Positions 1 through 64,000 of a stretch of DNA of 64,000 nt are shown here, one piece after another. The notes beneath the pieces were generated by a model, which was given only the letters and a program-made list of their open reading frames with translations, did not search any database and had not been told where the DNA came from. A program made the position numbers and the translations under genes. The stretch covers positions 7,484 to 71,483 of the forward strand of contig JBAZYD010000008.1 of assembly GCA_041659465.1 (NCBI GenBank), written 5' to 3'. This DNA is from Candidatus Micrarchaeia archaeon. GTDB lineage: Archaea > Micrarchaeota > Micrarchaeia > Anstonellales > Anstonellaceae. Numbering within the stretch: the stretch's first letter is position 1; each line of letters begins with the position of its first letter.

Positions 1-417
1 GAACAGGAACGCGGATTTCCAGAGCGCGCCCTGGCAAAGCGCGAGCACGCGGTTCTGCCTTTTTGCGAGGTAGAGCTCCTTCACTGAATAGACAAGAAGT
101 GCATTTCCCACCCAGATGAACGGGTTGAGGTAGATGAGGGCGAACGATGCGGCGCCGAATATGTAGCCTGCGAGGTATGCCCCGATGCTCGGGAGCACGA
201 TGATTGGCAGCAGGCTCTTGCCGCGGAGGTTGAGCGCGGACAGGACAAGCGCACAGTTCACCACCGTGCCCACCAGGATTTGGGGGTGCCCAAGGACAAA
301 GGGGAGCGAAATCGCGATCACCGCGTAGAGGAGCATCTCCACGTTCTCGCGGATTGCTGTCAGCTGGTATTCCTGCAGGTAAAACGACGCCGGCACGTAT
401 GAGTATTTGTTTTCCAT
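1..417 (-). CDS. integral membrane protein, 3' end cut by window edge
   Basis: Hand translation from the ATG (complement of 415-417) gives MENKYSYVPASFYLQEYQLTAIRENVEMLLYAVIAISLPFVLGHPQILVGTVVNCALVLSALNL... The frame stays open to base 1 and contains several hydrophobic helices. It is absent from the ORF track because it runs off the edge. Confidence 0.6.
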   Translation of the reverse strand, partial: MENKYSYVPASFYLQEYQLTAIRENVEMLLYAVIAISLPFVLGHPQILVGTVVNCALVLSALNLRGKSLLPIIVLPSIGAYLAGYIFGAASFALIYLNPFIWVGNALLVYSVKELYLAKRQNRVLALCQGALWKSAFLF

Positions 418-447
418 GGCAATCACGGCGATTGTACGGAGCTTAGG

Positions 448-456
448 AATATAAAA
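448..456 (+). promoter_or_regulatory. TATA box (aatataaaa) for the hydrogenase operon
   Basis: The A/T box ends 23 nt before the ATG at 479. This is the same geometry seen at many other genes in the window and implies a leaderless mRNA. Confidence 0.5.
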
Positions 457-478
457 GGTACGAACGAATGTTGCGTTA

Positions 479-946
479 ATGGTTAAGGAAAACGGCAAGA
501 AGGACAGCCGCCCCCTGATAAACATACTCCACGAGGTGCAGGAAAAGCACGGCTACATCTCCGAGCACATGCTCAAGCAGATTGCGGTGGAGCAGGACAT
601 TCCGATTTCCCGGCTTTACGGGGTGGTGAAGTTCTATACCATGTTCCACACCGAGCCTCAGGGGAAGTATGTCATCGAGATTTGCGGCTCGCCCTCGTGC
701 GTTCTCAACAACGGCGTGAGGCTTGAAAAGTTCCTGGAGACCGAGCTTTCCACCGCAATAGGGGAAACGAGCAAGGACGGCATGTTTTCCCTTTACAAGA
801 CATCGTGCATAGGGTGCTGCGACGAGGCGCCCGCCATGCTGATAAACGGCGAGCCGCACACCAAGATGACAGTGGAGAGGCTCAAGCTCATCCTGAAAAA
901 GCTTCGCGAAGCCGAGGCAGCGCAGGCGGGAGAAAAAAAGAAGTGA
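479..946 (+). CDS. hydC: NuoE/HydC-like thioredoxin-fold [2Fe-2S] subunit
   Basis: 155 aa with 24-kDa-subunit-like Cys pattern (ICGSPSC ... CIGCCDEAP). It sits directly upstream of the NuoF-like and HydA genes. Confidence 0.85.
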   Translation: MVKENGKKDSRPLINILHEVQEKHGYISEHMLKQIAVEQDIPISRLYGVVKFYTMFHTEPQGKYVIEICGSPSCVLNNGVRLEKFLETELSTAIGETSKDGMFSLYKTSCIGCCDEAPAMLINGEPHTKMTVERLKLILKKLREAEAAQAGEKKK

Positions 947-950
947 CTTG

Positions 951-2072
951 ATGCAGATACTACGCCAGACAAAGCTCGAGGCGCTTGAGAAGGCGCGTTC
1001 ATTGGGACCGGAGGCCACCATTGCCCTGATTGGGAAGCGCGGGCTCGAGGGCAGGGGAGGCGCGGCCTATCCCACCGCGAAGAAGTGGAAAACGTGCAGG
1101 GATGCGCCATCCGACGAGCGGTTCGTGGTTTGCAATGCCGACGAGGGCGAGCCAGGCACCTTCAAGGACAAGCTCATCATTCGGCACAATGCGGAGACCA
1201 TGATAGAGGGCATTCTGATTGCGGCGTATGCCGTTGGCGCCAAGAGATGCTTCATCTACCTGCGGGGGGAATACGATTATCTCCGCCCGCGCCTCCAGGA
1301 GCAGATTGACGACGTGCTTGCGCGCGCGAAGACGGAAGGCGTTACCATCGAGATTGTAAGGGGTGCAGGAGCATACATCTGCGGCGAGGCGACCGCGCTC
1401 CTCCAGTCCATAATGGGCTTTAGGGGAAATGCGATGTGCAAGCCGCCCAACCCCACCACGCACGGGCTTTGGGGAAAGCCCACTGTCATCAACAATGTGG
1501 AAACGCTGACGTGCGCGGCGCAGGCGGTCCTTTTCGACGACTGGGATTCCACGCTCCGCCTGTTCTCGATTTCAGGCAATGTCAAGAACCCCGGCGTGTA
1601 CGAGTTCCCGCTTGGCGTGAAGATGTCCACAATCATAGATGTCGCGCGCCCTGAGAAAAAGCTGAAGGCGATGTCGTTCGGCTGCTTCGGCGGGATAATG
1701 CCCGTGGACGAGAACATGTCCGTGACGCCGGAGACCATCAACATGGAAAAGTGCCAGCACGGCGCGTACAGCATCATTTTCATCGACGAGACGAACAATG
1801 TTGTGGATGTCGCGTATTCCATTGCGAAATTCTACACCTACGAGTCCTGCGGCAAGTGCACGCCCTGCAGGGAGGGCACCATGCGCATGCTCAACCTGCT
1901 CAAGAAGGTGCGCTCGGGCAAGGCCGTGAAAAAGGATTTGGAGCTGATGCGCGAGCTTGCTGTGCACATACAGGACACCGCTTTATGCGGCCTTGGGCAG
2001 ACGTGCGGGAACCACATACTGACAAGCCTTGAGCATTTCCCGAAGGATTACGATGCATTCATGAAAAGATAA
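951..2072 (+). CDS. hydB: NuoF/HydB-like flavoprotein subunit (minimal core)
   Basis: Motifs GRGGAAYPTAKKW, CNADEGEPGTFKD and ESCGKCTPCREGT (N3-type 4Fe-4S). The track start at 948 is TTG; ATG lies at 951. No extra ferredoxin domains are present. Confidence 0.9.
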   Translation: MQILRQTKLEALEKARSLGPEATIALIGKRGLEGRGGAAYPTAKKWKTCRDAPSDERFVVCNADEGEPGTFKDKLIIRHNAETMIEGILIAAYAVGAKRCFIYLRGEYDYLRPRLQEQIDDVLARAKTEGVTIEIVRGAGAYICGEATALLQSIMGFRGNAMCKPPNPTTHGLWGKPTVINNVETLTCAAQAVLFDDWDSTLRLFSISGNVKNPGVYEFPLGVKMSTIIDVARPEKKLKAMSFGCFGGIMPVDENMSVTPETINMEKCQHGAYSIIFIDETNNVVDVAYSIAKFYTYESCGKCTPCREGTMRMLNLLKKVRSGKAVKKDLELMRELAVHIQDTALCGLGQTCGNHILTSLEHFPKDYDAFMKR

Positions 2073-2087
2073 ATACCGGGTCATCAG

Positions 2088-3752
2088 ATGAAAATAAAGC
2101 TGAACAACAACGAAATCGAGGCCGCGGAGGGCAAGTCGCTCCTTGACATCTGCCGCGAGAACGGCATCAATGTGCCAACATTGTGCTACCACGCCAGCAT
2201 GGCGCCGGAGGCGCGCTGCAGGGTGTGCCTGGTGGAAATGGACGGCAAGCTCGTCACATCATGCTCCACAAGGCCGCGAGAGGGCGCATCAATCGTCACC
2301 AATTCGGAGCGCGTGATGAAGGCAAGAAGGCTGAACATGGAGCTCATGGTGCCCGACCCGTCGTGCAAGCGCGAGGACGACTACGAGGTCTGCCAGACCT
2401 ACAAGGAGGTCGGGATGGACAATGCGCGCTTCTCGCAGATAAAGGACTACATACCCGACCTGGGCGCCGCGGTGATACGCGACAACAACAAGTGCATAAA
2501 CTGCGGCAGGTGCGTCAAAGTGTGCGCGGAGATACAGGGGGTCTTCGCGATAGACTTTGCGAGCCGCGCGCACAACGAGCATGTCACCCCGTACTGGGAG
2601 AACCATTTGGCGGACGTTGCCTGCATACGGTGCGGCCAGTGCATACTCAACTGCCCTGTCGGCGCGATTTCTGAAAGGTCCCATATTGAAGAAGTTGTGG
2701 CTGCGCTTGACGACAAGGACAGGCACGTGGTGGTGCAGGTTGCGCCTTCCATCCGGGCGGCCTTAGGCGAGCTTTTCGGCATGCCCGCGGGCGCGCTTGT
2801 GACAGGCAAGACTGTTGCCGCGCTCCGCCGCTGCGGCTTTGCAAAGGTGTTCGACGTGGACTTGGGCGCGGACATCACCATCATGGAGGAGGCGTCCGAG
2901 CTTCTGAGGCGGGTGGAAAACAACGGCAAGCTGCCCATGATTACCACCTGCTGCCCGGGCTGGATACTGATGATGGAATTCTTCTACCATGACCTGATAG
3001 GGAACATGTCCACCTGCCGCTCACCGCACGAGATGCTCGGCATGCTCATCAAGACGTATTATGCGAAAAAGGCGGGCATCAGCCCGAAGAAAATAACCGT
3101 TGTTTCCATCATGCCCTGCACTGCCAAGAAGTTCGAGTCCACGCGGCCAGAGCTTGAAAGCGGGGTGGACTATGTGCTCACCACGCGTGAGCTAGGAAGG
3201 CTCATCAAGATGAAAAAAATCGACTTCGCATCGCTTCCCGACGAGGAATTCGACCCTGCGCTCGGGATTTCGACAGGCGCTGGCGTGATATTCGGGGCGA
3301 CAGGGGGCGTGATGGAGGCTGCGCTGCGCACCGCGCACTTCCTGGCAACAGGGGCGGAGCTTGAGAAGGTTGAGATTGCTGAGATTCGCGGCATGAAAGG
3401 CATGAAGGAAGGCAAGATAGTGCTCAATGGCAAGGAGATACTGTTTGCCTGCGCGCACGGAGGGGCGAACGCGCGCAAGCTCATGGAGATTAAGGACAAG
3501 TACCACTTCATCGAGATAATGGCATGCCCGGGCGGCTGCATCGGGGGCGGCGGGCAGCCCATCTACCGCGACCCCGAGGTGCTGAGGAAGAGGACTGAAG
3601 CCATCTATTCCGCGGACCGCGCAAGCAAATTGCGCCGCTCGCACGAAAACCCGGTGGTGCAGCAGATTTACCGCGAAATGCTCGGCGCGCCGCTTTCCGA
3701 AGAGGCAGAGAGGCTGCTGCACACGCACTATGTAAAGAGGGACAGGTTTTGA
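2088..3752 (+). CDS. hydA: [FeFe]-hydrogenase catalytic subunit
   Basis: H-cluster motifs TTCCPGW, MPCTAKKFE and EIMACPGGCIGGGGQP are all present. The N-terminus has a 2Fe-2S fold (CYHASMAPEARCRVC) and two 4Fe-4S motifs (CINCGRCVKVC, CIRCGQCILNCP). Confidence 0.92.
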   Translation: MKIKLNNNEIEAAEGKSLLDICRENGINVPTLCYHASMAPEARCRVCLVEMDGKLVTSCSTRPREGASIVTNSERVMKARRLNMELMVPDPSCKREDDYEVCQTYKEVGMDNARFSQIKDYIPDLGAAVIRDNNKCINCGRCVKVCAEIQGVFAIDFASRAHNEHVTPYWENHLADVACIRCGQCILNCPVGAISERSHIEEVVAALDDKDRHVVVQVAPSIRAALGELFGMPAGALVTGKTVAALRRCGFAKVFDVDLGADITIMEEASELLRRVENNGKLPMITTCCPGWILMMEFFYHDLIGNMSTCRSPHEMLGMLIKTYYAKKAGISPKKITVVSIMPCTAKKFESTRPELESGVDYVLTTRELGRLIKMKKIDFASLPDEEFDPALGISTGAGVIFGATGGVMEAALRTAHFLATGAELEKVEIAEIRGMKGMKEGKIVLNGKEILFACAHGGANARKLMEIKDKYHFIEIMACPGGCIGGGGQPIYRDPEVLRKRTEAIYSADRASKLRRSHENPVVQQIYREMLGAPLSEEAERLLHTHYVKRDRF

Positions 3753-4086
3753 TTTTCCATTTTTTACAACCCTTTTTAAACCTTTTTAACAGTACCCACA
3801 TGTGCACTCCAAAACATACTCCATAAGGGCAACGGCGGGAAAGCCTGCTTTCCTGGCAAGAAGGCTGCGTGCCTTCAATGGGAAGACGGCACTCCCGCTC
3901 TTGAGAAGCCACCCTGCGAAACTACAGTCGGAAAGGCGCCTGGACGGAAATCATGCCATATGGAGGCAGAAGCGCGGCAAATGCGAATATGGCTATGAAA
4001 CATCGGCTGCAGGCAGCGGGGGAATCGCAGTGAAGGAAAAAGCCTGTGCTGCGTGCCTTTTTATTCCAACGGTGCAATTCCATTCC

Positions 4087-4341
4087 ATGGACAGTGTGGA
4101 ACTCCTTGGGCTTGCCGCTTCGCTGCTTGTGATAGTCTCGTGGATACCCCAGCTGAAAAAGAGCCTCAAGACGCGCCAAATGAAGGATTTTTCCTGGGGC
4201 ATGCTCTCGCTCCTTTTTACCTCGCAGGTCATGTTCCTTGCATACGGGGTCCTCATTGAAAGCCTGCCGGTCGTCCTGACGAATGCATTCACCGCGCTCT
4301 TCATAGGCGCCCTTGCATTCCTCAAAATCAAGCACGGCTAG
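4087..4341 (+). CDS. PQ-loop / SemiSWEET-like small membrane protein
   Basis: 84 aa from the internal ATG at 4087 with three hydrophobic helices and a WIPQLKKSLKTRQMKDFS PQ motif. The 95 codons upstream in the track ORF start at GTG and are Arg-rich and non-protein-like. Confidence 0.65.
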   Translation: MDSVELLGLAASLLVIVSWIPQLKKSLKTRQMKDFSWGMLSLLFTSQVMFLAYGVLIESLPVVLTNAFTALFIGALAFLKIKHG

Positions 4342-4369
4342 CAAAAAACAGTTGCGATGCGGGAAGGCG

Positions 4370-4669
4370 CTACGGGGGCATCCTGTAGACCTGCAGGTGC
4401 GGCACGCCGCCTATGTTTTTAGCGTACGAGACCGCGAGCCCTGCCTTTTTCGCGGCCTGCAAAGCGCGCCTGCCCACGATGTTGGCGTTCTGGGCGGCTT
4501 TCAGCGCCTCCACCGCCTCTTTCTCATCGACTTTTTTCCCCAAGTAGAATGGCGCGTAGGCGGACAGGTCAAGCCTTGCCTTGCCGCTTTCAAGCACCTT
4601 GCCGATGAGCTCGATGTCGCAGAGCGCGACAATCTCGCCGTCAGGGGAGGCGTGCGTTTTCAGGTACAT
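4370..4669 (-). CDS. DUF424-like conserved archaeal protein
   Basis: 99 aa, MYLKTHASPDGEIVALCDIELIGKVL... This matches my recollection of the DUF424 family pattern. A TATA (cctaataaaa, 4690-4699) lies about 26 nt upstream. Confidence 0.6.
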   Translation of the reverse strand: MYLKTHASPDGEIVALCDIELIGKVLESGKARLDLSAYAPFYLGKKVDEKEAVEALKAAQNANIVGRRALQAAKKAGLAVSYAKNIGGVPHLQVYRMPP

Positions 4670-4790
4670 GATGGAAAGTCGGAGGCAAGCCTAATAAAAG
4701 ATGGGGCGGGCGCAAAAGCGCGCGGCGGATAAATGGCGGGCTGCAAAGCCGGGCGTCAGCCTAATAAAATATTGGCATGGAAATCGGAGC

Positions 4791-5459
4791 ATGGGAAATA
4801 TTGCGCGCCCGCTTGCATTCATTATGCTTGCAGCAGCCATCCTGCTTTCCCCCGGGTGCGCGCAAGTCGGCGCGCCCGCCCGGAATGAGACCGCAAGCTC
4901 GGCGAGGTTCATCCTGCCAGCGTCGGATGTTTCATATTATGCGCGCTACACCGTGGAGGAAGGGGGGCCGGCGACAAAGGAGATCTGGCGCGCGAAGGGC
5001 ATGATGAGGATTGACCTGTCTTCGCAGGGGATGCGCGCGCTTTCATTCTTCTTCGTGGATTCGCACGCCTACTCGTGCTCCTACGCGTCATCCAAGCCTG
5101 CGTGCTATGATGTGAGCGGCGCGCTTTCGCAGGGGGATGCGCAGAGGCTGGTGCCGTCGGAAAATGATGCAAAGGGCGGCACGCGGCTGGAAAGCGTCAA
5201 AATCGGCAGCGCAAATGGCAACTGCTACGGGGTTCCAATAGGGATGATGGGCATGCGCAAGCTCTGCTTTGCCCCGCAGGGCGTGGTGGCGTATGATTCG
5301 TACAATGTGAGCAAGGCGCTGCTGCACACCGAATACCTGACGGACATTGAGTACTACGAGGATGGGCTGGGGCCTGATGCCTCGGTGTTCGCGCTCCCCG
5401 CAACGCCTATCCCCGCGCCAGCCGTGCCTGAGCCGGCTGCACCTGATTTTGAAGAATGA
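4791..5459 (+). CDS. predicted lipoprotein, function unknown
   Basis: The internal ATG at 4791 gives MGNIARPLAFIMLAAAILLSPGC (signal peptide plus lipobox-like Cys). A second copy of cctaataaaa (4760-4769) lies about 26 nt upstream. Confidence 0.55.
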   Translation: MGNIARPLAFIMLAAAILLSPGCAQVGAPARNETASSARFILPASDVSYYARYTVEEGGPATKEIWRAKGMMRIDLSSQGMRALSFFFVDSHAYSCSYASSKPACYDVSGALSQGDAQRLVPSENDAKGGTRLESVKIGSANGNCYGVPIGMMGMRKLCFAPQGVVAYDSYNVSKALLHTEYLTDIEYYEDGLGPDASVFALPATPIPAPAVPEPAAPDFEE

Positions 5460-5495
5460 GAAATGCTTACATCTTTTGCCGATGTAAAAAGTCAA

Positions 5496-5609
5496 TGGGC
5501 CCGCGAGGAATCGAACCCCGAATCTTCGCTGTGTAAGAGCGACGTCTTAACCATTGTCGGCTTGCCGGCAAGTTCTTGCCTGCAGGCAAGAGCATTCGAC
5601 TACGGGCCC
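5496..5609 (-). tRNA. tRNA-Val(UAC) with a 41-nt intron in the D-arm
   Basis: Manual fold gives acceptor GGGCCCG/CGGGCCC+A, anticodon arm TCGCT-CTTACAC-AGCGA, variable loop AGATT and T arm CGGGG-TTCGATT-CCTCG. The D arm GTCG-AATGGTTA-AGAC only forms after removing 41 nt (about 5556-5596). The mature tRNA is 73 nt. Confidence 0.8.
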
Positions 5610-5682
5610 AAAGCTTGCGGAGTACCTTCATCGCCAAAAGCCTTAAATACCGCGCATGAGAATTGCCCTCTGGTGATTGATA

Positions 5683-6366
5683 ATGGCGTATGAATACCTG
5701 CTGAACCAGCTCCAAGCAAGTTCTGCCAATTTCATTGGGAACCTGCTTTCAGGCGTGTTTGCGTTTTGTATATTGGCCGCAGTCATGCTAATCGGCATCT
5801 GGGTGGCAAACCTGCTCGGGAAGGTCCTCAATGAGTTCTTCCGCAGGGTGAAGCTCGAGAGCTTCCTGGAAGGCCATGGCGTGCACGATGCCTTCCTCGG
5901 GTTCACGCTTTCCGGGGTCGCGATAATAATGCTCAAGCTGTACGTAGTCGTGGCATTCCTGGGAATCGCCGCCGACCTGGTACAGATGCCCATGCTGTTC
6001 ATGATTGCGGCGCAGGCAATCAATTACCTCCCCTCGCTCGCGCAGGGGCTGGTGATACTGCTCGCGGCGCTGATGGCGGCGGACTACCTCACGGACAGGA
6101 TAAAGGAGAGCAAGAAGCTCCCGTTTGCAAACAGCATCGGGCTCCTTGTGACGCTCTTCATCGCCTACAACGCGCTGGTGATTGCGATGCCCCTCCTGCT
6201 CCCGTCGGCAGACCCGTCCCTGCTTGTCTGGTCGTTCCTGGTGCTGCTCTCGGCTTTCGCAATCGCGCTTGGCTTTGGCGCAGCGATTGCAATCGGGCTT
6301 GGCATGAAGGACACGGTTGCGGAGATTGCCAAGAAGAACAAGGACAAGTTCTCCAAGCTGCTGTAA
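5683..6366 (+). CDS. polytopic membrane protein (TM-helix-repeat, mechanosensitive-channel-like N-region)
   Basis: About 227 aa with 5-6 hydrophobic helices and a charged C-terminal tail. The track start at 5677 is TTG; ATG lies at 5683. Confidence 0.55.
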   Translation: MAYEYLLNQLQASSANFIGNLLSGVFAFCILAAVMLIGIWVANLLGKVLNEFFRRVKLESFLEGHGVHDAFLGFTLSGVAIIMLKLYVVVAFLGIAADLVQMPMLFMIAAQAINYLPSLAQGLVILLAALMAADYLTDRIKESKKLPFANSIGLLVTLFIAYNALVIAMPLLLPSADPSLLVWSFLVLLSAFAIALGFGAAIAIGLGMKDTVAEIAKKNKDKFSKLL

Positions 6367-6373
6367 GGCGGCG

Positions 6374-6401
6374 CTTTTCTCTTTTTTTATTTTTCTTTTT
6401 T
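6374..6401 (+). terminator. T-rich tract between convergent genes
   Basis: The tract cttttctctttttttatttttctttttt follows the stop at 6366. Archaeal termination typically uses oligo-T. Confidence 0.45.
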
Positions 6402-6417
6402 GGGATGAGCGGAAGCT

Positions 6418-7017
6418 TTAGAATTCTATCCTGTCCCCCTCGCGCACCGCGCCTTTCCTCAGCACCTTCATCCTGATGAGGTCTATTACCGTGCTCCCCT
6501 GCGCGTACTTGCACCTGCCCCCGTCAACCGCAAGGTCGCAGCCCGAGAGGATTTCCTGTGCCACGCCTGAAAGCTCGGCTGCATCGCCCTCCCCTGAAAA
6601 ATTCGCGCTTGTCGTGACTATGGGGACGCCCGCGGCCTTGCCCACTGCGCGCATGAATGCATGCTCTGGCACCCGCACGCCGGCCTCCAAAGTTTCCGAG
6701 ACAGGCAGGCGCTGCTTTAGCGGCAGGATGAACGTATAGGGGCCTGGCAGAAGCTCGTGCAGGATTTTTTCCTGGGCGGAAGATGGCTTGCAGAAGCGCA
6801 GGAGCATGGCAAAATCAGGGACGAGGATGGAGAGGGGCTTTCCAGCATCCCGGCGCTTGAGCGCGCGCAGCCTCTTCACAGCGGCTGCATTGGTGGCGTC
6901 GCAGCCCATGCCATAGAGCGTGTCGGTCGGATAAAGGACAATGCCGCCTGCCGTTATTGCGGCAAGGGCAGCTTCAAAGGCGGTGTCGTGGTCCGAAAGA
7001 GGGATTGTGAGAGCCAT
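6418..7017 (-). CDS. tsaC: L-threonylcarbamoyladenylate synthase (YrdC/Sua5 domain)
   Basis: Motifs YPTDTLYGMGCDATN, KPLSILV and TTSANFSG. Confidence 0.85.
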   Translation of the reverse strand: MALTIPLSDHDTAFEAALAAITAGGIVLYPTDTLYGMGCDATNAAAVKRLRALKRRDAGKPLSILVPDFAMLLRFCKPSSAQEKILHELLPGPYTFILPLKQRLPVSETLEAGVRVPEHAFMRAVGKAAGVPIVTTSANFSGEGDAAELSGVAQEILSGCDLAVDGGRCKYAQGSTVIDLIRMKVLRKGAVREGDRIEF

Positions 7018-7077
7018 GGAATCACGATGCCGTGCGTGCAGCGCCGCAATCGGGCGCAGGGGATGCGAATGCCGCAG

Positions 7078-7845
7078 TTAGACTTTCTTCTTCCCTGCCT
7101 CGCGGATTGCGCGCACGAACTCGGCGACCTTTTTCCTCGTGTCCCCGCCTTTTTCAAGCGCGGTGCCGACCTGCACGGCGCCTGCGCCGGCAGCTATCAC
7201 TGCAGCTGCCTCCTGCGGCGTGCGTATGCCGCCTGCGGCGATGTAAGGCACGGATATCACGCGCGAAACCGCAGCCACCATCTCAAGGGGCATATGCCCG
7301 TCCTTTGGGTTGGAGCCGCAGTCCGTGAGCACAAAGCGGCTGCCGGACATCTCTGCCGAAAGGGCGAATGCAGCCGCGATTTGCGGCTTGTCGCGCGGCA
7401 CAAGGTTCACGTCGCCTACAAAGCCCACCGTGCCGCCTGGCGAAATCACTATGTAGCCGACCGGAAGCGCCTCAAGGCCAATCTTGCGCACGGACGGGGC
7501 TGCGAGCATCTGCGCCTGGGAAATCCAGTACGGGTTGCGGCTGTTGAGAAGCGACATGAAATATACAGCGTCCGCGTATTTTGTCACGGTTGAGATGTTG
7601 CCCGGGAACAGCACCACTGGCACGCTAGCTTGTTCCTTTATGCTTTTGGTGACAGTGTCCAAAAGCTCGCCCTGCGCGCCCATGCTGCCGCCGATGAGTA
7701 TGATGTCCGCGCCTCCCTCGCCTGCCGCCGTGCCTGCGGCTATCGCCTCGGATGGCGACTTGTAGTCCACAGGGTCGATGAGCGCAAAGAGCAGCCCGCC
7801 CTTTTTCGCAATGTTGTCCTTGATGTATGTTTCGACTTTGCCCAT
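7078..7845 (-). CDS. geranylgeranylglyceryl phosphate synthase (PcrB family)
   Basis: LFALIDP, ILIGGS, FPGN, LLNSRNPYWI and GGIRTPQEA are present. Start chosen at MGKVETYIKDN (7845). An alternative ATG at 7881 overlaps the upstream stop as TGATG. Confidence 0.85.
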   Translation of the reverse strand: MGKVETYIKDNIAKKGGLLFALIDPVDYKSPSEAIAAGTAAGEGGADIILIGGSMGAQGELLDTVTKSIKEQASVPVVLFPGNISTVTKYADAVYFMSLLNSRNPYWISQAQMLAAPSVRKIGLEALPVGYIVISPGGTVGFVGDVNLVPRDKPQIAAAFALSAEMSGSRFVLTDCGSNPKDGHMPLEMVAAVSRVISVPYIAAGGIRTPQEAAAVIAAGAGAVQVGTALEKGGDTRKKVAEFVRAIREAGKKKV

Positions 7846-7880
7846 TGTATCAAGCCCCGCACATGTGCCTTGTCCTTTCA

Positions 7881-8996
7881 TCAGCCGGTCATTCCTTTCC
7901 TTGCCGTTTGCCGCCATTGGCCGTCCTTTCCCCTTTTCTTCTTCCTGTACTCGCCCGCCATTTGTTTGATGCCCGCAGCCAATTTAACCTTTGCGGAAAA
8001 GCCAAGCTCGCGGCGTGCGCGTTCGGTGGAATATGCCCTGTCAAGCGTGAGCTGCCGTATGTTCTCAGCGTCGAACGGCAGCGGGGCGGCAAGGCCAAGC
8101 GCAGAAAGCAGGCCGCCCACTGCCGAGGCTGATTGCACGAGGAGGAGGGAGGAATGGCGTGTGGGGGCAGGCACATTGAGCGCTTTTGCAGCCATTGCCA
8201 GGAGCTCTTCCTGCGTCGGCGCTTCCTCCCCGACTATGTTGTATTCCCGGCAGGAGACCATGTGCGCGCCAAGCGCTGCGAGCACTGCGCGCGCCGCGTC
8301 GTCCGCGTGCACAAGGGGTATCCTGTTCTGCCCGTCCCCGAATACCCTCATCCTGCCCTTTTCCAGGAACCTGAAAACATCGAAATATCCCTGCTCAAAG
8401 CCCGGGCCGTAAATCATGCCGAAGCGGAGCATCGCCGTGGGAATGCCGCGCCTGTGTGCGCGTGCCTCCCCTTCCGCGGCAAGCTTGCTTTTTCCGTAAG
8501 GGCTTTCTGTTTTTGGCCTGAATTCCTCATCCACTGTTTGCCCCCTGTATTCGCCGTAAATCGAGATGCTGCTTGCCAGCACCAGCTTGGAGAGCTTTTG
8601 CGGGCAGGAGGACACGAGGTTGCGCGTTGCCACTGCATTTGAGAGCTCAAGCTCGCGCCATGGGCGGCTGCCTACCAGGCCTGCAAGGTGGATTGCCCTG
8701 TCCACCCCGGCAAACGCAGTGTATGGCAGCGGGTCGGACGACAGGTCCCAGACAAAGCGCTCCACGCCGCGTGGAAGCTTCGCCATGCTTCCCGGGCGCA
8801 CGATTGCGCGCACTTTTTCCTTCCTTGCCAAAAGCGCCGCTAGCACGTGCCTGCCCAGCCTGCCGCTTGCGCCTGTGAGCAGTATCTTGCGATACGACGG
8901 CAGTTTTGCACGGCAAAACTGCGCCCATTCGAGCGAACGGCTCGAATCGGGAGCATCGCGAGAGATAGGCGCTGATGACGCCTGGATTTTCCCCAT
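7881..8996 (-). CDS. NAD-dependent epimerase/dehydratase (extended SDR)
   Basis: LLTGASGRLGRHV Rossmann motif and a YGKSK catalytic YxxxK. Confidence 0.8.
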   Translation of the reverse strand: MGKIQASSAPISRDAPDSSRSLEWAQFCRAKLPSYRKILLTGASGRLGRHVLAALLARKEKVRAIVRPGSMAKLPRGVERFVWDLSSDPLPYTAFAGVDRAIHLAGLVGSRPWRELELSNAVATRNLVSSCPQKLSKLVLASSISIYGEYRGQTVDEEFRPKTESPYGKSKLAAEGEARAHRRGIPTAMLRFGMIYGPGFEQGYFDVFRFLEKGRMRVFGDGQNRIPLVHADDAARAVLAALGAHMVSCREYNIVGEEAPTQEELLAMAAKALNVPAPTRHSSLLLVQSASAVGGLLSALGLAAPLPFDAENIRQLTLDRAYSTERARRELGFSAKVKLAAGIKQMAGEYRKKKRGKDGQWRQTARKGMTG

Positions 8997-9019
8997 GCCA
9001 TGAATAGGGAAAGCAGGCT

Positions 9020-9027
9020 ATTTATAA
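9020..9027. promoter_or_regulatory. shared central TATA box (atttataa) of a divergent pair
   Basis: It lies 24 nt from the minus-strand ATG at 8996 and 22 nt from the plus-strand ATG at 9049. It is the only A/T box in the 52-bp spacer. Confidence 0.6.
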
Positions 9028-9048
9028 CTTAGCTGAAAATGGGAGGCT

Positions 9049-9660
9049 ATGCTCATTGTCCTTGAAGGCATAGACGGCTCGGGCAAGGGCGGGCAAATCC
9101 GGCGCCTGCTTGCCTTTTTTTCGCAGAACAGGATAAAGTGCAGGCTGCACAAATACCCCACGCGAAGGGCAAAGGACGCATTTTTGCACCTTAAGGGAAA
9201 GAAGGATGTTGCGCCTGATGCGCTTGCGGACGTTTTTGCGGACGATATCGTTGCCGAGAGGAAAAAAATGGAGCGCGAAATCGCCGCTGGTTTTGTGGTG
9301 GTGTGCGACAGGTACCTCCATTCCACGCTCGCCTACCAGGGAGTGGCATTGGGGTTTGCCAAGCTACGGCGGAGGCTTTCAGGCATTGACGCGCTTGTGC
9401 CGGACATCGTCATTCTTCTTGATGTTCCCGCGCGGGTGTCGGGGGAAAGGAAGCGCGCGCAAAAGACGCCTGACAGGTTCGAGAAGGATGTTGCCTTCTT
9501 GGAGAAGGTGCGCGAGAATTACCTGCGCGAGGCGCGCGAAGGGTTCCTTGCCTACAAGTATGCCGTTGTGGACGCATCGCGCGCAAAGGGCGAGGTTTTC
9601 TCCGACGTGGTGCTGCACGTGGAGCCTTTGGTTGTAAAGAGAATGGGGAGAGGGACTTAA
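9049..9660 (+). CDS. tmk: thymidylate kinase
   Basis: MLIVLEGIDGSGKGGQ P-loop and DRYLHSTLAYQG. Confidence 0.85.
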   Translation: MLIVLEGIDGSGKGGQIRRLLAFFSQNRIKCRLHKYPTRRAKDAFLHLKGKKDVAPDALADVFADDIVAERKKMEREIAAGFVVVCDRYLHSTLAYQGVALGFAKLRRRLSGIDALVPDIVILLDVPARVSGERKRAQKTPDRFEKDVAFLEKVRENYLREAREGFLAYKYAVVDASRAKGEVFSDVVLHVEPLVVKRMGRGT

Positions 9661-9663
9661 GGC

Positions 9664-10023
9664 TTACACGCCTTTCTCGCACCGCAGGTCCGCGCGCAGT
9701 TCGCACCGCTCGGCGATTGTGCCGTCCTTTCCGAAGCCGAAGAATGTGAGGCGCAGCACGTAGGTGTCAGGGTAGGAACTGGCGCCGCCGAAGATGCGCA
9801 CTTTTTTCGAGATTCTCTCACCAGGTAGCGCTATGCCGATCCTGAGGCGCCCGTGCGAGAGGAGCTTGTCGGGCGCGAGTGAAATCGCCTCGGGTATCAT
9901 GAGGTCGGCCTCCACCCATAGAGGGGAGGGCGCATCGTTTTTCACGGAAACTTCCATCTCAACCTCGCTGCGCACGTATGAGGGCATGCGGATTGGCGAA
10001 AAATGGGTGTTCGGGTTGAGCAT
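9664..10023 (-). CDS. hypothetical protein
   Basis: 119-aa ORF with an ATG start that fits the shared-TATA geometry. No motif recognised. Confidence 0.45.
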   Translation of the reverse strand: MLNPNTHFSPIRMPSYVRSEVEMEVSVKNDAPSPLWVEADLMIPEAISLAPDKLLSHGRLRIGIALPGERISKKVRIFGGASSYPDTYVLRLTFFGFGKDGTIAERCELRADLRCEKGV

Positions 10024-10044
10024 GCCTTGTATTCGTTGGGGAGA

Positions 10045-10052
10045 TTTTTAAT
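10045..10052. promoter_or_regulatory. shared central TATA box (tttttaat) of a divergent pair
   Basis: It lies 22 nt from the ATG at 10023 (minus) and 23 nt from the ATG at 10075 (plus). Confidence 0.6.
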
Positions 10053-10074
10053 CTTTGGCGCGGCAAGGGGGCAT

Positions 10075-10548
10075 ATGGGAATGCCTGAGAGCGAGCTCAT
10101 ACGCGGCGAGTGCCTGGTGCGCGACCTGCAGTTCAATGAGGAGGCGAAGATGACGCGCAAGTCCCTCGTGCGCTGGCTCGCCCTGTCGCTCGGGCTCATT
10201 TCACCCAATGAAACGCGCGCGGGCTTATTGGAAGTGCTTGAGGCGCTCCTTTATTTCCATTTCCAGAAAAGGCATGGTGGTGCTGACCCTGACATCTACC
10301 AGCTGCTTGGGAAAGTGAAGGAAATCAGGAAGGAGGAGCCCAACCCCAAAGCGGTGCGCTACCACCTGCTCCAGCTCAAGAAGCTGGGGGTCATCGAGGC
10401 AAAAACGCGCAGGTACCGATTCGTGCTCCCGCCCATGCAGGAGGACGACAATCTTGCGTCCGCGCTTTCGTATGTCTACAAGCAGAGGATGGACTCTTCT
10501 TTTGAGAAAATAAGGAAGGCAATGTCGCTGCTTGAGAAGACCCTTTAG
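10075..10548 (+). CDS. winged-helix DNA-binding protein (putative regulator)
   Basis: The internal ATG at 10075 fits the promoter geometry. The C-terminal half (AVRYHLLQLKKLGVIEAKTRRYRFV) looks like a wHTH wing. Confidence 0.5.
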   Translation: MGMPESELIRGECLVRDLQFNEEAKMTRKSLVRWLALSLGLISPNETRAGLLEVLEALLYFHFQKRHGGADPDIYQLLGKVKEIRKEEPNPKAVRYHLLQLKKLGVIEAKTRRYRFVLPPMQEDDNLASALSYVYKQRMDSSFEKIRKAMSLLEKTL

Positions 10549-10558
10549 GATGCAAATA

Positions 10559-11053
10559 CTACAGGAGCGGCTTGCTGGAAAACTCGGTGCGCTCAACGCC
10601 ATTCCTCATTTTGCCGAGAATCTGGGCTATGTTGAAAACCCCGCCGTCAAGGAATTGCACGCTCCTTGCGCCCATTTCATGCAAATCTGAAAGCGCCATG
10701 TACTCGGCCAGGCCTGAGAGGACATATCCCTCATGGGTTCCGGGAGGGGGGTAATTCCTGCTGAAGGCTGTTTTCCCGTCATCTGAAAATCGGAAAGTGA
10801 ACCGCGCTATCCTTGTGTGGTTGTGCTTTAATTGAAGCTCATCCGTGAATTGGGTGTAAAACCGGGGGGAGTCTATCTCCTTTTTCAGCATCTTGCCGGG
10901 CTTGGCGCCGAACCCGTCCGAGATGCCTGCAAGATTGTCATTGCGCCGGAGGGAGAAGATATATACCGAGAGCCTGTCCTTGCCTTTGCCGGAATCGTGC
11001 CTGGTGCCGATTAGGGAAAAATTGGCGCGCCAGTCTTGGGCGTGTTTTTGCAT
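10559..11053 (-). CDS. hypothetical protein
   Basis: 164-aa ORF, last gene of a same-strand run after the HerA-like ATPase. No motif recognised. Confidence 0.45.
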   Translation of the reverse strand: MQKHAQDWRANFSLIGTRHDSGKGKDRLSVYIFSLRRNDNLAGISDGFGAKPGKMLKKEIDSPRFYTQFTDELQLKHNHTRIARFTFRFSDDGKTAFSRNYPPPGTHEGYVLSGLAEYMALSDLHEMGARSVQFLDGGVFNIAQILGKMRNGVERTEFSSKPLL

Positions 11054-11092
11054 GAGTTACTGTTATAAGAAATGTTTATAAATGATGTGTTG

Positions 11093-11917
11093 TCAGGCAG
11101 GCTTCCCGGGCTTGGGGAGCCTGATTGCGGATGCGATGGCCGCAAGCGCGCCCGGGGGCTTTTGCGCAAACTCGCCGTGGGTGTGCTCGCCCTGCGAATG
11201 GAGCGAGCCGCCTATCCGCTTCACCTCGCCCGAGGCAAGCAGCCTCTGCAGCCCCTCCTCCGCGCGCGCAGGCGGGACGGAATGCGTGCGGGAAAACAGG
11301 GCGGCGTCGAACACGCCCCTGTGCATGGAAAGCCAGTCCTGCACAAGCTCCAGAAGCGTGTCGTCCGACACCGATTCCAGCTTCCTTATGCGCGCGGAAA
11401 GGGCTGATATCTGGCGCTCAAGCTCCAGCGACGCAAGCACGCTTTCCTCCGAAGAGCGCAGGAGCGCGCGGTTCTTCGAGAGCAGCGAGCCCAGGTCGGC
11501 GTGCGCATCCGAGCATTTCTTGGCAAGCGATTCATAGGGCGTGCCAGCCACCTTCTCAGCGGCCGAAAGGGAGGGGAGGAGGAGCTTTGCAAGCTCAGAG
11601 GCATTGGCATGCATGGACGGGAACAGCGAAACCACGCGGAGAAGCGTGGCGCATGCGCGCATTTCCTCAAGCTCCGGAGAGAGAGCGGAGGGCGATGAGA
11701 TGGTCATGGAAAGCGACGTGCGCTGCAGCCTGATTTCAAGCCCTGATACTGGCAGGTTGTGCATCCCGCGCCTGCTTTTCCTGATTGTTACGGCTGATTT
11801 CGTGGTTGACACGCTGTCGAAGCCAAGGTTGGACAGCGCCGCAGTGCTGGGCGGGAATTTCCCAGTGAAGGAAACCGGGATTGACCGCTCGAGCTTGAAT
11901 TGGCTTGCAGCTTGCAT
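11093..11917 (-). CDS. hypothetical protein partnered with the HerA-like ATPase
   Basis: ATG at 11917, 5 nt after the ATPase stop and preceded by GGAGGT. About 274 aa with a beta-rich N-terminal part, a coiled-coil-like middle (LELERQISALSARIRKLE) and a possible wHTH C-terminus. The 70 upstream codons in the track ORF overlap the ATPase. Confidence 0.55.
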   Translation of the reverse strand: MQAASQFKLERSIPVSFTGKFPPSTAALSNLGFDSVSTTKSAVTIRKSRRGMHNLPVSGLEIRLQRTSLSMTISSPSALSPELEEMRACATLLRVVSLFPSMHANASELAKLLLPSLSAAEKVAGTPYESLAKKCSDAHADLGSLLSKNRALLRSSEESVLASLELERQISALSARIRKLESVSDDTLLELVQDWLSMHRGVFDAALFSRTHSVPPARAEEGLQRLLASGEVKRIGGSLHSQGEHTHGEFAQKPPGALAAIASAIRLPKPGKPA

Positions 11918-11921
11918 GGCA

Positions 11922-13472
11922 TTACCTCCGTTTTGGCGCTTTGGGCGCCTTGCCGGCGCCGGCCTCGCCCTGGAGAATGGCAATCGCCTCGCCTTCCTGC
12001 CTGCCTGACGGCGACAGGGCGGAAAGTAGCTCGCGCTCCGATGCGCCAAGATCGCGGAGCAGCGAGATTGCGGACGCCTGCCCGTACCCGAATTTCGAAA
12101 GAAGCGCCGCAAACTCCAGCGCCTCAAGCGAGAAGCTGCGCCGCTCGAATTCCGACAGCACGGCGCGCGCCTGCGCGTCGGTCAGCCCGAACGATATGAG
12201 CCTTGATGAAAGCTCCCCTTTCTCGAATTCCAGGTCCATCCCACCACCCCGTATATGCTGCGCTACCAGGAGCTCTTCCCCGTCCACCTTGCGCAGCATG
12301 AAGGTGCGCGGGCAGGCGGCAGGGGACGAGAACTCCAGGTGCACGATTGCCTGCCCCACCGAGAGCGAATGCGACTCCTCCTCGTAAAAGTCAGAATATG
12401 CCAGGGAGGAGCGGACATAGCTGCGCTCCTGGGCATGCGTGAGGCGGAACAGGAGCATGGTGCCCGCGTTTGAGAAGATGCTCCTGTGCACGTCGGTCGG
12501 GCTCTGGGACGCCACAATGAGGCCGAAGCCGTATTTCCTCCCCTCGCGCACGATGGAGACCACGTCCGAGCGCTCGTCCGCCGCTATCTTCCACGCCTCG
12601 TCCACCACCACGAACAGGCGCGGGCGGGAGAGGGAGGAATACTCCGAGGCGCGCATGCTTTCCTTCACGAATTGGAGGATGGAAAGGCCTGCAAGAGAGC
12701 GCAGCGCCTCGGTCGGCAGCGAGTGCAGGTCCACGCAGACCAGCCCGGAGAGGAGGGAGGAAAGCGGCAGGGTGGATTTCGTGAACGAGCCTCCTGATGA
12801 GCAAAGCAGGTTCCTTATGCGCCGCGCGGCTTCCGCCGCATCGGCGCTGCGCCTTGATTGGCGTTCCAGTATGCGCACCACGCTCTCCAGCGTGGGCGGC
12901 CTTTTCCCGCTGTGGAGCCTGCCGCGCGCCTTCCCGGCCCCGGCATATGCCTTCTCCATCGCATCCTCGGTCATCCGGCACTGAGCCGGTGACGATGAGA
13001 TGTCGGTCAGCATGCGCAGCGAATCCATCACCTGCTGCGTGCGCGTGCGGGAGGAGCTTCCCGCCAGCTCGAGCAGGTTGATGCCCTCCTCGCCGAAGGA
13101 AACCACGCGCCCGCCTGCGCTTCGCACCCAGTCCGCGTACTCGCCTGCCCAGTCAAGTATGAGCGCGGACGCGCCAAGCGTGAGCCCTGCGCGCGTGATG
13201 AAGGTCTTTACGAAGTAGGACTTGCCCGAGCCCGTGGTGCCGACCACGCAGAGGTGCGGATTGAGGAGCTTTTTGCTGTTCCAGAAAAACGGCACGCCCA
13301 GGTATTTCGTCCGCCCGATGTAGACGGATTCCGAGGGAGGGGACAGCAGCAAATCTGGCGAAGGCTCAGGCGGCCTGAAAAGGAAGTCGCGTGATGCCAT
13401 CTGCCCCGAAAGCACCTTCTGCGAAGAGAGCATGCCGCACATAAATGGGAAATGGCACCCATAGCGCCCCAC
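11922..13472 (-). CDS. HerA/FtsK-superfamily ATPase (DUF87-like)
   Basis: Walker A VVGTTGSGKS, Walker B LFVVVDEAWK and the signature REGRKYGFGLIVASQSP. The start is uncertain: GTG at 13472 or ATG at 13400. Confidence 0.8.
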   Translation of the reverse strand: MGRYGCHFPFMCGMLSSQKVLSGQMASRDFLFRPPEPSPDLLLSPPSESVYIGRTKYLGVPFFWNSKKLLNPHLCVVGTTGSGKSYFVKTFITRAGLTLGASALILDWAGEYADWVRSAGGRVVSFGEEGINLLELAGSSSRTRTQQVMDSLRMLTDISSSPAQCRMTEDAMEKAYAGAGKARGRLHSGKRPPTLESVVRILERQSRRSADAAEAARRIRNLLCSSGGSFTKSTLPLSSLLSGLVCVDLHSLPTEALRSLAGLSILQFVKESMRASEYSSLSRPRLFVVVDEAWKIAADERSDVVSIVREGRKYGFGLIVASQSPTDVHRSIFSNAGTMLLFRLTHAQERSYVRSSLAYSDFYEEESHSLSVGQAIVHLEFSSPAACPRTFMLRKVDGEELLVAQHIRGGGMDLEFEKGELSSRLISFGLTDAQARAVLSEFERRSFSLEALEFAALLSKFGYGQASAISLLRDLGASERELLSALSPSGRQEGEAIAILQGEAGAGKAPKAPKRR

Positions 13473-13512
13473 GCGCAGGTGGCGTGCCGCACATAAACGG
13501 GATTTTGTATTT

Positions 13513-14460
13513 CTAAAACCGCCCCACTATCTTTTCCCTAAGCGTGTTGAGTATGTCTATCTTGGACGCTTCGGACGCGATGGAGTTGGATGCCACTATC
13601 TCCTCTGCGCCCGCAAGCTGCAGCTTGGTGTAGGCGTCGCCCAGGAACAGCCCGTGCGTGCAGCCGCAGCACACGGACGCGGCGCCGCGCGCAAGCACTG
13701 CCTTGGTGGCGCGTATCATCGTGCCGCCCCCTGCAATCATGTCGTCGAGTATCACCACGTCCCTGTCTTTTACCTCAAAATCTGCCTCAAGGGATTCCAC
13801 ATTGCGCACTGCCTGGCGCTTGTGGTTCTTGTACTCGCCGCGCTTCTTCACCATGCTCTTGCCGTCGGCCTCGTTCACCATGTATGCCGCGCCCTGGTCA
13901 GGGCTTATGAAAAGCGCGTCTGGCTTCCGCGCCTTGAAGTATGCCACCAGCTCCTCGGAAAGCGAGAAGTTCCGAAGCTGCAGGTTGCCATGGCGGAACA
14001 CGCCGGCTTTTTTGAGGAAGTGGCAGTCGAAGGTGGCAACGGACGTGAAGCCCGCGGCGGAAAGCATCTGCAGCACAATTTCGGCCGAGAGCGCCTCCCC
14101 GTGCTTCCAAATCTTGTCCTGGCGCGCGTAGGGGAGATAGGGGATGATTGCCTCTGTGCGGTTGGCGATAGCGCCCACGGTCTTGCCCATTATGAAAAGC
14201 TGGAGAAGCGAGGAGTCCTGCTTTGGGTAGCAGCGATGCAGTATCTGCACGTTCTTGCCGCGGCTTTCCTCAAGCCTGTGCATGAAGATGTGCGACTCCT
14301 TGTCGGGGAAGTTCCTAAGCTCTATGTTTGAGGAGTAGATGTATGAGCAGTTCTGGCTCACCATGAGGTGGTATGGCTTGCCGTCAGGGGGGGAAATCTC
14401 GGATGGAGCCGGCTTGAATTCGGGCGTCTGTTGTGCGCCCTCAGTTGCTTGCGCGACCAT
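13513..14460 (-). CDS. prs: ribose-phosphate pyrophosphokinase
   Basis: IIPYLPYARQDK and the VVILDDMIAGGGTMIRA PRPP-binding loop. TATA tttaaaa (14483-14489) lies 26 nt upstream. Confidence 0.9.
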   Translation of the reverse strand: MVAQATEGAQQTPEFKPAPSEISPPDGKPYHLMVSQNCSYIYSSNIELRNFPDKESHIFMHRLEESRGKNVQILHRCYPKQDSSLLQLFIMGKTVGAIANRTEAIIPYLPYARQDKIWKHGEALSAEIVLQMLSAAGFTSVATFDCHFLKKAGVFRHGNLQLRNFSLSEELVAYFKARKPDALFISPDQGAAYMVNEADGKSMVKKRGEYKNHKRQAVRNVESLEADFEVKDRDVVILDDMIAGGGTMIRATKAVLARGAASVCCGCTHGLFLGDAYTKLQLAGAEEIVASNSIASEASKIDILNTLREKIVGRF

Positions 14461-14544
14461 GATGGAAATTGGGCGAAACGGGTTTAAAAGTCTTGGTGCC
14501 GCCGCCCACTTTTTCCCCTTTTTTTCGAGGCGCGCCTTGGGCGG

Positions 14545-14586
14545 GCGCCCTTGGCTTACTTTTTCCTGAGAAGTTCATCTGCCTCG
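14545..14586. repeat. 42-bp perfect direct repeat, copy A
   Basis: gcgcccttggcttactttttcctgagaagttcatctgcctcg is identical to 15525-15566. Confidence 0.9.
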
Positions 14587-14626
14587 ACTGCGCCCGTGCG
14601 CCGGCGGAGCTATCCAAGATAAGCTG

Positions 14627-15406
14627 CTACAGCTTCACTTGTGCCATATTCTTGCCTATGTATGACTGTGGAGAGTATTTTGTAAACTTCTTCCTACTCC
14701 CGCTTATTTTCCCATTCAGCCTGAAAAACTCGGACGCAAAAGGTTCGCCTTTTTTTGACCTTGCCATCCGCAGCATGACCCCCATGAATGGGTTGATGAC
14801 GTGCACTGTTTTCTTGCCTGAAGACGTGAATATGGCAATATTCGGATCGCCTGTTTCCTCTGCATTCGCGGCAAACCCCCCGGATTCGCATGCGTCCACT
14901 GCCGCTATTTTCTGCCCTTCCAATGAACGGAACCAGGCTACAAACTTCTCGGAGTTGATGCTTGATTTCCTGAAGAAAATGGCCGACTTTCCTTTTTTCC
15001 TGCCCATTTCGCCATGGCCAGAGTATAAAAATAGCGAAACTGCGTCTTTCCCTGCGTTCGAATTGAAAAAATTGTGGATGTTTTTCCAGCTGTCGTCTGA
15101 TGTGTGGAAGATTTGGACAGCAAATCCCTTTGCCTCGAGGTTTTTTGCAATCTTCTTTGGGGCAATCTTTTTGAAGTAGAATTTATGCCCGGAAGCGAAT
15201 ATGAAAAGCGAGAAAAGCGTTGTAAACGTGCCCAATGTAATCAATGAGAAGGCGGAAAGATGTGGATTGATGATTAAACTGATGATTTGCAGGGTAAGCA
15301 CGGCTAGGCACCCCCAACCAAGGCGGCGGGCCATTTTGGATTTGGTTGCGTCTATTACTATTGCAGCCTGCTTTTTGGCAGGTGCGTTGCCAGGTATATC
15401 CTCCAC
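14627..15406 (-). CDS. membrane-anchored clan CD (legumain/caspase-like) cysteine peptidase homolog
   Basis: Two N-terminal TM helices, then LFLYSGHG (catalytic His-Gly) and, about 40 aa later, IAAVDACESGGF (legumain-like Cys). GTG start at 15406 with TATA tttaaaaa (15428-15435) 22 nt upstream. Visibly AT-richer than its neighbours. Confidence 0.6.
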   Translation of the reverse strand: MEDIPGNAPAKKQAAIVIDATKSKMARRLGWGCLAVLTLQIISLIINPHLSAFSLITLGTFTTLFSLFIFASGHKFYFKKIAPKKIAKNLEAKGFAVQIFHTSDDSWKNIHNFFNSNAGKDAVSLFLYSGHGEMGRKKGKSAIFFRKSSINSEKFVAWFRSLEGQKIAAVDACESGGFAANAEETGDPNIAIFTSSGKKTVHVINPFMGVMLRMARSKKGEPFASEFFRLNGKISGSRKKFTKYSPQSYIGKNMAQVKL

Positions 15407-15524
15407 GAGCCAATCTGCCTTGAAGTGTTTAAAAATAATGTGGTTAAAAAGTAAAAAAGTTGTTCGTTAGCGGGCGCGATGGTTTGCATTAATCCGCGCG
15501 GTTGCCGGTGTTTTGCTCGCTTGC

Positions 15525-15566
15525 GCGCCCTTGGCTTACTTTTTCCTGAGAAGTTCATCTGCCTCG
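15525..15566. repeat. 42-bp perfect direct repeat, copy B
   Basis: Identical to 14545-14586. It covers the last 9 codons, the stop and 11 nt downstream of the 53-aa GatE-tail ORF. Confidence 0.9.
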
Positions 15567-15697
15567 GCCGCATCCACCCTCAGGCGGTATTTTGCCATCA
15601 GGCGCGCGAGGTCGAGCTTTTCGCCGGAAATGAGCGCCCCAAGCGCGCTGCCCGTGATTTTTTCGAGCGAGAGCCTGAGCGCTGCATCAGCCGGCAT
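15536..15697 (-). CDS. 53-aa paralog of the GatE C-terminal tail
   Basis: Hand translation: MPADAALRLSLEKITGSALGALISGEKLDLARLMAKYRLRVDAAEADELLRKK. 33 of 49 aligned residues are identical to the last residues of GatE. It is below the track's size cutoff. Confidence 0.5.
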   Translation of the reverse strand: MPADAALRLSLEKITGSALGALISGEKLDLARLMAKYRLRVDAAEADELLRKK

Positions 15698-15712
15698 TGG
15701 GGGCAAACCTGC

Positions 15713-16231
15713 TTAAAGCGGCTCAAACTCCCCGATTTTCCTGTTCTTTCTCACTGCGTTCCACAGGAAGCATCTTCCATTCATGGCAATATAGACGCCG
15801 GGTGGAAGCGCCTGGGCGAAGGCTAGGGCGCTTCCGAAATTGAACAGCCCGTCCGAGCTTCCGAATTTGTATGGCACCATCGCGCCGGTGAGCACGATGG
15901 TCTTGTTCTTTATTTCCCTGGCCAAAACCGCGGCGGTTTCAACCATCGTGTCAGTCCCGTGGGTAATGACGATGTTTTTTGCCGGGCTGCCCTTGCAATT
16001 GTCCGAAATTATTTTCCTGTCGGCATCGGTCATGTCCAGGCTGTCAATCATCATCAGGGTGCGTATTTCCACTTCGACTTTGCACCTGCCTGTTTTCAGT
16101 ATCTCCGGCAAGTGGGTGTCCTTGAAGAACAGCCGCCCGTTCAGCTCATTATACTCTTTGTCAAAAGTTCCGCCAGTAACGAATATTGCTATCTTGCTTT
16201 CATTCATCCAATCAACCCCATGGGAAGTCAT
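15713..16231 (-). CDS. asparaginase/glutaminase N-domain-only protein
   Basis: 172 aa with VTGGTFDKEY and ITHGTDTM, the two Thr motifs of the asparaginase fold. The ATG at 16231 overlaps the gatE stop as ATGA; an alternative ATG lies at 16207. Confidence 0.7.
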   Translation of the reverse strand: MTSHGVDWMNESKIAIFVTGGTFDKEYNELNGRLFFKDTHLPEILKTGRCKVEVEIRTLMMIDSLDMTDADRKIISDNCKGSPAKNIVITHGTDTMVETAAVLAREIKNKTIVLTGAMVPYKFGSSDGLFNFGSALAFAQALPPGVYIAMNGRCFLWNAVRKNRKIGEFEPL

Positions 16232-18150
16232 TTTTTCGTCTTTTTCAGGAATTCCTGCGCTTCCGCCGCGTCCACCCTGAGGCGGTACTTTGCCATGAGC
16301 TCCGCGAGGCTGAGCTTTTCCTCATCGATAAGTGCTGCAAGCGACTTGCCGCTTATTTTGGAAAGCGAGAGCGTTTCCGTTGCAGATTTGGCGGTGGCTG
16401 CTGCGTCTTTGCACATTTCGCGCAGTATGTCCTGCATGGCGGCGCGCGCAAAAACGCCTTCCTGGCAGGCGGAAAGCGCAAAAAGCAGGCGCTCCTCGTC
16501 AAGCGCGCGCGTGTCTGAGCCTTCGCGCTTGAGGGATTGCAGCGTGTTTGTGATGGTGGAGGCGACGAGCTTGCCGTCGATTCCCGCCTCGATTGCGGTA
16601 ATATAAACCGAAAGCTCCGGAGTGAGCGCGCGGCTCTTGTGGGAGGGGGCGTGCGAGAGGAGCCCTTTTGCCGCGGCCAACTGCGCGGAAAGCTCGGCTG
16701 GGAGGGAGGAGAGGGCATCCTTTGTTTCTGCCTCGGATGCCTGGATGGCGCTTGCCGCTTTTTTTGCCGCTGCAAGCATTCCATCAGTTATCGATATGGG
16801 CTCCACGTCGGTTTCGGGATACATGCGCGCCCGGCCTGGCAGCGGGCGCATGTAGCTGGAGGTGCCATCAGGGTTGGCGCGGCGGGTTTCCTCGATTATC
16901 GTGAATCGTATTGCGCGGCTGAAAGCGGCGGAAAGCGCTGCGCGCGCCTTTTTTTCGTCGGCGACCACCAGGAGGAAGGCATCCTCGGGCTTGAGCGAAA
17001 GCGCCATGCGAAGCTCGGAAATCTCGTCGTCCGAAAAGCCGTATTTCTCCATGCTCTCGTCCGAGTGCACCAATCCGCGCACGCCGTAGGCGCGCGCATA
17101 GTCGGCAAGCTCGCTGCCGAAGCGGCGGTTGGGCGAGATTTCAGTGCCGAGAAGCCCTGCGTATTTGGGAAGGGGGATGGCAAGCACGCGCGCATGGCCC
17201 TTGAGCGCCTTTGAGACCATCTGGCACTGCGTGTTCGCAAATGCGTCCGTGATGTCGAATATGCTCTCAGGCGGCAGCTTGCCTGCGAGGCGCGATTTTG
17301 CCTCGGAAAGTACAGATAGGAGCTTTTCCTGGCGCTGCACCTCGAGGTCCACGGTAAGCGCGATTAATGAGAGGTCCTGCACGCCCTTTATTTCCACGCG
17401 CGCGCCTTGCGGGATGGAAATGTTGAGGTCCTGGCGTATGGTGCCTATGCCGCGGCTCACCATGCCGGTTTTCCGCAGCAGCGTGCCTATTGCAAGCGCG
17501 GCTTCCTGCGCCTCCTTTCCAGAGTGCAAATCAGGCGAGGTGGCGATTTCGACAAGGGGAATGCCGAGGCGGGACAGGTCGTATTGCGCATGCTCTCCCC
17601 TGCCTTGCATAGGCTGCCCGCCAGATGTGGAGCCGTCTTTCCCCTCCATTATGCCTGCGCTTTCCTCCTCTATGCAGATTGTCTGTATGGGAAGCTTGCC
17701 GGACTTGGTGCTGATGAAGCCTCCAATCCCGATGATTGCGGTGCGCTGGAAGCCCGAAGTGTTGCTGCCGTCAATCACGTTCTTGCGCATGACATGGAGC
17801 ACGTCCACTGGCTGTGAAGAAAGGAGGGAGCATATCGTGAGGGAGGAGTGCAGGGCTTCGGGCGAGAGGGAGTGCGGCGGCTCCTCGTCGGATTCCACCA
17901 GGCAGGTGGAGGGCGCGGGCGCAACATAGGAGAACGTGCGGCTGCGGCTCGCCTCCGCCGCGGAGGCTGCGTCCACCTCGCCAAGCTCGGAGCGCACGGT
18001 GTGCAGCCTGCGGGTGAAATTTTCGGATTCAGGCGCGCCTTGCGCAGGGCTGGATGGGCCTGCCGTTGCATCGCCTGCCTCAGGTGGCACGCAGGAGCAG
18101 AACAGCTTCCTGCCGGACAGGCGCTGGTGTATTTCAAGGCCGCACATCAT
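16228..18150 (-). CDS. gatE: Glu-tRNA(Gln) amidotransferase subunit E
   Basis: MMCGLEIHQRL N-terminus, a GatB/E-type core and a C-terminal tail. The track start at 18165 is TTG; ATG lies at 18150. Confidence 0.9.
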   Translation of the reverse strand: MMCGLEIHQRLSGRKLFCSCVPPEAGDATAGPSSPAQGAPESENFTRRLHTVRSELGEVDAASAAEASRSRTFSYVAPAPSTCLVESDEEPPHSLSPEALHSSLTICSLLSSQPVDVLHVMRKNVIDGSNTSGFQRTAIIGIGGFISTKSGKLPIQTICIEEESAGIMEGKDGSTSGGQPMQGRGEHAQYDLSRLGIPLVEIATSPDLHSGKEAQEAALAIGTLLRKTGMVSRGIGTIRQDLNISIPQGARVEIKGVQDLSLIALTVDLEVQRQEKLLSVLSEAKSRLAGKLPPESIFDITDAFANTQCQMVSKALKGHARVLAIPLPKYAGLLGTEISPNRRFGSELADYARAYGVRGLVHSDESMEKYGFSDDEISELRMALSLKPEDAFLLVVADEKKARAALSAAFSRAIRFTIIEETRRANPDGTSSYMRPLPGRARMYPETDVEPISITDGMLAAAKKAASAIQASEAETKDALSSLPAELSAQLAAAKGLLSHAPSHKSRALTPELSVYITAIEAGIDGKLVASTITNTLQSLKREGSDTRALDEERLLFALSACQEGVFARAAMQDILREMCKDAAATAKSATETLSLSKISGKSLAALIDEEKLSLAELMAKYRLRVDAAEAQEFLKKTKK

Positions 18151-18173
18151 AGCTACCACGTTCAAACCGCAAA

Positions 18174-19550
18174 CTAGAAGTCAAAATCCACTATTTCCGA
18201 GCGCACGGAAATCTCGCCCGCGATGTTTTTCTCCATCATTTCGCGCACGCGCGCCATTTTCTTCTCGCGCCCAAGCACCCATATCAGCTTGGCGTATGCC
18301 GCCTCCGGCGTGAAGTCGCACATGTGCCCGATTGCGCCTGCCTCGGCAAGCACCCTGCCGGACGAGTAGACGTTGAGGTTTATCCTGCCGTAAATCGTCT
18401 GCGGCGCGATTACCACCGGGATGCCGGAAGAGATGAGCGCGGAAATCTCCTTGATGACCGGCACGGCATCCTTGTTGTTGGAGGTATTCGAGGGCACGTG
18501 CCCAAGCCCGGTACCCGCAATCACCACGCCGTCGTATTTTGAGAGGGAAGCCAGCATTTCAGGCTTTATGCCAGGGTAAGAGTAGATGAGCGCGACGTTG
18601 GGGTTGAGCCTGGTGTCAAGCAAGAGCTTGCCTTGGTTCCTCGGCTGCGCGAGTTGGGAGATTCTCTCGAACTTGCCCGAAAGCGGGGACACGCGCGCTG
18701 CGGGCCTGCAGTTTATGGAACGGAAGGCGTCGCGCCGCGACGTGTGCATCTTTCGCACCTTGGCGCCGAAGTGGAGGAGGCAGGAGTCGTCCGAGAGGTT
18801 CTCATGCATGCAGATGAACACGCCGGACAAATCAGAGCCTGCGCCAAGAAGAGCAGCCTGCATGTTGAGCGCCGCATCGGACGAGCTCCTGTCCGAGCTT
18901 CGCTGGCTGCCTGTGAAAATCACAGGGCAGGGAAGGTTTTGCAGCATGAAAGAGAGCGCCGCGGACGAATAGGACATCGTGTCCGTGCCGTGCGTGATGG
19001 CCACGCCCTGCGCGCCGTCGTTTATTTCGTCGGCCGCAGCCTGCGCGATTTTCTGCCAGTGGACTGGCGTGGTGTCCTCGGATGATATTGAAAAGAGCGA
19101 TTTCGCGCGCAGCGGCTTTTTCGAGAGGTGGGCAAATGCGTCCACAAGCTCCGCAGGCGTGGTTGCCGCATCCACTGCGCCTGTGCGGTAGTCGATTCTG
19201 GAGGCTATGGTGCCTCCGCAGCCCAGTATGGTGAGGAAATCCTTCTTTGGCGCCGAAGCGGCGCGCACCTGAGCAGCCGAGGACGGGGGCTTCCCGGTTT
19301 CGACTACCTTGATTTTCTGCACGTTTTCCTTCCTTATCCCTATGTTGTAGCCTGAGGAAAGCTTGATGGAGATTGCACTTGGGTCGGAGGACGGGAGCAA
19401 TATTCCCTTGTGCTCGCCGCTTGGGCCTGAAACCAGAACCGAGTCGCCCGGCTGGGCGGCGTTTTCAGCCGCGCCTTGCCCGATGGCGCCAGGAACGGCT
19501 TGCCTGCCGGACGGCGCTGCGGGGGCTTTTTGGGATTTTGCCTTTGCCAT
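18174..19550 (-). CDS. gatD: Glu-tRNA(Gln) amidotransferase subunit D
   Basis: Asparaginase-like domain (LGCGGTIAS, ITHGTDTM). The ATG at 19550 (MAKAKSQK...) fits the shared-TATA geometry. The upstream 43 codons of the track ORF overlap the promoter. Confidence 0.9.
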   Translation of the reverse strand: MAKAKSQKAPAAPSGRQAVPGAIGQGAAENAAQPGDSVLVSGPSGEHKGILLPSSDPSAISIKLSSGYNIGIRKENVQKIKVVETGKPPSSAAQVRAASAPKKDFLTILGCGGTIASRIDYRTGAVDAATTPAELVDAFAHLSKKPLRAKSLFSISSEDTTPVHWQKIAQAAADEINDGAQGVAITHGTDTMSYSSAALSFMLQNLPCPVIFTGSQRSSDRSSSDAALNMQAALLGAGSDLSGVFICMHENLSDDSCLLHFGAKVRKMHTSRRDAFRSINCRPAARVSPLSGKFERISQLAQPRNQGKLLLDTRLNPNVALIYSYPGIKPEMLASLSKYDGVVIAGTGLGHVPSNTSNNKDAVPVIKEISALISSGIPVVIAPQTIYGRINLNVYSSGRVLAEAGAIGHMCDFTPEAAYAKLIWVLGREKKMARVREMMEKNIAGEISVRSEIVDFDF

Positions 19551-19571
19551 GCAGGAAATTGGGCGCCTCAG

Positions 19572-19579
19572 TTTTAAAT
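19572..19579. promoter_or_regulatory. shared central TATA box (ttttaaat) of a divergent pair
   Basis: It lies 22 nt from the ATG at 19550 (minus) and 23 nt from the ATG at 19602 (plus). Confidence 0.6.
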
Positions 19580-19601
19580 GGCTAGGTGGCGAAATAGGCA
19601 T

Positions 19602-20690
19602 ATGGGATATGAAGAGAAGCTGCGCGAGCTCGAAGAGGAGATGGCGCGCACGCAGAAGAACAAGGCTACCGAGTACCACATCGGGCTTCTCAAGGCAAAG
19701 ATTGCAAAGCTCAAGCGCGAGATAATCGCGCCCAAGAAATCAGGCGTGAGGACTGGCGGCTTTGACGTCAAGAAAAGCGGGGACGCCACGGTTGTCTTCA
19801 TCGGCTTGCCCTCGGTCGGAAAGTCCACACTGCTGAACGTGCTGACAGGGGCTAAATCAAAAACGGCTTCATATGCCTTCACCACGCTCACATGCATTCC
19901 AGGCGTGATGGAATACAACGGGGCGAAGATACAGCTTTTGGACTTGCCCGGCATTATTGTCGGGGCGAAAGAGGGAAAGGGGCGCGGCAAGGAAGTGCTT
20001 GCTGTTGCAAGGAATGCTGACCTTGTGCTCATACTTCTCGATGTTTTCCAGCCCGGCATCCTTGCGAACATAAAGGACGAGCTTGCGGGCATAGGCATCC
20101 GCCTTGACGAGGAGCCGCCCAAGATATACATTACAAAAAAACTCCGGGGAGGAGTGGAGATAAATTCCACCGTGCCGCTCACCAAGCTGAACGAGAGGAT
20201 GATAACGGGCGTGATAAACGAGTACGGGATGCACAATGCGTCCATTGTCTTCCGCGAGGATGCCACCGTGGACAGGCTCATCGACGTGCTTGCAGGCAAC
20301 CGCAAGTACAACCACTCGCTTGTCGTGCTCAACAAGGTGGACATGGTGAGCGAGGAATACCTCAAGGCGATAAAATTCGACTATGTGCCTGTTTCCGCAG
20401 AGAAAGGGCAGAATGTCGAGGAACTGAAGAAGGCGATTTTTGATGGCCTGCGCATGATGAGGGTGTACACCAAGCCGCGCATGGACGTTGCAGATTTGAA
20501 GGAGCCCATGATGATGAGGACAGGGGCCACTATCGAGGATGCGTGCAACAGGCTGCACCGCGACCTCGCGCGCGACTTCAAGTACGCGCTCGTCTGGGGC
20601 AAGAGCGCGAAATTCCCTGGGCAGAAGGTGGGCATACAGCACGTGCTGCAGGAAGGGGACATTTTCTCGATAATTAAGAAGCAGGGATAG
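19602..20690 (+). CDS. DRG-family GTPase with TGS domain
   Basis: GLPSVGKSTLLN, FTTLTCIPG, DLPGII, NKVD and a C-terminal TGS-like segment. Confidence 0.9.
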   Translation: MGYEEKLRELEEEMARTQKNKATEYHIGLLKAKIAKLKREIIAPKKSGVRTGGFDVKKSGDATVVFIGLPSVGKSTLLNVLTGAKSKTASYAFTTLTCIPGVMEYNGAKIQLLDLPGIIVGAKEGKGRGKEVLAVARNADLVLILLDVFQPGILANIKDELAGIGIRLDEEPPKIYITKKLRGGVEINSTVPLTKLNERMITGVINEYGMHNASIVFREDATVDRLIDVLAGNRKYNHSLVVLNKVDMVSEEYLKAIKFDYVPVSAEKGQNVEELKKAIFDGLRMMRVYTKPRMDVADLKEPMMMRTGATIEDACNRLHRDLARDFKYALVWGKSAKFPGQKVGIQHVLQEGDIFSIIKKQG

Positions 20691-20723
20691 GGCAGCGCTG
20701 CCGCCAAAAAAAACAGTGGTCTG

Positions 20724-21326
20724 ATGATTACAACCATTATCTTTGACCTTTCAGAAGTATATCTTACAGGGCTTCTGGGCGCAGAGCACAACCTGGAAAA
20801 AATACTCGGAATCAAGGCAAATGAGATAAAAAGAGGGCTGACTGGACCGGAATTGGCTGCTTTTTTCCATGGCGAACTGACAGAGGATGAATATTGGCTG
20901 AGAATTATTGAGAAACACAAATGGAAAGCCAGTGCTGGCGAACTCAAGAAAGCCGTCCGGAAAAACTTCAACGAGATAGAGGGAACCAGGAAGATTATGG
21001 AGCAATTGAAGGAGGATGGCTTCAGATTGGGATTGTTATCGGTGCATACGAGGGAATGGGTGGATTACTGCGAGGGAAAATTCGGCTACCATAAATTATT
21101 CCATTCCACGCTGTATTCATTCGAAGCCGCAGCATCAAAGCCGGACAAGAAGGTTTATCGGATGATCCTCACGAAGCTGAAATCATCGCCGGAAGAATGC
21201 ATTTTCATCGATGACCATCCAGAGAACCTGATTCCAGCCAGGGAGATGGGGATGAAGGCTGTTCTTTTCAAGAATTCCAGGCAGTTGAAACGAGACTTGG
21301 CTTTCTTGGGGATTGCTGTACGCTAA
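20724..21326 (+). CDS. HAD-superfamily hydrolase
   Basis: N-terminal IIFDLSEVY (DxS/DxD-type motif I) and FIDDHPEN (motif IV). Visibly AT-richer than its neighbours. Confidence 0.75.
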   Translation: MITTIIFDLSEVYLTGLLGAEHNLEKILGIKANEIKRGLTGPELAAFFHGELTEDEYWLRIIEKHKWKASAGELKKAVRKNFNEIEGTRKIMEQLKEDGFRLGLLSVHTREWVDYCEGKFGYHKLFHSTLYSFEAAASKPDKKVYRMILTKLKSSPEECIFIDDHPENLIPAREMGMKAVLFKNSRQLKRDLAFLGIAVR

Positions 21327-21345
21327 AAAGAAGGATGTAGCTCGG

Positions 21346-21648
21346 CTATTTTTTCCTTATCTTCCTGTTCATCATGAACGCGCCGCCGCGCTTTTGCAGC
21401 GCGATTCTCTCCGAGAAGTCCAGTATCTTGATTTCGTTGCCGCGCTGGATGGCGCTCACCATGGGCTCGCCGCGCTCGCTTGAGAGGGTGAGCTCGGTCT
21501 GCCCCTGCGCCACGGTCACGGTCATGCGCTGGCGGCTGCCGTTGAGGTCGAACTCGAAGCTGTATGCCTTGCCGTCGGAGGTTACGCGCACCTCCTTTAT
21601 CTTGTCCCAGGGGATTGTGCCGGGCTTTGGTAGCTTTTCCTTGCCCAT
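21346..21648 (-). CDS. small hypothetical protein (paralog of 21825-22025)
   Basis: 100 aa. It shares the pattern Y-S-x-x-x-x-x-G-x(5)-T-x-x-V-x(4)-TEL[ST]L with the 66-aa ORF. Confidence 0.5.
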   Translation of the reverse strand: MGKEKLPKPGTIPWDKIKEVRVTSDGKAYSFEFDLNGSRQRMTVTVAQGQTELTLSSERGEPMVSAIQRGNEIKILDFSERIALQKRGGAFMMNRKIRKK

Positions 21649-21656
21649 AAGAAGAC

Positions 21657-21815
21657 CTAAACCCCGTGTACCTTTAAAAGCATCTGTTCGCAGGCCGGGC
21701 CGACTGCCTTGAGCAGCCGCTGCGCATCCTTGCCAGTGAAAATTTCCACCTGCTGCTTGAATGCCTGCCCTTCCTGCGGCGCATTTTTCTGCATTCCGAC
21801 CTGGAAAACGAACAT
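21657..21815 (-). CDS. possible 52-aa small protein
   Basis: Hand translation: MFVFQVGMQKNAPQEGQAFKQQVEIFTGKDAQRLLKAVGPACEQMLLKVHGV. It fills the gap between two same-strand small genes and is below the track cutoff. Confidence 0.3.
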   Translation of the reverse strand: MFVFQVGMQKNAPQEGQAFKQQVEIFTGKDAQRLLKAVGPACEQMLLKVHGV

Positions 21816-21824
21816 GCCAACACC

Positions 21825-22025
21825 TCAGAATTTTTCGTGCGTGACTTCCTTGTCCTCCTCGCGCAGAATCTCGACGAGCTTGCCATCCTTCACCAGGGAA
21901 AGTTCGGTGGAATCCTTGCCGACGCGGAGAGTGAATATCCTGGTTGCGCCGCCAACCTCGAGCTTGACCGAGTATATCGCGTTGCCGTTTGTTTTTTTCG
22001 CGGGCATCTTAGGCAATTTGCTCAA
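21825..22025 (-). CDS. small hypothetical protein (paralog of 21346-21648)
   Basis: 66 aa, AIYSVKLEVGGATRIFTLRVGKDSTELSLVKDGKLVEIL. Confidence 0.5.
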   Translation of the reverse strand: MSKLPKMPAKKTNGNAIYSVKLEVGGATRIFTLRVGKDSTELSLVKDGKLVEILREEDKEVTHEKF

Positions 22026-22275
22026 CTCCGACCGTTGTTTTCATTCCTGCGAGGATTGCAGGGTTCTTCCTTGACTCGGCAATGAGCGACGCGAGGTCCT
22101 TTTTTATCACCGAGTCGAATGGGAACTGGTCCGCCACCTTGGCGAGGAAAAAGAGGGTTTCATTGTTGCGCTTCACAGTGGTCTCCTTGGTGACGAAAAA
22201 CAGGTTTTCCCCGGGTTTGTGGATTTGCCTGCCGATCTTCAATGCCGGCATTTCGATTGTTGCTTCGGGCGCCAT
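22009..22275 (-). CDS. small hypothetical protein
   Basis: ATG at 22275 (MAPEATIEMPALKIG...) chosen from the shared-TATA geometry. It is the first gene of a four-gene small-protein run. Confidence 0.45.
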   Translation of the reverse strand: MAPEATIEMPALKIGRQIHKPGENLFFVTKETTVKRNNETLFFLAKVADQFPFDSVIKKDLASLIAESRKNPAILAGMKTTVGVEQIA

Positions 22276-22298
22276 GCAAAGTTTCTGTTGCCTGCGCC

Positions 22299-22306
22299 TT
22301 ATATAG
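22299..22306. promoter_or_regulatory. shared central TATA box (ttatatag) of a divergent pair
   Basis: It lies 24 nt from the ATG at 22275 (minus) and 23 nt from the ATG at 22329 (plus). Confidence 0.6.
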
Positions 22307-22328
22307 CTTTTCGTCAAATCCAGATATT

Positions 22329-23006
22329 ATGAATGCAAACGAGCTGGTATCGCACCTGCGCCACAAGGGAAAGGAGAAGAACCTGGAGGGCATGGCGAAC
22401 TTCGGCATCAACGTGGACAATGCGTGCGGGGTTGCCATACCGGAGCTTCGGAGGCTTGCAAAGCACATTGGGTTGCACCACGGGCTGGCATCCGACCTGT
22501 GGCGCACGCAGGTGCACGAGGCAAGGATACTTGCGGCGTACATTGACGATTACAAGCGCGTGACCGAGCGGCAGATGGAGGACTGGGTGGCTGATTTTGA
22601 CTCCTGGGACCTGTGCGACCAGGTGTGCGGCAACCTGTTTGACAAGACAGATTTTGCGCACAAGAAGGCGATTGAGTGGAGCTTTCGCAAGGAGGAATAC
22701 GTGAAGCGCGCTGGCTTTGTGCTCATGGCGACACTGGCAGTGCACGACAAGCGCGCGGGAAAGGCGGCGTTCGAGAAGTTCTTCCCGCACATAATCCGAG
22801 GCTCCACTGATGAGAGGAACTTCGTGAAAAAGGCCGTGAACTGGGCGCTTAGGCAGATTGGCAAGAGGAGCCTCACGCTCAACAAGGAGGCGATTGATGT
22901 CGCGCGCCAGATAGCGAAAATCGACTCCCCTTCGGCAAAATGGGTGGCGTCAAACGCGCTCCATGAATTGGAGGGCGAGGCTGTGCAGAAAAGGCTGAAG
23001 GAATGA
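22329..23006 (+). CDS. DNA alkylation repair protein (AlkC/AlkD-like HEAT repeats)
   Basis: The pattern LWRTQVHEARILAAYI ... DSWDLCDQVCGNLF ... EYVKRAGFVLMATLAVHD ... VKKAVNWALRQIGKR matches my recollection of the family. Start taken at the internal ATG at 22329. Confidence 0.75.
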   Translation: MNANELVSHLRHKGKEKNLEGMANFGINVDNACGVAIPELRRLAKHIGLHHGLASDLWRTQVHEARILAAYIDDYKRVTERQMEDWVADFDSWDLCDQVCGNLFDKTDFAHKKAIEWSFRKEEYVKRAGFVLMATLAVHDKRAGKAAFEKFFPHIIRGSTDERNFVKKAVNWALRQIGKRSLTLNKEAIDVARQIAKIDSPSAKWVASNALHELEGEAVQKRLKE

Positions 23007-23055
23007 TTGGGGCTTTTGACCTGAATTAATAAACATGGCTCGCCAATCTGACTGC

Positions 23056-23907
23056 ATGCCAAAAAAACGCGCGGGTTTTGCAGGCAATCTCTGGAATGCC
23101 TGGGTGTGGGTCGCATCAGGCCTACTCCGCGCCCCGTATCTTGCCACTAAATTCTTCATTTGGGCAATGAGCGCTGCCCTGGGCAAAGCGTCTGCGGCAA
23201 GGGAATGTGCAGCGGTAAAATCAAGCAAGCCGCGCACGGGCGCAGTGTATCAGCCGCTTGCGCTCCAAAAACGGCTGGCAGGCAATCTTGACGAATTCGA
23301 GGGGAAGCTGCTGGCGTCAAAAAGCACGATTGGGCTGGTGCTGGGAGCACGGGGGAGCGGCAAGTCGGCACTGGGCATGCGCATACTTGAAAATATTGCC
23401 GCGAAGGGGGGCAGGAAAGTCTGTGCCATGGGCTTTGACGAGTCCGCGCTCCCGGATTGGATACGCCCCGTGCACGGCGTGGAGGAGGTCCCAAACGGCG
23501 CGTTCGTGCTGATTGACGAGGGAGGCATCACTTTCTCCTCACGTTCGTCGCAGTCGCCTGCAAACAAAATCCTGTCTTCATTGCTCCTTGTGGCAAGGCA
23601 CAAGGACCTCTCGGTGCTTTTCATTTCGCAAAATTCCGCCAATCTCGAGATAAACACCATTAGGCAGGCGGATTACCTCCTGATGAGAAAGCCTTCTCTT
23701 CTGCAGAAGGAGTTCGAGCGGAAAAAAATCGGGCAGATTTACGATGAAATAAGCGCGCAGTTTGCAGGCCTGGAAGACACTGGCAGATATTCCACCTACA
23801 TCTATTCAGACGAATTCCGGGGGTTCGCAGCAAACGCGCTTCCGGATTTTTGGAGCCAGAAGGCGAGCAAGTCGTTCGCCGATTTCAAGGCAGGCCGCCC
23901 TAAATGA
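23056..23907 (+). CDS. small FtsK/HerA-superfamily P-loop ATPase (Zot/packaging-ATPase-like)
   Basis: Walker A LGARGSGKSALG, Walker B AFVLIDEGG and the signature VARHKDLSVLFISQNSANL. The start at 23056 fits TATA ttaataaa (23023-23030); the track start is 23035. Confidence 0.65.
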   Translation: MPKKRAGFAGNLWNAWVWVASGLLRAPYLATKFFIWAMSAALGKASAARECAAVKSSKPRTGAVYQPLALQKRLAGNLDEFEGKLLASKSTIGLVLGARGSGKSALGMRILENIAAKGGRKVCAMGFDESALPDWIRPVHGVEEVPNGAFVLIDEGGITFSSRSSQSPANKILSSLLLVARHKDLSVLFISQNSANLEINTIRQADYLLMRKPSLLQKEFERKKIGQIYDEISAQFAGLEDTGRYSTYIYSDEFRGFAANALPDFWSQKASKSFADFKAGRPK

Positions 23908-23924
23908 ATTCGACCGAAGGCGCA

Positions 23925-23981
23925 AGCAGAACGTCGCAACGTTCTGCTGCGCACCAGAACGGTTCGCCGTTCTGGTCGCGC
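23925..23981. repeat. two tandem perfect 10-bp-stem palindromes sharing the CAGAACG/CGTTCTG core
   Basis: The first is AGCAGAACGT-cgca-ACGTTCTGCT (23925-23948). The second is ACCAGAACGG-ttcg-CCGTTCTGGT (23953-23976) plus a GCGC extension. A third imperfect hairpin lies at 23981-24000. Confidence 0.85.
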
Positions 23982-24160
23982 CCCACTGCAAGCAGCGGGG
24001 CATCATCGCCATTCGGTCGAAATATTGCCAGTTGGGCCCGCCGCAAGCGGCGAGGTATCGCCCATCTGGCAATGAAAATCGCAGGCAGCACGGAAAGGCG
24101 ATGCCATCAATAACCATTATTAAGTAATAGCATATAAGATACTGCATAGAAGGTGACCCG

Positions 24161-24838
24161 ATGCCAAAAGCCGCCAATTACACCGACGAGGAAATTCTGC
24201 TTGCGCTAATCTGGACCATGCCCAGCAAGATGACCAAGGGCCAGATTGGCCGCCTGCTTGGGATCAAGTCCGCCGGGCAGAAGCACTGGAGCGAGCGCTT
24301 CCGGAAGCTTGGCGAGAAGGGGCTGCTTTCGATCGACAAGCTGGATGCCGGGGAATTGTTTTTTGGGTCGCCCATCCTCAAGTATTACCTTACCGAGGCG
24401 AACCTGGAGGCAATCTGGCGCCACTATTTCATCAATTACGACGAGCGCCACAGCCTGGTCAACGACCCTTTCCTCACGCCGTTTTCGGCCGGAATCTGGA
24501 ACGTGACTTCCTCGCCTGACTTTTCCAGGCTGGTCGGCTCGAGGTTCAACTACCATTTCCTTTGCGCCAAGAACAAGGCAAACCCGACCAAGCCCATGGA
24601 GAGCATTGCATCGGTAAGCAAGGAAAAGATCTGGAAAGTGATGGATGCCGTGCTTTCAATCGGCTGGAAGACGGAGGCGTACATGAGGAAGCCTGTGCTC
24701 ATGGACACACTGAATTCTGAACAGAAGAAGACTTACAGCATCATAAAGTCGCTTTACGACGGGCAGGTAAAGGAGCACCCGGCGGACTACAGGAAGTTCA
24801 CGGCGCTATTTGAGAAGAACTTCAAATACTACCTGTAA
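24161..24838 (+). CDS. wHTH-containing hypothetical protein
   Basis: The N-terminus (TKGQIGRLLGIKSAGQKHWSERFRKLGEKGLLSI) looks like an HTH; the rest is unknown. TATA catataag lies about 23 nt upstream. Confidence 0.5.
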   Translation: MPKAANYTDEEILLALIWTMPSKMTKGQIGRLLGIKSAGQKHWSERFRKLGEKGLLSIDKLDAGELFFGSPILKYYLTEANLEAIWRHYFINYDERHSLVNDPFLTPFSAGIWNVTSSPDFSRLVGSRFNYHFLCAKNKANPTKPMESIASVSKEKIWKVMDAVLSIGWKTEAYMRKPVLMDTLNSEQKKTYSIIKSLYDGQVKEHPADYRKFTALFEKNFKYYL

Positions 24839-25180
24839 AGCGGCTGGGATGCAGCGATTTTTTGCCAGCCCCTAGTGCCTAATGGCCTGATTTCCGAAGC
24901 CTGCCTCCTCGATGGTTCAATTGAACTTGCCGGCGGCAGCCAGGGGCTAGCATATACAAATATATATGGCTAATACATACCTATATATATTAGTAAGGCT
25001 AATAACCTATTATATTCGTAATAGAAAAGAAGAATGAAAACCAACTGAGACGAAGAAGTGGATTTGTGGAGATTGAGACGGGGGTTGGCTTGGCGCTGAT
25101 GTCGGGCGCGCTTGCCATCCTCGCATCAGTAAAGCTCTTCAGGGCGGGCGTCTAAGCAGGTGGATGGGGAGATGATTTGA

Positions 25181-25612
25181 ATGGGTAAGCACAACACAGT
25201 ATCGGGAATTCTTGTTTTCATCGTCATTTTGACGATTGTGGCAACCACCATCATGGTGATAACCTATGCCACCGGCGTTTTGGCGTCAGCAGTGGCTTTT
25301 GCCTCGTCGGACCAGATTGCCAAGATGCAATCGTGCGGGATAGCCGCCCCGCCTGAATTGTCCAAGCTCCAGGCAGATGTTTCGAGCCTGCTGATTCCGG
25401 CGATTTATGTCGGTTTCCCAAGCCTGATGATATTCATCTCGGCATTGATGTTCATCGCTGGGCACTATTATGGCAGCGATAAGGAAGGGAGCGTCAGCCG
25501 CGAAACCACCGTAACTACAAGCAGCCCGAACAGGAAGCATGGCATGTACGCATCCGGCAGGCGTGTGGAGCAGACGCGGACGCAGAAATCGACCAAGACC
25601 GAAGGGGCATGA
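25181..25612 (+). CDS. membrane protein, function unknown
   Basis: 143 aa with hydrophobic helices and a Ser/Thr/Arg-rich tail. GGAGA lies about 10 nt upstream. Confidence 0.5.
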   Translation: MGKHNTVSGILVFIVILTIVATTIMVITYATGVLASAVAFASSDQIAKMQSCGIAAPPELSKLQADVSSLLIPAIYVGFPSLMIFISALMFIAGHYYGSDKEGSVSRETTVTTSSPNRKHGMYASGRRVEQTRTQKSTKTEGA

Positions 25613-25832
25613 ATCACTCGAAGATGAGTTGAAATGAATATTATACTGAGCTGAAACGAACAACACACCGAGGTGTACATATATGGCAAAGAAAAGCAGG
25701 GGCGGAAGGATGACGGCGGCAAAGAAGCGCGCCGCGGTTGGGAAGGGTGGAAAGGGCATGGTCAAGAACCGGCCGGCAGGAAAGCGCATCATGAGGACAT
25801 AAGCCCTGCGTGCGATGGGATTGGGGGATTTG

Positions 25833-26564
25833 ATGGATACAAAACTTTTGCTGATGGCTTTCGCCATCTTGCCACTTCTGCTGCTGGGCTGCACAGGCGC
25901 CCCGCAACAGCCTTTGGCCCAGCAGCAACCTAACGCCTTGCAGCCTGCGCAGAATCCGCCGGCAATCAACGCAAGGACAGGCGCAAACGTCGAGAACAAC
26001 GCCACGGCCTCTCCGCCGCTGCAATCGCAGCACACCTGCGCCCTCACCCTCAATCCATCGGTCATAGCCCCGGGCGAATCGACTGAAATAGGGTTTGCCG
26101 TGCAGTCGGAGCGGAAGGTGGCGTTCACCTACAACTGCGGCAATGAAATACGCGAGATATCCACAGGCGGCCTCACCAGGGGCTCCAGGCTGTGCCAGTT
26201 TTACACCCCGGGCAATGTGGAAGTCTGGATAAAGGCGGATGGCGCGGTATGCGCGCTGCAGACGCTTGTTGTCCGGCAGCCCCAAACGGCGAAAAGCTGC
26301 TACATTGACCAGTCAAGCGTGAAGCGCGACCTCGCCAACTATGTTTATGAGGCAAGGGTGCAGTTCACCGGCTTTTCGCCCCAGGACGAGCTTGTGTGGG
26401 TATGCGACCGCACCACCACCAGGCACTTGCTTGGAGGCGGGGACCCCGTGGTGGGGATGCCCCTTTACAGCGACATATACTGCGACTTCGCAAGCAGGCC
26501 GGTAAACGACAATATCGGCGTATCGATAGGGAGCGTTTCGTGCGGCAGCATTTCAACCAGATGA
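25833..26564 (+). CDS. predicted lipoprotein, Cys-rich, function unknown
   Basis: MDTKLLLMAFAILPLLLLGC lipobox, a Q/P-rich linker, then a beta-rich Cys-containing region. Confidence 0.55.
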   Translation: MDTKLLLMAFAILPLLLLGCTGAPQQPLAQQQPNALQPAQNPPAINARTGANVENNATASPPLQSQHTCALTLNPSVIAPGESTEIGFAVQSERKVAFTYNCGNEIREISTGGLTRGSRLCQFYTPGNVEVWIKADGAVCALQTLVVRQPQTAKSCYIDQSSVKRDLANYVYEARVQFTGFSPQDELVWVCDRTTTRHLLGGGDPVVGMPLYSDIYCDFASRPVNDNIGVSIGSVSCGSISTR

Positions 26565-26588
26565 GGAAGGATTAACGGGAGTGATTTT

Positions 26589-26858
26589 ATGGCAAAGCAA
26601 TACATAGAGCTTGGGACGCTGATACTCGCATTGGTTGCCCTTTGGCTGCTCATCGTGTTCATCCAGAACCCCATGGCGCTTCTTGTCAATTCAATCTTTG
26701 CAATCGTGCTCCTGATGCTGCTGAACCTGATTTTCAGGGTGGGCATACCCATCAACATAATCACGGTCCTGGTGGTCGCCATAGGCGGCATCATCGGCCT
26801 TCTGCTGATACTGCTGTTGCGCTACTCGAATCTTGCGTTCTATACTGAACGGGCGTGA
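26589..26858 (+). CDS. small 3-TM membrane protein (BofA-like), tandem paralog 1
   Basis: 89 aa, similar to the next ORF (NP-x-x-L-x-x-N-x-x-x-x-I-V-x-x-x-x-x-N). Confidence 0.5.
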   Translation: MAKQYIELGTLILALVALWLLIVFIQNPMALLVNSIFAIVLLMLLNLIFRVGIPINIITVLVVAIGGIIGLLLILLLRYSNLAFYTERA

Positions 26859-26867
26859 GGCGGGAAT

Positions 26868-27119
26868 ATGGCCATGTTTATAGAAATGGGGGCGTTGCTG
26901 GTTGCGGTGTTCATACTGTACCTGCTGTACTCCTTCCTGAAAAATCCCGTGCACCTCGTTGCCAACGCGGTCGTGGGCATCGTAATCTTCCTGATTGTGA
27001 ACATGTTCCTGGTGCAAAATGTCGTAATCAACCTTTTCTCGGTCGGGACCGTTGCGATTGCAGGGATTCCCGGCGTGCTGCTGGTGCTCCTGTTACATTT
27101 CATGGGTTGGGGATTCTAA
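26868..27119 (+). CDS. small 3-TM membrane protein (BofA-like), tandem paralog 2
   Basis: 83 aa, LKNPVHLVANAVVGIVIFLIVNMF, similar to the preceding ORF. Confidence 0.5.
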   Translation: MAMFIEMGALLVAVFILYLLYSFLKNPVHLVANAVVGIVIFLIVNMFLVQNVVINLFSVGTVAIAGIPGVLLVLLLHFMGWGF

Positions 27120-27132
27120 CTAGGTGATATAT

Positions 27133-28197
27133 ATGGAAACAAAAAAAATGCCGTTGCTTTTCGCATTCGCCGTAGTGGCGGCAATCTCGCTTTTTGCCGC
27201 TGGCTGCGCCCAGAATGGCAGTGGTTTGTCTTCAGGCCAGGGAAGGGCGGTGTTCACTGTGGCAGATGCTGCGGCGGACATGGGCACTGTTACAAGCGTG
27301 AAAGTGACTGTGGACCGCCTCGAGGTGCAGCATGCCGCCAGTGGATGGACGACTGTTTCCTCGACCCCGTACACATACGACCTTATGCAGCTTCGGGCAA
27401 GCAAAAGCCAGTCGCTCATGGCTGACGCAAAGCTTGAAGCCGGCTCCTATGGGCAGGTGCGCATGCACATATCCAGGGTGACTGTTACCGATTCTTCCGG
27501 CGAACATGAGGCAAAACTGCCTTCAAACGACCTGAAGATTGTTGGAGGCTTCGAGGTAAAGCCGAATGCAACGACAGTGGTGACCTTTGACTTCCTGGCG
27601 GACAAGTCCGTCCACGTGGCAGGCAATGGCAAGTACATCCTGGCGCCGGTGGTGCGCATGCAGGGGCGGGAAGATGCCGAGGTTGACGCAAGCTCCAGGG
27701 AAGACGTCAAGGTAACCGACGGCAGGGTCAGGACCGACACCGAAGTCGGCATGGATGCCGAGGGCAATGTCGGGGTTGGAGCAGGAATACCTGCAAATGC
27801 CAACATAACAATCGATGGGGGCACCATAGTGGTGCTCGGGCTGCTCCCGCGCGCGTGCACGGCGGATGCAAAGATATGCCAGGATGGCAGCGTGGTGGGC
27901 AGGCAGGGGCCTGATTGCGAGTTTGCAGCATGCCCGCAAGGATGCTCAAAGGAGGCCAAGACCTGCCCGGGCGGCAGCGTGGTGGGCAGGCAGGGGCCTG
28001 ATTGCGAGTTCGAGGCCTGCCCAAAGGAAAACAGCCTGGCAGCATGCATAGCCATTTCCAGCCAGCCTGAACGGCTTTCCTGCATAGCGATGTGGTGCGG
28101 GTCTGAAAACAGGGATTTCAACAAATGCTACAATCTTACAGATGAGAACGACAAGCTCGGGTGCCTGAACAAGTGCAACCCGAACTCGAACATCTGA
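27133..28197 (+). CDS. lipoprotein with DUF4382-like N-domain and two 4-Cys modules
   Basis: METKKMPLLFAFAVVAAISLFAAGC lipobox. The VKVTVDRLEVQ...YDLMQL...GSYGQVRMHISRVTV pattern is followed by ACTADAKICQDGSVVGRQGPDCEFAACP and CSKEAKTCPGGSVVGRQGPDCEFEACP. Confidence 0.65.
   Translation: METKKMPLLFAFAVVAAISLFAAGCAQNGSGLSSGQGRAVFTVADAAADMGTVTSVKVTVDRLEVQHAASGWTTVSSTPYTYDLMQLRASKSQSLMADAKLEAGSYGQVRMHISRVTVTDSSGEHEAKLPSNDLKIVGGFEVKPNATTVVTFDFLADKSVHVAGNGKYILAPVVRMQGREDAEVDASSREDVKVTDGRVRTDTEVGMDAEGNVGVGAGIPANANITIDGGTIVVLGLLPRACTADAKICQDGSVVGRQGPDCEFAACPQGCSKEAKTCPGGSVVGRQGPDCEFEACPKENSLAACIAISSQPERLSCIAMWCGSENRDFNKCYNLTDENDKLGCLNKCNPNSNI
27886..27923 (+). repeat. 38-bp perfect in-frame direct repeat, copy 1
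   Basis: ggcagcgtggtgggcaggcaggggcctgattgcgagtt is identical to 27973-28010 (offset 87 bp, or 29 codons). Confidence 0.9.
27973..28010 (+). repeat. 38-bp perfect in-frame direct repeat, copy 2
   Basis: Identical to 27886-27923. Confidence 0.9.
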
Positions 28198-28463
28198 ATG
28201 GTTCGCAAGGGCAGATAGCCCGAAAGTGGTGCAGGATATGCAAATGTCATTGGCGCGGTTCGGGGCAGATGCTGAAGGCGGGCCAGCAATGCCGGAAGGG
28301 GAGGGCGGAGGCTCGCGCGCCATGGCAGAAGAAGATGCTCCCGGGCCCATTGAAATCGATATTTCAGAGGGCTGGGAGCGGACAGGGGTGGCGGGGCTTT
28401 TCCATAACGCAGCGGAATTCCTTATAATTTCCATTACGGGCTGCGAACCAAGAAGGTGACCAT

Positions 28464-29246
28464 ATGAAGATGATTTTGATGATTGCGGTGCTGTTTGTCT
28501 CGTTGTTTGCATTTGGCTGCACCCAGAATGGGCCTGTTGCTCCGCGCGCGTGCACGGCGGATGCGAAAATATGCCCGGATGGAAGCGCAGTCGGAAGGGC
28601 GGGCCCCAATTGCGAGTTTGCAGCCTGCCCGTCAGGTGGCAACAATACGCCCCCGCCAGGCAACAGCACCACTCCGATAGTGTGCTCATGCCCCAATGAT
28701 CAGGCGCCGGTATGCGGCGCGGACGGCAAGACGTATTCAAATAACTGCTATGCCGCGTGCCTGAATGTGCAGGTGTCCCATTCCGGCAGGTGCGGGTTCG
28801 AAATCTACCCGCCTGCATGCATGGGGGATGCAATTCGCTGCCCTGGCGGCTCGTATGTCTTTAGGGCTGGGCTGGATTGCGCATTTGCAGCCTGCCCGCA
28901 GGCAAATTACACCCTTCCGCCCGCCCCGCCGGCCAACTACACGCTTTATGGGAAGGTGACCATTGGCCCGCTCTGCCCGGTTGAGCCGTGCAGCAGGGTG
29001 TTTGACTATAGCGTGGTGCGCGTGAATGTCTACAACGCCACAAGCAAGGCATTGGTTGTCCAGGCAAGCGCTGCTTCCAGCGGCTATTACGGAGTCAAGC
29101 TCGGGATAGGCAGCTACCTGGTGAATGTGACGGATGCATCGGGCGCATCGTTCGGGCTGCCGCGCCTGGATTACACCCAAGCATTCACAATCGAGAAGGG
29201 GCATTTGGTCCAGATGGACTTTGACATAGACACCGGGATAAGATAG
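28464..29246 (+). CDS. lipoprotein with 4-Cys modules, a Kazal-like domain and a beta-sandwich C-terminus
   Basis: MKMILMIAVLFVSLFAFGC lipobox. It contains ACTADAKICPDGSAVGRAGPNCEFAACP, CSCPNDQAPVCGADGKTYSNNCYAACLNVQVSHSGRC (Kazal pattern, about 28683-28793) and PACMGDAIRCPGGSYVFRAGLDCAFAACP. Confidence 0.65.
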   Translation: MKMILMIAVLFVSLFAFGCTQNGPVAPRACTADAKICPDGSAVGRAGPNCEFAACPSGGNNTPPPGNSTTPIVCSCPNDQAPVCGADGKTYSNNCYAACLNVQVSHSGRCGFEIYPPACMGDAIRCPGGSYVFRAGLDCAFAACPQANYTLPPAPPANYTLYGKVTIGPLCPVEPCSRVFDYSVVRVNVYNATSKALVVQASAASSGYYGVKLGIGSYLVNVTDASGASFGLPRLDYTQAFTIEKGHLVQMDFDIDTGIR

Positions 29247-29263
29247 GCAAGCCAGGCGAAACA

Positions 29264-29593
29264 ATGGGGAAAAACCAGGAAGCGAAAATAACCATCTGCA
29301 CCGCGCCGCCAGGGCTCTATGCCGTGATTAGGGACATGGAGCTGCATTCCGACTCCGACACCATGCATACCGTGCAGGTTGTGACAGCCTTCAAGTACAC
29401 TTATTTTGGCGATGGCGCAGAGAAAATCTTTTCAGAGCCGCTGGTTTATTGCGAAAGCAAGGATACCAATGCGCTTGTTGACGGCAAAATGAAAATAGAG
29501 TTCGTAGGCTCGCATGAAAACTGCGTCCTGAAGATAAAGGAACTGATTTCGCTGCATTATGCAAAGAAGGCCGCCAAAAAGGACGGGGCATGA
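29264..29593 (+). CDS. hypothetical protein
   Basis: 109-aa ORF with no motif recognised. Confidence 0.4.
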   Translation: MGKNQEAKITICTAPPGLYAVIRDMELHSDSDTMHTVQVVTAFKYTYFGDGAEKIFSEPLVYCESKDTNALVDGKMKIEFVGSHENCVLKIKELISLHYAKKAAKKDGA

Positions 29594-29609
29594 TGGCAGC
29601 TGCGCAGTT

Positions 29610-29879
29610 TCAGAACGACCAGTTGAACCTTGGCTGCTTGGACTGCCTCATTATCATTGCTTCGGCGTTAAGATTGCCCGCGAGCTTGTACAGGTCGGGC
29701 TCTTTGCGCTCGTCGCAGGACATCAGGGCTTTATAAAAATCATTTTGCGCGAGCGCGAGCTTCCCGGCATCCCGGCGCCTTATCCCGCGCGAGACGTGCT
29801 CGGCAGAGGTCATTCTGCTGATGAATTTCCTGCCTTCCTGCTTGTTTTGGGGGGATATTTTGCAGTTGAATGCGTACAT
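29610..29879 (-). CDS. hypothetical small helical protein
   Basis: 89-aa ORF, last gene of the minus-strand run 31841 to 29610. Confidence 0.4.
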   Translation of the reverse strand: MYAFNCKISPQNKQEGRKFISRMTSAEHVSRGIRRRDAGKLALAQNDFYKALMSCDERKEPDLYKLAGNLNAEAMIMRQSKQPRFNWSF

Positions 29880-29935
29880 GCCTTCACCAAGGAGATTTGT
29901 GTGGAAAATGATTTAAATGTGAATTTTGGAAGCGC

Positions 29936-31237
29936 TCATTGGAAAGTCGCCTGCAGGAGCTCTGCCGCGCGGATAAAGCCATCCTGCGCCGATGGGAAGT
30001 TTCCCGCCTCAAACGCCAGCACTGCCGAGTTGAGGGCAATGACCGTGCCTTTTAGGTAGGGCTCGTGCCCTTTTTGAAGCTCGTCTAAGATGAAGCGCGG
30101 CTTGTTCGCGTGCACGAAAAGCTCAAGGTGCCCAAGCTTTTTCAGTGAAAGCGCGCGCAGTTCCCGGTTGACGAACTTGTAGAGCCATCTGTAATGAGAT
30201 ATCTGGTAGTCGTCCTTGCCAAGGCTTGGAGGAAGGACCACACCCGCCTCGGCCAGTGCGATGCGCTTGTCGGCGCCGTGCGCGCTCCGTTCCGGGACCC
30301 TGAAAAGCCGGCTGTACGACTCTATCTGGAGCAGTATGTCATTTTTTGGCTCCCGGGCGGCAATCATTCCCCTTAATTCAGCAAGCTTGTCAAGCTTGAT
30401 CTTGTCGAATTGCAGGTATTCATGGATTTTGGCAGGGTTTCCGGCGAATTTCCTCAGCTGGGCATACAGCCATTCATCCCTCAGCTTCCGAAGCGAGCAT
30501 TCCTTGAGGTAGTTGTAATACGAAATGTTGATAATCTGCCTGTCCCTGTAAGCGCCCACCCTGTTCCGCGCTTTCCAGAATTTCGAGCACGCCCTTGCCA
30601 CCTGGAAGTCGCGCTTATGGCCCATTTCCATTGAAATTGCGGTTTCAAGCATGCTCACTGCCTCGCCCACGCTTTCGCGCGCAAGCAGCCTTTTGACCGC
30701 GGCGCGTTTTTTCTGGAGCGTGCTTATATCAAATGACTGGAGAACGGCGATTGCCGCCCGGAGCTCTTCATCGCTGTGGCCGCTCTTCCTTTCGCTTAGC
30801 ATCAGGTTAGCCCTGTCCAGAATCTCCAGGGACGAGCCCGCCCTTGCAAGCTCGTCAGCATAGCCTTTGCGGACGTGCCTGAGGAGCCTGACCGCGGATA
30901 TTATGTGCAATGAGGAGTAGGTCGCCGTCCTGGGAAGGAAGCCGATTTTGAGGACCTCTTCCAACTCCTCCCTCGTCAATTCGCCAATCTTTACCGCGTC
31001 CTCCCGCATGAACTTCAGGACGACATACCACTTGTCAACAAGGATATTCAGCGCGGCAGGGATTAGGGTTTCGACGGCTGCGCCATGCTCGCCCCTACCA
31101 AACATCAATTCCCCGCTTCCAATCGCGCGCTCGTCCATCAGTTTCTTCACAGTGAATGCGGTAACCCTCATTTCCCTGCTCCGCTGGGCAGTGAGCGCTT
31201 GGGTTTCTTTCTGGATGCTTTTCTGGAAATCCGCCAT
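29936..31237 (-). CDS. hypothetical all-alpha protein
   Basis: 433-aa ORF with an ATG start and helical composition. No motif recognised. Confidence 0.55.
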   Translation of the reverse strand: MADFQKSIQKETQALTAQRSREMRVTAFTVKKLMDERAIGSGELMFGRGEHGAAVETLIPAALNILVDKWYVVLKFMREDAVKIGELTREELEEVLKIGFLPRTATYSSLHIISAVRLLRHVRKGYADELARAGSSLEILDRANLMLSERKSGHSDEELRAAIAVLQSFDISTLQKKRAAVKRLLARESVGEAVSMLETAISMEMGHKRDFQVARACSKFWKARNRVGAYRDRQIINISYYNYLKECSLRKLRDEWLYAQLRKFAGNPAKIHEYLQFDKIKLDKLAELRGMIAAREPKNDILLQIESYSRLFRVPERSAHGADKRIALAEAGVVLPPSLGKDDYQISHYRWLYKFVNRELRALSLKKLGHLELFVHANKPRFILDELQKGHEPYLKGTVIALNSAVLAFEAGNFPSAQDGFIRAAELLQATFQ

Positions 31238-31331
31238 GGAAACACTGCTTGTCCCTTAATGGCAAACCTCTTTTAACCATTGTGGGGCACCGGCGGGTAA
31301 GGAAGAAGATGCCAGTAGAGGGCACAATAAG

Positions 31332-31841
31332 TCAAATGAAGCTTTCATTGATTGGCTGCTGCTTCCTAAACGACGCCCTGTCCTGAAGCGGGAGCGCAAG
31401 GTCGGCTTCCCTTTCTTTTTCACCCCTAATCCTATGCTGCAAGATAGATGAGCCGAAAGCAGGCAGGGGAATCCTATGATAGAGGGATATTGCCTTTTGG
31501 ATGTGCTGCAGAGCCAAGTCGTATTCGGCCTGGGTGCATTCTTCATTGTTAAATAGGTCGCGCGCAAGCCGGTACTCTTCTGTTGCGGCTGCCCAGTATT
31601 TCATATCCCTTTGGGCGATCTGCGCGGGCATGCCAAAAATCTGCATGGCTTTTATTTTCCCTTTTAAGGCATAGGCCCAAACTGAAGGCGCCTTGTTCAG
31701 CCAATAGAGCCTGATGGCAGTGTTGATGTTTTCCTGCGCCTGGCCGTATTTGTGGAGCTTGCAATGCCTTGACGCCAGCGCGAAGTGGAAATCGCCGGAT
31801 TTCCGCCTTTCCGCCATCCTTCCCAAGAATTGAGCCGCCAT
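31332..31841 (-). CDS. hypothetical TPR-like helical protein
   Basis: 169 aa with helical-repeat-like segments. The TATA (complement of gatttttaagg) is centred about 26 nt upstream of the ATG at 31841. Confidence 0.5.
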   Translation of the reverse strand: MAAQFLGRMAERRKSGDFHFALASRHCKLHKYGQAQENINTAIRLYWLNKAPSVWAYALKGKIKAMQIFGMPAQIAQRDMKYWAAATEEYRLARDLFNNEECTQAEYDLALQHIQKAISLYHRIPLPAFGSSILQHRIRGEKEREADLALPLQDRASFRKQQPINESFI

Positions 31842-31971
31842 GCATTGTTTCTGGCGCGATGATTTTTAAGGGGTTTCGGCGCGCGATGGTGCGGAATGAG
31901 GAAGGAAAGAAGGGAAAAAGAGAAAAATGAAAGAAGAAAAAACAAAAAGAAAAGGAAAAAGATACTCAAAA

Positions 31972-33996
31972 CTATATTGCCCCAACCTGCTTGCCGGCAA
32001 TGATTGCCGCAACAAGCAAGGAGACGATGTTGAGTATCTTTATCATGGGGTTGAGCGCGGGGCCGGACGTGTCCTTGAATGGGTCGCCGACAGTGTCGCC
32101 CACCACCGCTGCCTTGTGCGCGTCTGAGCCCTTGCCGCCAAAGTGCCCTTCTTCTATGTACTTCTTGGCATTGTCCCATGCCCCTCCTGCGTTGGACATG
32201 AACACTGCCATGAGCTGGCTCACAAGGATTGCGCCTGCAAGGAAGCCGCCCAGCGCCTCAAGCCCGAGCGTGAAGCCAAGCACTATGGGCGTGAGCACCA
32301 CAAGCGCAGCGGGCAGGTAAAGCGAGTCTATCGCGGCCTTGGTGGAGATGTCCACGCATGCCGCGTAGTCAGGGTCCTTGGTGCCTTTCATGATGGCGGG
32401 GTCGCGGAATTGCCTGCGCACCTCCTCCACCACAAGGTTTGCCGCCCTGCCCACAGCCTTCATAGTGAGGGAGGAGAAGATGAATGGCAGCGCGCCTCCG
32501 ATAAGAAGCCCGACGAAAACGTTGGGGAGGGCGATGTTTATCGAGGAAAGCCCGGTGGTCTCAAAGTAGGTGGAGAACAGCGCCACCGCCGCGATTGCCG
32601 CGGAAGAGATGGCAAACCCCTTGGTCACTGCCTTGGTGGTGTTGCCCACTGCGTCCAGCACGTCCATCCTCTTCCTGCCTTTTGCCTCAAGCCCGGACAT
32701 TTCACCAATGCCGTTTGCATTGTCAGAAATCGGGCCAAAGGTGTCCATTGCCATAATCATTGCGGTTGTGGAGAGCATTCCCAAGCCCACAAGCGCGATG
32801 CCGAAATAGCCAAGCCCGAAACCGTAGTAGCCAACCGCAATGGATGCCGCCACCACAAGGACGCCGACCACTGCGGATTCCATGCCAACACCCAACCCTG
32901 CGATGAGGTTGGTGCCCGCGCCGGATTTTGCCGCCGTGGCAATCTCCTGCACGGGCTTGTGCTTGGTGGATGTGTAGTAGTCCGTGAAGCTCATGATGAC
33001 GTGCGTGGCAAACAGGCCTGTAAGGAGCGCAAAGAATGCCGCGCTTGTGTTGAGGACAAAAACGGACAGCGCCGCGAATGCTATCGCTTGGAGCACGGTG
33101 GAATACAGGAAGCCGCGCCTCATTGCCTCGAACGGGTATTCGCTTTCGTTCTTCACGCGCACGAACACGCTGCATGCGAGCGCAATCAGCATGCCAATGC
33201 CTGCCACCAGGAGCGGGAACATTGCGCCTGAAATTCCATATGACACCATCCCAAGCACCATGGTGGAGATGATTGTTACTGTGTATGACTCGAACACGTC
33301 CGCGCCCATGCCTGCGCAGTCGCCCACATTGTCGCCCACATTGTCCGCGATGGTGGCGGGGTTGCGGGGGTCGTCCTCAGGTATTCCCTTCTCCACCTTG
33401 CCGACCAGGTCTGCGCCGACATCCGCCGCCTTGGTGAAAATGCCTCCGCCCACCCTCATAAAAAGCGCGAGGAGGTTTGCGCCGAAGCCAAAGCCTATGA
33501 GCGCCTGGCCTGCTGATGCGAGAGCGGCGCTGTTTGCGCCAAGCGAAAGGTAAACGCCTATGAATACGACTGCGACGCCCAATAGTCCGACTCCCGAGAC
33601 AAGAGAGCCAGACACCACGCCTGCGGAGAAGGGGACGGAAAGCGCATCCTGCATCGAAGAGAGCGATGCCTGCGCTGCGCGCGCGTTGGAGCGCACGGCA
33701 AGGTACATGCCGAAGTAGCCCACAAGGCCGGAGCATACCGCGCCGACCACGAACGCCATGGCGACGAGTGGGCCCAGCGCAAGGTAGACTATGATGGTAA
33801 GAGCGACTGCAAACAATGCAATTGTCCGAAACTGGCGCTTGAGGTAGGCATCCGCGCCCTCGCGGATGGCGCCGGAAATCTTCCTCATCTTTTCCGTGCC
33901 CTCGCTTTTCCTGAAAATCGAGAGCGCGACAAAAACGCCATACACTATTCCGACTACCGCAAGCACCACCGGAAGATAAAGCACGATGTCCGGCAT
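31972..33996 (-). CDS. hppA: membrane-bound ion-translocating pyrophosphatase
   Basis: DNVGDNVGDCAGMGADVFESY, about 15 TM helices and GDTVGDPFKDTSGP. The track start at 34014 is TTG; ATG lies at 33996. Confidence 0.92.
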   Translation of the reverse strand: MPDIVLYLPVVLAVVGIVYGVFVALSIFRKSEGTEKMRKISGAIREGADAYLKRQFRTIALFAVALTIIVYLALGPLVAMAFVVGAVCSGLVGYFGMYLAVRSNARAAQASLSSMQDALSVPFSAGVVSGSLVSGVGLLGVAVVFIGVYLSLGANSAALASAGQALIGFGFGANLLALFMRVGGGIFTKAADVGADLVGKVEKGIPEDDPRNPATIADNVGDNVGDCAGMGADVFESYTVTIISTMVLGMVSYGISGAMFPLLVAGIGMLIALACSVFVRVKNESEYPFEAMRRGFLYSTVLQAIAFAALSVFVLNTSAAFFALLTGLFATHVIMSFTDYYTSTKHKPVQEIATAAKSGAGTNLIAGLGVGMESAVVGVLVVAASIAVGYYGFGLGYFGIALVGLGMLSTTAMIMAMDTFGPISDNANGIGEMSGLEAKGRKRMDVLDAVGNTTKAVTKGFAISSAAIAAVALFSTYFETTGLSSINIALPNVFVGLLIGGALPFIFSSLTMKAVGRAANLVVEEVRRQFRDPAIMKGTKDPDYAACVDISTKAAIDSLYLPAALVVLTPIVLGFTLGLEALGGFLAGAILVSQLMAVFMSNAGGAWDNAKKYIEEGHFGGKGSDAHKAAVVGDTVGDPFKDTSGPALNPMIKILNIVSLLVAAIIAGKQVGAI

Positions 33997-34059
33997 TGTT
34001 CCTGACGCTACCAAATTATCACCTCGGATTTTTTCAGAAATTCAAACGGAATGGGGCGG

Positions 34060-34458
34060 CTAGACGTAATCCAGCTTTGATTTCCCCTTGACGGCAATCA
34101 CCGGCACTCCCAATGCCAGCAGCCGCCTGCGCAGCCCAACGTCGTTGGTGGCAACGCAGGAATGGTTTTTCTGCGCGTATTTAAAAATCCAGTCGTCGGC
34201 GCGGGAAGGGAATCCCTGCTCGGAGACCACCTCAACCGGGAAAAGCGCCTTTATTTTCGGGAGGTTCTGCAGGGCAAAGCGCGCCGCGCGCGCCTTGTTG
34301 CCCGTCTTTCCGGCGATTGTTCCAAGCTCTGCCATCACGGCGGATGGGATGACGAGCGTGAACGGCTCGGCTGCAATGCGCAATAACTCGCCTGGCAGGT
34401 CGAATGCATACTCGAATTGTGACAGGAGCATGTTTGTGTCTATGAGGATTTTCTGCAT
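34060..34458 (-). CDS. PIN-domain protein (Fcf1/Utp24-like)
   Basis: 132 aa from the ATG at 34458, with ILIDTNMLL and CVATNDVGLRRRL. The 149-codon upstream extension in the track is Arg/His-rich and non-protein-like. Confidence 0.75.
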   Translation of the reverse strand: MQKILIDTNMLLSQFEYAFDLPGELLRIAAEPFTLVIPSAVMAELGTIAGKTGNKARAARFALQNLPKIKALFPVEVVSEQGFPSRADDWIFKYAQKNHSCVATNDVGLRRRLLALGVPVIAVKGKSKLDYV

Positions 34459-34479
34459 GCGGCATTTTTGGCTGCAAGG

Positions 34480-34487
34480 TTTTAAAG
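34480..34487. promoter_or_regulatory. shared central TATA box (ttttaaag) of a divergent pair
   Basis: It lies 22 nt from the ATG at 34458 (minus) and 23 nt from the ATG at 34510 (plus). Confidence 0.6.
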
Positions 34488-34509
34488 CGAGACGATGGAG
34501 AAGAAGCGC

Positions 34510-35040
34510 ATGGCAGAGATTTGCATCCTGAGGCTCGGGCACCGCCAGATGCGCGACCAGCGGATTACCACCCATGTTTTCCTTGTGGCGCGCGCGCTGG
34601 GCGCCACCGAAGGCGTGCTTTCCGGCGACCTGGACGAGTCGGTGGTGAAGGGGATTGCGCGCGTTTCGGAAATTTGGGGCGGGGAATTCAAGGTGAGGTA
34701 CGAGCAGAACTGGAAAAGATTCCTCGCGGAGCGCAAGCGCGCAGGCTGGAAGGTGGCGCACCTCACAATGTACGGGGAGGATTTCCGCGCGGCCGCAAAA
34801 AAGCTTTCCGCAAAAAAATGCATAGTCATTGTGGGCGCGGGGAAAGTCCCACGCGAGGCATACGAGCTTGCGGACTTCAACATTTCGGTCACGACGCAGC
34901 CGCATTCGGAAGTGGGCGCGCTTGCGCTTTTCCTGGACAGGTATTTCTCGGGGAAGGAATTGGGGAAAAAATTTTCAGGCAGGCTCACAATTGTGCCAAA
35001 TGCGTGTGGCAAGGTAGTGCTTCATGGTGAAAGCGACTGA
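34510..35040 (+). CDS. tRNA (cytidine56-2'-O)-methyltransferase aTrm56 (SPOUT)
   Basis: MAEICILRLGHRQMRDQRITTHVFLVARALGA matches my recollection of the aTrm56 N-terminus. Start at 34510 from promoter geometry; the track start is 34495. Confidence 0.8.
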   Translation: MAEICILRLGHRQMRDQRITTHVFLVARALGATEGVLSGDLDESVVKGIARVSEIWGGEFKVRYEQNWKRFLAERKRAGWKVAHLTMYGEDFRAAAKKLSAKKCIVIVGAGKVPREAYELADFNISVTTQPHSEVGALALFLDRYFSGKELGKKFSGRLTIVPNACGKVVLHGESD

Positions 35041-35083
35041 AGGGATATATAAAGAGTGGGTCAGAAAAACTGTGTGACTTTGG

Positions 35084-35827
35084 ATGGCTAATCCGAAAAA
35101 TAAATTCAAGGCAGGGAGGGGAAAATCCCGCGGGAATTTTTCCGCGCCGGAATCCAAAAATTCCAGCCTAAAAAAAGCCAGTTCTGCTTCTTATCGCGCC
35201 ACAAAAAAACAGCCAGGGGAAAAAATTGCAAAGCCCCAAGGCGCAGAAAGTGCCCAGGCGGCGCGGCCTTTCGGGAGGAGGGCTCCGTTCTCCAAGGCAA
35301 AAAAAACCTACCCGGCCAGGAAAACCGCGAACGCGGACATCATAGTGAAGCGGAGCACGTATTCCAAGGCTGCAAGGGCCGCAGTGCTTGCGGATGCGGC
35401 CGCGCGCCAGCGGCTCATTGAGATTGGTGGGGAGAACACCATAAACATAATACGAGAGTTCGACATGGACATGAGCGATGACGAGCTTGCGAAAAAAACG
35501 GGTATAAAGCCGAGCGAGGTCCGTGTGGTCCTGAACAGGCTGCACAACCGCGGCGTCTTCGCATACACGCGCGTGCGGGACCGCGACAGCGGCTGGTACT
35601 CGTACATTTGGAAAATGGACGAGGGGCGCCTGAAGGATGTCGGCGGCGCGGTGGTTGCCGAGGAGGCCACGCAGGCGGCAGGGAAGGAAGGTTATAGGTG
35701 CGCATGCTGCAGCCAGCAGAAAATAATGGACTTCTCGGATGCTGTGGACGCGCGCTTCAGGTGCGGCAGCTGTGGAAGCTGCCTTGAATTTTTCGATTCC
35801 AAGCGAAGCAGGCTTGGGAATTTATAG
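35084..35827 (+). CDS. tfe: transcription factor E (TFE alpha) with long basic N-terminal extension
   Basis: Winged helix (IIREFDMDMSDDELAKKTGIKPSEVRVVLNRLHNRGVFAY...WYSYIW) and a zinc ribbon (CACC...CGSCGSC). The first ~100 aa are Lys/Arg/Ala/Ser-rich. Confidence 0.8.
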   Translation: MANPKNKFKAGRGKSRGNFSAPESKNSSLKKASSASYRATKKQPGEKIAKPQGAESAQAARPFGRRAPFSKAKKTYPARKTANADIIVKRSTYSKAARAAVLADAAARQRLIEIGGENTINIIREFDMDMSDDELAKKTGIKPSEVRVVLNRLHNRGVFAYTRVRDRDSGWYSYIWKMDEGRLKDVGGAVVAEEATQAAGKEGYRCACCSQQKIMDFSDAVDARFRCGSCGSCLEFFDSKRSRLGNL

Positions 35828-35956
35828 GCGCTGCCCGCCAATTTCCTAAAGCATGTTTGCCTCTTTTTGCGGAATGGATGGGGAATATTTTCCGCCAAGG
35901 CAAAAAAGTGTGCAATTGCCAAGCTTTTTAATTACCTCATCTCTAATACGCCTTGT

Positions 35957-36031
35957 AGCGGGATAGGGTAGTTTGGAGTGCCCGCTGGGCTCATAACCCA
36001 GAGATCAGTGGTTCAAATCCACTTCCCGCTA
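35957..36031 (+). tRNA. initiator tRNA-Met (CAU)
   Basis: 75 nt with A1:U72 (AGCGGGA/TCCCGCT+A) and anticodon arm CTGGG-CTCATAA-CCCAG carrying three G:C pairs, both archaeal initiator hallmarks. T arm AGTGG-TTCAAAT-CCACT. Confidence 0.9.
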
Positions 36032-36338
36032 TTCTCCTTTTCGCTTTTTTTTGCGTTGGTTTTTCCTTTTTCATTTCCCAAAAAGCCAGGCCCCCACCCG
36101 CCCTGGGACCCCCATACTTCCTATAATAATAAAAGATATATTTGATTGTATATATATGTAACTATGGTTACAATAAACAACTATAAACATCACAAACAAC
36201 AAAAATCATCGAATACAAACGCAAAACACCCACCCTTTATTACCGGAACTCCAGGGGTGGGTGGCTAGAGGCAAAACGGGCAAAAAGGCGCGTGCTGGGG
36301 AATGAAAAACAAAAAGAGGGCCTGGAAAACAAGAACAG

Positions 36339-36623
36339 CTATTCGTCCACACCTGCAGCGGAGGCGGCGCCCTTTGTCACGACCACCACATCCTCAACAG
36401 ACTTGACCGACTTGTAAAGCACGGACTTGTCGCGCAATATCCTCTTGGCCTCCTCCTTTGAAACAGAATTGAGGGGCTCCATTGTCAGGCGGATGATTTC
36501 CCCCTTCTCAAGGTCAAGGAGAATCTCCTGGACGCGGCCCAGGAACTTGCCGCCGTCTGTGTAGATGTCCATCCCATATATCTTCGAAACTTTTGTCGTC
36601 ATAAGTATCACCTTAATCTGCAT
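36339..36623 (-). CDS. PRC-barrel domain protein
   Basis: 94 aa, SKIYGMDIYTDGGKFLGRVQEILLDLEKGEI. TATA aatttaaaaat (36648-36658) lies upstream. Confidence 0.7.
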   Translation of the reverse strand: MQIKVILMTTKVSKIYGMDIYTDGGKFLGRVQEILLDLEKGEIIRLTMEPLNSVSKEEAKRILRDKSVLYKSVKSVEDVVVVTKGAASAAGVDE

Positions 36624-36683
36624 GCCTGTCGTTTCTTCTCGGTTCCAATTTAAAAATCTTCCTTACACGCTCCCGTTCCAGCG

Positions 36684-37688
36684 CTACCTTTCCCGCTTTG
36701 TGATGTACGCAGCGAGCCTGGCAAGAAGGCCACTGGCCCTGTTGCGCGGCAGGCACTCAAGCTCGGACAGGGACGACTCCACCACGCCTGCCGCGTACCT
36801 CATCGCCTTTTCCGGCGCCCCCGACTCCTTTAGGAGCGACAGCGCCTCTGCAACGTCTTCCTTGCCCTTGTTTTTCTTCCGAAGAAGCGCCCCCAACTGC
36901 GCGCGCTTCGCGCCGGGAAGCATCCTAAGCGCCCACATTGTGATGAGGGTGCGCTTCCCCTCCCTTATATCCCCGCCAATCTCTTTCTTGTATTTTTTTT
37001 CATCACCAATGATATTCAGCACATCATCGATTATTTGGAAGCTCACGCCAATGCCCATGCCGAACCGCGCCATCGCCCTGCACGTCTTTTCATCCGCGCC
37101 GCCAAGGAGCGCCCCCACTCCGCACGAAACCCCGATGAGCGCGCCGGTCTTGCCGCCGACCATCCTCAGGTATTCGCTTTCCGAGATGTCCCATGCATTG
37201 TCATTGTGCCAGCCAAGCTCGAGCGCCTGCCCCTCCAGCACTTCCGTGAAGGCAAAGAGCAGCTGCTGCTGCGCCTTTTCCCGCCTTTGGCTCTGTATGG
37301 ACAGCGTCTCGCGCCACACCATCATGAACAGCCCGTCGCCGGCATTGAGCGCAAGGGGCACGCCGTATTTAACATGCATGCACGGCTTGCCGCGCCGCAT
37401 CTCCGAGGCGTCCTCAATGTCGTCATGTATCAATGTGAAGTTGTGGAACATCTCGATTGCGGTCGCGGCCTTCAGGGCGTCTTCCTTCCTGCCCCCCACT
37501 GCCTCGCAGGAAAGCATGCAAAGGGCCGGGCGTATCCCCTTCCCCTCAACCAGCAGGAATTCCGAAAGAAGGCCGTAAACCGCGGCAGGCTCCTGCTTCT
37601 CGCTGAATATCTCCTTGAGCCTTGCGTGCACCGGCGCATTCAGGCGCGCAAGCTCGCCTTCAAGACCAACAATGTCGGTTTCTGCCAT
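36684..37688 (-). CDS. polyprenyl (geranylgeranyl) diphosphate synthase
   Basis: FARM LIHDDIED and SARM FQIIDDVLN motifs. Confidence 0.9.
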   Translation of the reverse strand: MAETDIVGLEGELARLNAPVHARLKEIFSEKQEPAAVYGLLSEFLLVEGKGIRPALCMLSCEAVGGRKEDALKAATAIEMFHNFTLIHDDIEDASEMRRGKPCMHVKYGVPLALNAGDGLFMMVWRETLSIQSQRREKAQQQLLFAFTEVLEGQALELGWHNDNAWDISESEYLRMVGGKTGALIGVSCGVGALLGGADEKTCRAMARFGMGIGVSFQIIDDVLNIIGDEKKYKKEIGGDIREGKRTLITMWALRMLPGAKRAQLGALLRKKNKGKEDVAEALSLLKESGAPEKAMRYAAGVVESSLSELECLPRNRASGLLARLAAYITKRER

Positions 37689-37752
37689 CGAATCAACAGC
37701 CGAGGATGGGCAAAGAACTTTTATATCCTTCCATCCTTAATGCCTCGATTGG

Positions 37753-37849
37753 GGGCCCATAGCTCAGCTTGGTAGAGCAGTGGACTCTTATGCTCGCATG
37801 CGCGCGCAGAGCCATCCACGTGTCGTGGGTTCGAATCCCACTGGGCCCG
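37753..37849 (+). tRNA. tRNA-Lys(CUU) with 23-nt canonical (37/38) intron
   Basis: Acceptor GGGCCCA/TGGGCCC+G, D arm GCTC-AGCTTGGTA-GAGC, anticodon stem GTGGA/TCCAC and loop CTCTTA|intron 37791-37813|A. T arm GTGGG-TTCGAAT-CCCAC. The mature tRNA is 74 nt. Confidence 0.85.
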
Positions 37850-37869
37850 CTCCCGTCCTTCTTTTCAGT

Positions 37870-39384
37870 TCAGTTGATGACTGTCTTGTTGATCGTGTCG
37901 TTTGCCGTGGAATTGCCGGGTATGAGGCTTTTCAGGTATTCCTGGAACGCCTGGTCCTCCACGCCATTTATGCACGAGTAGTAAGTCTCGTTTTTTGCAA
38001 ACCCGCAATAGCCTTCCAGGCAGCCGCACGGCACCCCGCTGAGGCACGAATATGCCGGATGGGTGCTGTTGGCAAAGGAGGCAGTCGAATTCCTCGGGGC
38101 GCAGTACTGGTTCGCGTTCCCGAACGTCTTGCAGTCCTTGTCCTCAACACAGTTCCGCGCCGCATATGCCTTTGCAGCAAGCGCGGACGCAGCCTCCACT
38201 TTCTTCTGCCCTGCAGTCGCGGCGGCTATGCAGTTTGATGAAAGGCTTGCGTTCTTCACGCTCTTGCAGAGCCCGAAGTCGCCATTCTCGCCCGCGACCG
38301 CAATATAGCAGTCGTCCGCGAGCATGGGGAGTGTGCCACAAATCGTGCTGTTGAGCGTTCCCTGGGCCACGATGATGCTGCAGCTCTCGAATTCATTGGG
38401 CGTCTTGATGAGCTTGCAGGTTTCCCAGTCTCCCCTGTCCGCGGCGATGCTCTTGAGGCAGGTGTCCTGCTCCGCCCCGCTCTTTGCAAAGCATGCGGCC
38501 CTGTCGGCGTAATCTTTCGTCGACTTTGAATAGAAGTCGATGAATGCCAGTGCAGTGGCCATCCTTGCCTGCTTCTCTGGGAATGGCCGGCTGGCCGGCG
38601 CCGCGCCGGAGTATTCCGTGTCGTAGAAGCCCGGCGTGCCGCGGTTGCTGTAGGACGCGTGGCTTTTCACCATGAGCCCGGTCTGCCTGTCTATCCAGAA
38701 AGTTACGCGCTGGTCGGTTATCGAAAGCAGGCTCTCGTCGTTCGGGGATTTCCCGAGCGAAATCATCTGCTGGACCGTGAGGTTGCTGTAGTCAAGTGTG
38801 TAGGATATCTTCTGCGTGTCGAAATTCCCGACTTTCTCCTCCACCATGCCCGAGTCGAGCCTGATGGCCCCTGTGGCGATATGCTTCCTGGTGTCGTCTT
38901 TCTGGCTGAGGTAGGCGCGCGGGTTTGGCCGCAATATCTTCAGCCCCGCCGCAATGTCTGCCATGTCGCTGTTGTTCCCGCCGACGGCGCATTCCGCCTC
39001 GCCGCCATACTCCAAGCAGATAGTGTCCGACAGGTTGTCCTTACCGAAAAAGCCGTACATCTTCCCGAACGAGCCGCGCACGCCGACGAAGCTGTCGCTC
39101 CCGTTCTTCACAAGGGTGTACTCGCTTTTGACCCCGTTGTCATTCACCGTATAGTTCAGGAAATAGTCTGAAAGCGCCGCCCCGCTGTCAAAGCTTGCAA
39201 GGAGGAGCCTCGCCTCCGGGGTGGCAAGCGGGAGGGCGGGGTTTGGCTGGGCTGGCGGCGCAGCGCCCCCGAAAAAGCCCCCATAGAAGCCTATCGCGGC
39301 AAGCGCAGCAACAATCACCACTGCGGCAAAAGCCAGAATCTTCGGGTCAGCCCCTTTTTTCGCGGTGTTCGCAGCATCTGCCAT
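37870..39384 (-). CDS. N-terminally anchored extracellular protein, Cys-rich C-terminus
   Basis: MADAANTAKKGADPKILAFAAVVIVAALAAIGF anchor, many N-x-S/T sequons and a Cys-rich C-terminal third. No enzymatic motif recognised. Confidence 0.55.
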   Translation of the reverse strand: MADAANTAKKGADPKILAFAAVVIVAALAAIGFYGGFFGGAAPPAQPNPALPLATPEARLLLASFDSGAALSDYFLNYTVNDNGVKSEYTLVKNGSDSFVGVRGSFGKMYGFFGKDNLSDTICLEYGGEAECAVGGNNSDMADIAAGLKILRPNPRAYLSQKDDTRKHIATGAIRLDSGMVEEKVGNFDTQKISYTLDYSNLTVQQMISLGKSPNDESLLSITDQRVTFWIDRQTGLMVKSHASYSNRGTPGFYDTEYSGAAPASRPFPEKQARMATALAFIDFYSKSTKDYADRAACFAKSGAEQDTCLKSIAADRGDWETCKLIKTPNEFESCSIIVAQGTLNSTICGTLPMLADDCYIAVAGENGDFGLCKSVKNASLSSNCIAAATAGQKKVEAASALAAKAYAARNCVEDKDCKTFGNANQYCAPRNSTASFANSTHPAYSCLSGVPCGCLEGYCGFAKNETYYSCINGVEDQAFQEYLKSLIPGNSTANDTINKTVIN

Positions 39385-39470
39385 ATTCCCACCTTCCTCT
39401 CCTTGTGGAAGCAATCAGGTTATAAGCGGTTCGTTTTTGTTCGCAGCCTTCCTCAGCCCCTGTCCGCCAG

Positions 39471-40625
39471 CTATCTTCCGGCAATTATTTTTATAATATC
39501 CCCGTTTTCAAGCGCGTGCTCAGCGCCCACGCGCAGGTGGCGCCTGCAGTCCACTGCGCCTATGAACTTGTGCGCCAGGTCTGTGTGCACCATCGCGGCA
39601 AGCTGCAGGGCGGTGGTGCCCTTTGGCACGAGATACGCGTCCGGCAGCACCTCTCCCTTGTTGTTCGAGTACTTATGCTCGTCCTCAACAGGGTAGACTA
39701 TGATGCAATTCAGGTGCCGGTAGACTATGTAGTCTATGATTTGCTGCACCCCGCTGCCGCTGTTTGCGGCAAGCACGCGCTTCATGGCAGACAGCGCCGA
39801 AGCCTGCTTCTCGTTCGGTGCCCCCTTGACTGAAAAATCCAGGTCCCCTGGCCTATACTCCACCATACCTGCATGCTCAGCTTTGCGCAGGGCAAGCTCC
39901 ACTGCCGCGCTGCACGGCATGGACGGCCTCCCGGATTCGCGCTTTACCCTCTCGTACCCGTCCCGCGCGCCCGCGATGTCCATCTTGTTGCATGCAACGA
40001 CGATAGGCATCCTCATCTCCACCAGCTTTCTTGCCAGCCGCTTCGCCCCTTCGGCATCCGGCAGGCCCGCAGCCACATCCAGCCCGCACTCAAGCGCAGC
40101 CCTGTGCAGCATTGCCTCTGTGATTTTCAGGCCGGTGAGCGAGCCTGCCAGCCCGGCTGCGCCCTTTCCCTTTGCCCCCCGCGCCATGATGTCGGAAAGC
40201 CACAGCGCTATCTCCTCTTGCAGGAACGCGACTTCCTCGGCGGGCGAGGCTGATTCGCAGGGGTTTCCCTGCAAGTCGGTTTTCCCCGTGGCATCCACCA
40301 CCTGGATGAGCACGTCTGCCTCGCGTATGCTGTCCAGGAACTTGTTGCCCAATCCCTTCCCGGCGTGCGCATCCGGCACCAGCCCCGGCACGTCTATCAT
40401 GCCGACCGGCACAAGGCGCACTCCGCCCGAGCACCTGCTGTTCTTCGGGTTGCACGAGGGCAAGCCCAGCTCAGCATGCGGGCATGGCGCGCGCACATAG
40501 GTGACGCCCCTGTTTGGCGTAATCGTGGTGAAAGGGTAATTCGCAATCTGGACATCCACCAGCGTGGCTGCCGCAAAGAATGTGCTTTTGCCCTTGTTGG
40601 GCGCCCCCACCACGCCGATAAGCAT
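39471..40625 (-). CDS. Obg/YchF-family GTPase with TGS domain
   Basis: GAPNKGKST, YPFTTITPN, DVPGLV, CNKMD and a C-terminal TGS-like segment (LENGDIIKII). ATG at 40625 fits TATA gtttaaaac (40648-40656). Confidence 0.85.
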   Translation of the reverse strand: MLIGVVGAPNKGKSTFFAAATLVDVQIANYPFTTITPNRGVTYVRAPCPHAELGLPSCNPKNSRCSGGVRLVPVGMIDVPGLVPDAHAGKGLGNKFLDSIREADVLIQVVDATGKTDLQGNPCESASPAEEVAFLQEEIALWLSDIMARGAKGKGAAGLAGSLTGLKITEAMLHRAALECGLDVAAGLPDAEGAKRLARKLVEMRMPIVVACNKMDIAGARDGYERVKRESGRPSMPCSAAVELALRKAEHAGMVEYRPGDLDFSVKGAPNEKQASALSAMKRVLAANSGSGVQQIIDYIVYRHLNCIIVYPVEDEHKYSNNKGEVLPDAYLVPKGTTALQLAAMVHTDLAHKFIGAVDCRRHLRVGAEHALENGDIIKIIAGR

Positions 40626-40719
40626 AAGCATATTTTATATGGCTGAAGTTTAAAACATAGCCTGATGAAGCATTATTTATAAACACAAGGATTCTCAAAA
40701 AACCACGCAAAGTGATGCG

Positions 40720-41607
40720 ATGAAACAGGCAATCCCATTGAAGAAATTCGCCGCCGCCCTGTTGATAGCCTCGGTAGTCGGTTGCTCGCCATACCATTAC
40801 GCCAACGTCAAGGCAAGGCAGTATGCAAAGCAGCACCCGAAAACCGGCGTTTCAGTGCACCGGCCGCAGCCCCGCAAGAAAGCAGCGCCGATTTTCCGCC
40901 TGAAGCCCATGATGCCCCTTGTTGAAACAGGCGCTGCCAGTGCCGTCCCGCAGACGCTAATGCCAATAAAAGCCGCGCCAGCGCCGCCTCAGGCGGCAAG
41001 GATGCCTGCAAGCCAAATCCTCTTGGAAATCTACTCCTCCGGGCTGCCCAAGGGAATGGTCTCGCCAGCCTCGCTTGCGGCGGCATACAGCTCCTACTCG
41101 AACGCGGTGATGAACGGCAGCATAAAGAAAGGCAAGTTCGTGGTGGTGGACTTCACAAAGGAAAGCAGCGCAAACCGGCTGGCTGTCGTGGATTTTGAGA
41201 CAGGCGCGTTCTTTGGCGCAATCAAGGTGATGCATGGGTCCGGCAGCGGGGACCTCAAGACGGTTCAGCGGGTCTCGAACATCCCCGGCTCCTATGCAAC
41301 CCCTGGCGGCCTCCTGCGCATCTGCGGCGTGAACGGCGGCTCCTGGGAAGGATGGCTGCTTGAGGGATTGGAGAAGGGGAACAGCAATAGCAGGGAAAGG
41401 GACATCCTTCTGCACATGCTGGACATCCCGCCTGCCAATAGCAGCAAAGGCCCGGATTATCCGACCTATGGCTGCCTGGGCGTCAATTTCGAGGATGCAA
41501 AACGCATAGGCCTGCCTGTGGCGCGCTCCGAGATGACGCGCAGCGTCCAGCAGGAGTGGGTTGGGCGCGGGATTTACGTCTACTTCCCTGGCGGGGCAAA
41601 AAAATGA
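40720..41607 (+). CDS. L,D-transpeptidase catalytic-domain-like lipoprotein (YkuD_2-like)
   Basis: LLIASVVGC lipobox. The pattern VMHGSGSGD...VSNIPGSYATPGG...LLEGLEKGNSNSRERDILLHM...TYGCLGV resembles the YkuD_2 family pattern (HG..SG, FSN..GS, LEGLEKG.N.N, GC). Confidence 0.7.
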   Translation: MKQAIPLKKFAAALLIASVVGCSPYHYANVKARQYAKQHPKTGVSVHRPQPRKKAAPIFRLKPMMPLVETGAASAVPQTLMPIKAAPAPPQAARMPASQILLEIYSSGLPKGMVSPASLAAAYSSYSNAVMNGSIKKGKFVVVDFTKESSANRLAVVDFETGAFFGAIKVMHGSGSGDLKTVQRVSNIPGSYATPGGLLRICGVNGGSWEGWLLEGLEKGNSNSRERDILLHMLDIPPANSSKGPDYPTYGCLGVNFEDAKRIGLPVARSEMTRSVQQEWVGRGIYVYFPGGAKK

Positions 41608-41690
41608 TTTGCGCAGGAAGGGCGGCTGCCACCGTGGCAGCGCCTGCGCCGTTCCGGTGTTGTTAAAAAAACAATGCCCCATATCGCCCT

Positions 41691-44600
41691 ATGCACTCCG
41701 ACGCGCTGCAGCGGAAGGTCCGGGAAGCCGCCTCAAAGGCAAAGGAGGCCCCTGCCAACTTTTCCAAGGAGCACATAGTGGTGACTTATTCTTTCAACGG
41801 AAGGCAGGGCCAGCGGGTGCTCCGCTGCGAGGGCACGGACGCATTCGGCTCAACACTGTATTACGATTATCGGACCAATGCCGTCAAGTCCCTTGAGGCG
41901 CACGCGCGCAGCTGGGGAGTCACGAACCTCAAGGAGACCCATAAGGCAGACCTTGCCAACCTGAAAGCCACCCGGATAGACGCAACCAGCCAGCAGGAAG
42001 AAGGGCGCACGCAAGCGCCGCAGCAGCCGCAAAACAATGCCGACACTTCGCACCGCCCGCCGCGCCAGGCGCCGCCGCAGCCAGGGCAAACACCACAGCA
42101 GTCTCAAAACACCGCCGACACCGCGCACCGCCAAGCGCCCGGCAACGGAAACCAGGGCGTTCCTCCAACCCAAAACCAGCCTGTGCAGCCAGGGCAAAAC
42201 CAGCATCAGCAGCAGCCCGGCAACGGAGGGCAGGGACAGCCTCCCACCCAAAATCAGCCCGCGCAAAGGCCAAGGCAGAGGCGGCCAGCCAGGCAAAAGC
42301 CAGTTGACGGGAAATTAAGCCCAAAAGCAGCAGAGCCCAAAGCCCCGTTCGAGCCGCCGCAGGGCAGGCCCGCCGGCACTGCAAAGACAGACGCGTTTAC
42401 CGAGCTTTCCAGGCCCATGCCGATTTTCGACTATTTCAAGCGCTACTACAGCGGAACAGTCCACTGCGCAAGCTTTGCATGGGGCATATCAATGTCCTAC
42501 CTTTGCGCCGAGCAGGGCCGCTCAGCGGTGATTTTCCCGGTAAGCAGCTGGAAGCTCAAGGATTACCTTACGAACAGGAAAAACAAGGAAATCACAGCAC
42601 TGGTAAAGCAGCTTGACATCCCTGTAAGGACAAACAAGGACTATTACGACATACTCGCCAACACACAAGGCAGGCTGCAGCCTGGCGCGGTAATGACCCT
42701 GGACAGCGGGCATGCGTGGGAGGGCAAGCTGAAAAACCAGCCCACGCACACCATGGTCTATCTCGGATATGGCTACTGGGCCGACAACCGGGATGACAAG
42801 CAGGTAATCAAAGTCAAGTACAGCGAAGCGGTGGCGCGCTCTGGCGATGCCGCGGCATTTTCAGCCCAAGCTGCCAAGGAGACAAAGAACGCGGTCATAG
42901 TCTCGCCTTCCGACCTGCTCGCCCTAAAAAACAACGGCGACTGGCTGCGCAAGGGGAACCATGTGCTTGCGCGCGAGGGCGGGGAATATTTCCTCTACAA
43001 ATGCAGCGACGACGACCTGACCTCCTTCAAGCGGCTGGCGTCCGTGCCTGCAAGCAGCGGGGCGGCAGGGGTTGCCAATGTGATAAACAACCCATGGGTG
43101 GACATGGCGTCCGCGGATGCGAAGAAAATAGGCTCCCTGAAAGAGGGGGAATGCGCATTCCTGTCCCCGCAAATAAACAACCAGTACATATTCAGCAGCC
43201 TGGACGGCGGTGTTGCAAGGTCCATCCGGATGTTCGGCAAGGACGTCTTCACAGGGTTCCAAGGCAACGGGCCGACACCTGTCCAGGGGCTGGACGGCAA
43301 GGACTATTGGGTGAAGCGGGAATTCACCGCCAGCGGCCTGCCTGAAATATGCGTCTATTCCCCGTCAACAGATGTGGTCTACTACATCGTGCAGAAGAAC
43401 GGAGCAAACCTTGGCATCTCGGTGAAAAAGCACTGGTTCCTCGACCGTTTCGAGTGGAGCGGCGGCTCGGGCGTTTACCAGGTGGACATCGACAAGATGC
43501 CCCCCGCGAAGAAACGGGCAATTTCATCCCAGGATTTCGGGCTGCAAAGCGTGACTGCCGAGGGCTTTGCCGCGCTGCTTTCCAAGACATACAGCATCCA
43601 ATTCGAATACGCCCTCAACGAGATAATGCGCCAGAACCCAGCAATACCCTACCCGCGCGCCAAGGTGAGGAGCATTTCCGTCGTCCTTGCGGTTATCCTG
43701 CCTGACGTCAAAATAGGCCGCATCACCGGGCCGATTGAAAGGCTGGAGACGCCTGCGGAGCGCAGGCTGGTGCACGAAATAAGGGACCAAAAGCCCAATT
43801 ACACCCCCAGGGACAAGGAGGAGGTGAACATCAGGAGCGCTGTGATTCTCCGCGGCGACGCATACCTGAAGAGATGCAGCGACATAGACAGCAAGTATTA
43901 CAAGCTCGGCATCATGGCGTCAAACGTGGGCGCGCTCCAGGTGATTCTCTACAACGAGCTTTTCAGCTCGCCAAAGTCGCTTGATGAAAAGTACCGCGAA
44001 CAGGGATTTTTCAGCGACAGGGAAGCCGGGAAATCCCGTGCACGGGAACTGTTCGGGATAGATGGCAATGCAATCGGTGATGCCGTTGCAAAAATCCGGG
44101 GCAAGAACGATTCCCGCCTGGACTCCTGGGGGCCGTTCCAGACCAACATAGACTACGTGCGCTACTACCTGGAAGGCTACCACATGCGCAAGGTGGCCGG
44201 CGGGAAGGAGAAGTACCTGCCCGATGACGCGCTTGGGGCAAAGCGGCGCGAAGAGATTGGCGCCCTCCTGGCAAGCGCAGGCGCAAGCAAGGAAACGCTT
44301 TTCACGCTCAGGAAATATGCCGCATTGCCGCAGAACAAGCGCGAGCTTGTGGCGGACATGCTTTATGATTTCACGTTTGCCCTTTATTTTGCCAACAAGC
44401 TGCTCTCGGAAAACAAAAGCGTGATAGAGGACCAGGCAAAAAAGATCGCCGGCCGGAAATACTGGGGCGCCGACCTTGAGATGACCAGCGTGCTTGCCTA
44501 CAACAGGGGCATAGTAAGGGCAAACACCGCGATATTCCAGCAGAACCTTCTCCTGGTCGGGCAAACCGTCGCTGGCCAGGCAATGGCATCCAAGGACCAG

Positions 44601-45455
44601 GGCGCGCGCGACACGGCGCGCGAGCTTTATTCGACTTTGAAGAAACTGCAGATTGACGGGCTGCTATCCGGGGGCATCCCCACAACAATGGGCTCGCTTC
44701 GCTCCACTATGGACCTATTTCACCCTGGCACGTCGGATTACGGCGGAAAGGAAAGCAACACATTCAAGGCGTTCAAGCTCATCTGCGCGCTAAAAGGGAT
44801 AGGCTATTTCCGCCTGGGCACGAAAACATATGATGCGCAGAAAATGGGCCTTGACGAGTTCGCCCAGGCATTCGGCACAAATGGCAACTACAAGCGGGCG
44901 TTCGAATTCTTTGAATTGCCGCAATTCGCCGAAGGGGATTTCGCGTCCAAAACCGACAAGGGAAACAAGCATCCATACCCCGCCCTCAACTACGCGTTCC
45001 TGAGCAGCGTGTCGGAAAGCAACAAAAAGGCGCTTACGAGCTACCTGGCATCATACATGTTCTACATAAAGCCGGTGGAGGAGGAGCCGCACGGCCCGAC
45101 ATATTCCAGCGCCACCCTGAAGCTCGACAGGTATGATTGGGCAACCGGGAGGGAGTCAAACAAGATAAACATCGCATACACCGTCCCGTATTCCCCCGGG
45201 CTTGGCACCATGAGCGTCTACAACATCAAGGGCGAGAAAGTCGCCACAATATTTGAAAACGCGCGCCAGAACGAGGGCAAGTACCGCAGGGCATCCCCTG
45301 CCCTTCCCCCAGGCGTCTATGCAGTGAAATACACTGTCGGCACGCTGAGCGTGGCGTCCACCATCACCATCCTGCCTTCCTCCGGGGCGGCCAGCGCCCA
45401 GGGCGCGCCCATAGTGTCGCCCACCACCGCAAAGAAAGCGCCCCCGAAAAAGTGA
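41691..45455 (+). CDS. 1254-aa multidomain protein: Q/P-rich repeats, NlpC/P60-like Cys peptidase, possible lysozyme/SLT-like region, FlgD-Ig-like C-terminus
   Basis: Cys motif GTVHCASFAW (Cys259) and His motif PTHTMVYLGYG (His353) preceded by LQPGAVMTL. Later come SWGPFQTNIDY and VLAYNRGI (SLT-like). The C-terminal segment is MSVYNIKGEKVATIFENARQNEGKY...LPPGVYAVKYTVG. No signal peptide was seen. Confidence 0.7.
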   Translation: MHSDALQRKVREAASKAKEAPANFSKEHIVVTYSFNGRQGQRVLRCEGTDAFGSTLYYDYRTNAVKSLEAHARSWGVTNLKETHKADLANLKATRIDATSQQEEGRTQAPQQPQNNADTSHRPPRQAPPQPGQTPQQSQNTADTAHRQAPGNGNQGVPPTQNQPVQPGQNQHQQQPGNGGQGQPPTQNQPAQRPRQRRPARQKPVDGKLSPKAAEPKAPFEPPQGRPAGTAKTDAFTELSRPMPIFDYFKRYYSGTVHCASFAWGISMSYLCAEQGRSAVIFPVSSWKLKDYLTNRKNKEITALVKQLDIPVRTNKDYYDILANTQGRLQPGAVMTLDSGHAWEGKLKNQPTHTMVYLGYGYWADNRDDKQVIKVKYSEAVARSGDAAAFSAQAAKETKNAVIVSPSDLLALKNNGDWLRKGNHVLAREGGEYFLYKCSDDDLTSFKRLASVPASSGAAGVANVINNPWVDMASADAKKIGSLKEGECAFLSPQINNQYIFSSLDGGVARSIRMFGKDVFTGFQGNGPTPVQGLDGKDYWVKREFTASGLPEICVYSPSTDVVYYIVQKNGANLGISVKKHWFLDRFEWSGGSGVYQVDIDKMPPAKKRAISSQDFGLQSVTAEGFAALLSKTYSIQFEYALNEIMRQNPAIPYPRAKVRSISVVLAVILPDVKIGRITGPIERLETPAERRLVHEIRDQKPNYTPRDKEEVNIRSAVILRGDAYLKRCSDIDSKYYKLGIMASNVGALQVILYNELFSSPKSLDEKYREQGFFSDREAGKSRARELFGIDGNAIGDAVAKIRGKNDSRLDSWGPFQTNIDYVRYYLEGYHMRKVAGGKEKYLPDDALGAKRREEIGALLASAGASKETLFTLRKYAALPQNKRELVADMLYDFTFALYFANKLLSENKSVIEDQAKKIAGRKYWGADLEMTSVLAYNRGIVRANTAIFQQNLLLVGQTVAGQAMASKDQGARDTARELYSTLKKLQIDGLLSGGIPTTMGSLRSTMDLFHPGTSDYGGKESNTFKAFKLICALKGIGYFRLGTKTYDAQKMGLDEFAQAFGTNGNYKRAFEFFELPQFAEGDFASKTDKGNKHPYPALNYAFLSSVSESNKKALTSYLASYMFYIKPVEEEPHGPTYSSATLKLDRYDWATGRESNKINIAYTVPYSPGLGTMSVYNIKGEKVATIFENARQNEGKYRRASPALPPGVYAVKYTVGTLSVASTITILPSSGAASAQGAPIVSPTTAKKAPPKK

Positions 45456-45510
45456 CGCTGCCCCTTTGGCTGGCGAGAGCGTTTTAAACCCCTTCATCCC
45501 GACTATTGGC

Positions 45511-46707
45511 ATGGCATCTTCCGGGGGCAAACCGACGCTTTCCTCCCTCATTGGCAACCCGACCGCCATAGCGGCGGCAAGGGCATGGGCGCAGGGCTGG
45601 CAGGACGGGAAGCGGCAGCCACCCCTTCTCATCACAGGCTCCACAGGCACAGGCAAGACCGCGCTTGCTCACGCGATTGCAGGCGAATTCGGCTGGGAGC
45701 TTTTCGAGTTCAACGCATCCGACTTCAGGAACGAGGAAAACGTCACCGCGCTGCTCTCGCACTCCACGACGTCCTCCTCCCTTTTCGGCGGCACGCGCCT
45801 CATCCTGATTGACGATGCTGACTCCCTTTCCGGCACTGCCGACAGGGGCGGGGCAGGCGCAATCGCAAAAGTATTGGCAGGCGCACGCCAGCCAGTCATC
45901 CTGACCGCAGCCGACTACTATGACAGGAAGATGTCCTCGATAAAGGCGCACTGCCAGCAACTTGAGCTCCGCCGCTCGCATGTCTCCACAATCGCGAAAT
46001 TCCTGGGGCGGGAGGCGGCCTCGCGCGGCATTGCGCTTGCAGAAGGCGACGCGGAAAAAATCGCGCAGGCGGCCGCGGGGGACATCCGCGCCGCGCTCAA
46101 CGACCTTGCCGCGCACAACACGTCCGCAAGCCGCGACCGGGAGAAGAACATATTCGACATCATGCGCGACATCTTCAAGGCGGAAAAATACTCCGACGCG
46201 CGCAAGGCGGCGTTCTCATCCGAAGCGGACCACGACACGCTCAAGCTCTGGATTGCGCAAAACCTCCCGACGGCATGTGCCAAGCCGTTTGACCTGGCCG
46301 AAGGCTACAACAGGCTCTCGCGCGCAGACATGTTCGACGGCAGGATAAAGCGCACGCAATACTGGGGCTACCTGCGCTACTCTTCCGACCTGATGACTGC
46401 AGGGGTGTCACTTTCAAAATCATCGCCATCGCAGCAGCACGGCTTTGTGCCATTTGCATACCCGGACTACATCCGCGCCATGGGCTCGTCGAAATCCGCG
46501 CGCACGCTGCGGAAGGGCGCGCTGTCCAAAATCGCGCGCATGTGCCACTGCTCCATTGCGCAGGCTGGGGGCTACCTGCCGCTGTTTGAGCTGGTGGCAA
46601 AAAAGGACGGGGCGGCATTCGGCGAGCTGTTTGACGAGGACGAGCTAGCATTTATAATGAAGAAGGATGCGAAGAAGGCAGCAGCAAGGAAAAAGGCAAA
46701 GGAGTAG
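45511..46707 (+). CDS. rfcL: replication factor C large subunit
   Basis: LLITGSTGTGKTALAHAIA, LILIDDADSL and GDIRAALNDL. ATG at 45511 with TATA ttttaaac (45482-45489) about 22 nt upstream. The track start at 45466 is TTG. Confidence 0.75.
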   Translation: MASSGGKPTLSSLIGNPTAIAAARAWAQGWQDGKRQPPLLITGSTGTGKTALAHAIAGEFGWELFEFNASDFRNEENVTALLSHSTTSSSLFGGTRLILIDDADSLSGTADRGGAGAIAKVLAGARQPVILTAADYYDRKMSSIKAHCQQLELRRSHVSTIAKFLGREAASRGIALAEGDAEKIAQAAAGDIRAALNDLAAHNTSASRDREKNIFDIMRDIFKAEKYSDARKAAFSSEADHDTLKLWIAQNLPTACAKPFDLAEGYNRLSRADMFDGRIKRTQYWGYLRYSSDLMTAGVSLSKSSPSQQHGFVPFAYPDYIRAMGSSKSARTLRKGALSKIARMCHCSIAQAGGYLPLFELVAKKDGAAFGELFDEDELAFIMKKDAKKAAARKKAKE

Positions 46708-46710
46708 CAT

Positions 46711-46822
46711 CACACTCTCACGCCCGAAGCCCATGCCTTTCAGGCATGGGTAAAGGCAGATCATCTTTGTCCAACATTTTCCATCCGTAACAGAAGCCCA
46801 TGCCTTTAGGCGTGGGAGTGTG
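46711..46822 (+). ncRNA. structured RNA element (14-bp closing helix, internal hairpin, 15-nt direct repeat)
   Basis: CACACTCTCACGCC (46711-46724) pairs with GGCGTGGGAGTGTG (46809-46822), with one G.U. Hairpin CCCATGCCT-ttc-AGGCATGGG lies at 46730-46750. gaagcccatgccttt occurs twice. TAAAGGCA (46751-46758) can pair with TGCCTTTA (46801-46808). Confidence 0.4.
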
Positions 46823-46827
46823 TCACC

Positions 46828-47325
46828 ATGCTCGAACCAACCGCAAAAGACGCAAAGCTTTTCACTGAGGCCGACGTGGCACTTGCGCAGAAATTCCGCG
46901 AAGCGGGCTTTGGCCTCTACAAGGAAGGCGAACTGCTCCTCTCGCCCCTTGAAGCAGGCTACCTGGTGAAAATCGGCAAGGCAAAGCTCGCGTCAGGCAC
47001 GCTCGCCTCTTTCACAGGCGCGCAGAAGAAGCGCGACAAGGCATTCCCATTCGCGCTTTCAGTGTACTTCATCATCCGCCAGACCGGCAGGATGGTCGCG
47101 CCGTTCGAAAAGACAACGCAATATTTCCGCGCATACGCGCCCGGCGTGGGGCGCACCGAGAACCGCCCCTCCCAGCTGATATGCCTCTTGCCAGGCGTTG
47201 CCCCATCGACAAAACAGCTGGTCGAGCAGGTGAAAATCGCGCACCTCGCGCGGCTCGAGCTCATAATCGCATGCGGAACGGAAGAGGAGCCGCACTTCTA
47301 CAAATTGTCGGCGTTCAATTTCTGA
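46828..47325 (+). CDS. short tRNA-splicing-endonuclease-like protein (EndA paralog, possibly non-catalytic)
   Basis: 165 aa. LLLSPLEAGYLVKIG resembles the EndA N-domain, VYFIIRQTGRMV...YFRAY the C-domain, and LIIACGTEEEPHFYKL the C-terminal strand. No clear His/Lys catalytic pair was seen. Confidence 0.5.
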   Translation: MLEPTAKDAKLFTEADVALAQKFREAGFGLYKEGELLLSPLEAGYLVKIGKAKLASGTLASFTGAQKKRDKAFPFALSVYFIIRQTGRMVAPFEKTTQYFRAYAPGVGRTENRPSQLICLLPGVAPSTKQLVEQVKIAHLARLELIIACGTEEEPHFYKLSAFNF

Positions 47326-47335
47326 CAAATTCGCA

Positions 47336-48157
47336 TCATTCTTTTTTCTCAGGGTAAAGATACTCCTGGTTCTCCTGGAACTTCTTTTTTCCATACCACA
47401 TGATTTCCAGCTTCTCGCGCGAGATTTTCAGGTACTCCCTGTCCTGCGAATGCACCTCCAGCGTGATGGTGCCGTCGTAAAAGGCTTTCAGCTCCTTTAC
47501 AGCGCGCGCGATGTCTATCTTGCCGGCGCCAAGCGGAAGGTGCTGGTCAGCGCGCCTGTCGTTGTCGTGCAGGTGCACGTGCTTCACCCTCTTCTTGAAC
47601 TGCGCAAGGTAATTCTCCAGCCCCTCGCCGTCTGCTGTGGATGCATGCCCGACATCGAGCGTCATCCCCATTCCAGACTCGGAAAAGAGGAGCTTGAACT
47701 CGCGGATGGAAAACGAGCTTGCGTTGAAATTCTCCACAAGAAGCTCAAGCCCTCGCACCTCTGCTTCCTTGTGCAGCTTCCGTATGTTTTCCACTGTCTT
47801 TGCCACCCTCACCCCGCGCTCCTCGATGCCTGCGGGCAGGAACTCGGTGTGGAGCGTCGCCTTTTTCGCGCCAAACAAGGCCGCAGTGTCAAACGCGCGG
47901 CAAAATTCCAGGTTTATGGCTTCCTGCACCGAGGGGTACGGGTGCGCCACAGAAAAATACCAAGGCATGTGCGCAAGCACCCCGAAATTGTACGAGGAAA
48001 GCGCATCCAGCACCGCCTGCCTTTCCTTCAGCAGCCTGTCAGGGCGCGCGAGCGGCGCCTCGATGGTCAGCTCGAAATAGTCAAAGCCCATCTCGCCGAA
48101 AAGCGCGATTTCATCCGCAACACCCTTCTTCGGGTCGTTCATTGCGCCGATTATCAT
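47336..48157 (-). CDS. xylose-isomerase-like TIM-barrel protein (sugar phosphate isomerase/epimerase family)
   Basis: 273 aa, FDYFELTIE...HTEF...VKHVHLHDN pattern. Confidence 0.7.
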   Translation of the reverse strand: MIIGAMNDPKKGVADEIALFGEMGFDYFELTIEAPLARPDRLLKERQAVLDALSSYNFGVLAHMPWYFSVAHPYPSVQEAINLEFCRAFDTAALFGAKKATLHTEFLPAGIEERGVRVAKTVENIRKLHKEAEVRGLELLVENFNASSFSIREFKLLFSESGMGMTLDVGHASTADGEGLENYLAQFKKRVKHVHLHDNDRRADQHLPLGAGKIDIARAVKELKAFYDGTITLEVHSQDREYLKISREKLEIMWYGKKKFQENQEYLYPEKKE

Positions 48158-48168
48158 GCAAATCTCCC

Positions 48169-48597
48169 CTAAAATGCGGCTTCTGCCATTTCCAGCCTCT
48201 TGTGCCTCTCCTGCTCAAGCTCTTTCTTCCTCTCTTTATAGATTTTGTGAAGCACTCCCACTGTCCTTGCGTTTATCTTGACCTTGCCCCCATGCGGCCG
48301 CAGCGCGCCTGAGAACGTTTTCGGGATGTGCAGCAACTCATGTATGATGACCTTCTCCTTCTCCTCATCGGAGAGCGGGTCATAGTGCTGCGTGAGCACC
48401 TCTATTATGTAAAACGTGCCGACCGAGAGCGCCTTCTGCCAGATGTCCGGCAGGTTCCAAATCCTGGCGTACGCGCGCGCCGTGGCATTCCTCGACCGCA
48501 TGCAGATTATCCTGAACTCATTCACATGCCCGTAGGACAGCACGTCCACTATCTCGGAAACCTTCCTCTCGACATCAGGGGCCATCTCCACGTCCAT
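48169..48597 (-). CDS. HExxH metallopeptidase-like protein
   Basis: 142 aa with the IIHELLHIP zinc motif. Confidence 0.55.
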   Translation of the reverse strand: MDVEMAPDVERKVSEIVDVLSYGHVNEFRIICMRSRNATARAYARIWNLPDIWQKALSVGTFYIIEVLTQHYDPLSDEEKEKVIIHELLHIPKTFSGALRPHGGKVKINARTVGVLHKIYKERKKELEQERHKRLEMAEAAF

Positions 48598-48619
48598 GGC
48601 TAAATTTCCTGCATTCTCA

Positions 48620-48627
48620 TTTTATAA
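48620..48627. promoter_or_regulatory. shared central TATA box (ttttataa) of a divergent pair
   Basis: It lies 23 nt from the ATG at 48597 (minus) and 23 nt from the ATG at 48650 (plus). Confidence 0.6.
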
Positions 48628-48649
48628 CTGCGCCGCCAAATTACCGCGT

Positions 48650-50017
48650 ATGGGGGACGGGCAAGGGTTTTTCGCGCGCTGCGCAAAGGCGCGCGATGAG
48701 GTTTCGCGCATGCGCGCGCCGCTATTGGTGCACCACTACGACTGCGACGGCATCACCTCCGGCGCCATAGTGACGGGCTCGCTTGGAAAGATGGGCAAGC
48801 CCTGCCGCGTGCAGTCTGTGCGCAAGCTGGACGCGGAATTCCTCGCCTCGATTGCGCACGAGCCGGAAATAATATTCTCAGACCTTGGCAGCGGGACGGC
48901 GGAAATCGATTCCCTGGCAGGCAACGTGGTGGTGATAGACCACCACCAGCCGAAAAGCAGCGCGCACCTGCAGGCAAACCCCCACCTGTTCGGCTTTGAC
49001 GGCGGGACGGACATCTCTGCAGCAGGCTGCGCATATTTTGTCTTCGGGGAATTCGTGGAGCTGGGAATTGTCGGCGCAATAGGCGATGTCCAGGCCCCGC
49101 TTTGCAGCCTGAACAAAATCATGCTCGACCAAGCGGTGGCGCAGGGCGCAATATCCGTGGAAAAGGACATACTGCTGTTCGGCAGGAACAGCCGCCCGCT
49201 GAAGCAATTCCTTCTCTATGCGGACGAGCCTTACCTGCCAGGCATCACTGGGCAGGATGACGCCTGCAATGCGCTGCTGCAGGAGCTTGGCATTCCGCAA
49301 AAGCAAAAGGGCGCGGCAAATGGCGGCGAGCAGGGCGATGGCATCGGAGCGCTCGGAAGCGGCGAAAAATGGAGGACGTACTCCGACCTTTCCTTCACTG
49401 AGCGCCGCGCGCTCGTTTCCTCGCTTGCAAAGCTTCTTGCCATGCGCTCCTCGCCCGAAGCGGCCCTGCGCCTTGTCGGAGACACGTATAATCTTCTTCG
49501 CATGCCTCAGGGCACGCTCCTTCGCGACGCATCCGAATTCTCCACTCTCCTCAATGCATGCGGCAGGAACAACAGGCCCGAGCTTGGCGTGTCCGTGTGC
49601 CTGCAGCGGCAAGGCGCATACGAGGAGGCGCAGGCGCTCCTTGCAGAGCACCGCAAGAACCTGCGCGCGGGGATTGAGTTTGCGTCCAAGAACACGCAGG
49701 ACATCGGCAAGTTCCTGCTGCTGGACGCGCGCGGAGTGATTCCCGACAGCATAATTGGCGTGGTGGCTGGCATGCTCTACGCAGGCTCGCGCAAAAAGCC
49801 CATACTCGCGCTCTCGCTTGAGGCGCCTGGCAAGATAAAACTGTCCACAAGGGGCACGCGCGCGCTCGTGGAAGCAGGGTTGAACCTCGGAAAAATCCTC
49901 TCGGAATGCTGCGCGCAGGTCGGCGGCGCGGGCGGCGGGCACAACATCGCGGCAGGGGCGAGCATACCTGAAGAAAAGCTGGATGACTTCCTAAAAGAGT
50001 TTGCCTCCCGCTTGTGA
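48650..50017 (+). CDS. DHH/DHHA1 phosphoesterase (archaeal RecJ/GAN-like)
   Basis: HHYDCDGITSG, VIDHHQP and GGGHNIAAGA. Start at 48650 from promoter geometry; the track start is 48596. Confidence 0.8.
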   Translation: MGDGQGFFARCAKARDEVSRMRAPLLVHHYDCDGITSGAIVTGSLGKMGKPCRVQSVRKLDAEFLASIAHEPEIIFSDLGSGTAEIDSLAGNVVVIDHHQPKSSAHLQANPHLFGFDGGTDISAAGCAYFVFGEFVELGIVGAIGDVQAPLCSLNKIMLDQAVAQGAISVEKDILLFGRNSRPLKQFLLYADEPYLPGITGQDDACNALLQELGIPQKQKGAANGGEQGDGIGALGSGEKWRTYSDLSFTERRALVSSLAKLLAMRSSPEAALRLVGDTYNLLRMPQGTLLRDASEFSTLLNACGRNNRPELGVSVCLQRQGAYEEAQALLAEHRKNLRAGIEFASKNTQDIGKFLLLDARGVIPDSIIGVVAGMLYAGSRKKPILALSLEAPGKIKLSTRGTRALVEAGLNLGKILSECCAQVGGAGGGHNIAAGASIPEEKLDDFLKEFASRL

Positions 50018-50135
50018 TATGGCGCCGCCGCTGGCTTGGGGCGCCGATATGTTCCTACTGGAGCTTGCCGCGCGGCTGTGAGCCTGCACAGCCTGTTTTG
50101 AAGGAATTTGCTGCAAAGCTCTGAAAACGCCCGCG

Positions 50136-50684
50136 CTACGGCTTTTTCAGCCCGAACTTCCCAGTCCCGTATTTATCCCAATACATCCATTTCTTCTCAA
50201 GTTCAACGCCGGCGCTCTCCTTGATATAATCGCCAATTGTGGAATATAATCCAAATCTAAGTTCACCGGCGCTTGCCCCGAAAATATTGTTGATTGGCGC
50301 GTGGAGGATGGCAAACCAAAAGCGCGTTGAAAAAAAGGCCTTTGCCCCGCCATCATCCCGAATGCAGTCCCCTATTATTTTTCTGACCGCTTCTTCAAGC
50401 TTCTCCTTGTTATCTGTGTTGGCTTTAAGCGCATTGGAAATTTTCTTTGAAAGGCTCCAAAGAAAACCATCGCCGATTATTCCTTCGTTGTATGCAGTCT
50501 GAAGATGGTTTTTCGGCTTGCCATTTTGGGCAACGCAGGCATTTTTCAAAGCCAGAAAGCATGCGCGTTCCGAAGATTTTGCCCTTTGCGTGTCTTGGAT
50601 GGTTGGGATGGTTGAATTCTTGGCGGACTGCTGGGGGGTTACTGCGTTGGCGGGAGATTTCTTATATATCTGGAATTGGAACAT
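50136..50684 (-). CDS. hypothetical protein
   Basis: 182 aa from the ATG at 50684. TATA tttaaat (50707-50713) is centred 26 nt upstream. AT-richer than its neighbours. The track's longer start would overlap the next gene. Confidence 0.45.
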   Translation of the reverse strand: MFQFQIYKKSPANAVTPQQSAKNSTIPTIQDTQRAKSSERACFLALKNACVAQNGKPKNHLQTAYNEGIIGDGFLWSLSKKISNALKANTDNKEKLEEAVRKIIGDCIRDDGGAKAFFSTRFWFAILHAPINNIFGASAGELRFGLYSTIGDYIKESAGVELEKKWMYWDKYGTGKFGLKKP

Positions 50685-50776
50685 GTATAAAAAATGGCAG
50701 AAACAGTTTAAATCGATTTCCCCAACGCCACGATTTCCTAAAGGATTTTGTCGCACGGCTTTGATTTTTGGCAGTT

Positions 50777-53104
50777 CTAGGATTCCAGCTTCCCTATTGC
50801 GTACCAACAAGCAAGCGCAACCAGCGCGCCCATGAAAACAAGCGGGTAAAGCCAGCCTGCGGGCTTAGGCTCGAGGGCAATATCGAACTTCCCGCGCGGT
50901 ATGCCGCTAACATAGACTGCATTGTCGTTGCCGTACGATACTGCGCATCCTTCTGCCCCACTGCACGCAAGCGCGCCCGGAAGCGAATCCCGCCTTATCC
51001 TGACTGTGCAGCTGCCGGCCAGGCACTCCCCCTGCACGCTTCCCCTGTCATAATCGAACGAATATCCGTCCAAGCGCGCATCGCCGCTTTCCAGTTTTGC
51101 CGCCCCCACCACGCCATTGAGGGCAAAGAGCCGGTTGCTTCCCCCGTAGGCGATTTCCTCCAGCCGCGTCTCGCTTTTGAAGCCCAGGTATTCCTGCCAT
51201 CTTGTGTTGCCGGATGCGCTGGCGACCAATTTGACATTGCCCAGGAGCAGGTACCTGCAGCGCGCTTTTGCCATTGCATTGATGATGCCATCTGAGGAAT
51301 CAAGCCCCGTGATGGCAGTCCTCTCCAACCCCTCATCGTAAATAGGATACTGGGAAACATCCGTCTTTCCCTGCACGAACACGCACCCATCCCCGGTTAT
51401 CCCGTATGCGGATTGGAGATCGGAATATTCCGCGGCAACGGCAAGCGATGCCGCCTCGTTGTGGTACTGGTCCATGGTGGACAGCGCCGTGGAGGCGAAA
51501 ACCACCGCGAGCGGGGCAAGGATGGCAAGGCAAAACGACACTGTTGCATCCAGCCTGTCGAGCTTCAGGCGCCCCCTGGCCTTTTCCACCCACGCAGCCG
51601 CAAGCTCAAAGGCAAGCAGCGCCCCTGCGCCGGAAATGAAAAAGACCGGCAGGAAAAAGGACGGCATGAACCGCAGGCCATCCATGAAGGGCGCGAGCCT
51701 GTTCATCTCAGGGCTTGTGGCAACGGCAAAGACAAGCGCGCAGGCGGCAAAAAGGAAGAGGAGGAACCTCTCGCGCCTTGAGACTGCCGCGGCCACGCCT
51801 GCGATGAAAAGCAGCGGCAGGATGAAATAGCCCAGCTGGAAAAAGCCCACCAGCGACCAGCCAATGCCCTCGGGGCTCGCCCCTCCCACAGCAGAACTTC
51901 CAAGGCCCCCATCATTGGCGGCAGAAATGGCAAACGGCGCAAGCAGGAATGCGGCTGCCGCTGCGCATGCAATGCCCAGGAGAATCGCCCTCCTGGCATC
52001 CGATGCAACGAGCGAAAGGGCGAGGAGCGCGCCCATCCCGATGGCAAGCGCCATGAATATTCTCTGGTTCGACGCGACTGCAAGCACAAAAAACAGGAGG
52101 GAAAGCCAAAAGCCGCGCCTCTTCCCCTCTATTGCAAATTCATATGCGAACAGGAGCGACAGCAGCGAGAGCGATGTGGCAAGGGTATGCGCGGTCATGC
52201 CGTACATGAACAGGTCCGCGCCTCCGCCCACCACCATGCCCTGGCTTGGGAGGAAAAGGTAAATCAGGGCTGCAAACAGGAAGGTGGCATCCTTGCCCCT
52301 TGACAGCTTGCGCGAAAAAAGCCAGAACACCGCAACCGGCAGGAAAAACAGGAGGATTTCCCAAAGCTTGTAGGCATACTGGCGGCTCGTCCCGGTCAAA
52401 ATATAAATGAGCGACGCAGGCATGGCAGAAAGGAACGTGTACTCTGCGTATGGCCACTGCAGGCGCTGCAGGTGGCTCGCCCCCACCATCACGCGGTGGA
52501 TGTGGAAAGGCGCGTCCACGCCGTAAAACGAGGAAGGCACTGCGGCGTTCGGGCTGGCCCGCCACCCTCCCTCCAGCCTGACGCTGACCGGGGCATCAAT
52601 GTGCGTTTCCATTGCCTTGTCGAAAAACGCGCGCCTGATTAGCCCTGCGCCTGATGGCTCTGCAAGCGCGGCTTCCTTTGCAAAGACCCCGACTGCAACA
52701 TCCCCCTCAGCCTCAACCGGGTAGTCCTTTCCCGCAACGCAGGGCGAGCAGGCAGCCTTCCCGTTCACCGTAATTTTTGTGACATTTGCGGTCTGGTCCA
52801 TGGATGCATAGGAAACTGACGCGACGCGCCCGTTGCCAGAAAACACGGCGCCTGCGCCCATGCCCTGCGCATGCGGCAGCTTGAAAAGAACGGCGTTCCC
52901 GGCAGCATATGCATGGCCGCTTCCGTTTGCCACATCCACTTCCTGGAAATGGAGCCCGGGTTCCAGTGCCCCCAGGCGGACCGCAAAAACAAGGCAGGAC
53001 AGGAGCACAATAATGGCTGGCAGGTTCGCGCCAATCCTCTCCACAATTTCCCTGGAAGGATGAGCCACTGCTTTCCATGCGCGGGGGGTTTTTTTCCCTT
53101 TCAC
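50777..53104 (-). CDS. large polytopic membrane protein, possible GT-C-type glycosyltransferase
   Basis: 775 aa with more than 10 TM helices between two soluble domains. The GTG start overlaps the upstream GT2 stop as GTGA. The functional guess comes from context only. Confidence 0.5.
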   Translation of the reverse strand: MKGKKTPRAWKAVAHPSREIVERIGANLPAIIVLLSCLVFAVRLGALEPGLHFQEVDVANGSGHAYAAGNAVLFKLPHAQGMGAGAVFSGNGRVASVSYASMDQTANVTKITVNGKAACSPCVAGKDYPVEAEGDVAVGVFAKEAALAEPSGAGLIRRAFFDKAMETHIDAPVSVRLEGGWRASPNAAVPSSFYGVDAPFHIHRVMVGASHLQRLQWPYAEYTFLSAMPASLIYILTGTSRQYAYKLWEILLFFLPVAVFWLFSRKLSRGKDATFLFAALIYLFLPSQGMVVGGGADLFMYGMTAHTLATSLSLLSLLFAYEFAIEGKRRGFWLSLLFFVLAVASNQRIFMALAIGMGALLALSLVASDARRAILLGIACAAAAAFLLAPFAISAANDGGLGSSAVGGASPEGIGWSLVGFFQLGYFILPLLFIAGVAAAVSRRERFLLFLFAACALVFAVATSPEMNRLAPFMDGLRFMPSFFLPVFFISGAGALLAFELAAAWVEKARGRLKLDRLDATVSFCLAILAPLAVVFASTALSTMDQYHNEAASLAVAAEYSDLQSAYGITGDGCVFVQGKTDVSQYPIYDEGLERTAITGLDSSDGIINAMAKARCRYLLLGNVKLVASASGNTRWQEYLGFKSETRLEEIAYGGSNRLFALNGVVGAAKLESGDARLDGYSFDYDRGSVQGECLAGSCTVRIRRDSLPGALACSGAEGCAVSYGNDNAVYVSGIPRGKFDIALEPKPAGWLYPLVFMGALVALACWYAIGKLES

Positions 53105-53985
53105 GTCTTCTCCCTCGTCTCGAGCATTTTCTTAAGGGTGTAAAGGTTCAGGCCGATGAGCACCATTATCATGCCCGCGATGCCGAAAAACACGGTGAGG
53201 AACGCAGAGCCGGTGGCAAGCTCGTGCCTCGTGTAAAACGTATCCACCACAAAAATCCCTAGCAGCGCGGAAACAACGAGCATCAGCGTGCCCATGCCTG
53301 CAAAAAGCGCAAGCGGGTTTTTCCTGATGAGCAGGCCTGCAAAATAATCCACGAGCCCCGCGCCCTGCGCGAACGGGTTGTTCTTCTCTGGAAAATATTT
53401 CACGTGCACCGGCACTTCCGCCACCCTCAGGCCCGCATGCTGCGCCGACGATACCATTTCCGCCCCGCCCGCATACCCGTCCGAGGCAACCGCCATCTTC
53501 CCGGCGGCCAATTTTGAAAAGGCACGGAAGCCGCACTGCGCGTCGACCTCCTTTTTCCCGTTGTGCGCGGATGTCAGCTTGTTGATGAATGCCACGCCCT
53601 CGCGCCTCCCGACCGGTGCCGAGACGAATTTCCCAAGGAAGCGCGAGCCTTGGCAAAAGTCCGCCCTTCCTTCAAGCACGGGCTGCGCCACTATCGGAAT
53701 CTCGCCGGCATCGTGCTGCCCGTCAGCGTCAACAATGACAAATGCATCGGCGTCCATCCCACGCGCGGCGGAAAGGGCGCTCTTGAGCGCAGCGCCGTAC
53801 CCTTTGTTTCCCCTATGCGCTATCACGCTTGCCCCTGCTTTGCGTGCAATCTCGGCGGTCCTGTCACCCGAGCCATCATCAATTACGAAAACATCGCCGT
53901 ATTTTTTCGAAAGCAGGACTGAGGAGCCTATGTTCCTCTCCTCATTGTAGGCAGGGATGAAAATTGCGATTTTCCCGCGCGTCAT
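53101..53985 (-). CDS. GT2 dolichyl-phosphate sugar synthase-like glycosyltransferase
   Basis: IFIPAYNEERNIG, VIDDGSGDRT, DADGQHD and two C-terminal TM helices. The ATG overlaps the topA stop as ATGA. Confidence 0.8.
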   Translation of the reverse strand: MTRGKIAIFIPAYNEERNIGSSVLLSKKYGDVFVIDDGSGDRTAEIARKAGASVIAHRGNKGYGAALKSALSAARGMDADAFVIVDADGQHDAGEIPIVAQPVLEGRADFCQGSRFLGKFVSAPVGRREGVAFINKLTSAHNGKKEVDAQCGFRAFSKLAAGKMAVASDGYAGGAEMVSSAQHAGLRVAEVPVHVKYFPEKNNPFAQGAGLVDYFAGLLIRKNPLALFAGMGTLMLVVSALLGIFVVDTFYTRHELATGSAFLTVFFGIAGMIMVLIGLNLYTLKKMLETREKT

Positions 53986-56309
53986 TTTTTCTCACCGGTT
54001 TTCCTTTTTTTCGAAGGAGCTTTCCTTTTCGCCTCCGCCTTTTTCACAGCAATCGGGGCTGCAATAGCTTGGGCTGCCATGGTTGCTGAGGGAGCCGCGC
54101 TTGCTGCAGCGGGCTGCGCCGCCTTTGGGCTTGGAATTGCCCGGGCTGCGCTTGCCAATGGCTCCGTTGCCTTTGCAATGGGCGCAGCGGCTATCGTTGC
54201 GGCTGGCGCCTTTGCCGCCCCCTTTGCAGTGCCTGCAGGCGCCGCCGCGGCTTTTGCCGCGGAAGAGGGCGCGCTCCTCTGGTAATTCGGAGAGCCCCAG
54301 TTCTTTTTGGTTTCACATGTCGGGTCAATGCACATCTCAAAGGGCTTTTTTGCCTTCCTTATCACGCGCACGAGCGGCGTGCCGCACTTCTCGCACGCCT
54401 TGCCAAGCGGCATTATCTTGGCTTCCTGCGGAAGCGGGTACGTCGCCTTGCAATCCGGATAGCCGGAGCAGCCCACGAACTGCTTGCCCATGCGCGAGCG
54501 TATCGCGCGCAGGTCCCCGCCGCACTTCACGCACTTGCCGAGCATGCTGTCCGCAAAATCCTTCTGCCGCAGGCCGGACAGCAGCCCGAAGCCAATGTCC
54601 TTCTCGTTCCCCTCGAATTTCTTAAGTATCGCATCAAGCACTTTCTTGCCATCCTCTATTGCCTTCTTCTCATTCTCCCCGTCGGCAATCTTCTCCATCT
54701 CCTCCTCAATCGACTTGGTGAGCTCCTCGTCCATGATTTCCGGCGCCACTTTTGCCAAGAGGTCATAGACTGCCAGCCCAAAAGGCGTCGCCCTGATGCT
54801 TTCACCCTCAAGATAGCCTCTCTTGAAGAGCGTCTCAATGACCGCCGCCCTTGTCGCCTTCGTGCCAAGGTTCATTTTCTCAAGCTCGGAAATTATGGAA
54901 GCGGCAGTATACCTCCTTGGAGGCTGCGTTTTCTTTTCATCCACTTTGAATCCGGACACCGCCACTTTCTCGCCTTCAACAAAGGCAGGGAGCGTGATTT
55001 CATCCATCTTCACGTAAGGCGCATACGCGTCGAACCAGCCCATCTCCACGGTCCTGCTGCCTGATGCGGCATAGTGCTCTGTCCCTGAAAGCAGCGACAC
55101 CTTCAAAGTCTCGCGCTTTGCAGGCTTGCCAAAGCAGGCCAGGAACCTTTTTGCAATCAGGTCGTACAGGCGCATCTCCTTGTCGCCCACCTGCCCTCCC
55201 TGCCCTGTCGGGTGTATCGCAGGGTGGGCTGGGTCTTCCTTCTTTCCCTCTGCAGGGGTGAACCTTCCTTCCGCAATCTGCGCCTTTGCGGTTTTTTCAT
55301 AAGCTGGGTTTTTGGAAAGCGACTCCACAATTTTTCTCAGGTTCAGCTTCGCCGGGAGCTTCTGCGAGCTTGTCCTCGGGTATGAAATCATGGATGCCTC
55401 GTAAAGCGTCTGCGCAAGCTCCAAAGTCCTTGCGGGCGCAATGCCCAATGCGCGGTGCGCCTCGACCTGCAGGCTGGTCAGGTCAAACGGCGGCGGCGGC
55501 GCCTGGAGCCAGTCCTTCCTCTCCACCTTTTCCACGCTGCCGTCCGCGGACGACGCCTTCATGGCGCCGTCGGCTTCCTCGCGCTTCTCAAACCTTCCCT
55601 TTACATTGTCGAACCTGACATCCTTTGCCTTGCACCAAAGTTCCCAGTATGGCTTTGAAACGAATGCGGAAATTTCCTTTTCCTTCTTGGCAAGGATTGC
55701 AAGCGCCGGCCCCTGCACCCTGCCTATGCTCATGGTCTGCTTGTAGCTTGCTCCTGCGCTCCTGATGGATGCCATGAGCGCGCGGGACAGGTTTATGCCA
55801 TAGTACCAGTCCAGTATGTGGCGCGCCTCGCCTGCAAGCGCATTTTCCACGTCAAGCTTCCCCCTCTCAAGATAGGCATTTTCCAGGTCATCTTGGGTGA
55901 GCGCCGAGAACTTCATGCGGCTCCCCACCTCTGTGCCGCAGGCAAACCGGAGTGCATTATAGCCGATAAGGCTTCCCTCCACGTCGTAGTCGCAGGCGCA
56001 GATGTACTCGTCAGCGCCCGGCGCGAGCTTCTTTATGGCATCCACGTATTTCTTGGTGTAGTCCGCGTCCTTCTCCACTTCGGAGCTTGGCGCCCATTCG
56101 ATATTGTAGACCGGATAGCCGCCCGTCCCTTCTGCCTGACGCAATGTGTACAGGTGCCCCACAGCCGAGACAACGACGATGTGCGCCCCGTCGCGCTCCA
56201 CTTCGTAATATGGCACGCCGTTTGCAGACTTCCTGTCAGCCTTCCCCCTACCTATGGCATACGCTATCTTCTCTGCAACCTTTGGCTTTTCGCAAATAAC
56301 AAGCTTCAT
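53982..56309 (-). CDS. topA: DNA topoisomerase IA with zinc ribbons and Ala/Lys-rich tail
   Basis: TOPRIM MKLVICEKP, DYDVEG, active-site ISYPRTSS, CVKCGG...CSGYPDC and CEKCGT...DPTC zinc ribbons, and a ~100-aa Ala-rich basic tail. Confidence 0.9.
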   Translation of the reverse strand: MKLVICEKPKVAEKIAYAIGRGKADRKSANGVPYYEVERDGAHIVVVSAVGHLYTLRQAEGTGGYPVYNIEWAPSSEVEKDADYTKKYVDAIKKLAPGADEYICACDYDVEGSLIGYNALRFACGTEVGSRMKFSALTQDDLENAYLERGKLDVENALAGEARHILDWYYGINLSRALMASIRSAGASYKQTMSIGRVQGPALAILAKKEKEISAFVSKPYWELWCKAKDVRFDNVKGRFEKREEADGAMKASSADGSVEKVERKDWLQAPPPPFDLTSLQVEAHRALGIAPARTLELAQTLYEASMISYPRTSSQKLPAKLNLRKIVESLSKNPAYEKTAKAQIAEGRFTPAEGKKEDPAHPAIHPTGQGGQVGDKEMRLYDLIAKRFLACFGKPAKRETLKVSLLSGTEHYAASGSRTVEMGWFDAYAPYVKMDEITLPAFVEGEKVAVSGFKVDEKKTQPPRRYTAASIISELEKMNLGTKATRAAVIETLFKRGYLEGESIRATPFGLAVYDLLAKVAPEIMDEELTKSIEEEMEKIADGENEKKAIEDGKKVLDAILKKFEGNEKDIGFGLLSGLRQKDFADSMLGKCVKCGGDLRAIRSRMGKQFVGCSGYPDCKATYPLPQEAKIMPLGKACEKCGTPLVRVIRKAKKPFEMCIDPTCETKKNWGSPNYQRSAPSSAAKAAAAPAGTAKGAAKAPAATIAAAPIAKATEPLASAARAIPSPKAAQPAAASAAPSATMAAQAIAAPIAVKKAEAKRKAPSKKRKTGEKK

Positions 56310-56388
56310 TCACGCTCGCCCCACGGGTTTCTCTTTTTTGCATAAACCTTTTAACCTGCGCCTGCGATATTCCTTCCGGGGTGGGGCA

Positions 56389-56640
56389 ATGGGTGGCAGG
56401 GGTCAGCTTTCCGCGGAAATGCTCGTTGTTTTGGTGGTTATCCTTGGGCTAGCCGTGATACTGGCAAGCACCATGCTCAAGAGCGCGAACAAGGCCGCAT
56501 CAAGCGCGGACGCCAAGACAGACGCGGTGCTTGCGGCATCCGACAAGGGCGTCACCAAGGGCGTGAGCGGCGACTACTGCGCAACGGATGCCGACTGCGC
56601 GTCGAGCAGCTGCGATTCCTATACGAACAAATGCGTATGA
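56389..56640 (+). CDS. type IV pilin-like protein (class III signal peptide)
   Basis: 83 aa from the internal ATG. MGGRG|QLSAEMLVVLVVILGLAV has a short basic leader, Gly, then Q-x-S-x-E and a hydrophobic helix. Confidence 0.6.
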   Translation: MGGRGQLSAEMLVVLVVILGLAVILASTMLKSANKAASSADAKTDAVLAASDKGVTKGVSGDYCATDADCASSSCDSYTNKCV

Positions 56641-56699
56641 GCGCAAGCGTGCCGCGCAACAGGGAACAATGCGTATGATTTGAAAAGGCGGCGGTAATT

Positions 56700-57143
56700 A
56701 TGCCTTGCCCCCCACATTCACGCGCGCAAGCCTCAATCGAAACCCTGCTCGTCTTCCTCATTTTCCTCTCGGCATTCGGCATAGTCTATGCAGCTTCCTC
56801 GCGCCTGGCATCAGCCTCGCAGTCGCGCCTTGACACGTCGCTCTCGCAGTCCTCGTTCTCCGATTTTGCGGCAAAGCTCCAGTCCGCCTGCTCGCTTGGC
56901 AGCGGGAACGTGCGCGAAGTGGAAGTGAAAGGAACGCCTGCAACACTCGTGCTGGCATCAGATGGTGCAAAACAGGCTCCCCTCGCGCAGGGCAGCGCAG
57001 GCAACTCCATCATCTTCACCGCTGGCAACTTTTCCGCGCGCGCAAGCTCAGGCTGCGAAATCACGCTTGCCGCAGGCGCGCCCGCGCGCTCTTTCCGGAT
57101 AGAAAACAGGGATGGCGTGGTTGAAATAACAACGCCCGCCTGA
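56700..57143 (+). CDS. type IV pilin-like protein (class III signal peptide)
   Basis: MPCPPHSRAQASIETLLVFLIFLSAFGIV has the same Q-x-S-x-E plus hydrophobic-helix pattern. Confidence 0.5.
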   Translation: MPCPPHSRAQASIETLLVFLIFLSAFGIVYAASSRLASASQSRLDTSLSQSSFSDFAAKLQSACSLGSGNVREVEVKGTPATLVLASDGAKQAPLAQGSAGNSIIFTAGNFSARASSGCEITLAAGAPARSFRIENRDGVVEITTPA

Positions 57144-57188
57144 GCAGATGATGGCAACCTTAATAAGAAACAGGCAAGAAATAGTGCC

Positions 57189-58070
57189 ATGTCTGACGAA
57201 GGAACTCCTTACCTCTATTTGGCGCTTACCATCCTTTTATGGTCTGCAACTCCTGCCGTGGCAAAGCTTGCATTGGCAGAAATAAACAACGTGCAGATGC
57301 TTTTCTACAATAACATTGTGGGCATAATTGTGCTATCTGCAATCATCATCTTCCAAAAAAAGCAGCGCCTGTTTTCAAACTACTCCAAAGGCGATTACCT
57401 CAAGATGCTCGGAATGGGGTTCCTTGGCCTTTACCTGTACTATATTTTCCTCTACGGCAGCTTCAGCATCGCACCCGCCGGCCAGGCCAACATGATAAAC
57501 TACCTATGGCCGGTTTTTGTGGTGTTATTCTCCATCCTGATTTTGAAAGAGAAGTTCACATGGAAGACGTTTCTTGCGATTTTTCTTGGTTTTTTGGGCG
57601 CCATTCTCGTGGTTACCCGGGGCAACCTCTCAAATTTGCAAAACGAATACACCTTTGGGTATTTCCTGGCCTTTTGCGCGGCAGCCTGCTACGGGCTCTT
57701 TTCAGTATTGGGAAAAAAGCTCAACTATGATAAATTCACCAGCATGCTTGTCTTCTATGTCGCGTCCCTTCTCCTGATAACGCCCACCATGCTGGTGTTC
57801 TCAAAATTCATCATTCCCCAGTCGCCAACCACGTGGCTCGTCATACTTTTCTTGGGAGGGCTGTCAAATTCGCTGGGATTTGTATTTTGGTTCAAGGCGC
57901 TTGAGAAAGGCAAGACCCACCGCATGGCGAATTTAATCTACATCACGCCATTTGTTTCCCTGATATATGTGTATTTCCTTAATGGAGAAGTAATCCCTGT
58001 AATTTCCATTGCTGGACTGGCGCTCATTATAGGCGGGGTGCTGTTACAGCTCAAAACCGGAGAAAAATAA
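57189..58070 (+). CDS. EamA/DMT-family transporter
   Basis: 293 aa, about 10 TM helices arranged as two repeats. TATA ttaataag (57160-57167) lies 22 nt upstream. AT-richer than its neighbours. Confidence 0.75.
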   Translation: MSDEGTPYLYLALTILLWSATPAVAKLALAEINNVQMLFYNNIVGIIVLSAIIIFQKKQRLFSNYSKGDYLKMLGMGFLGLYLYYIFLYGSFSIAPAGQANMINYLWPVFVVLFSILILKEKFTWKTFLAIFLGFLGAILVVTRGNLSNLQNEYTFGYFLAFCAAACYGLFSVLGKKLNYDKFTSMLVFYVASLLLITPTMLVFSKFIIPQSPTTWLVILFLGGLSNSLGFVFWFKALEKGKTHRMANLIYITPFVSLIYVYFLNGEVIPVISIAGLALIIGGVLLQLKTGEK

Positions 58071-58095
58071 TAGCTTAACCGCCAGCGAGCCCGGC

Positions 58096-58695
58096 CTAGC
58101 CCAAAAATTCCTTCACGAACGCAGCGCATGCCTTCTCATTCATGCCATCAAGCATGATGGAGCGCACTCCCGCGCCCTCCCCCGCCTGCATGTCCTCCAG
58201 ATTGTCGCCGACAAAAACAGCCTTGTCCGCGCGCACACCGAGCCTAGCAAGCGCAAGCCTTATCATCGTCGGGTCAGGCTTGACAGGCGCGTCACCGCTT
58301 GTCATCACAGCCTCGAAATATTTCTCGATGCCGATTTGCCGAAGCACCGCGATTGCGCTTGATTTCCTGTTGCTTGCTGCGGCAAGCCGGTAGCGCGCGG
58401 CAAGCGCAGGCACTTGCGCGGCAAGCATGGACGGTTTTACAAGCGCCATATTTTCGTTCGTAAGCTCCCGCAGCCTGTCAAGCATTGCCGCAAGCTTCGC
58501 CCTGTCCGCGGAAAGCGATGGCGCCAGCGCAATGAGCACGGATTCCGCCGAATGTGCGGAGGACATCGAGTCGATGCGCGCATCAGGCACGTCAAAGCCG
58601 AATTCCCTCATGAGGCATTTCGTATTGTGAGAAATCGCCTCGCGCGAATCCGCAAGCACGCCGTCGATGTCGAAAATAATCGCCTTTATTGCCAT
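58096..58695 (-). CDS. HAD-superfamily phosphatase
   Basis: MAIKAIIFDIDGVLADS (motif I) and VFVGDNLEDMQAG (motif IV). Confidence 0.75.
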   Translation of the reverse strand: MAIKAIIFDIDGVLADSREAISHNTKCLMREFGFDVPDARIDSMSSAHSAESVLIALAPSLSADRAKLAAMLDRLRELTNENMALVKPSMLAAQVPALAARYRLAAASNRKSSAIAVLRQIGIEKYFEAVMTSGDAPVKPDPTMIRLALARLGVRADKAVFVGDNLEDMQAGEGAGVRSIMLDGMNEKACAAFVKEFLG

Positions 58696-59774
58696 AAAAT
58701 CTTCCGGTTTTTCTCGGTTTCCCCGTCCCTGCACAGCAACGCCACGCGCGATGGTGAATGAATGTCCACCAATTTATATCCCGTCATCTTGGCAAGCTTT
58801 CCTGCAATGGCCTCGATTTCCTCCATCTTCAGCATGGACCCAAGCGCCAATCCCCGCGCAGGCTCGCGCGCGCCGCCCACAAACACCATGCTCTTCACTT
58901 CGACATAATGCGGCTTGGCAAGCTTAATCTGCGCGGCATAGCCCTCCAAGTCGCAGTCATTCACCCCGCGCGCAATTGTCATCCTAAGCACGGTCCTCGT
59001 TTTCTTCCCAATTTCCGGCATCATATCTAGCGTGCGCAGGTATTTTTTCCATAAGCCTGGCGTGGATGGGCGTATGAAGCGCCGGTAAACATCCTCGTTC
59101 GGCGCAACCATGGAGACATAGAACTGCGTTGGCAGCACTTTCCATTTTGCAACAGCTTCCGGCAATGTCCCGTTCGTGACGACAAACGTGGTCATGCCGC
59201 GCGCATGGAAATCAGCAAGCAGCCCGTCCATCTTAGGGTACATCGTGGGCTCCCCGGTAAGCGACAGGGCAACATGTTTTGGGGAAAGGGCTTCAACGTA
59301 TAGGGATTTTTTCACTTCCGGATTGCCTCCAAAGCCAGCCACCAGCGTTTTCTGAGCTTTCACCAGCCCGTCGGCAATGTCTTCCGGCTCCCCCCACGAA
59401 AAGCCTTTCACATCGCCGTATTTGTCCTCAGATTGGAGCTGCGGCTCCAATACAGACAAATTTCTCCGAAATTTGTCTCTTTCCGGCATCATCCTCCAGC
59501 AGAAGACGCACGCGTGGTTGCAGAACTGCAAAACTGGCGTGCACTGCAGGCAGCGGTGCGAGGAAATCCCATAGAACTTTGATTTGTAGCATTCGCCGCG
59601 CCCTTTGAGCGACTCGCCAGCCCAATGGCAAAGCTTCGCGGCTGAGTGCTCGCCCACCACGGCATACTTCTGGTTCACAAGCTTCGCGAGCATCCTGTCC
59701 GGCAGGCTGGCGTTCCTGCGCCTAAGCGCGTCATAGTGCTTCCCCTTTCCCAGCTTCCTCCTCTGCCTTGCCAT
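58686..59774 (-). CDS. taw1: tRNA 4-demethylwyosine synthase (Taw1/Tyw1, radical SAM)
   Basis: CNHACVFCWR radical-SAM CxxxCxxC plus upstream Cys residues. TATA gttttaaacc (59797-59806) lies upstream of the ATG at 59774. Confidence 0.85.
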   Translation of the reverse strand: MARQRRKLGKGKHYDALRRRNASLPDRMLAKLVNQKYAVVGEHSAAKLCHWAGESLKGRGECYKSKFYGISSHRCLQCTPVLQFCNHACVFCWRMMPERDKFRRNLSVLEPQLQSEDKYGDVKGFSWGEPEDIADGLVKAQKTLVAGFGGNPEVKKSLYVEALSPKHVALSLTGEPTMYPKMDGLLADFHARGMTTFVVTNGTLPEAVAKWKVLPTQFYVSMVAPNEDVYRRFIRPSTPGLWKKYLRTLDMMPEIGKKTRTVLRMTIARGVNDCDLEGYAAQIKLAKPHYVEVKSMVFVGGAREPARGLALGSMLKMEEIEAIAGKLAKMTGYKLVDIHSPSRVALLCRDGETEKNRKILWQ

Positions 59775-59875
59775 GTTCCCATTCCCCCTCACTCACGTTT
59801 TAAACCTTGTGGGGCAATACACGAACAGCAGTCTTCCGGGGATATTTTTTTCAATGCCCCCAAGAGCGTGAAAAA

Positions 59876-61081
59876 ATGGCAATCAAACTCGATTTTTCCC
59901 CAAAGAAAAAATCCGCGTGCGTATCCGAGCCCGAGTCAGTCTCATCGCTTGTGAACGGGCACTACGGCTACATGAAAAAAGGCGTCATCCACCTTTTCCC
60001 CGAGGAGGCGCTGTATCTTATGGACATACGGAACGCGCGCGCGTTCGACTCGTCGCTGAACGAATACCGCTTCAACCACGTGGCCGCCGCCTTTGAGCGC
60101 AAAAAGCAGATGGCGCGCTACTTCACCTACAAGGACTGGCGCGACAGGGGGCTTATTGCGCGGCAGGTGAGCGAAATCTGCGAGCGCTACGGCAGGAACA
60201 ACAGCATCAAATACCCGTCGGGGAATCTCAGGCTTGACAAATACTCCCTAGTCGGCCGCTTCTACCCTGACGACCTGTGGTCCATAATCGACGACGAGGA
60301 AGTCGGCAAGCGCCTGTATGAGGAGCACTGGTTCGGCCAGTTCGGCTCCTACAAGGCCGAGCAGCGCGGCAGGCTTTCCAAGCTTGATGCATACGAGACG
60401 CTTTTCCTCATGCGCCATTCCGGCATGCGCCTGGAAAATGCGGATGAGAGCGGCGTGATTCGCGCCGCCAGGCGCCAGCACAAGGACTTTTTGCACCTGT
60501 ACGAAGTTTACGAGGACTGGCGCCTGCACGGTTTCGTTCTCAAGACAGGCTTCAAGTTCGGCACGCACTTCAGGCTTTACTTCCCGGGCGCCTCGCCGGC
60601 GCGCGAGGGCAAGGAATGGATTCACAGCAAGCACGTGGTGCACTGCTTCCCCCGCGCAAGCAAGCTGCTCATATCCGAGTGGGCGCGCGCAATCCGCGTT
60701 GCGCACTCTGTGAAAAAGACATTCCTTCTTGCGATACCTGGCGAGGCGAAAAAGAAAGCGAAGGCAACTGCAAAGAAGGCAAAGGCGGAATCGGCAGATC
60801 TCCACACCGCTCTTGATTTCCTCCTCTACCACCGCCAGCACGGCGGCATCGAGAACCCGAAAACCGGCAAGCCCAAATACCTGATGTTCTCGCTTTCCGA
60901 GGAGGAGCACATAGGCGGCGAGGAGCTTGCGGATGCAATCGCGCAGTGCAAGCGGATTGGGCTTGAGCTGCTGCTTGCTATCTGCGACCGCGAAACATCT
61001 GTCACATACTACCTGGTGAAAAGGCTCGAGGTGCCTGGGAGCACGCGCGAGTACTACGAAATAGAGTGGGTGCAGCCTTAA
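59876..61081 (+). CDS. endA: tRNA splicing endonuclease, long three-unit form
   Basis: 401 aa. The catalytic unit is YEDWRLHGFVLKTGFKFGTHFRLY...HSKHVVH...VKKTFLLAI. An N-terminal extra unit (LFPEEALYLMD...YFTYKDWRDRGLIA) and a C-terminal extra unit (GLELLLAICDRETSVTYYLV) flank it. Confidence 0.85.
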   Translation: MAIKLDFSPKKKSACVSEPESVSSLVNGHYGYMKKGVIHLFPEEALYLMDIRNARAFDSSLNEYRFNHVAAAFERKKQMARYFTYKDWRDRGLIARQVSEICERYGRNNSIKYPSGNLRLDKYSLVGRFYPDDLWSIIDDEEVGKRLYEEHWFGQFGSYKAEQRGRLSKLDAYETLFLMRHSGMRLENADESGVIRAARRQHKDFLHLYEVYEDWRLHGFVLKTGFKFGTHFRLYFPGASPAREGKEWIHSKHVVHCFPRASKLLISEWARAIRVAHSVKKTFLLAIPGEAKKKAKATAKKAKAESADLHTALDFLLYHRQHGGIENPKTGKPKYLMFSLSEEEHIGGEELADAIAQCKRIGLELLLAICDRETSVTYYLVKRLEVPGSTREYYEIEWVQP

Positions 61082-62016
61082 TTCTTCACTTCTGGGTGCA
61101 GCCTCAGAAGCTCGGACATCTTATCCTTGTATTCAAAGTCATTCGGCGAAAGCACCAGCGCCGTCTTCAGGTAGGCATACGCATTGGCATAATCTTTCCT
61201 CGCCATCTTGACTTTATAGAATTGGTAATGCAGCATATCATCCACCATGTCCAGCCCAAGCCCGCGGTTTAGGTCATTTTCCGCACCATTGAAGTCCTTC
61301 AACTGGGTCTTGAACAATGCCCGGTTGTAGTATAGCCTTGCAACTCCTGGCGCCAATGCGATTGCCGTGTCCGCCAGGGCGATGGCGACCTCTGGCGATC
61401 CTCCCCTGTACTTTTTCAGGGCAAGATTGTTGTAAACAACAAACGACGCCGTCTTCACATCATCCGTCTCAAGGCATATCGGGCCGTACTTGCTTTCTAA
61501 CGATGCCTTATTCACCGGATCAAAGGAGCCTGCTATATCGGCGTAATATTTGCCATCCAGCATAAGCAGCATATGGTCGCGGGTAAAGACAAATGAAACA
61601 CGGTAGCCCCTCATGCTGGCGATTTGCGCCCCGACAAAGCAACCCCTGTCGCAGTCATAGTCGCCTGCCATAACTCCCTCAAAAAGGGCATAATTTATGT
61701 TGGTTCCTCCTGTTTTCAAAGAGCGCCTGAGAAAATCGAAAAATCCAGCATAATCCGCATACGGTATGCTTTTGGATCCGTCAAAAAGCCGCCCCACCAG
61801 CTTGACTACTGTGTCCCTGGTGCTGGCAATGTAATATCCATTCCTTTCCTCAATCCCCAGGCGATAAAGAGGGGGAGGGGCATCTTTGAACTTTGCCCAT
61901 TCCTTATTATCGCCGGGCTTAGGCGCTTCAATCACTCTCGCGCTGGCGTATTGGGCCTTAAGCGGTGACAGGCCAGCTGCCACAAAAGCAACAGTCAGTG
62001 CCACTCGCCCAGCCAT
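61078..62016 (-). CDS. secreted protein with possible transglutaminase-like core and C-terminal TPR-like repeats
   Basis: The ATG at 62016 gives the signal peptide MAGRVALTVAFVAAGLSPLKAQ. It contains GDYDCDRGCF...TRDHMLLML and a TPR-like C-terminus. AT-richer than its neighbours. Confidence 0.45.
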   Translation of the reverse strand: MAGRVALTVAFVAAGLSPLKAQYASARVIEAPKPGDNKEWAKFKDAPPPLYRLGIEERNGYYIASTRDTVVKLVGRLFDGSKSIPYADYAGFFDFLRRSLKTGGTNINYALFEGVMAGDYDCDRGCFVGAQIASMRGYRVSFVFTRDHMLLMLDGKYYADIAGSFDPVNKASLESKYGPICLETDDVKTASFVVYNNLALKKYRGGSPEVAIALADTAIALAPGVARLYYNRALFKTQLKDFNGAENDLNRGLGLDMVDDMLHYQFYKVKMARKDYANAYAYLKTALVLSPNDFEYKDKMSELLRLHPEVKN

Positions 62017-62039
62017 TCCCACAAAATTCACCAAAGCAG

Positions 62040-62735
62040 CTACTTCTTTACTGTTTTAGCCGGTATGTAATCAACGCTCATCCCATTGAGGTTATAGTTG
62101 CTGGCTTTTCCATATTCAGAGCCATCGTCATTCCTGGGCACAGTCTTGTATGCCGCGTTGTCCAAGTGTTTGGAAGGCAAGTCGTTCTGGGGGTGCGTGT
62201 TGTCTGTAATGTATGGGCTTCCTCCGAGTTCTCCCCTTCCAATCCTGGAAAATTGTGTCAAAGGCTCGAGCACAGGGTATTTTTTTACCAGGGCAAATGC
62301 CTTTGCCGCCGAATCCTCATCCGGCTTATATCCTGCCCCCTTTCCGCCCAGCTGCAGGTAAATGTCCCTGGGCCCGGGCATTGTCGCGCTTGTTGAGAAT
62401 TCACTCTTTGCAGTGAACATTTTAACCTTGGAAATGACCTCTGTCTGATAGGCAGTTATGCTCCTTATGAGGATTTCCCTGTCCTTGGGCTCTATATTCG
62501 GGTCAATGTTGATTTCATTCTTCACTTTTTCGCATGTTGCAAGCACAGTATTCAGATCCTTTATTGCCTTTTCACCCTTGGCATCCTTTCCAGAAATCAG
62601 ATAGGTCTTGCTCCCTTCCACAATCCTGAACTCTGCAACGGTGTTATAGGTCTGGAGTTTATTTGATTTAACCTCAAATTCCGGCAAGTTCCTCTTGAAT
62701 GCAATCGGTTTTGCTTCCACCTGAAACGTCAACAT
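62040..62735 (-). CDS. hypothetical protein
   Basis: 231 aa. The ATG is preceded by AGGAGG 7 nt upstream, an SD-led start unlike most genes here. AT-richer than its neighbours. Confidence 0.45.
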   Translation of the reverse strand: MLTFQVEAKPIAFKRNLPEFEVKSNKLQTYNTVAEFRIVEGSKTYLISGKDAKGEKAIKDLNTVLATCEKVKNEINIDPNIEPKDREILIRSITAYQTEVISKVKMFTAKSEFSTSATMPGPRDIYLQLGGKGAGYKPDEDSAAKAFALVKKYPVLEPLTQFSRIGRGELGGSPYITDNTHPQNDLPSKHLDNAAYKTVPRNDDGSEYGKASNYNLNGMSVDYIPAKTVKK

Positions 62736-62813
62736 AATCCCGCCTCCTATGCCTGATAGCCTTGAATTGTGGTATTTATATGGATATCAAGGTATTTAAA
62801 CCCTCGCTTCGCC

Positions 62814-63743
62814 TCAAGCAAGCGCCGCCATCACCTTCTTGACAAGCGCCTTGCTTCCCATGTAAAGCGGCACGCGCGCGTCCACGTCCTTGTCGGCAAC
62901 GTCGAGAAGGGAGCACTCCCCAGACCAGCTCGCGCCGCCGGCTTGCTCCATCAGGAATGCCATGGGCTGCGCCTCGTAATATAGGCGGAGCTTGCCCTTT
63001 GCGCTTTTCGCGGTGGACGGGTAGGCGAATATGCCTCCCCTGTGGAGCACCTGTGAAAAGTCGGCCACAAAAGTGCCGGAATAGCGCGCCTTCATCCTTT
63101 CGTTCTTGAACAGGCCCTTGCCGAATTTCAGGAACTGCGGGCTCCAGTCCATCGGGTCGCCCCCCAATCCGAAAACCTCTCCTGGCTCAGGCACCTTCAT
63201 ATTGCCCGCAAGAAGCAAAAACTGCGCATGCCCTTCCCCGTCATAATGCTTGACGAATTCATGCGTCCCCTTTCCCGTGGTATAGACAAACGTGTTCACA
63301 GGCCCGTAAAGCTTGTAGAATGCAGCCACCAGCTTCCTGCCTTTCTGCGGCAGGTCATCCCGGTAAACCCCCACAATGGTGCCGAATGCGTTGTTGCTCA
63401 CGATGTTCGAGCTCCCATCCAGCGGGTCCATGGCGACCACGAACGGCGCAAGGGCGTGCCCGAGCAGGGGCTCTTTCAGCTCCTCGGAGTAAACCTTGCG
63501 CACCAGCCCGGTTTTCAGCAGGCAGTCGCACAAATAGCCGTTCACCCACTCGTCAAGCTTCGCCACGGCTTCGCCGTACTTGTTCGGCTCCCCCATGGTG
63601 CCGCGCAGGTATTTTGGGAACTGGTGCTGCGCGTCGAGCGCCACAAAGGCGAACGATATTATGAGCCTGCGCAGGTCCAGCGGCACCTCCTCGCGCTTGA
63701 GATGCTGCGAAAGCGTGACGACTTCCTCGGGTTTTTTGGCCAT
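62814..63743 (-). CDS. fbp: fructose-1,6-bisphosphatase class I
   Basis: VAMDPLDGSSNI and LRLYYEAQPMAFLMEQAGG. ATG at 63743. Confidence 0.85.
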   Translation of the reverse strand: MAKKPEEVVTLSQHLKREEVPLDLRRLIISFAFVALDAQHQFPKYLRGTMGEPNKYGEAVAKLDEWVNGYLCDCLLKTGLVRKVYSEELKEPLLGHALAPFVVAMDPLDGSSNIVSNNAFGTIVGVYRDDLPQKGRKLVAAFYKLYGPVNTFVYTTGKGTHEFVKHYDGEGHAQFLLLAGNMKVPEPGEVFGLGGDPMDWSPQFLKFGKGLFKNERMKARYSGTFVADFSQVLHRGGIFAYPSTAKSAKGKLRLYYEAQPMAFLMEQAGGASWSGECSLLDVADKDVDARVPLYMGSKALVKKVMAALA

Positions 63744-63753
63744 GCAATTCCCC

Positions 63754-64000
63754 CTACCTGTAAACAATCTTCTTGATTTCTTCCGCAATTTTCATGGGGT
63801 CGTCGTGCTGCCACACGTTCCTGCCCACTGCCATGCCCACGCCGCCAGCGGCAAGCACCTCCTTTACCTTTGCGCAGAATTCCGAGTCGCTCTGCTTGCT
63901 TCCGCCCGCGGAAATCACCTTGCACCTGCCTGCCGCGGCAACCACTTTCGAAAACCCGTCCACGCTGCCGGTGTAATTCACCTTCACGATGTCCGCGCCA
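63754..64000 (-). CDS. class I fructose-bisphosphate aldolase (DhnA/FbaB type), 5' part outside window
   Basis: The C-terminal 81 aa are visible, including VKVNYTGSVDGF and GMAVGRNVWQ. The frame is open to the window edge. Confidence 0.7.
   Translation of the reverse strand, partial: GADIVKVNYTGSVDGFSKVVAAAGRCKVISAGGSKQSDSEFCAKVKEVLAAGGVGMAVGRNVWQHDDPMKIAEEIKKIVYR

Follow-up and report, generated by a model that had tools for sequence, protein, structure and literature searches.

The window analysed here, a 64-kb stretch of DNA from a small, symbiotic-type archaeon of the Micrarchaeota (DPANN), contains a native hydC-hydB-hydA operon, the product of which is, with a probability of roughly 0.7 as judged from sequence, a cytoplasmic heterotrimeric [FeFe] hydrogenase working, without bifurcation, as a simple NAD(H):H2 oxidoreductase that is reversible and independent of ferredoxin. 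The flavoprotein of the complex lacks every feature of bifurcation, and therefore plain electron exchange between NADH and hydrogen is the most likely reaction.

Table 1. Features of the hydrogenase locus (positions within the window).
Feature	Position	Strand	Description	Basis
Six-helix membrane protein	1-417	-	uncharacterised; N-terminal 139 aa of ~185; divergent from hydC, running off the left window edge	
TATA box TATAAAA	450-456	+	archaeal	sequence
hydC	479-946	+	155 aa; NuoE-like thioredoxin-fold [2Fe-2S] subunit	Pfam PF01257
hydB	951-2072	+	373 aa; minimal NuoF-like flavoprotein	Pfam, best PDB match, alignment, locus survey
hydA	2088-3752	+	554 aa; group A [FeFe]-hydrogenase catalytic subunit	Pfam, NCBIfam, PDB alignments
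T-rich tracts (TTTTCCATTTTTT, CTTTTT, CTTTTT)	3753-3800	+	directly 3' of the hydA stop codon; likely terminator	sequence

The three reading frames are intact and co-directional, with gaps of 4 and 15 nt; together with the Pfam domains and the metal ligands they bear out the claim of an earlier note on this DNA that a genuine HydC-HydB-HydA operon is present. The second frame was listed as 948-2072 with a TTG start; the ATG at 951, one codon further on, is the likely start because the relatives open with MQI.... The TATA box that had been noticed ahead of the first ATG begins 29 nt upstream of it, with 22 nt between the last TATA base and the ATG, and thus falls within the peak (-30 to -26 from the start codons; 20 of the 59 occurrences) found for TATA-like hexamers of the other genes of the window. 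This spacing implies that the hydC transcript is leaderless or nearly so. The scan of the window's start codons gave no TATA-like hexamer for hydB or hydA. From the general understanding of archaeal termination signals, the T-rich tracts behind hydA are likely to be an oligo-T terminator.

The HydB sequence gave the Pfam domains Complex1_51K, SLBB and NADH_4Fe-4S and nothing further; these correspond to the site for FMN and NADH, the SLBB domain and a single [4Fe-4S] cluster with the ligands C300, C303, C306 and C346. Its best PDB match was Aquifex NuoF, aligned end to end with 283 bits; the bifurcating HydBs scored 242-252 bits and are longer by about 130-170 aa N-terminally and about 70 aa C-terminally. 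No N-terminal [2Fe-2S] thioredoxin-like domain is present, the NuoF core beginning at about residue 5, where bifurcating HydBs have 130-190 additional residues ahead of it. Also missing is the ferredoxin-type 2x[4Fe-4S] domain (IPR017896) that holds clusters B3/B4 at the C-terminus: Pfam returned no Fer4 match, and the protein stops where the NuoF core stops, the C-terminal ~70 aa of the bifurcating HydBs holding 10 Cys. Moreover, the His/Cys segment of the Zn (or [2Fe-2S]) hinge (H..RCPAKIC.. in A. mobile) falls past the C-terminus of the window protein. The Pfam results and the alignments therefore agree with the description of HydB in the earlier note as a stripped NuoF core of about 373 aa without extra ferredoxin domains, and in the literature it is this stripped form that marks NADH-dependent enzymes of the non-bifurcating type, so that a bifurcating label is not supported.

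The residues around the flavin gave the same picture. Four diagnostic sites (numbered as TmHydB 232, 234, ~312 and 427-431) show Ala/Glu, Met, Phe and GGPSG in bifurcating enzymes and T/S, K/S/A, Y and no GGPSG in non-bifurcating ones (Losey 2020). At all four the window HydB is of the non-bifurcating type (T71, K73, Y143 in GAGAY, and FGC-FGG), under rules drawn from few characterised enzymes, all bacterial or eukaryotic; the bifurcating HydB of A. mobile showed A/M, F and GGPSG in the same alignment. In a survey of 80 GTDB loci the four sites co-varied perfectly with the architecture of HydB. About 50 loci were of the bifurcating type, with a HydB of 596-665 aa or longer, the 10-Cys C-terminal extension and AM/F/GGPSG, and about 23 were of the non-bifurcating type, with TK/Y and no extension. 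Every archaeal locus fell in the latter group (HydB of 370-392 aa), as did a Syntrophus locus that matches the type shown by experiment in S. aciditrophicus to be non-bifurcating. According to Schut 2022, membership of the Bfu family requires a ferredoxin-type 4Fe-4S domain in BfuB, and clusters B2-B5 are missing from homologs that do not bifurcate. Three complexes with such a stripped flavoprotein have been tested, namely S. wolfei Hyd1ABC, S. aciditrophicus HydAB and Caecomyces churrovis Hyd-NuoEF, and none of them depends on ferredoxin.

The catalytic subunit is complete. HydA contains the Pfam domains Fer2_4, two Fer4, Fe_hyd_lg_C (E 4.4e-91) and Fe_hyd_SSU, and all the ligands expected from the earlier claim of three H-cluster motifs, an N-terminal 2Fe-2S and two 4Fe-4S sites were found: C33, C44, C47 and C59 for the [2Fe-2S] cluster, C136/139/142/146 and C179/182/185/189 for the two [4Fe-4S] clusters, and C289, C344, C480 and C484 for the H-cluster, with C288 as the proton-relay residue. 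The motifs read TTCCPGW (L1), MPCTAKKFE (L2) and EIMACPGGCIGGGGQP (L3), group A being defined by TSCCPxW, MPCxxKxxE and ExMxCxxGCxxGxGQP with four Cys ligands and a proton-relay Cys; the score against the group A model TIGR02512 was 489 bits (cut-off 406). The best solved structure was T. kivui HydA1 (550 bits), followed by A. woodii HydA1 (512 bits), and CpI was also aligned. HydC matched 2Fe-2S_thioredx (PF01257, E 3.6e-43) with the [2Fe-2S] ligands C69, C74, C110 and C114, and its gene adjoins hydB in 7/7 archaeal loci, all of which keep the hydC-hydB-hydA arrangement.

One cluster known from other HydAs is absent. The His-ligated [4Fe-4S] site (HxxxCxxCxxxxxC), which in the M3 type and in CpI lies between the [2Fe-2S] and the ferredoxin-like domains, is degenerate in the window protein (ELMVPD--PSCKREDDYEVCQ against SHNADCFECDKNLHC in T. 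kivui HydA1), with the His missing and the second Cys replaced by Glu, which rules out an M3-type HydA with the architecture of Clostridium pasteurianum CpI. None of the 30 DPANN homologs compared has kept the site intact; 0-2 Cys are left in it. In the locus survey it was kept by every HydA linked to a bifurcating HydB (51/51) and by 15 of the 23 linked to a HydB of the non-bifurcating type, all 15 being bacterial, and it was lost only in archaeal loci and in one Clostridia MAG.

The alternative is that the complex oxidises NADH and reduced ferredoxin together to form H2, as an electron-bifurcating or confurcating HydABC of HydDB group A3. That group is defined by gene context, and the window does show HydA beside a NuoF-like HydB and a NuoE-like HydC; the bifurcating label has been applied to such operons (Huang et al. 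2021; Greening et al. 2024; a 2024 Microbiome paper), structural modelling in the DPANN literature is said to support trimeric bifurcating complexes, and the nearest HydAs in the PDB, those of T. kivui and A. woodii, belong to bifurcating enzymes. Against this, all characterised bifurcating HydBs possess the elements missing here, namely the N-terminal [2Fe-2S], the C-terminal 2x[4Fe-4S] and the Zn hinge, the residue at every diagnostic site is non-bifurcating, and the His-ligated cluster that HydA has lost couples the protomers in T. maritima. No fourth conserved redox gene that might compensate lies beside the operon in the seven archaeal loci compared. In principle, another docking place for ferredoxin is conceivable, either on the complex or on the product of a gene away from the locus. 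Bifurcation thus appears improbable; where the earlier note saw the subunit set of the bifurcating enzymes, the three homologous subunits hold good, but the equation with bifurcation does not, HydB lacking the sequence features that define the bifurcating type.

The comparison with known systems places the operon as a further member of an already published DPANN clade, the trimeric HydABC and the general lack of HydEFG having been known since 2021 and 2024. Trimeric HydABC was described in Woesearchaeota, where it forms one clade with that of Micrarchaeota (Huang et al. 2021, PMC8421398), and the HydA + HydB + HydC type, with six or more DPANN phyla possessing it, is the most widespread archaeal [FeFe] hydrogenase (Greening et al. 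2024, PMC11216029); the earlier statement that these enzymes are only sparsely reported in archaea is outdated by both papers. The published DPANN 'group A3' HydABC shares with the window the gene order, the subunit sizes, a HydA identity of 64-92%, the lack of HydEFG (in the window, over its 64 kb) and a nuoF-like subunit with only FMN, SLBB and 4Fe-4S domains. No structural difference from it was found; the papers call it electron-bifurcating, which the present tests do not support, and the assays of Greening 2024 were made on single subunits only, with synthetic cofactor.

Syntrophomonas wolfei Hyd1ABC (Losey 2017, 2020), likewise a heterotrimer, resembles the window in its HydA, its short HydB without extra Fe-S domains (FMN and one [4Fe-4S], T/K/Y and no GGPSG) and its NuoE-like HydC, and in the expected chemistry, from NADH to H2 without ferredoxin. 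It differs in being bacterial, the window HydA being only ~45-50% identical to bacterial relatives, in having HydEFG adjoining the operon, and in the length of HydB (407 aa, the DPANN protein being shortened to 373 aa by the additional loss of two NuoF surface loops); the reference HydB of Syntrophothermus lipocalidus likewise has 407 aa, with T|K|Y|GGTSG. The bifurcating HydABCs of T. maritima, A. woodii and T. kivui (PDB 7P5H, 7Q4V, 8A6T) have the same three homologous subunits and the same HydA core of [2Fe-2S], two [4Fe-4S] and H-cluster, but differ in all the missing elements listed above and in the flavin-site residues, which in the window are of the complex I type; the C-terminal [2Fe-2S] cluster of T. 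maritima HydA is also absent. Aquifex aeolicus NuoEF of complex I has in common with the window GTFKD, GAGAYICGE, the four N3 Cys ligands and the NuoE-like character of HydC; its NuoF is ~45-60 aa longer than HydB, whose partner is an H-cluster subunit instead of NuoG and the membrane arm. The hydrogenosomal Hyd-NuoE-NuoF of Caecomyces churrovis (2026) is, unlike the window system, eukaryotic, with a NuoF of mitochondrial complex I origin and no operon.

In the plain NAD(H):H2 reaction favoured here, NADH would deliver a hydride to the FMN of HydB, from which single electrons would pass to the sole [4Fe-4S] cluster of HydB, the N3 equivalent, then to the N-terminal [2Fe-2S] of HydA, on to its two ferredoxin-like [4Fe-4S] clusters and finally to the H-cluster, where protons would be reduced to H2. 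The [2Fe-2S] cluster of HydC would lie off the main path, next to the flavin, as N1a does in complex I. Since both the B3/B4 domain of HydB and the His-ligated cluster of HydA are absent, there is no cluster for the entry of ferredoxin. NADH is a weaker reductant than the H2/H+ couple under standard conditions, so that H2 could be produced only at very low H2 pressure; the characterised non-bifurcating NADH-dependent enzymes reached ~2-40 Pa. The organism would therefore need an H2-consuming partner or host, or would make NADH from ambient H2.

The latter direction, in which NAD(P)+ is reduced with environmental or host H2 and the enzyme does not serve the fermentative disposal of NADH, is the less probable use, though a plausible one. 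It is the exergonic direction, and S. wolfei Hyd1ABC is ~14 times faster from H2 to NAD+ (94.5 vs 6.6 U/mg). Moreover, in the CGEETAL motif of HydB the second Glu is replaced by Ala. In E. coli NuoF, changes at this position (E183 mutants) reportedly relax the discrimination against NADPH, which, if it applied here, would fit an anabolic role. The window holds no indication of direction, however, and DPANN genomes are generally read as fermentative.

That the operon belongs to the archaeon is shown by its surroundings. The earlier description of the neighbouring genes as archaeal was confirmed for gatD, gatE, EndA and TYW1, which are accompanied by the archaeal RFC large subunit, RecJ and topoisomerase I; one 97-nt tRNA, detected by Rfam only and not by ARAGORN, is long enough for an intron. 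An artefact of assembly or binning that linked bacterial DNA to the archaeal contig, named in the earlier note as a possible refutation, might be suspected from the mostly bacterial occurrence of [FeFe] hydrogenases and from the position of the operon at the very edge of the window, but this reading is effectively refuted. The operon with the same archaeal neighbours was found in two independent samples and is embedded in contigs of 126 and 742 kb. In one of these samples a 63-kb contig (L001) has hydCBA, DUF424 and two further downstream genes collinear with the window at 72-87% identity, and also its EndA, FBPase and DeoC at 82-88%. The GC content is uniform along the window, the first 4 kb do not stand out by their tetranucleotide profile (r = 0.91, against 0.83-0.97 elsewhere in the window), and the TATA box stands at the native spacing. 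The nearest relatives of HydA, at 64-92% identity, come without exception from DPANN archaea, those named being Micrarchaeota, Woesearchaeota, Pacearchaeota and Nanoarchaeota, and a gap follows to 50% or less for bacteria.

The maturation of the H-cluster requires separate consideration. As had been noted before, no HydE, HydF or HydG is encoded in the 64-kb window: TYW1 was the sole genuine radical-SAM gene, the GTPases resemble Obg and YchF, and the HydF model scored 30 bits (cut-off 326). Nor was a maturase present within 8-10 kb of hydA in the seven archaeal loci, and all of HydEFG occurs in only 5 of 130 archaeal genomes with this type of hydrogenase (Greening et al. 2024, PMC11216029). 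This lack could suggest that the genes are relics, or that the HydA-like protein is non-catalytic, with a sensory or scaffold role. Such a reading is very hard to sustain, as C288, C289, C344, C480 and C484, the relay-cluster ligands and the proton-relay Glu/Arg are invariant across 30 DPANN homologs down to 64% identity, which points to purifying selection on catalysis and also answers the doubt of the earlier note about ligand conservation. Furthermore, HydA scores above the group A cut-off, other archaeal HydAs are active once the cofactor is supplied (Greening 2024), and Woesearchaeota relatives are transcribed in situ according to the literature.

The conserved six-helix membrane protein beside hydC has no Pfam family. 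It is 68% identical to a protein of L001 (7768-8340) and 47% and 40% identical to those of two other loci (L007 and L004), all adjoining hydCBA; the family counts 111 proteins, every named one from DPANN, and the protein is also encoded directly after a minimal HydA of 369 aa on a second Micrarchaeota contig. The AF2 model (pLDDT 94, six helices) showed a weak resemblance to ECF S-components, the part with which these vitamin transporters capture their substrate. The protein might salvage the [2Fe] subcluster or a precursor (or flavin) from host or environment. There is a slim chance that it belongs to a HydEFG-independent route to an active H-cluster, in a reduced, non-bifurcating, import-matured system thermodynamically tied to an H2-consuming partner; if so, six-helix salvage, the small HydB and the loss of the His-ligated cluster would make it the most reduced hydrogenase system known. 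The protein is probably the 'hyd6TM' of Greening 2024.

With its three short subunits and five accessory clusters, the window enzyme is the smallest natural HydABC, which makes it attractive as a minimal scaffold where H2 is to be produced from NADH. Reconstructions of the metabolism of DPANN archaea, Woesearchaeota and Micrarchaeota among them, assume that the enzyme confurcates NADH and reduced ferredoxin, and H2 could then be formed even at high H2 pressure. If the complex is a plain NADH:H2 oxidoreductase, NADH could be disposed of as H2 only while a partner kept the H2 pressure down to a few tens of pascals; otherwise the enzyme would serve for H2 uptake. Reduced ferredoxin would then lose the sink assumed in these models, and the dependence of these small archaea on partners would have a concrete thermodynamic reason.

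Three open reading frames running in one direction occupy the first 3.8 kb of the window, with intergenic gaps of 4 and 15 nt. The middle frame is listed with a TTG start and has ATG, at 951, as its second codon; because its relatives begin MQI..., the start of HydB is most likely at 951. HydA scored 489 bits against the group A [FeFe] hydrogenase model of NCBIfam (cut-off 406), and its best NCBIfam model was NF040763, 'NADH-dependent [FeFe] hydrogenase, group A6' (733.6 bits, just below the cut-off of 765). The name of the latter was set aside as functional evidence, since it appears to go back to an earlier numbering of clostridial enzymes and makes no distinction between bifurcating and non-bifurcating ones. 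The three H-cluster motifs described earlier were found verbatim in the translation. Alignment of HydA with 30 relatives, with identity down to 64%, showed that the H-cluster cysteines C289, C344, C480 and C484 and the proton-relay C288 are invariant, as are the [2Fe-2S] ligands C33, C44, C47 and C59 and both sets of four [4Fe-4S] ligands. HydC has the cysteine pattern C-x4-C-x35-C-x3-C, and the four N3-type cluster ligands of HydB are C300, C303, C306 and C346. The invariance of the HydA ligands led to rejection of the reading of the operon as a pseudogene or relic. The open reading frames, the Pfam domains and the group A score above cut-off bear out the claim of the earlier note that this is a genuine three-gene [FeFe]-hydrogenase operon, with its H-cluster ligands conserved.

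Features of the window and related loci (L numbers denote loci from other assemblies)
Feature	Locus	Position	Strand	Description
hydC	window	479-946	+	155 aa; thioredoxin-like [2Fe-2S] ferredoxin, NuoE/HydC type (Pfam, E 3.6e-43)
hydB	window	listed 948-2072, likely 951-2072	+	373 aa; Pfam Complex1_51K, SLBB, NADH_4Fe-4S
hydA	window	2088-3752	+	554 aa; Pfam Fer2_4, two 4Fe-4S motifs, Fe_hyd_lg_C (E 4.4e-91), Fe_hyd_SSU
Six-helix membrane protein	window	1-417	-	cut by window edge; full length ~185 aa; adjoins hydC side of operon
Six-helix relative	L001	7768-8340		beside hydCBA
Six-helix relative	L004	11686-12225		beside hydCBA
Six-helix relative	L007	5114-5659		beside hydCBA
Six-helix relative	L085	6001-6561		5 nt after a 369-aa minimal HydA
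PQ-loop / SemiSWEET-like transporter gene	window	4087-4341	+	84 aa, three helices; just downstream of hydA
DUF424 gene	window	4370-4669	-	99 aa; convergent with hydA
HerA/VirB4/CedB-like DNA-translocating ATPase	window	11922-13472	-	516 aa
tRNA	window	37753-37849	+	97 nt; Rfam match
tRNA-splicing endonuclease EndA	window	59807-61081		

The operon could conceivably have entered the assembly through a chimeric contig or a mis-binned bacterial fragment. Of the archaeal surroundings reported earlier, GatD, GatE, EndA and TYW1 were recovered, and the window also encodes an archaeal RFC large subunit, RecJ and topoisomerase I. GC content is uniform along the window, and in tetranucleotide usage the first 4 kb shows a correlation of r = 0.91 with the remaining sequence, other 4-kb blocks spanning 0.83-0.97. 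The exact HydA sequence has no record in public assemblies, the nearest relative being 92% identical; the best 120 matches in a collection of 5.8 billion proteins are 64-92% identical, and all the named ones among them are Micrarchaeota, Woesearchaeota, Pacearchaeota, Nanoarchaeota or simply 'archaeon', the closest of these (83-88%) being Micrarchaeota/Micrarchaeia. An independent 63-kb contig (L001) is collinear with the window (hydC 72%, hydB 81% and hydA 87% identity), has hydCBA followed, as in the window, by the DUF424 gene and two other shared genes in unchanged order, and holds the EndA, FBPase and DeoC of the window at 82-88% identity; related operons sit inside contigs of 126 and 742 kb. 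Among the matches listed in a scan of species representatives, comprising three close archaeal loci and bacteria and no Micrarchaeota representative, HydA identity falls from at least 62% in the close DPANN loci, one of which carries the title Methanosarcinales archaeon, to at most 50% in bacteria.

The promoter points the same way. TATAAAA stands at 450-456, its first base 29 nt before the hydC ATG, in the bin where the TATA-like hexamers of other window genes cluster (20 of 59 occurrences at -30 to -26 before predicted start codons, at 17 of 57 ORFs), in agreement with the earlier description of a TATA box of native type. A scan of the upstream sequences in the window gave no such hexamer ahead of hydB or hydA, and T runs lie directly past the hydA stop codon. 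The sharpness of the peak at -30 to -26 suggests that this genome has many transcripts with little or no leader. On the strength of the archaeal neighbours, uniform composition, native-position TATA box, exclusively DPANN named relatives, collinear independent contig, long contigs and drop in identity to bacteria, the chimera was set aside and the operon is confirmed as native to the archaeal genome. The title 'uncultured Methanosarcinales archaeon' is attached to two HydA loci of the species-representative scan: in L007 the operon is of DPANN type (HydA 62% identical, HydB short), and L072 holds a fragment of a bacterial-type bifurcating HydB. Either title could stem from faulty binning, or from a DPANN symbiont that was binned together with its host.

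Among the neighbouring genes, the convergence of the DUF424 gene with hydA is kept in L001 and L002 (79% identity) and absent from more distant loci. The PQ-loop gene matches Pfam PQ-loop at E 2e-7, with MtN3_slv slightly below cut-off. The 516-aa ATPase weakly matches CedB and CedD, which act in archaeal DNA import, and may belong to a system for conjugation or the uptake of DNA. ARAGORN did not report the 97-nt tRNA, whose length is sufficient for an intron, most likely because an intron is present. The six-helix membrane protein lies beside hydCBA in four of seven archaeal loci (the window, L001, L004 and L007); two more distant family members are unlinked to HydA, and every named member is from DPANN. 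It matched no Pfam family. Its AF2 model (pLDDT 94) gave sub-significant fold matches to ECF S-components such as RibU and ThiT, a weak resemblance. It is probably the 'hyd6TM' that is mentioned in figure legends only by Greening et al. (2024, PMC11216029).

[quoted passage not shown] 2021, PMC8421398). [FeFe] hydrogenases occur in nine archaeal phyla, the HydA-HydB-HydC type being 'the most widespread', in at least six DPANN phyla; a full HydEFG set was found in only 5 of 130 such genomes, and an alternative maturation route was proposed (Greening et al. 2024, PMC11216029). The absence of hydE, hydF and hydG noted earlier holds for the 64-kb window, and a search of the 8-10 kb flanking hydA in seven archaeal loci likewise found none of the three. 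A radical-SAM gene 7 kb upstream in two of the compared loci (L003 and L004) was considered as a maturase and is neither HydE nor HydG. Since both were published by Huang et al. (2021) and Greening et al. (2024), neither the archaeal HydABC, presented earlier as a rarity, nor the lack of maturases is new, and the maturation route is a question already recognised in the field.

What kind of enzyme the operon encodes is a separate matter. The DPANN papers (Huang et al. 2021; Greening et al. 2024; a 2024 Microbiome paper) label it 'electron-bifurcating group A3', gene neighbourhood being the sole basis of the assignment (Huang et al. 2021, PMC8421398), and the earlier note likewise took the subunits as the bifurcating set. 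In the collection of papers searched, none joins 'non-bifurcating' with 'DPANN'. What defines the Bfu family is the presence in BfuB of a ferredoxin-type 4Fe-4S domain; the non-bifurcating homologs, namely the hydrogenases of S. wolfei and R. eutropha, Nqo and R. capsulatus Fdh, have no clusters B2-B5 (Schut et al. 2022). Four diagnostic sites, at Thermotoga maritima HydB (TmHydB) 232, 234, ~312 and 427-431, read A/E, M, F and GGPSG in bifurcating enzymes and T/S, K/S/A, Y and no GGPSG in non-bifurcating ones (Losey et al. 2020). The FMN-site residue is numbered 367, off the GAGA(F/Y) motif, in the main text of that paper and ~312, on the motif, in its supplementary table; 'F182' of A. mobile in Schut et al. 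(2022) is F282 counted in chain 7t2r_B. All three assayed enzymes with a stripped flavoprotein, Syntrophomonas wolfei Hyd1ABC, Syntrophus aciditrophicus HydAB and Caecomyces churrovis Hyd-NuoEF, are ferredoxin-independent.

The HydB of the window is, as the earlier note held, a stripped NuoF core: no Pfam domain was found in it beyond Complex1_51K, SLBB and NADH_4Fe-4S, and its best match of solved structure, Aquifex NuoF, aligns end to end (283 bits), whereas bifurcating HydBs reach 242-252 bits and extend beyond it by ~130-170 residues N-terminally and ~70 C-terminally. In alignment with A. mobile HydB, a bifurcating reference of known structure, the window protein and six DPANN relatives have GTFK, GAGAY and FGC-FGG where bifurcating sequences have GAFM, GAGAF and GGPSGG, and the DPANN proteins end at the point where the Cys-rich extension of the reference starts. 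Across the 80 loci listed in the species-representative scan with HydB adjoining HydA, architecture and the residues at the four sites go together without exception: about 50 have a long HydB (596-665 aa or fused) with a C-terminal extension of 10 Cys and AM/F/GGPSG, and about 23 have no extension and TK/Y/no GGPSG. The latter group includes every archaeal locus listed (370-392 aa) and a Syntrophus locus of the type experimentally shown to be non-bifurcating. Among 1.84 billion cluster representatives searched, only five close HydB clusters came to light (45-65% identity, 373-378 aa and one HydC-HydB fusion), beyond which similarity falls to ~40% and takes in the whole NuoF superfamily. The natural fusion (P0123, 528 aa) joins a NuoE-like N-terminus to a minimal NuoF core and parallels the fused beta subunit of the S. 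aciditrophicus HydAB type. In the archaeal loci compared, no fourth conserved redox gene able to supply the missing HydB domain was found near the operon.

HydA differs as well. At the site of the His-ligated cluster, which in T. maritima bridges two HydABC protomers, the window protein lacks the His of T. kivui HydA and has Glu for the second Cys; all 30 DPANN homologs have a degenerate site here, and in many no Cys is left in it. Among the 80 loci listed, the motif is kept in all 51 HydAs linked to a bifurcating HydB and in 15 of 23 linked to the non-bifurcating type, all 15 bacterial, and is lost in the archaeal loci and one Clostridia MAG. With this cluster lost, the other conceivable entry point for ferredoxin is gone. 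The bifurcating assignment is not supported, HydB departing from it in architecture, at the four sites and in the missing C-terminal extension. The sequence comparisons are best accommodated by a minimal non-bifurcating NAD(H)-linked [FeFe] hydrogenase, to which we give a probability of about 0.7.

The cofactor-binding residues and domain content of HydABC, read by homology with complex I and HydABC structures, allow us to infer an electron path from NADH to the H-cluster in such an enzyme. NADH would reduce the FMN of HydB, and electrons would pass from the HydB [4Fe-4S] cluster to the HydA [2Fe-2S], the two HydA [4Fe-4S] clusters and the H-cluster, the HydC [2Fe-2S] being a flavin neighbour off the main path. 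At residue 147 HydB has CGEATAL for the CGEETAL of NuoF; in place of the second Glu (E185 of Aquifex), the window and L001 have Ala, and L004 and P0125 (a HydB-related protein) have Gln, while Glu is kept in other DPANN relatives. This Glu corresponds to E. coli NuoF E183, which discriminates against NADPH; replacement of E183 makes complex I able to use NADPH. Cofactor specificity may therefore be relaxed through CGEATAL. The reaction would run freely in both directions and sit close to the NADH/NAD+ potential, and characterised enzymes of the non-bifurcating type yield only ~2-40 Pa H2 from NADH. For the archaeon, the enzyme would serve either NADH disposal dependent on an H2-scavenging partner or H2 uptake leading to NAD(P)H.

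Follow-up and report, generated by a model that had tools for sequence, protein, structure and literature searches.

The 64-kb stretch of DNA analysed here (the window) carries on its minus strand a complete tRNA-Val(UAC) gene of 114 nt, which reads GGGCCCGUAGUCGAA-[UGCUCUUGCCUGCAGGCAAGAACUUGCCGGCAAGCCGACAA]-UGGUUAAGACGUCGCUCUUACACAGCGAAGAUUCGGGGUUCGAUUCCUCGCGGGCCCA (exon-[intron]-exon; Table 1). Its 7-bp acceptor stem, anticodon arm (loop CUUACAC, anticodon UAC), 5-nt variable loop and T arm are intact, the discriminator base is A73 and CCA is not encoded. The D arm is interrupted and forms only once 41 nt are taken out. A duplicated AATG (AAUG in the RNA) allows these 41 nt to be deleted in five registers, and each gives the same product of 73 nt, which ARAGORN recognizes as tRNA-Val(tac) with a score of 121.2 and which reaches 69.7 bits with the Rfam tRNA model RF00005, the value of the intron-less orthologue, versus 27.6 bits for the unspliced sequence. 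A split or permuted tRNA gene is excluded because both exons are contiguous and collinear within the 114 nt.

Default searches pass over this gene. Run with default settings on the window, ARAGORN reports a tRNA-Met alone, while Rfam at its gathering threshold returns the tRNA-Met and an intron-bearing tRNA-Lys; the tRNA-Val is called by neither. A permissive Rfam scan of the locus recovers it at the 27.6 bits given above, under the 29-bit threshold, through a match that borrows intron bases as a false acceptor strand. The tRNA-Lys(CUU) gene holds a 23-nt intron at the canonical 37/38 position with a strict 3-4-3 hBHBh′ motif and a CUCU/AGAG central helix; it is missed by default ARAGORN and detected by Rfam and by ARAGORN -i.

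A sequence-only reading of this DNA had proposed a tRNA-Val(UAC) with a 41-nt intron in the D arm and with normal acceptor stem, anticodon arm, variable loop and T arm, all of which holds, the spliced product being identical at 73 of 73 positions to intron-less genes in seven loci. It had also placed the splice point somewhere between positions 13 and 18 within the duplicated AATG; the five equivalent registers are real, but the geometry of the splice motif narrows them to a junction at 15/16. Its palindromic arms exist as well, although they are not three copies of one half-site but four arms (two CTTGCC and two GGCAAG) in two palindromic units. The alternative hairpins that it envisaged are permitted by the inner CTTGCC/GGCAAG arms but matter less than the intron-intron helix h′, where the covariation lies. 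ARAGORN, which it had put forward as a check, is silent by default and yields a forced tRNA-Cys(gca) with -i; only on the spliced product does it return tRNA-Val.

The gene is flanked upstream by a conserved block, GCGCGGUAUUUAAGGCUUUUGG, which contains the TATA-like UAUUUAAGG and is kept in the syntenic loci L003, L006, L007, L011, L014, L015 and L021. The block is probably an archaeal promoter, possibly shared with a divergent ORF that starts near 5685, and a T5 run past the tRNA 3′ end could plausibly serve as an archaeal oligo-T terminator.

The window is ordinary archaeal chromosome, encoding Sua5, PcrB, a HerA-like ATPase, GatD/GatE, an H+-pyrophosphatase and a DNA topoisomerase (Pfam Topoisom_bac plus Toprim). 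A gene for a NuoF-like flavoprotein, followed by one for an [FeFe]-hydrogenase large subunit with a fused small-subunit domain, forms a pair that is syntenic with tRNA-Val in the Micrarchaeota relatives L003, L006 and L007, where a NuoE-like gene lies upstream. ORFs of 1254, 775, 514 and 433 aa had no Pfam match at the thresholds used. Locus L003 also holds, just past a 227-aa ORF, a group II intron-type reverse transcriptase (6154-7398; RVT_1 and GIIM) that is absent from the window.

Table 1 Coordinates and strands of the features discussed in the text
Feature	Position	Strand	Remarks
tRNA-Val(UAC) gene, complete, 114 nt	5496..5609	-	15-nt 5′ exon, 41-nt intron, 58-nt 3′ exon
5′ exon, tRNA positions 1-15	5595..5609	-	GGGCCCGUAGUCGAA; register from BHB geometry and from intron-less orthologues identical to the spliced product
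Intron, 41 nt, between positions 15 and 16	5554..5594	-	UGCUCUUGCCUGCAGGCAAGAACUUGCCGGCAAGCCGACAA
3′ exon, tRNA positions 16-73	5496..5553	-	UGGUUAAGAC...GGGCCCA; anticodon UAC at 5533-5535
Central helix H, exon strand	5597..5600	-	G10 U11 C12 G13; 5′ D-stem strand in the mature tRNA; constrained fold
Central helix H, intron strand	5556..5559	-	CGAC; mimics the 3′ D-stem strand
5′ splice-site bulge	5594..5596	-	A14 A15 U (intron 1), cut predicted 3′ of A15; left free in the constrained MFE fold
3′ splice-site triplet	5553..5555	-	A A U16, predicted cut before U16; unpaired D-loop bases follow
Intron body forming helix h′	5560..5593	-	Outermost pairs GCU (5591-5593) with AGC (5560-5562)
Conserved upstream block	5634..5655	-	GCGCGGUAUUUAAGGCUUUUGG; TATA-like UAUUUAAGG at 5641-5649, 32-40 nt upstream of the tRNA 5′ end
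T5 run	5486..5490	-	6-10 nt past the tRNA 3′ end; read from sequence
Gene adjoining tRNA-Val	4701-5459		Protein 100% identical to WC861_03710
EndA, three-unit epsilon-2 type, 401 aa	59876..61081	+	Pfam PF02778 (tRNA-intron endonuclease N-terminal domain) and PF01974 (two catalytic-fold stretches); PDB 4FZ2
Radical-SAM protein with wyosine-formation domain (Taw1/TYW1-like)	58686-59792	-	Divergent neighbour of EndA
tRNA-Lys(CUU)	37753-37849	+	23-nt intron at 37791-37813
NuoF-like flavoprotein	948-2072	+	
[FeFe]-hydrogenase large subunit	2088-3752	+	Fused small-subunit domain
ORF, 1254 aa	41691-45455	+	No Pfam match at thresholds used
ORF, 775 aa	50777-53104	-	No Pfam match at thresholds used
ORF, 514 aa	37870-39414	-	No Pfam match at thresholds used
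ORF, 433 aa	29936-31237	-	No Pfam match at thresholds used

Splice motif and endonuclease

We folded the precursor with the acceptor, anticodon and T arms enforced and took the minimum free energy (MFE) structure. In this constrained fold GUCG pairs with CGAC as a central 4-bp helix (H), both AAU triplets are free, which gives a 3-nt bulge on each strand, and the intron-intron helix h′ forms beside the 5′ splice bulge; removal of the insert leaves a canonical tRNA. The outer exon helix h of a strict hBHBh′ motif is absent, U8-A9 being unpaired with the GGUUAA that follows U16, which makes the bulge-helix-bulge (BHB) motif one of the relaxed HBh′ form. With helix h missing and the 3′ cut site lying beside single-stranded D-loop bases, cleavage would depend on relaxed specificity of the enzyme. 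A rival conformer in which the D stem is formed is almost isoenergetic with the BHB conformer (-45.0 versus -45.4 kcal/mol). The unconstrained MFE fold of the precursor is not a cloverleaf; tRNAs commonly defeat thermodynamic folding, and this fold was set aside on that ground.

The position of the cuts can be predicted from a known structure. In the crystal structure of EndA from ARMAN-2 in complex with RNA, the 2′-OH of the middle nucleotide in the bulge attacks the third nucleotide's phosphate, and the cut falls after the second bulge base (PMC12397907). Applied to the tRNA-Val precursor, this rule predicts one cut behind A15 and another in front of U16, with a loss of exactly 41 nt, and settles the AAUG ambiguity at 15/16. 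Only this register puts both cuts after base 2 of a 3-nt bulge flanking a 4-bp helix, and it fits all 18 intron variants found in relatives. Because the exon strand of H is the future 5′ strand of the D stem, the CGAC of the intron stands in for the 3′ D-stem strand (GAC).

An enzyme suited to such a motif appears to be encoded in the same window. The predicted EndA matches the ARMAN-2 enzyme (PDB 4FZ2) over its full length (E = 1.4e-125; query residues 2-401 against chain residues 2-387), its catalytic residues Y235/H250/K281 align with Y236/H251/K282 of ARMAN-2, and its loop GSYKAE aligns with GTYKVS (Y160/K161), conserving the Tyr-Lys pair of the ARMAN-specific loop. Mutagenesis of ARMAN-2 EndA found both Y236/H251/K282 and Y160/K161 to be needed for cleavage (PMC12397907), and the homodimeric enzyme is active on relaxed BHB substrates (PMC3239211). 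The structural match and the conserved catalytic and loop residues thus mark the window's EndA, by sequence and by analogy with ARMAN-2, as a broad-specificity epsilon-2 type that should be able to cut relaxed motifs. Its mechanically delimited ORF runs from a TTG at 59807 and would give 424 aa; homologues mostly have 385-410 aa, and those that are named come from Micrarchaeota, Micrarchaeia and Anstonellaceae. No RtcB ligase was found in the 64-kb window. The divergent neighbour of the EndA gene encodes the Taw1/TYW1-like protein, so that two tRNA-maturation genes adjoin.

The insertion site in relatives

For comparison we assembled tRNA-Val(UAC) genes from loci syntenic through the neighbouring gene, from a scan of species-representative genomes and from a scan of JGI metagenomes, using the anticodon-to-T-arm core of tRNA-Val as the pattern in both scans. 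The resulting set comprises 54 complete genes including the window's, and all named sources are Micrarchaeota. Slightly more than half (28/54) are intron-less, among them the seven loci mentioned above, and intron-less orthologues at the same syntenic position are likewise tRNA-Val. The remaining 26 genes bear an insert, in every case between GTCGAA and TGG, with 18 distinct introns of 31-182 nt. The identical 114-nt interrupted gene occurs in L003/L020, and its sources are independent NCBI and JGI assemblies; recurrence across independent assemblies, together with 18 inserts at one identical site, excludes chance.

The ends of these inserts covary. A gap-free alignment of 16 distinct junction constructs served to score the proposed pairs of H and h′ cell by cell. 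Standard pairs fill 93.2% of the cells versus 70.2% in shuffles, none of 500 of which reach the observed value, and sliding the 3′ partner by 1-3 columns lowers pairing to 32-52%. For h′, 90.2% of cells are paired across the 16 junctions, with double compensatory changes at 7/7 pairs. Helix H is paired in 98.4% of cells across the 16 variants and differs on the intron strand only (CGGC, UGAC or CGAU, with G-C/G-U and U-A/U-G pairs kept), as expected because its other strand is fixed exon. In 16 of 19 distinct precursors the central helix appears in the thermodynamic fold. The sequence-only reading had paired GTCG of the 5′ exon with CGAC of the intron as a relaxed bulge-helix-bulge, and had pointed to a broad-specificity endonuclease in the window; the constrained fold and this pairing bear out the former, and the full-length match to 4FZ2 the latter.

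Gene copy number was assessed with the same core pattern. Every one of the 14 species-representative genomes has a single match, and in seven of them the gene is of the interrupted form. As far as MAG completeness and an exact-match pattern allow, this argues against an intact back-up copy. No second tRNA-Val(UAC) was found in the 64-kb window, and a scan of viral_contigs for the tRNA core found none.

The 54 genes include alleles with zero, one or two introns, and the introns form three sequence groups at one site. That of the window is clearly related to the introns of L023, L053, L026, L016, L015 and L014 (z = 4-11 versus shuffles), with no detectable similarity (z ≤1.6) to either the GGAAGCC...GGCUUCC-CGAU-UA group (L030, L034) or the 126-182-nt group (L029, L022). 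Given a weak signal between the introns of L029 and L015 (z = 3.8), the long and short groups may conceivably be distantly linked. Rfam searches of the loci with 126-182-nt introns returned nothing beyond the tRNA itself.

The 41-nt intron of the window recurs in identical form in L003/L020, L038 and L060, where the flanking DNA is 72-86% identical to that of the window and the alignment breaks at the gene edges. A segment of 115 nt (5495-5609, tRNA plus intron) is 100% identical to L003, the flanks of which are 78-86% identical. Of the genomes sharing the intron (L003, L038, L060), two differ in the exons, the intron being at least as conserved as the tRNA. This sharing might reflect very strong constraint, or else the allele might have spread laterally in recent times. 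Elsewhere in the window, the palindrome of the intron has one match with one mismatch, which is at chance level, and across 61 loci its inner motif AACTTGCCRGCA was found inside tRNA-Val introns only, which leaves transposition unsupported within these 61 loci and their limited DNA.

Several relatives have more elaborate loci. In L046 (1196-1508) a two-intron allele of tRNA-Val(UAC) combines a 165-nt intron at 15/16 with a T-loop insertion of ~75 nt, the exons being intact. Additional 5′ and/or 3′ fragments of tRNA-Val lie beside the intact gene in ~20 loci (L003 4667-5376, L006 5928-6532, L011, L015, L021 and ~15 more); there are none in the window. Some of the fragments contain a second D-loop insert (near 20/21) or a ~50-nt T-loop insert, and compensatory differences between loci are seen in the hairpins of the fragment inserts. 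Several short contigs break off within the fragment region, which suggests repeat-induced assembly breaks. The fragments of L003, L006 and L011 were considered as a working split or nested tRNA and rejected: by eye, the outer junction cannot form a BHB, and D-stem bases are missing from several fragments. In L016, ~70-185 nt downstream of tRNA-Val, a second tRNA is recognizable by eye (anticodon loop CUCUGAA, possibly Gln-CUG) with an apparent T-loop insertion; it is uncalled by default ARAGORN and hints that non-canonical introns are common in these genomes.

In L039 (20-854) and L057 (450-1281), a copy of tRNA-Val(UAC) that starts at position 23 (51 nt, GACGTCGC...GGGCCCA) abuts an integrase gene of the archaeal phage type (PF16795, E about 1e-31). 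These truncated copies identify tRNA-Val(UAC) as an integration target in the clade with an att core of ~51 bp. The host side of the att sites carries an AsnC-family gene, as in L006. Integration at tRNA-Val would most simply account for the 3′ fragments. The intron site is upstream of the att core (positions 23-73), and integration therefore does not obviously explain the intron at 15/16.

A wider scenario, which we put forward tentatively and regard as rather doubtful at present, is that position 15/16 of tRNA-Val(UAC) is a recurrent intron-capture site in Micrarchaeota, where unrelated BHB introns may have been gained, swapped and lost repeatedly and where one 41-nt allele may have spread laterally between species that share a habitat. 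BHB-intron mobility might possibly be linked to integrase traffic at tRNA-Val, the att core of which begins downstream, at position 23. If true, the 15/16 capture site would offer a natural 'snapshot' of BHB-intron mobility.

Weighing the alternatives

We consider it highly probable (about 0.9) that the locus is a functional Micrarchaeota (DPANN) tRNA-Val(UAC) gene whose D loop holds one protein-spliced intron, at the non-canonical position 15/16. Transcription of the gene and the cleavage and ligation of its precursor are inferred. In the precursor, the intron end CGAC would pair with G10-G13 to form the 4-bp helix, flanked on its 5′ side by the bulge A14-A15-U and then the intron-intron helix, and on its 3′ side by A-A-U16 and then unpaired D-loop bases. 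The epsilon-2 EndA, encoded 54 kb away and presumably a homodimer like that of ARMAN-2, would cleave each triplet behind its second base, to yield exons of 15 nt (5′) and 58 nt (3′) and an intron of 41 nt. The exons would then be joined by an RtcB-type ligase, upon which the D stem could form and complete the 73-nt tRNA.

Among the alternatives, the one that survives best, though improbable, is a pseudogene, a tRNA-Val inactivated by a small palindromic insertion while another copy decodes. This would agree with the richness of the insert in palindromes, with the silence of default ARAGORN and of Rfam at gathering threshold, and with the standing of tRNA-Val as an integration hotspot in relatives that have many dead fragments nearby; but the exons are not degraded and match functional-looking orthologues at 73 of 73 positions, and the ends of the insert covary in a way that keeps the splice motif. 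In addition, 18 different inserts occupy exactly one site. Neither the window nor the other loci contain dispersed copies of the palindrome, the promoter block is conserved and the window contains no paralogue, while in the seven species-representative genomes with the interrupted form the core occurs once per genome.

It is more improbable still that the mature tRNA retains the 41 nt, as an additional hairpin arm within a larger D loop. The insert does fold into a hairpin of its own, and the D-stem conformer comes close in stability to the BHB conformer, yet the features that are conserved, the 4-bp helix and the AAU triplets, are exactly those of an EndA substrate, and a cognate EndA is present. 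Insert lengths of 0-182 nt among close relatives with identical exons are hard to reconcile with a structural role.

A tRNA-Cys(GCA) with a 28-nt anticodon-loop intron is what ARAGORN -i calls at 5495-5610 (tRNA-Cys(gca) i(32,28), score 101.6), a forced fit given that the program allows introns in the anticodon loop only, and we give it almost no credence: the model needs an 8-bp acceptor stem, a 2-bp D stem and a mismatched anticodon stem, its 21-nt 'variable arm' is the perfect anticodon arm of tRNA-Val, its score is below the 121.2 of the Val reading, and the syntenic intron-less orthologues are tRNA-Val. An assembly or binning artefact, for which nothing specific speaks beyond the origin of the window in a metagenome-assembled genome, is just as implausible in view of the identical 114-nt gene in independent NCBI and JGI assemblies, as is a self-splicing (group I/II) intron, since ribozyme introns are far longer than 41 nt and the Rfam intron families gave no match.

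Comparison with known systems

The functional, protein-spliced gene that we favour contains an intron of a kind already documented for this lineage together with its enzyme, at a site that the sequences compared here indicate to be unusually variable among relatives. Position 15/16 is absent from the lists of known non-canonical insertion sites in the reviews consulted here; D-loop positions are presumably among the non-canonical intron sites of larger surveys.

Default tRNA finders overlook the window's gene and every interrupted allele in the relatives, with the consequence that Micrarchaeota MAGs would wrongly appear to be without a tRNA for GUA codons. Such apparent losses bear on completeness and on auxotrophy or dependency arguments for DPANN archaea. 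The precursor would also be a natural D-arm HBh′ substrate for a structurally characterised epsilon-2 endonuclease, with the 3′ end of the intron as a D-stem decoy. The allele series at one site is of the kind that reviews have asked for on the gain and loss of BHB introns (PMC4033280), and the current understanding of the splicing system itself is unchanged.

Three known systems invite comparison. The tRNA-Thr of Caldiarchaeum (PMC3293823) resembles the tRNA-Val loci of the relatives in its population-level variation in intron number at a single tRNA locus, in tRNA fragments beside an intact gene and in a recombinase or integrating element; the likeness concerns the relatives' loci only, the window having a single clean gene. 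Lineages with an (alpha-beta)2 EndA (Fujishima et al. 2010; reviewed in PMC4090602 and PMC4033280) share with the window introns outside 37/38, including the D and T arms, HBh′ and hBH motifs, a broad-specificity endonuclease and signs of recent intron gain. Their enzyme, unlike the epsilon-2 type of the window, is a heterotetramer with a crenarchaeal loop, and whereas related introns occur in different tRNA genes there, different introns occur here at one tRNA site, with no spread to other genes found.

The closest system is that of ARMAN-2 (Candidatus Micrarchaeum acidiphilum), whose pre-tRNA-Cys(GCA) has a 13-nt intron at 59/60 (Fujishima et al. 2011, PMC3239211; Hirata et al. 2012, PMC3488258; PMC12397907). 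The window differs in tRNA, position and motif, with tRNA-Val, D-loop 15/16 and an HBh′ form that fully frames the 5′ site as against tRNA-Cys and hBH/BHL, and its host belongs to a neutral-habitat Micrarchaeia/Anstonellaceae-like lineage whereas ARMAN-2 comes from acid-mine settings. In vitro cleavage has been demonstrated for ARMAN-2 substrates, while the precursor of the window is a predicted substrate. Common to both are the phylum and a three-unit epsilon-2 EndA with its specificity loop; each has an intron at a non-canonical position, within a relaxed motif that lacks one outer helix, and the cleavage chemistry established for ARMAN-2 is the same as that predicted for the window.

Follow-up and report, generated by a model that had tools for sequence, protein, structure and literature searches.

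Within a 64-kb stretch of DNA from a Micrarchaeia archaeon (the window, by which the whole stretch analysed is meant), six pairs of divergently oriented genes have start codons lying only 52-54 bp apart, and the question that this locus raises is whether a single A/T-rich box, placed at the centre of such a short spacer, may serve as the promoter of both genes. A sequence-only reading had proposed exactly this arrangement, and every coordinate and octamer that it quoted is present: in 6/6 pairs a CAT on the left and an ATG on the right enclose a spacer of 51-53 nt, with one central W-rich octamer (Table 1). The central position of the box holds; its distance to the start codon, as measured, is 21-23 nt on the left side and 21-22 nt on the right, so that the range of 22-24 nt originally given has to be amended.

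Table 1. Divergent promoter modules of the window, their central boxes and related junctions (positions of the window; start codons given as minus/plus strand).
Feature	Coordinates	Start(s)	Spacing or box	Genes (minus; plus) and remarks
Pair 1 module	8994..9051	8996/9049	ATG-to-ATG 53 bp, spacer 52 nt	NAD-dependent epimerase/dehydratase family (A at 8996); thymidylate kinase. 52-54 bp kept in L002, L004, L006
Pair 1 shared TATA box	9020..9027		ATTTATAA	TATA-like box conserved in L002, L004, L006
Pair 2 module	10021..10077	10023/10075	52 bp	119-aa protein, no Pfam match; protein without Pfam match. 52-53 bp in five relatives
Pair 2 shared TATA box	10045..10052		TTTTTAAT	TTTTTAA invariant among 6 sequences
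Pair 3 module	19548..19604	19550/19602	52 bp	GatD; DRG/Obg-like GTPase
Pair 3 shared TATA box	19572..19579		TTTTAAAT	
Pair 4 module	22273..22331	22275/22329	54 bp	88-aa conserved protein; DNA alkylation repair protein. 53 bp in four relatives
Pair 4 shared TATA box	22299..22306		TTATATAG	
Pair 5 module	34456..34512	34458/34510	52 bp	PIN-domain protein; tRNA 2'-O-methyltransferase aTrm56
Pair 5 shared TATA box	34480..34487		TTTTAAAG	
Pair 6 module	48595..48652	48597/48650	53 bp	Metallopeptidase-like protein, first in minus-strand operon; DHH/DHHA1 phosphoesterase. 52-53 bp in seven relatives
Pair 6 shared TATA box	48620..48627		TTTTATAA	ATTTTATAAC invariant among 8 sequences
Possible seventh pair	424..481	GTG 426/ATG 479	53 bp around AATATAAAA (448-456)	
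Former shared promoter, now split	4667..4793	4669/4791	122 bp	
GTPase start and TATA box	40623..40656	40625 (minus)	TTTAAAAC (40649-40656)	Half of ancestral 54-bp shared promoter
AAA ATPase start and TATA box	45482..45513	45511 (plus)	TTTTAAAC (45482-45489)	Other half of the ancestral promoter shared with 40625

The spacing stands out from the background of the window in several counts. A search for CAT and ATG flanking a W-run of at least 6 nt within 2 nt of the midpoint, with no ORF requirement, returned 8 matches at 52-54 bp, where 300 second-order Markov simulations gave 1.33 +/- 1.11 and never more than 5. With the added condition of an ORF of at least 60 codons on each side, the matches at 52-54 bp were the six pairs and no others, the remaining 58 spacing bins of the range 30-90 over the 64 kb holding 4 (Poisson P of six or more ~9e-8 against the window's own other spacings). 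Starting from the box, ATGs opening ORFs of at least 80 codons cluster 23-27 nt downstream of the midpoint of W-runs that measure 7 nt or more, with 40 ATGs across those five bins and about 2 per bin elsewhere. The naive CAT/ATG histogram (ORFs of at least 80 codons, no box condition) gives 11 at 52-54 bp and about 2 per bin elsewhere, and is noisy because spurious ORFs swamp the signal in a sequence of 57% GC. Other approaches were discarded: a profile of A/T content ahead of the first ATG in the called ORFs has only a weak bump at -29 to -24, because many first ATGs are wrong or operon-internal, and was given up for the box-first count; the comparison of all W-runs of at least 6 nt with all ATGs proved too noisy; greedy longest-ORF gene calling chose shadow ORFs, and a codon-usage score was used in its place.

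In seven of the twelve genes the start codon had been moved away from that of the longest ORF, and stops and frameshifts in the orthologs bear out six of these seven corrections, the one at 22275 being left undiscriminated by a conserved alternative TTG that lies 14 codons upstream, within the -10 element of the partner gene. At 10075, 19550, 19602, 22329 and 48650, one or more orthologs carry an in-frame stop after which the proposed ATG is the earliest start available: in L001 the stop precedes the equivalent of 10075 (corrected from 10003) by 15 codons, with no start between; L004 and L006 carry stops, without an upstream start, before 19550 (from GTG 19679), as does L004 before 19602 (from 19578); the stop is found 8 codons upstream of the equivalent of 22329 (from 22242) in L003, L004 and L005, and 2 codons upstream of that of 48650 (from 48596) in L029. 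In the case of 34510 (from 34495), the upstream ATG is out of frame in three relatives; the long upstream extension of 34458 (from 34905) overlaps the Trm56 gene as a shadow ORF, and the PIN domain starts directly after M150. As a rule for annotation, longest-ORF calls, which fail in these 7/12 genes (6/7 backed by orthologs), can be mended by looking for a TATA box at -26. The unidirectional genes cited as having the same architecture each carry an A/T box whose centre lies 23.5-27.5 nt ahead of the start codon; for 15406 it has to be amended that the start is a GTG, on a weakly scoring, lineage-specific ORF.

Aligned on the ATG, 26 promoters yield a consensus composed of an A-rich patch at -34/-33, TTTTAAAA at -30 to -23, a second A-rich stretch at -11 to -8 and a pyrimidine at -1. 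The TTTTAAAA element is a perfect palindrome centred at -26.5, and positions -28 to -25 are exclusively T or A. In the region of the BRE the signal is weak (A at -33 in 15/26, G at -32 in 12/26), with AAG/CTT flanks visible in several pairs, not in all; closer to the gene, A occurs at -10 in 18/26 and T at -7 in 16/26, and the pyrimidine at -1 is found in 24/26 promoters and in 12/12 of the shared half-promoters (background 46%), as well as in every ortholog compared, where the residue is C or T. Over 52 pair instances from the window and its close relatives, the centre of the box lies 26.4 +/- 0.9 nt from the left ATG and 26.4 +/- 1.2 nt from the right one; a TATA centre at -26.5 on both sides therefore accounts for the observed 53 bp (2 x 26.5). 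That one quasi-palindromic box serves both directions, as had been suggested, is consistent with the palindromic consensus and with the lack of room for another: no second box, such as independent back-to-back promoters would have, was found in the six pairs, and one at the required distance is excluded because a spacer of 52 nt is too short. Shine-Dalgarno motifs (GGAGG, GGTGA) are located 5-8 nt upstream of operon-internal genes only and are absent before first genes; the GGAGG at -7 to -3 of the right-hand gene of pair 1 (9049) is too close for a normal site of this kind and is unlikely to act as one.

All six pairs are kept in the close relatives (Candidatus Micrarchaeota MAGs and metagenome contigs), where the spacing, the TATA box and the -10 A/T element are conserved and the remaining spacer drifts. 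The resulting footprint is highest at the TATA box (-31 to -24, up to 0.92) and at -12 to -8, and lowest at -6 to -2 (0.44-0.58), with codon periodicity beginning directly after the ATG in the ortholog alignments. The relatives L001-L006 have 25 matches at 52-54 bp, and the metagenome relatives 21 at this spacing and 2 elsewhere; in relatives at intermediate distance the spread is slightly broader (51-57 bp). Pair 5 goes furthest: its spacing is 51-53 bp in 9/10 relatives, even where the identity of the left-gene PIN protein is down to 41-59%, and in L009, L010, L013 and L028 a central TTTTAAA-type box is retained at 51-53 bp within an otherwise unrecognisable spacer, the exception being L011, in which the pair has been split to 97 bp. 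Compensatory indels between its half-spacers were considered and rejected, the shifts (25.5-27.5 nt) amounting to normal tolerance. In distant archaeal loci (at most 53% GTPase identity, GC 0.49) neither the 52-54 bp peak nor the leaderless signature was found, and the pattern is therefore restricted to this lineage among the sequences compared.

Geometry, motifs, statistics, conservation and start codons point, with a probability that we put at about 0.85, to each of the six spacers being a bidirectional archaeal core promoter, with one shared TATA box and leaderless transcription both ways. TBP would bind the box (consensus TTTTAAAA), whose centre is 26-27 nt from the A of either ATG, and TBP and TFB, able to assemble there in both orientations, would bring in RNA polymerase, the two orientations presumably competing for the same site. 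Each half-spacer would contribute, immediately beyond the box, its own weak A-rich/G patch resembling a BRE, its own A/T-rich proximal element at -11 to -7 and a pyrimidine(-1)/A(+1) initiator; transcription is predicted to start at, or about 1-2 nt from, the A of either start codon, so that the distance between the ATGs would equal that between the start sites (2 x 26.5 = 53 bp) if both mRNAs are leaderless, and operon-internal genes would depend on Shine-Dalgarno sites instead. The leaderless character of the first-gene transcripts, already put forward in the sequence-only reading, is very probable from the TATA box at -26, the pyrimidine at -1, the low conservation at -6 to -2 and the confinement of Shine-Dalgarno motifs to operon-internal genes; it is from these elements that we infer the exact start sites. 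The relative strength of the two directions is not readable from the sequence, and one of them could be nearly silent.

It has to be considered whether transcripts might start 1-5 nt upstream of the ATGs, which would bring the start sites to about 45-52 bp from each other. About 20% of the "leaderless" transcripts of H. volcanii do have 1-5 extra nucleotides (PMC4983044), the bidirectional start sites of P. furiosus are 49-50 bp apart (PMC6640164), and the spread of 51-57 bp in the relatives at intermediate distance would agree with some such offset; nevertheless, the invariant pyrimidine(-1)/A(+1) at the ATG fits the archaeal initiator and a TATA centre at -26.5 from the A fits mapped archaeal promoters, which makes short leaders rather unlikely. 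This is in any case a variant of the main explanation and not a true alternative to it. More distinct, and quite improbable, is the proposal that the box drives one gene of each pair only, the other having a long 5' UTR and a promoter elsewhere, inside the neighbouring gene or past it. The direction of archaeal promoters is set by the BRE, whose signal is weak here, and in P. furiosus the second direction often yields only non-coding antisense RNA (PMC6640164); but an unused half could vary freely, and yet 51-54 bp is held, in pair 5 down to 41-59% left-gene identity, with both half-spacers equally constrained in length (26.4 +/- ~1 nt), the -10 A/T element and the strictly conserved -1 pyrimidine on both sides, and no Shine-Dalgarno motif to serve a leadered mRNA. 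Under the one-gene proposal, the 52-54 bp would simply reflect genome compaction halting at the edge of one promoter. Finally, that the pattern is due to chance, or to ATGs picked to fit it, might be suspected from the 7/12 starts shifted off the longest ORF and from the noise of the naive CAT/ATG histogram, but is refuted by a P of ~1e-7 against the other spacings of the window, by 0/300 simulations reaching the observed count, by the ortholog stops and frameshifts that back the chosen starts and by the same peak in relatives.

The bidirectional core promoter thus favoured has known counterparts. Divergent transcription from symmetric promoters was described by Warman et al. (bioRxiv 10.1101/2020.01.31.928960), whose work appeared in Nat Microbiol in 2021 under the title 'Widespread divergent transcription from bacterial and archaeal promoters is a consequence of DNA-sequence symmetry'. 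Their archaeal promoters resemble those described here in the symmetric TATA box placed midway and in a spacing equal to twice the distance from TATA to start site, a distance which is here inferred; their cases are defined by mapped start sites and, in T. kodakarensis, many are non-coding or have 5' UTRs, whereas the pairs of the window have protein-coding, apparently leaderless products on either side, the spacing is read as the ATG-to-ATG distance, and the arrangement, as read from the sequence, involves about half of the divergent gene pairs and occurs in a DPANN lineage. The dominant spacing of the divergent start sites on the two sides of a shared TATA box is 52 bp in T. kodakarensis, and H. 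volcanii is similar (bioRxiv 10.1101/2020.01.31.928960). For P. furiosus, in vitro transcription has confirmed a BRE-TATA-BRE motif whose start sites are separated by 49-50 bp (Grunberger et al. 2019, PMC6640164); the near-symmetric shared TATA box (with a TTTAAA core in Pyrococcus) is common to both cases, but the P. furiosus promoters have inverted BREs, leadered mRNAs and a second transcript that is usually a presumably non-functional antisense RNA, as opposed to the 52-54 bp (ATG-to-ATG), the genes on both sides and the weak BRE found here. The bacterial bidirectional promoters (Warman et al.; PMC12825309) likewise combine a symmetric core element with a fixed spacing of divergent start sites; theirs is an overlapping sigma70 -10 hexamer with a spacing of about 18 bp, without TBP/TFB and not leaderless by construction.

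Leaderless mRNAs account for 72% in H. volcanii, some with GUG starts, and for 69% in Sulfolobus solfataricus (PMC4983044), and Pyrobaculum aerophilum also combines leaderless first genes with internal Shine-Dalgarno sites (summarised in PMC4983044). The regime of these archaea is like that proposed here, with the TATA box about 26 nt upstream of the start of the first gene, AUG preferred, no Shine-Dalgarno motif at that position and Shine-Dalgarno motifs before operon-internal genes; in the literature on Micrarchaeota/DPANN promoters we found no report of a leaderless regime or of transcript 5' ends for Micrarchaeota. The promoter type is already known from Thermococcales and Haloferax, and what is described here is a clean new instance in Micrarchaeota, with no new mechanism. 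For an uncultivated phylum, it provides a sequence-level model of promoters in Micrarchaeota/DPANN (BRE-like patch, TTTTAAAA, -10 element, Py/A initiator, leaderless first genes, internal Shine-Dalgarno sites) and suggests that in a streamlined genome bidirectional promoters can be, beyond antisense noise, the main route by which some 50 bp serve to express two real genes.

The window has about 12 divergent junctions, of which six, perhaps seven, have the module now and eight or nine had it ancestrally; its genome-wide extent is read from these 64 kb and from the orthologous regions of relatives. The possible seventh pair, known from the window since the region lies outside the relatives' coverage, has an alternative minus-strand start at ATG 417, which would give a 9-nt leader. 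Two separate TATA boxes, with starts 90-122 bp apart, are found at 4669/4791, 40625/40715-40720 and 59774/59876. At 4669/4791 the present distance is due to an insertion of 70 bp, on whose two sides the direct repeat AGCCTAATAAAA is found (4688-4699 and 4758-4769); a search for the insert (4700-4770) as a repeated element gave no further copies of it. Each of the two genes has its own TAATAAAA box, and their equivalents in L001, L004 and L006 share one box at 52-53 bp. The two halves at 40625 and 45511 are now separated by an insert of about 4.9 kb.

On the favoured explanation, the arrangement would be the commonest state of divergent pairs in this streamlined DPANN genome, maintained by purifying selection; no tendency to join genes of related function is apparent. 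A stronger claim, that the 53-bp module is the default and selectively maintained state of divergent pairs rather than an occasional by-product of TATA symmetry, is tentative, and we give it somewhat less than even odds. If true, unrelated housekeeping genes would be tied to one TBP site, with obligate competition or co-variation, and TATA boxes would be insertion hot-spots, at which duplication of the box would instantly turn a shared promoter into two; two insertion events that resolved a shared promoter in this way are visible in the window.

The six divergent CAT..ATG pairs described by the sequence-only reading are borne out, and each encloses an A/T octamer, placed 21-23 nt away from the start on the left and 21-22 nt away from that on the right, not 22-24 nt as given there. 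Three chance tests, each independent of the choices made in that reading, bear on this arrangement. When A/T runs of at least 7 were located first and then the downstream ATGs opening ORFs of at least 80 codons, 40 such ATGs in the window fell into the five bins 23-27 nt past the W-run centre, with ~2 per bin elsewhere; when a CAT and an ATG flanking a W-run of at least 6 (centre at most 2 nt from the midpoint) were scanned for at all spacings from 30 to 90, spacings 52-54 gave 8 matches in the window without ORF filter, against 1.33 ± 1.11 (maximum 5) in second-order Markov simulations (n=300). If each side must also open an ORF of 60 codons or more, the ATG-to-ATG distance histogram of the window contains at 52-54 bp exactly the six pairs of the table, the other 58 bins holding four matches in total (Poisson P ~9e-8 for six or more matches at 52-54); these statistics are based on the 64 kb and on regions of relatives largely orthologous to them. 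The gene list and ortholog checks give ~12 divergent junctions with plausible genes on both sides in the window, and the module occupies six, perhaps seven, of them. At 24105-24163, a CAT (24107) and an ATG (24161) lie 54 bp apart with ATATAA between them; the gene on the right (24161-24838) is real, the left side is devoid of an ORF of at least 60 codons, and this promoter could be unidirectional with an additional antisense or non-coding divergent transcript, or the arrangement could be due to chance.

Coordinates of paired starts, insert genes and operon-internal genes in the window
Feature	Coordinates	Spacing (bp)	Remarks
Pair 1	8996/9049	53	
Pair 2	10023/10075	52	
Pair 3	19550/19602	52	
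Pair 4	22275/22329	54	
Pair 5	34458/34510	52	PIN-domain protein (minus) / aTrm56 (plus)
Pair 6	48597/48650	53	
YkuD-like L,D-transpeptidase gene	40720-41607		in ~4.9 kb insert
1254-aa protein, no Pfam match	41691-45455		in ~4.9 kb insert
Operon-internal genes with Shine-Dalgarno-like motif (examples)	26589, 26868, 28464, 34014, 48157, 53104, 53985, 62735		

The ATG-anchored alignment of 26 promoters (12 shared halves and 14 unidirectional) gives the consensus TTTTAAAA at -30..-23, with exclusively A or T at -28..-25, together with a weak BRE-like patch (A-rich -34/-33, A at -33 in 15/26; G at -32 in 12/26), a proximal promoter element (A-rich -11..-8, A at -10 in 18/26, T at -7) and a pyrimidine at -1 in 24 of the 26, compared to 46% for all ATGs of the window. 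The claim of one quasi-palindromic box per pair is sustained, a single palindromic box being present in the spacers; TTTTAAAA itself is perfectly palindromic and is centred 26.5 nt from the A of the ATG, so that a mirror-image start on the opposite strand falls 53 bp away, in agreement with the 52-54 bp of the pairs. Measured over 52 instances of the pairs (window plus close relatives), the distance between box centre and ATG is 26.4 ± 0.9 nt on the left and 26.4 ± 1.2 nt on the right, and both half-spacers are constrained equally.

Comparison of the half-promoters with their orthologs, again ATG-anchored, places the identity maxima at the TATA box (up to 0.92) and at -12..-8, and the minimum (0.44-0.58) at -6..-2, the usual place of a Shine-Dalgarno site; at -1, C and T interchange with a pyrimidine in every sequence, and codon-like periodicity sets in right after the ATG. 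The module is characterised by its spacing, the single palindromic box, the initiator, the absence of a Shine-Dalgarno site, and half-spacers whose lengths are both under purifying selection. GGAGG, GAGGT or GGTGA occurs 5-8 nt before operon-internal starts, and no Shine-Dalgarno-like motif was found at the first genes of transcription units in the window; two initiation modes of the classical archaeal kind appear to coexist, with leaderless first genes and Shine-Dalgarno-led internal ones. The least secure unidirectional case is 15406, an example of the sequence-only reading, which proved to be a GTG start of a weakly scoring ORF. The surrounding ~1.7 kb between PRPP synthetase and GatE (14500-16250) have no nucleotide counterpart in the six syntenic relatives and carry weakly scoring ORFs only (14627-15406, minus, GTG start; 15479-15826, plus).

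The window (GC content ~57%) is archaeal sequence encoding archaeal markers (GatD/GatE, aTrm56 and others), and its PRPP synthetase (13513-14460), used as query with one genome per species, matched Candidatus Micrarchaeota/Micrarchaeia MAGs only; in the NCBI taxonomy the phylum is now Microcaldota, kingdom Nanobdellati (= DPANN). This query provided six syntenic relatives (L001-L006, 89-94% protein identity) and seven remoter ones (L007-L013, 69-75%). From a metagenome scan, in which the GTPase 39471-40631 served as query, came a further ten close relatives (L014-L021, L029, L030), together with a mid-distance group and numerous distant archaea. The syntenic relatives give 25 matches at 52-54 bp, a peak as sharp as that of the window, and the metagenome relatives 21 at 52-54 versus 2 elsewhere; all six pairs keep 52-54 bp in most relatives in which both genes are still adjacent. 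The mid-distance Micrarchaeota keep the leaderless signature with a slightly wider range, 51-57 bp; neither the 52-54 peak nor the signature was found in the distant archaea from the GTPase query. Retention is deepest for pair 5, which in L009, L010, L013 and L028 (PIN 41-59% and Trm56 60-71% identical) spans 51 bp around TTTTAAAG, TTTTAAA or CTTAAAAG, the remaining spacer being unrecognisable. In L009, L010 and L028 the start codon of the PIN gene is GTG (read as CAC on the plus strand), placed so that the 51-bp spacing is preserved; this suggests leaderless GUG initiation, of which documented cases exist in H. volcanii (PMC4983044).

Of the twelve starts, seven had been moved away from the longest ORF, and orthologous alignments uphold most of these moves. 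For 10075, 19550, 19602, 22329 and 48650, an in-frame upstream stop with no start between is present in one relative or more, so that the ATG is the first possible start there; for 34510, the upstream ATG 34495 is out of frame through a 1-nt indel in three close relatives (L014, L021, L029); for 34458, the reading frame runs on upstream for 149 codons, but this stretch is a shadow ORF over the well-scoring Trm56 gene, and the PIN domain starts directly after the methionine at 34458. The starts 8996, 9049, 10023 and 48597 are first starts without any move, and the one start that still has a conserved competitor is 22275, with a TTG 14 codons upstream; this TTG lies inside the partner gene's conserved -10 element, which accounts for its being conserved. 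All twelve of the genes show conservation in relatives at the protein level.

Two further junctions, 4669/4791 and 40625/45511, are, judging from the relatives, ancestrally shared promoters split in the lineage of the window. At the first, starts 52-53 bp apart around a single TAATAAAA box are seen in L001, L004 and L006; in the window (4667-4793), a 70-bp insertion between 12-bp direct repeats AGCCTAATAAAA (4688-4699, 4758-4769), with no further copies in the window or the fetched loci, has given each gene its own TAATAAAA box, with starts 122 bp apart. At the second, GTPase and AAA ATPase lie 54 bp apart in relatives and are parted in the window by a lineage-specific insert of ~4.9 kb, whose two genes have no match in any fetched locus; it is edged by near-identical TATA octamers, TTTAAAAC at 40649-40656 and TTTTAAAC at 45482-45489, which look like an 8-bp target duplication, and no transposase is evident in it. 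At 417-481, a GTG (426, minus) and an ATG (479) lie 53 bp apart around AATATAAAA (448-456), a possible seventh shared promoter; alternatively, the minus gene starts at ATG 417 with a leader of 9 nt.

Most probably, a single TBP site readable in either orientation positions TFB and RNA polymerase on the side that the complex faces, and transcription starts at the start codon, with its Py(-1)/A(+1) initiator; we infer that the box fires in both directions and that the two orientations are mutually exclusive. No functional link is evident between the partners of the six pairs (epimerase and thymidylate kinase; GatD and DRG-type GTPase; PIN and aTrm56; peptidase and DHH phosphoesterase; a small unknown protein and alkylation repair; two proteins without Pfam match), so that compaction is more likely than co-regulation to have driven the arrangement.

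The mechanism is already known, and the window is a further case of a known promoter type: in T. kodakarensis, divergent start sites 52 bp apart share a TATA box, and the pattern is similar in H. volcanii (Warman et al., bioRxiv 10.1101/2020.01.31.928960); in P. furiosus, BRE-TATA-BRE motifs lie midway between start sites ~50 bp apart, and in vitro transcription confirmed divergent initiation from one box, with start sites 49 bp apart (Grunberger et al., PMC6640164). Leaderless mRNAs are dominant in Haloferax, Sulfolobus and Pyrobaculum (PMC4983044); no promoter or TSS literature for Micrarchaeota/DPANN was found. Particular to the window is that the module is present at roughly half of the divergent junctions, and that each side codes for protein and is apparently leaderless, which would make the spacing rule visible directly as ATG-to-ATG distance.

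As a minor observation, in addition to the tRNA-Met at 35956-36032, the only one reported by ARAGORN, Rfam identifies a second tRNA at 37753-37849 (plus strand), which, being 97 nt long, probably contains an intron.
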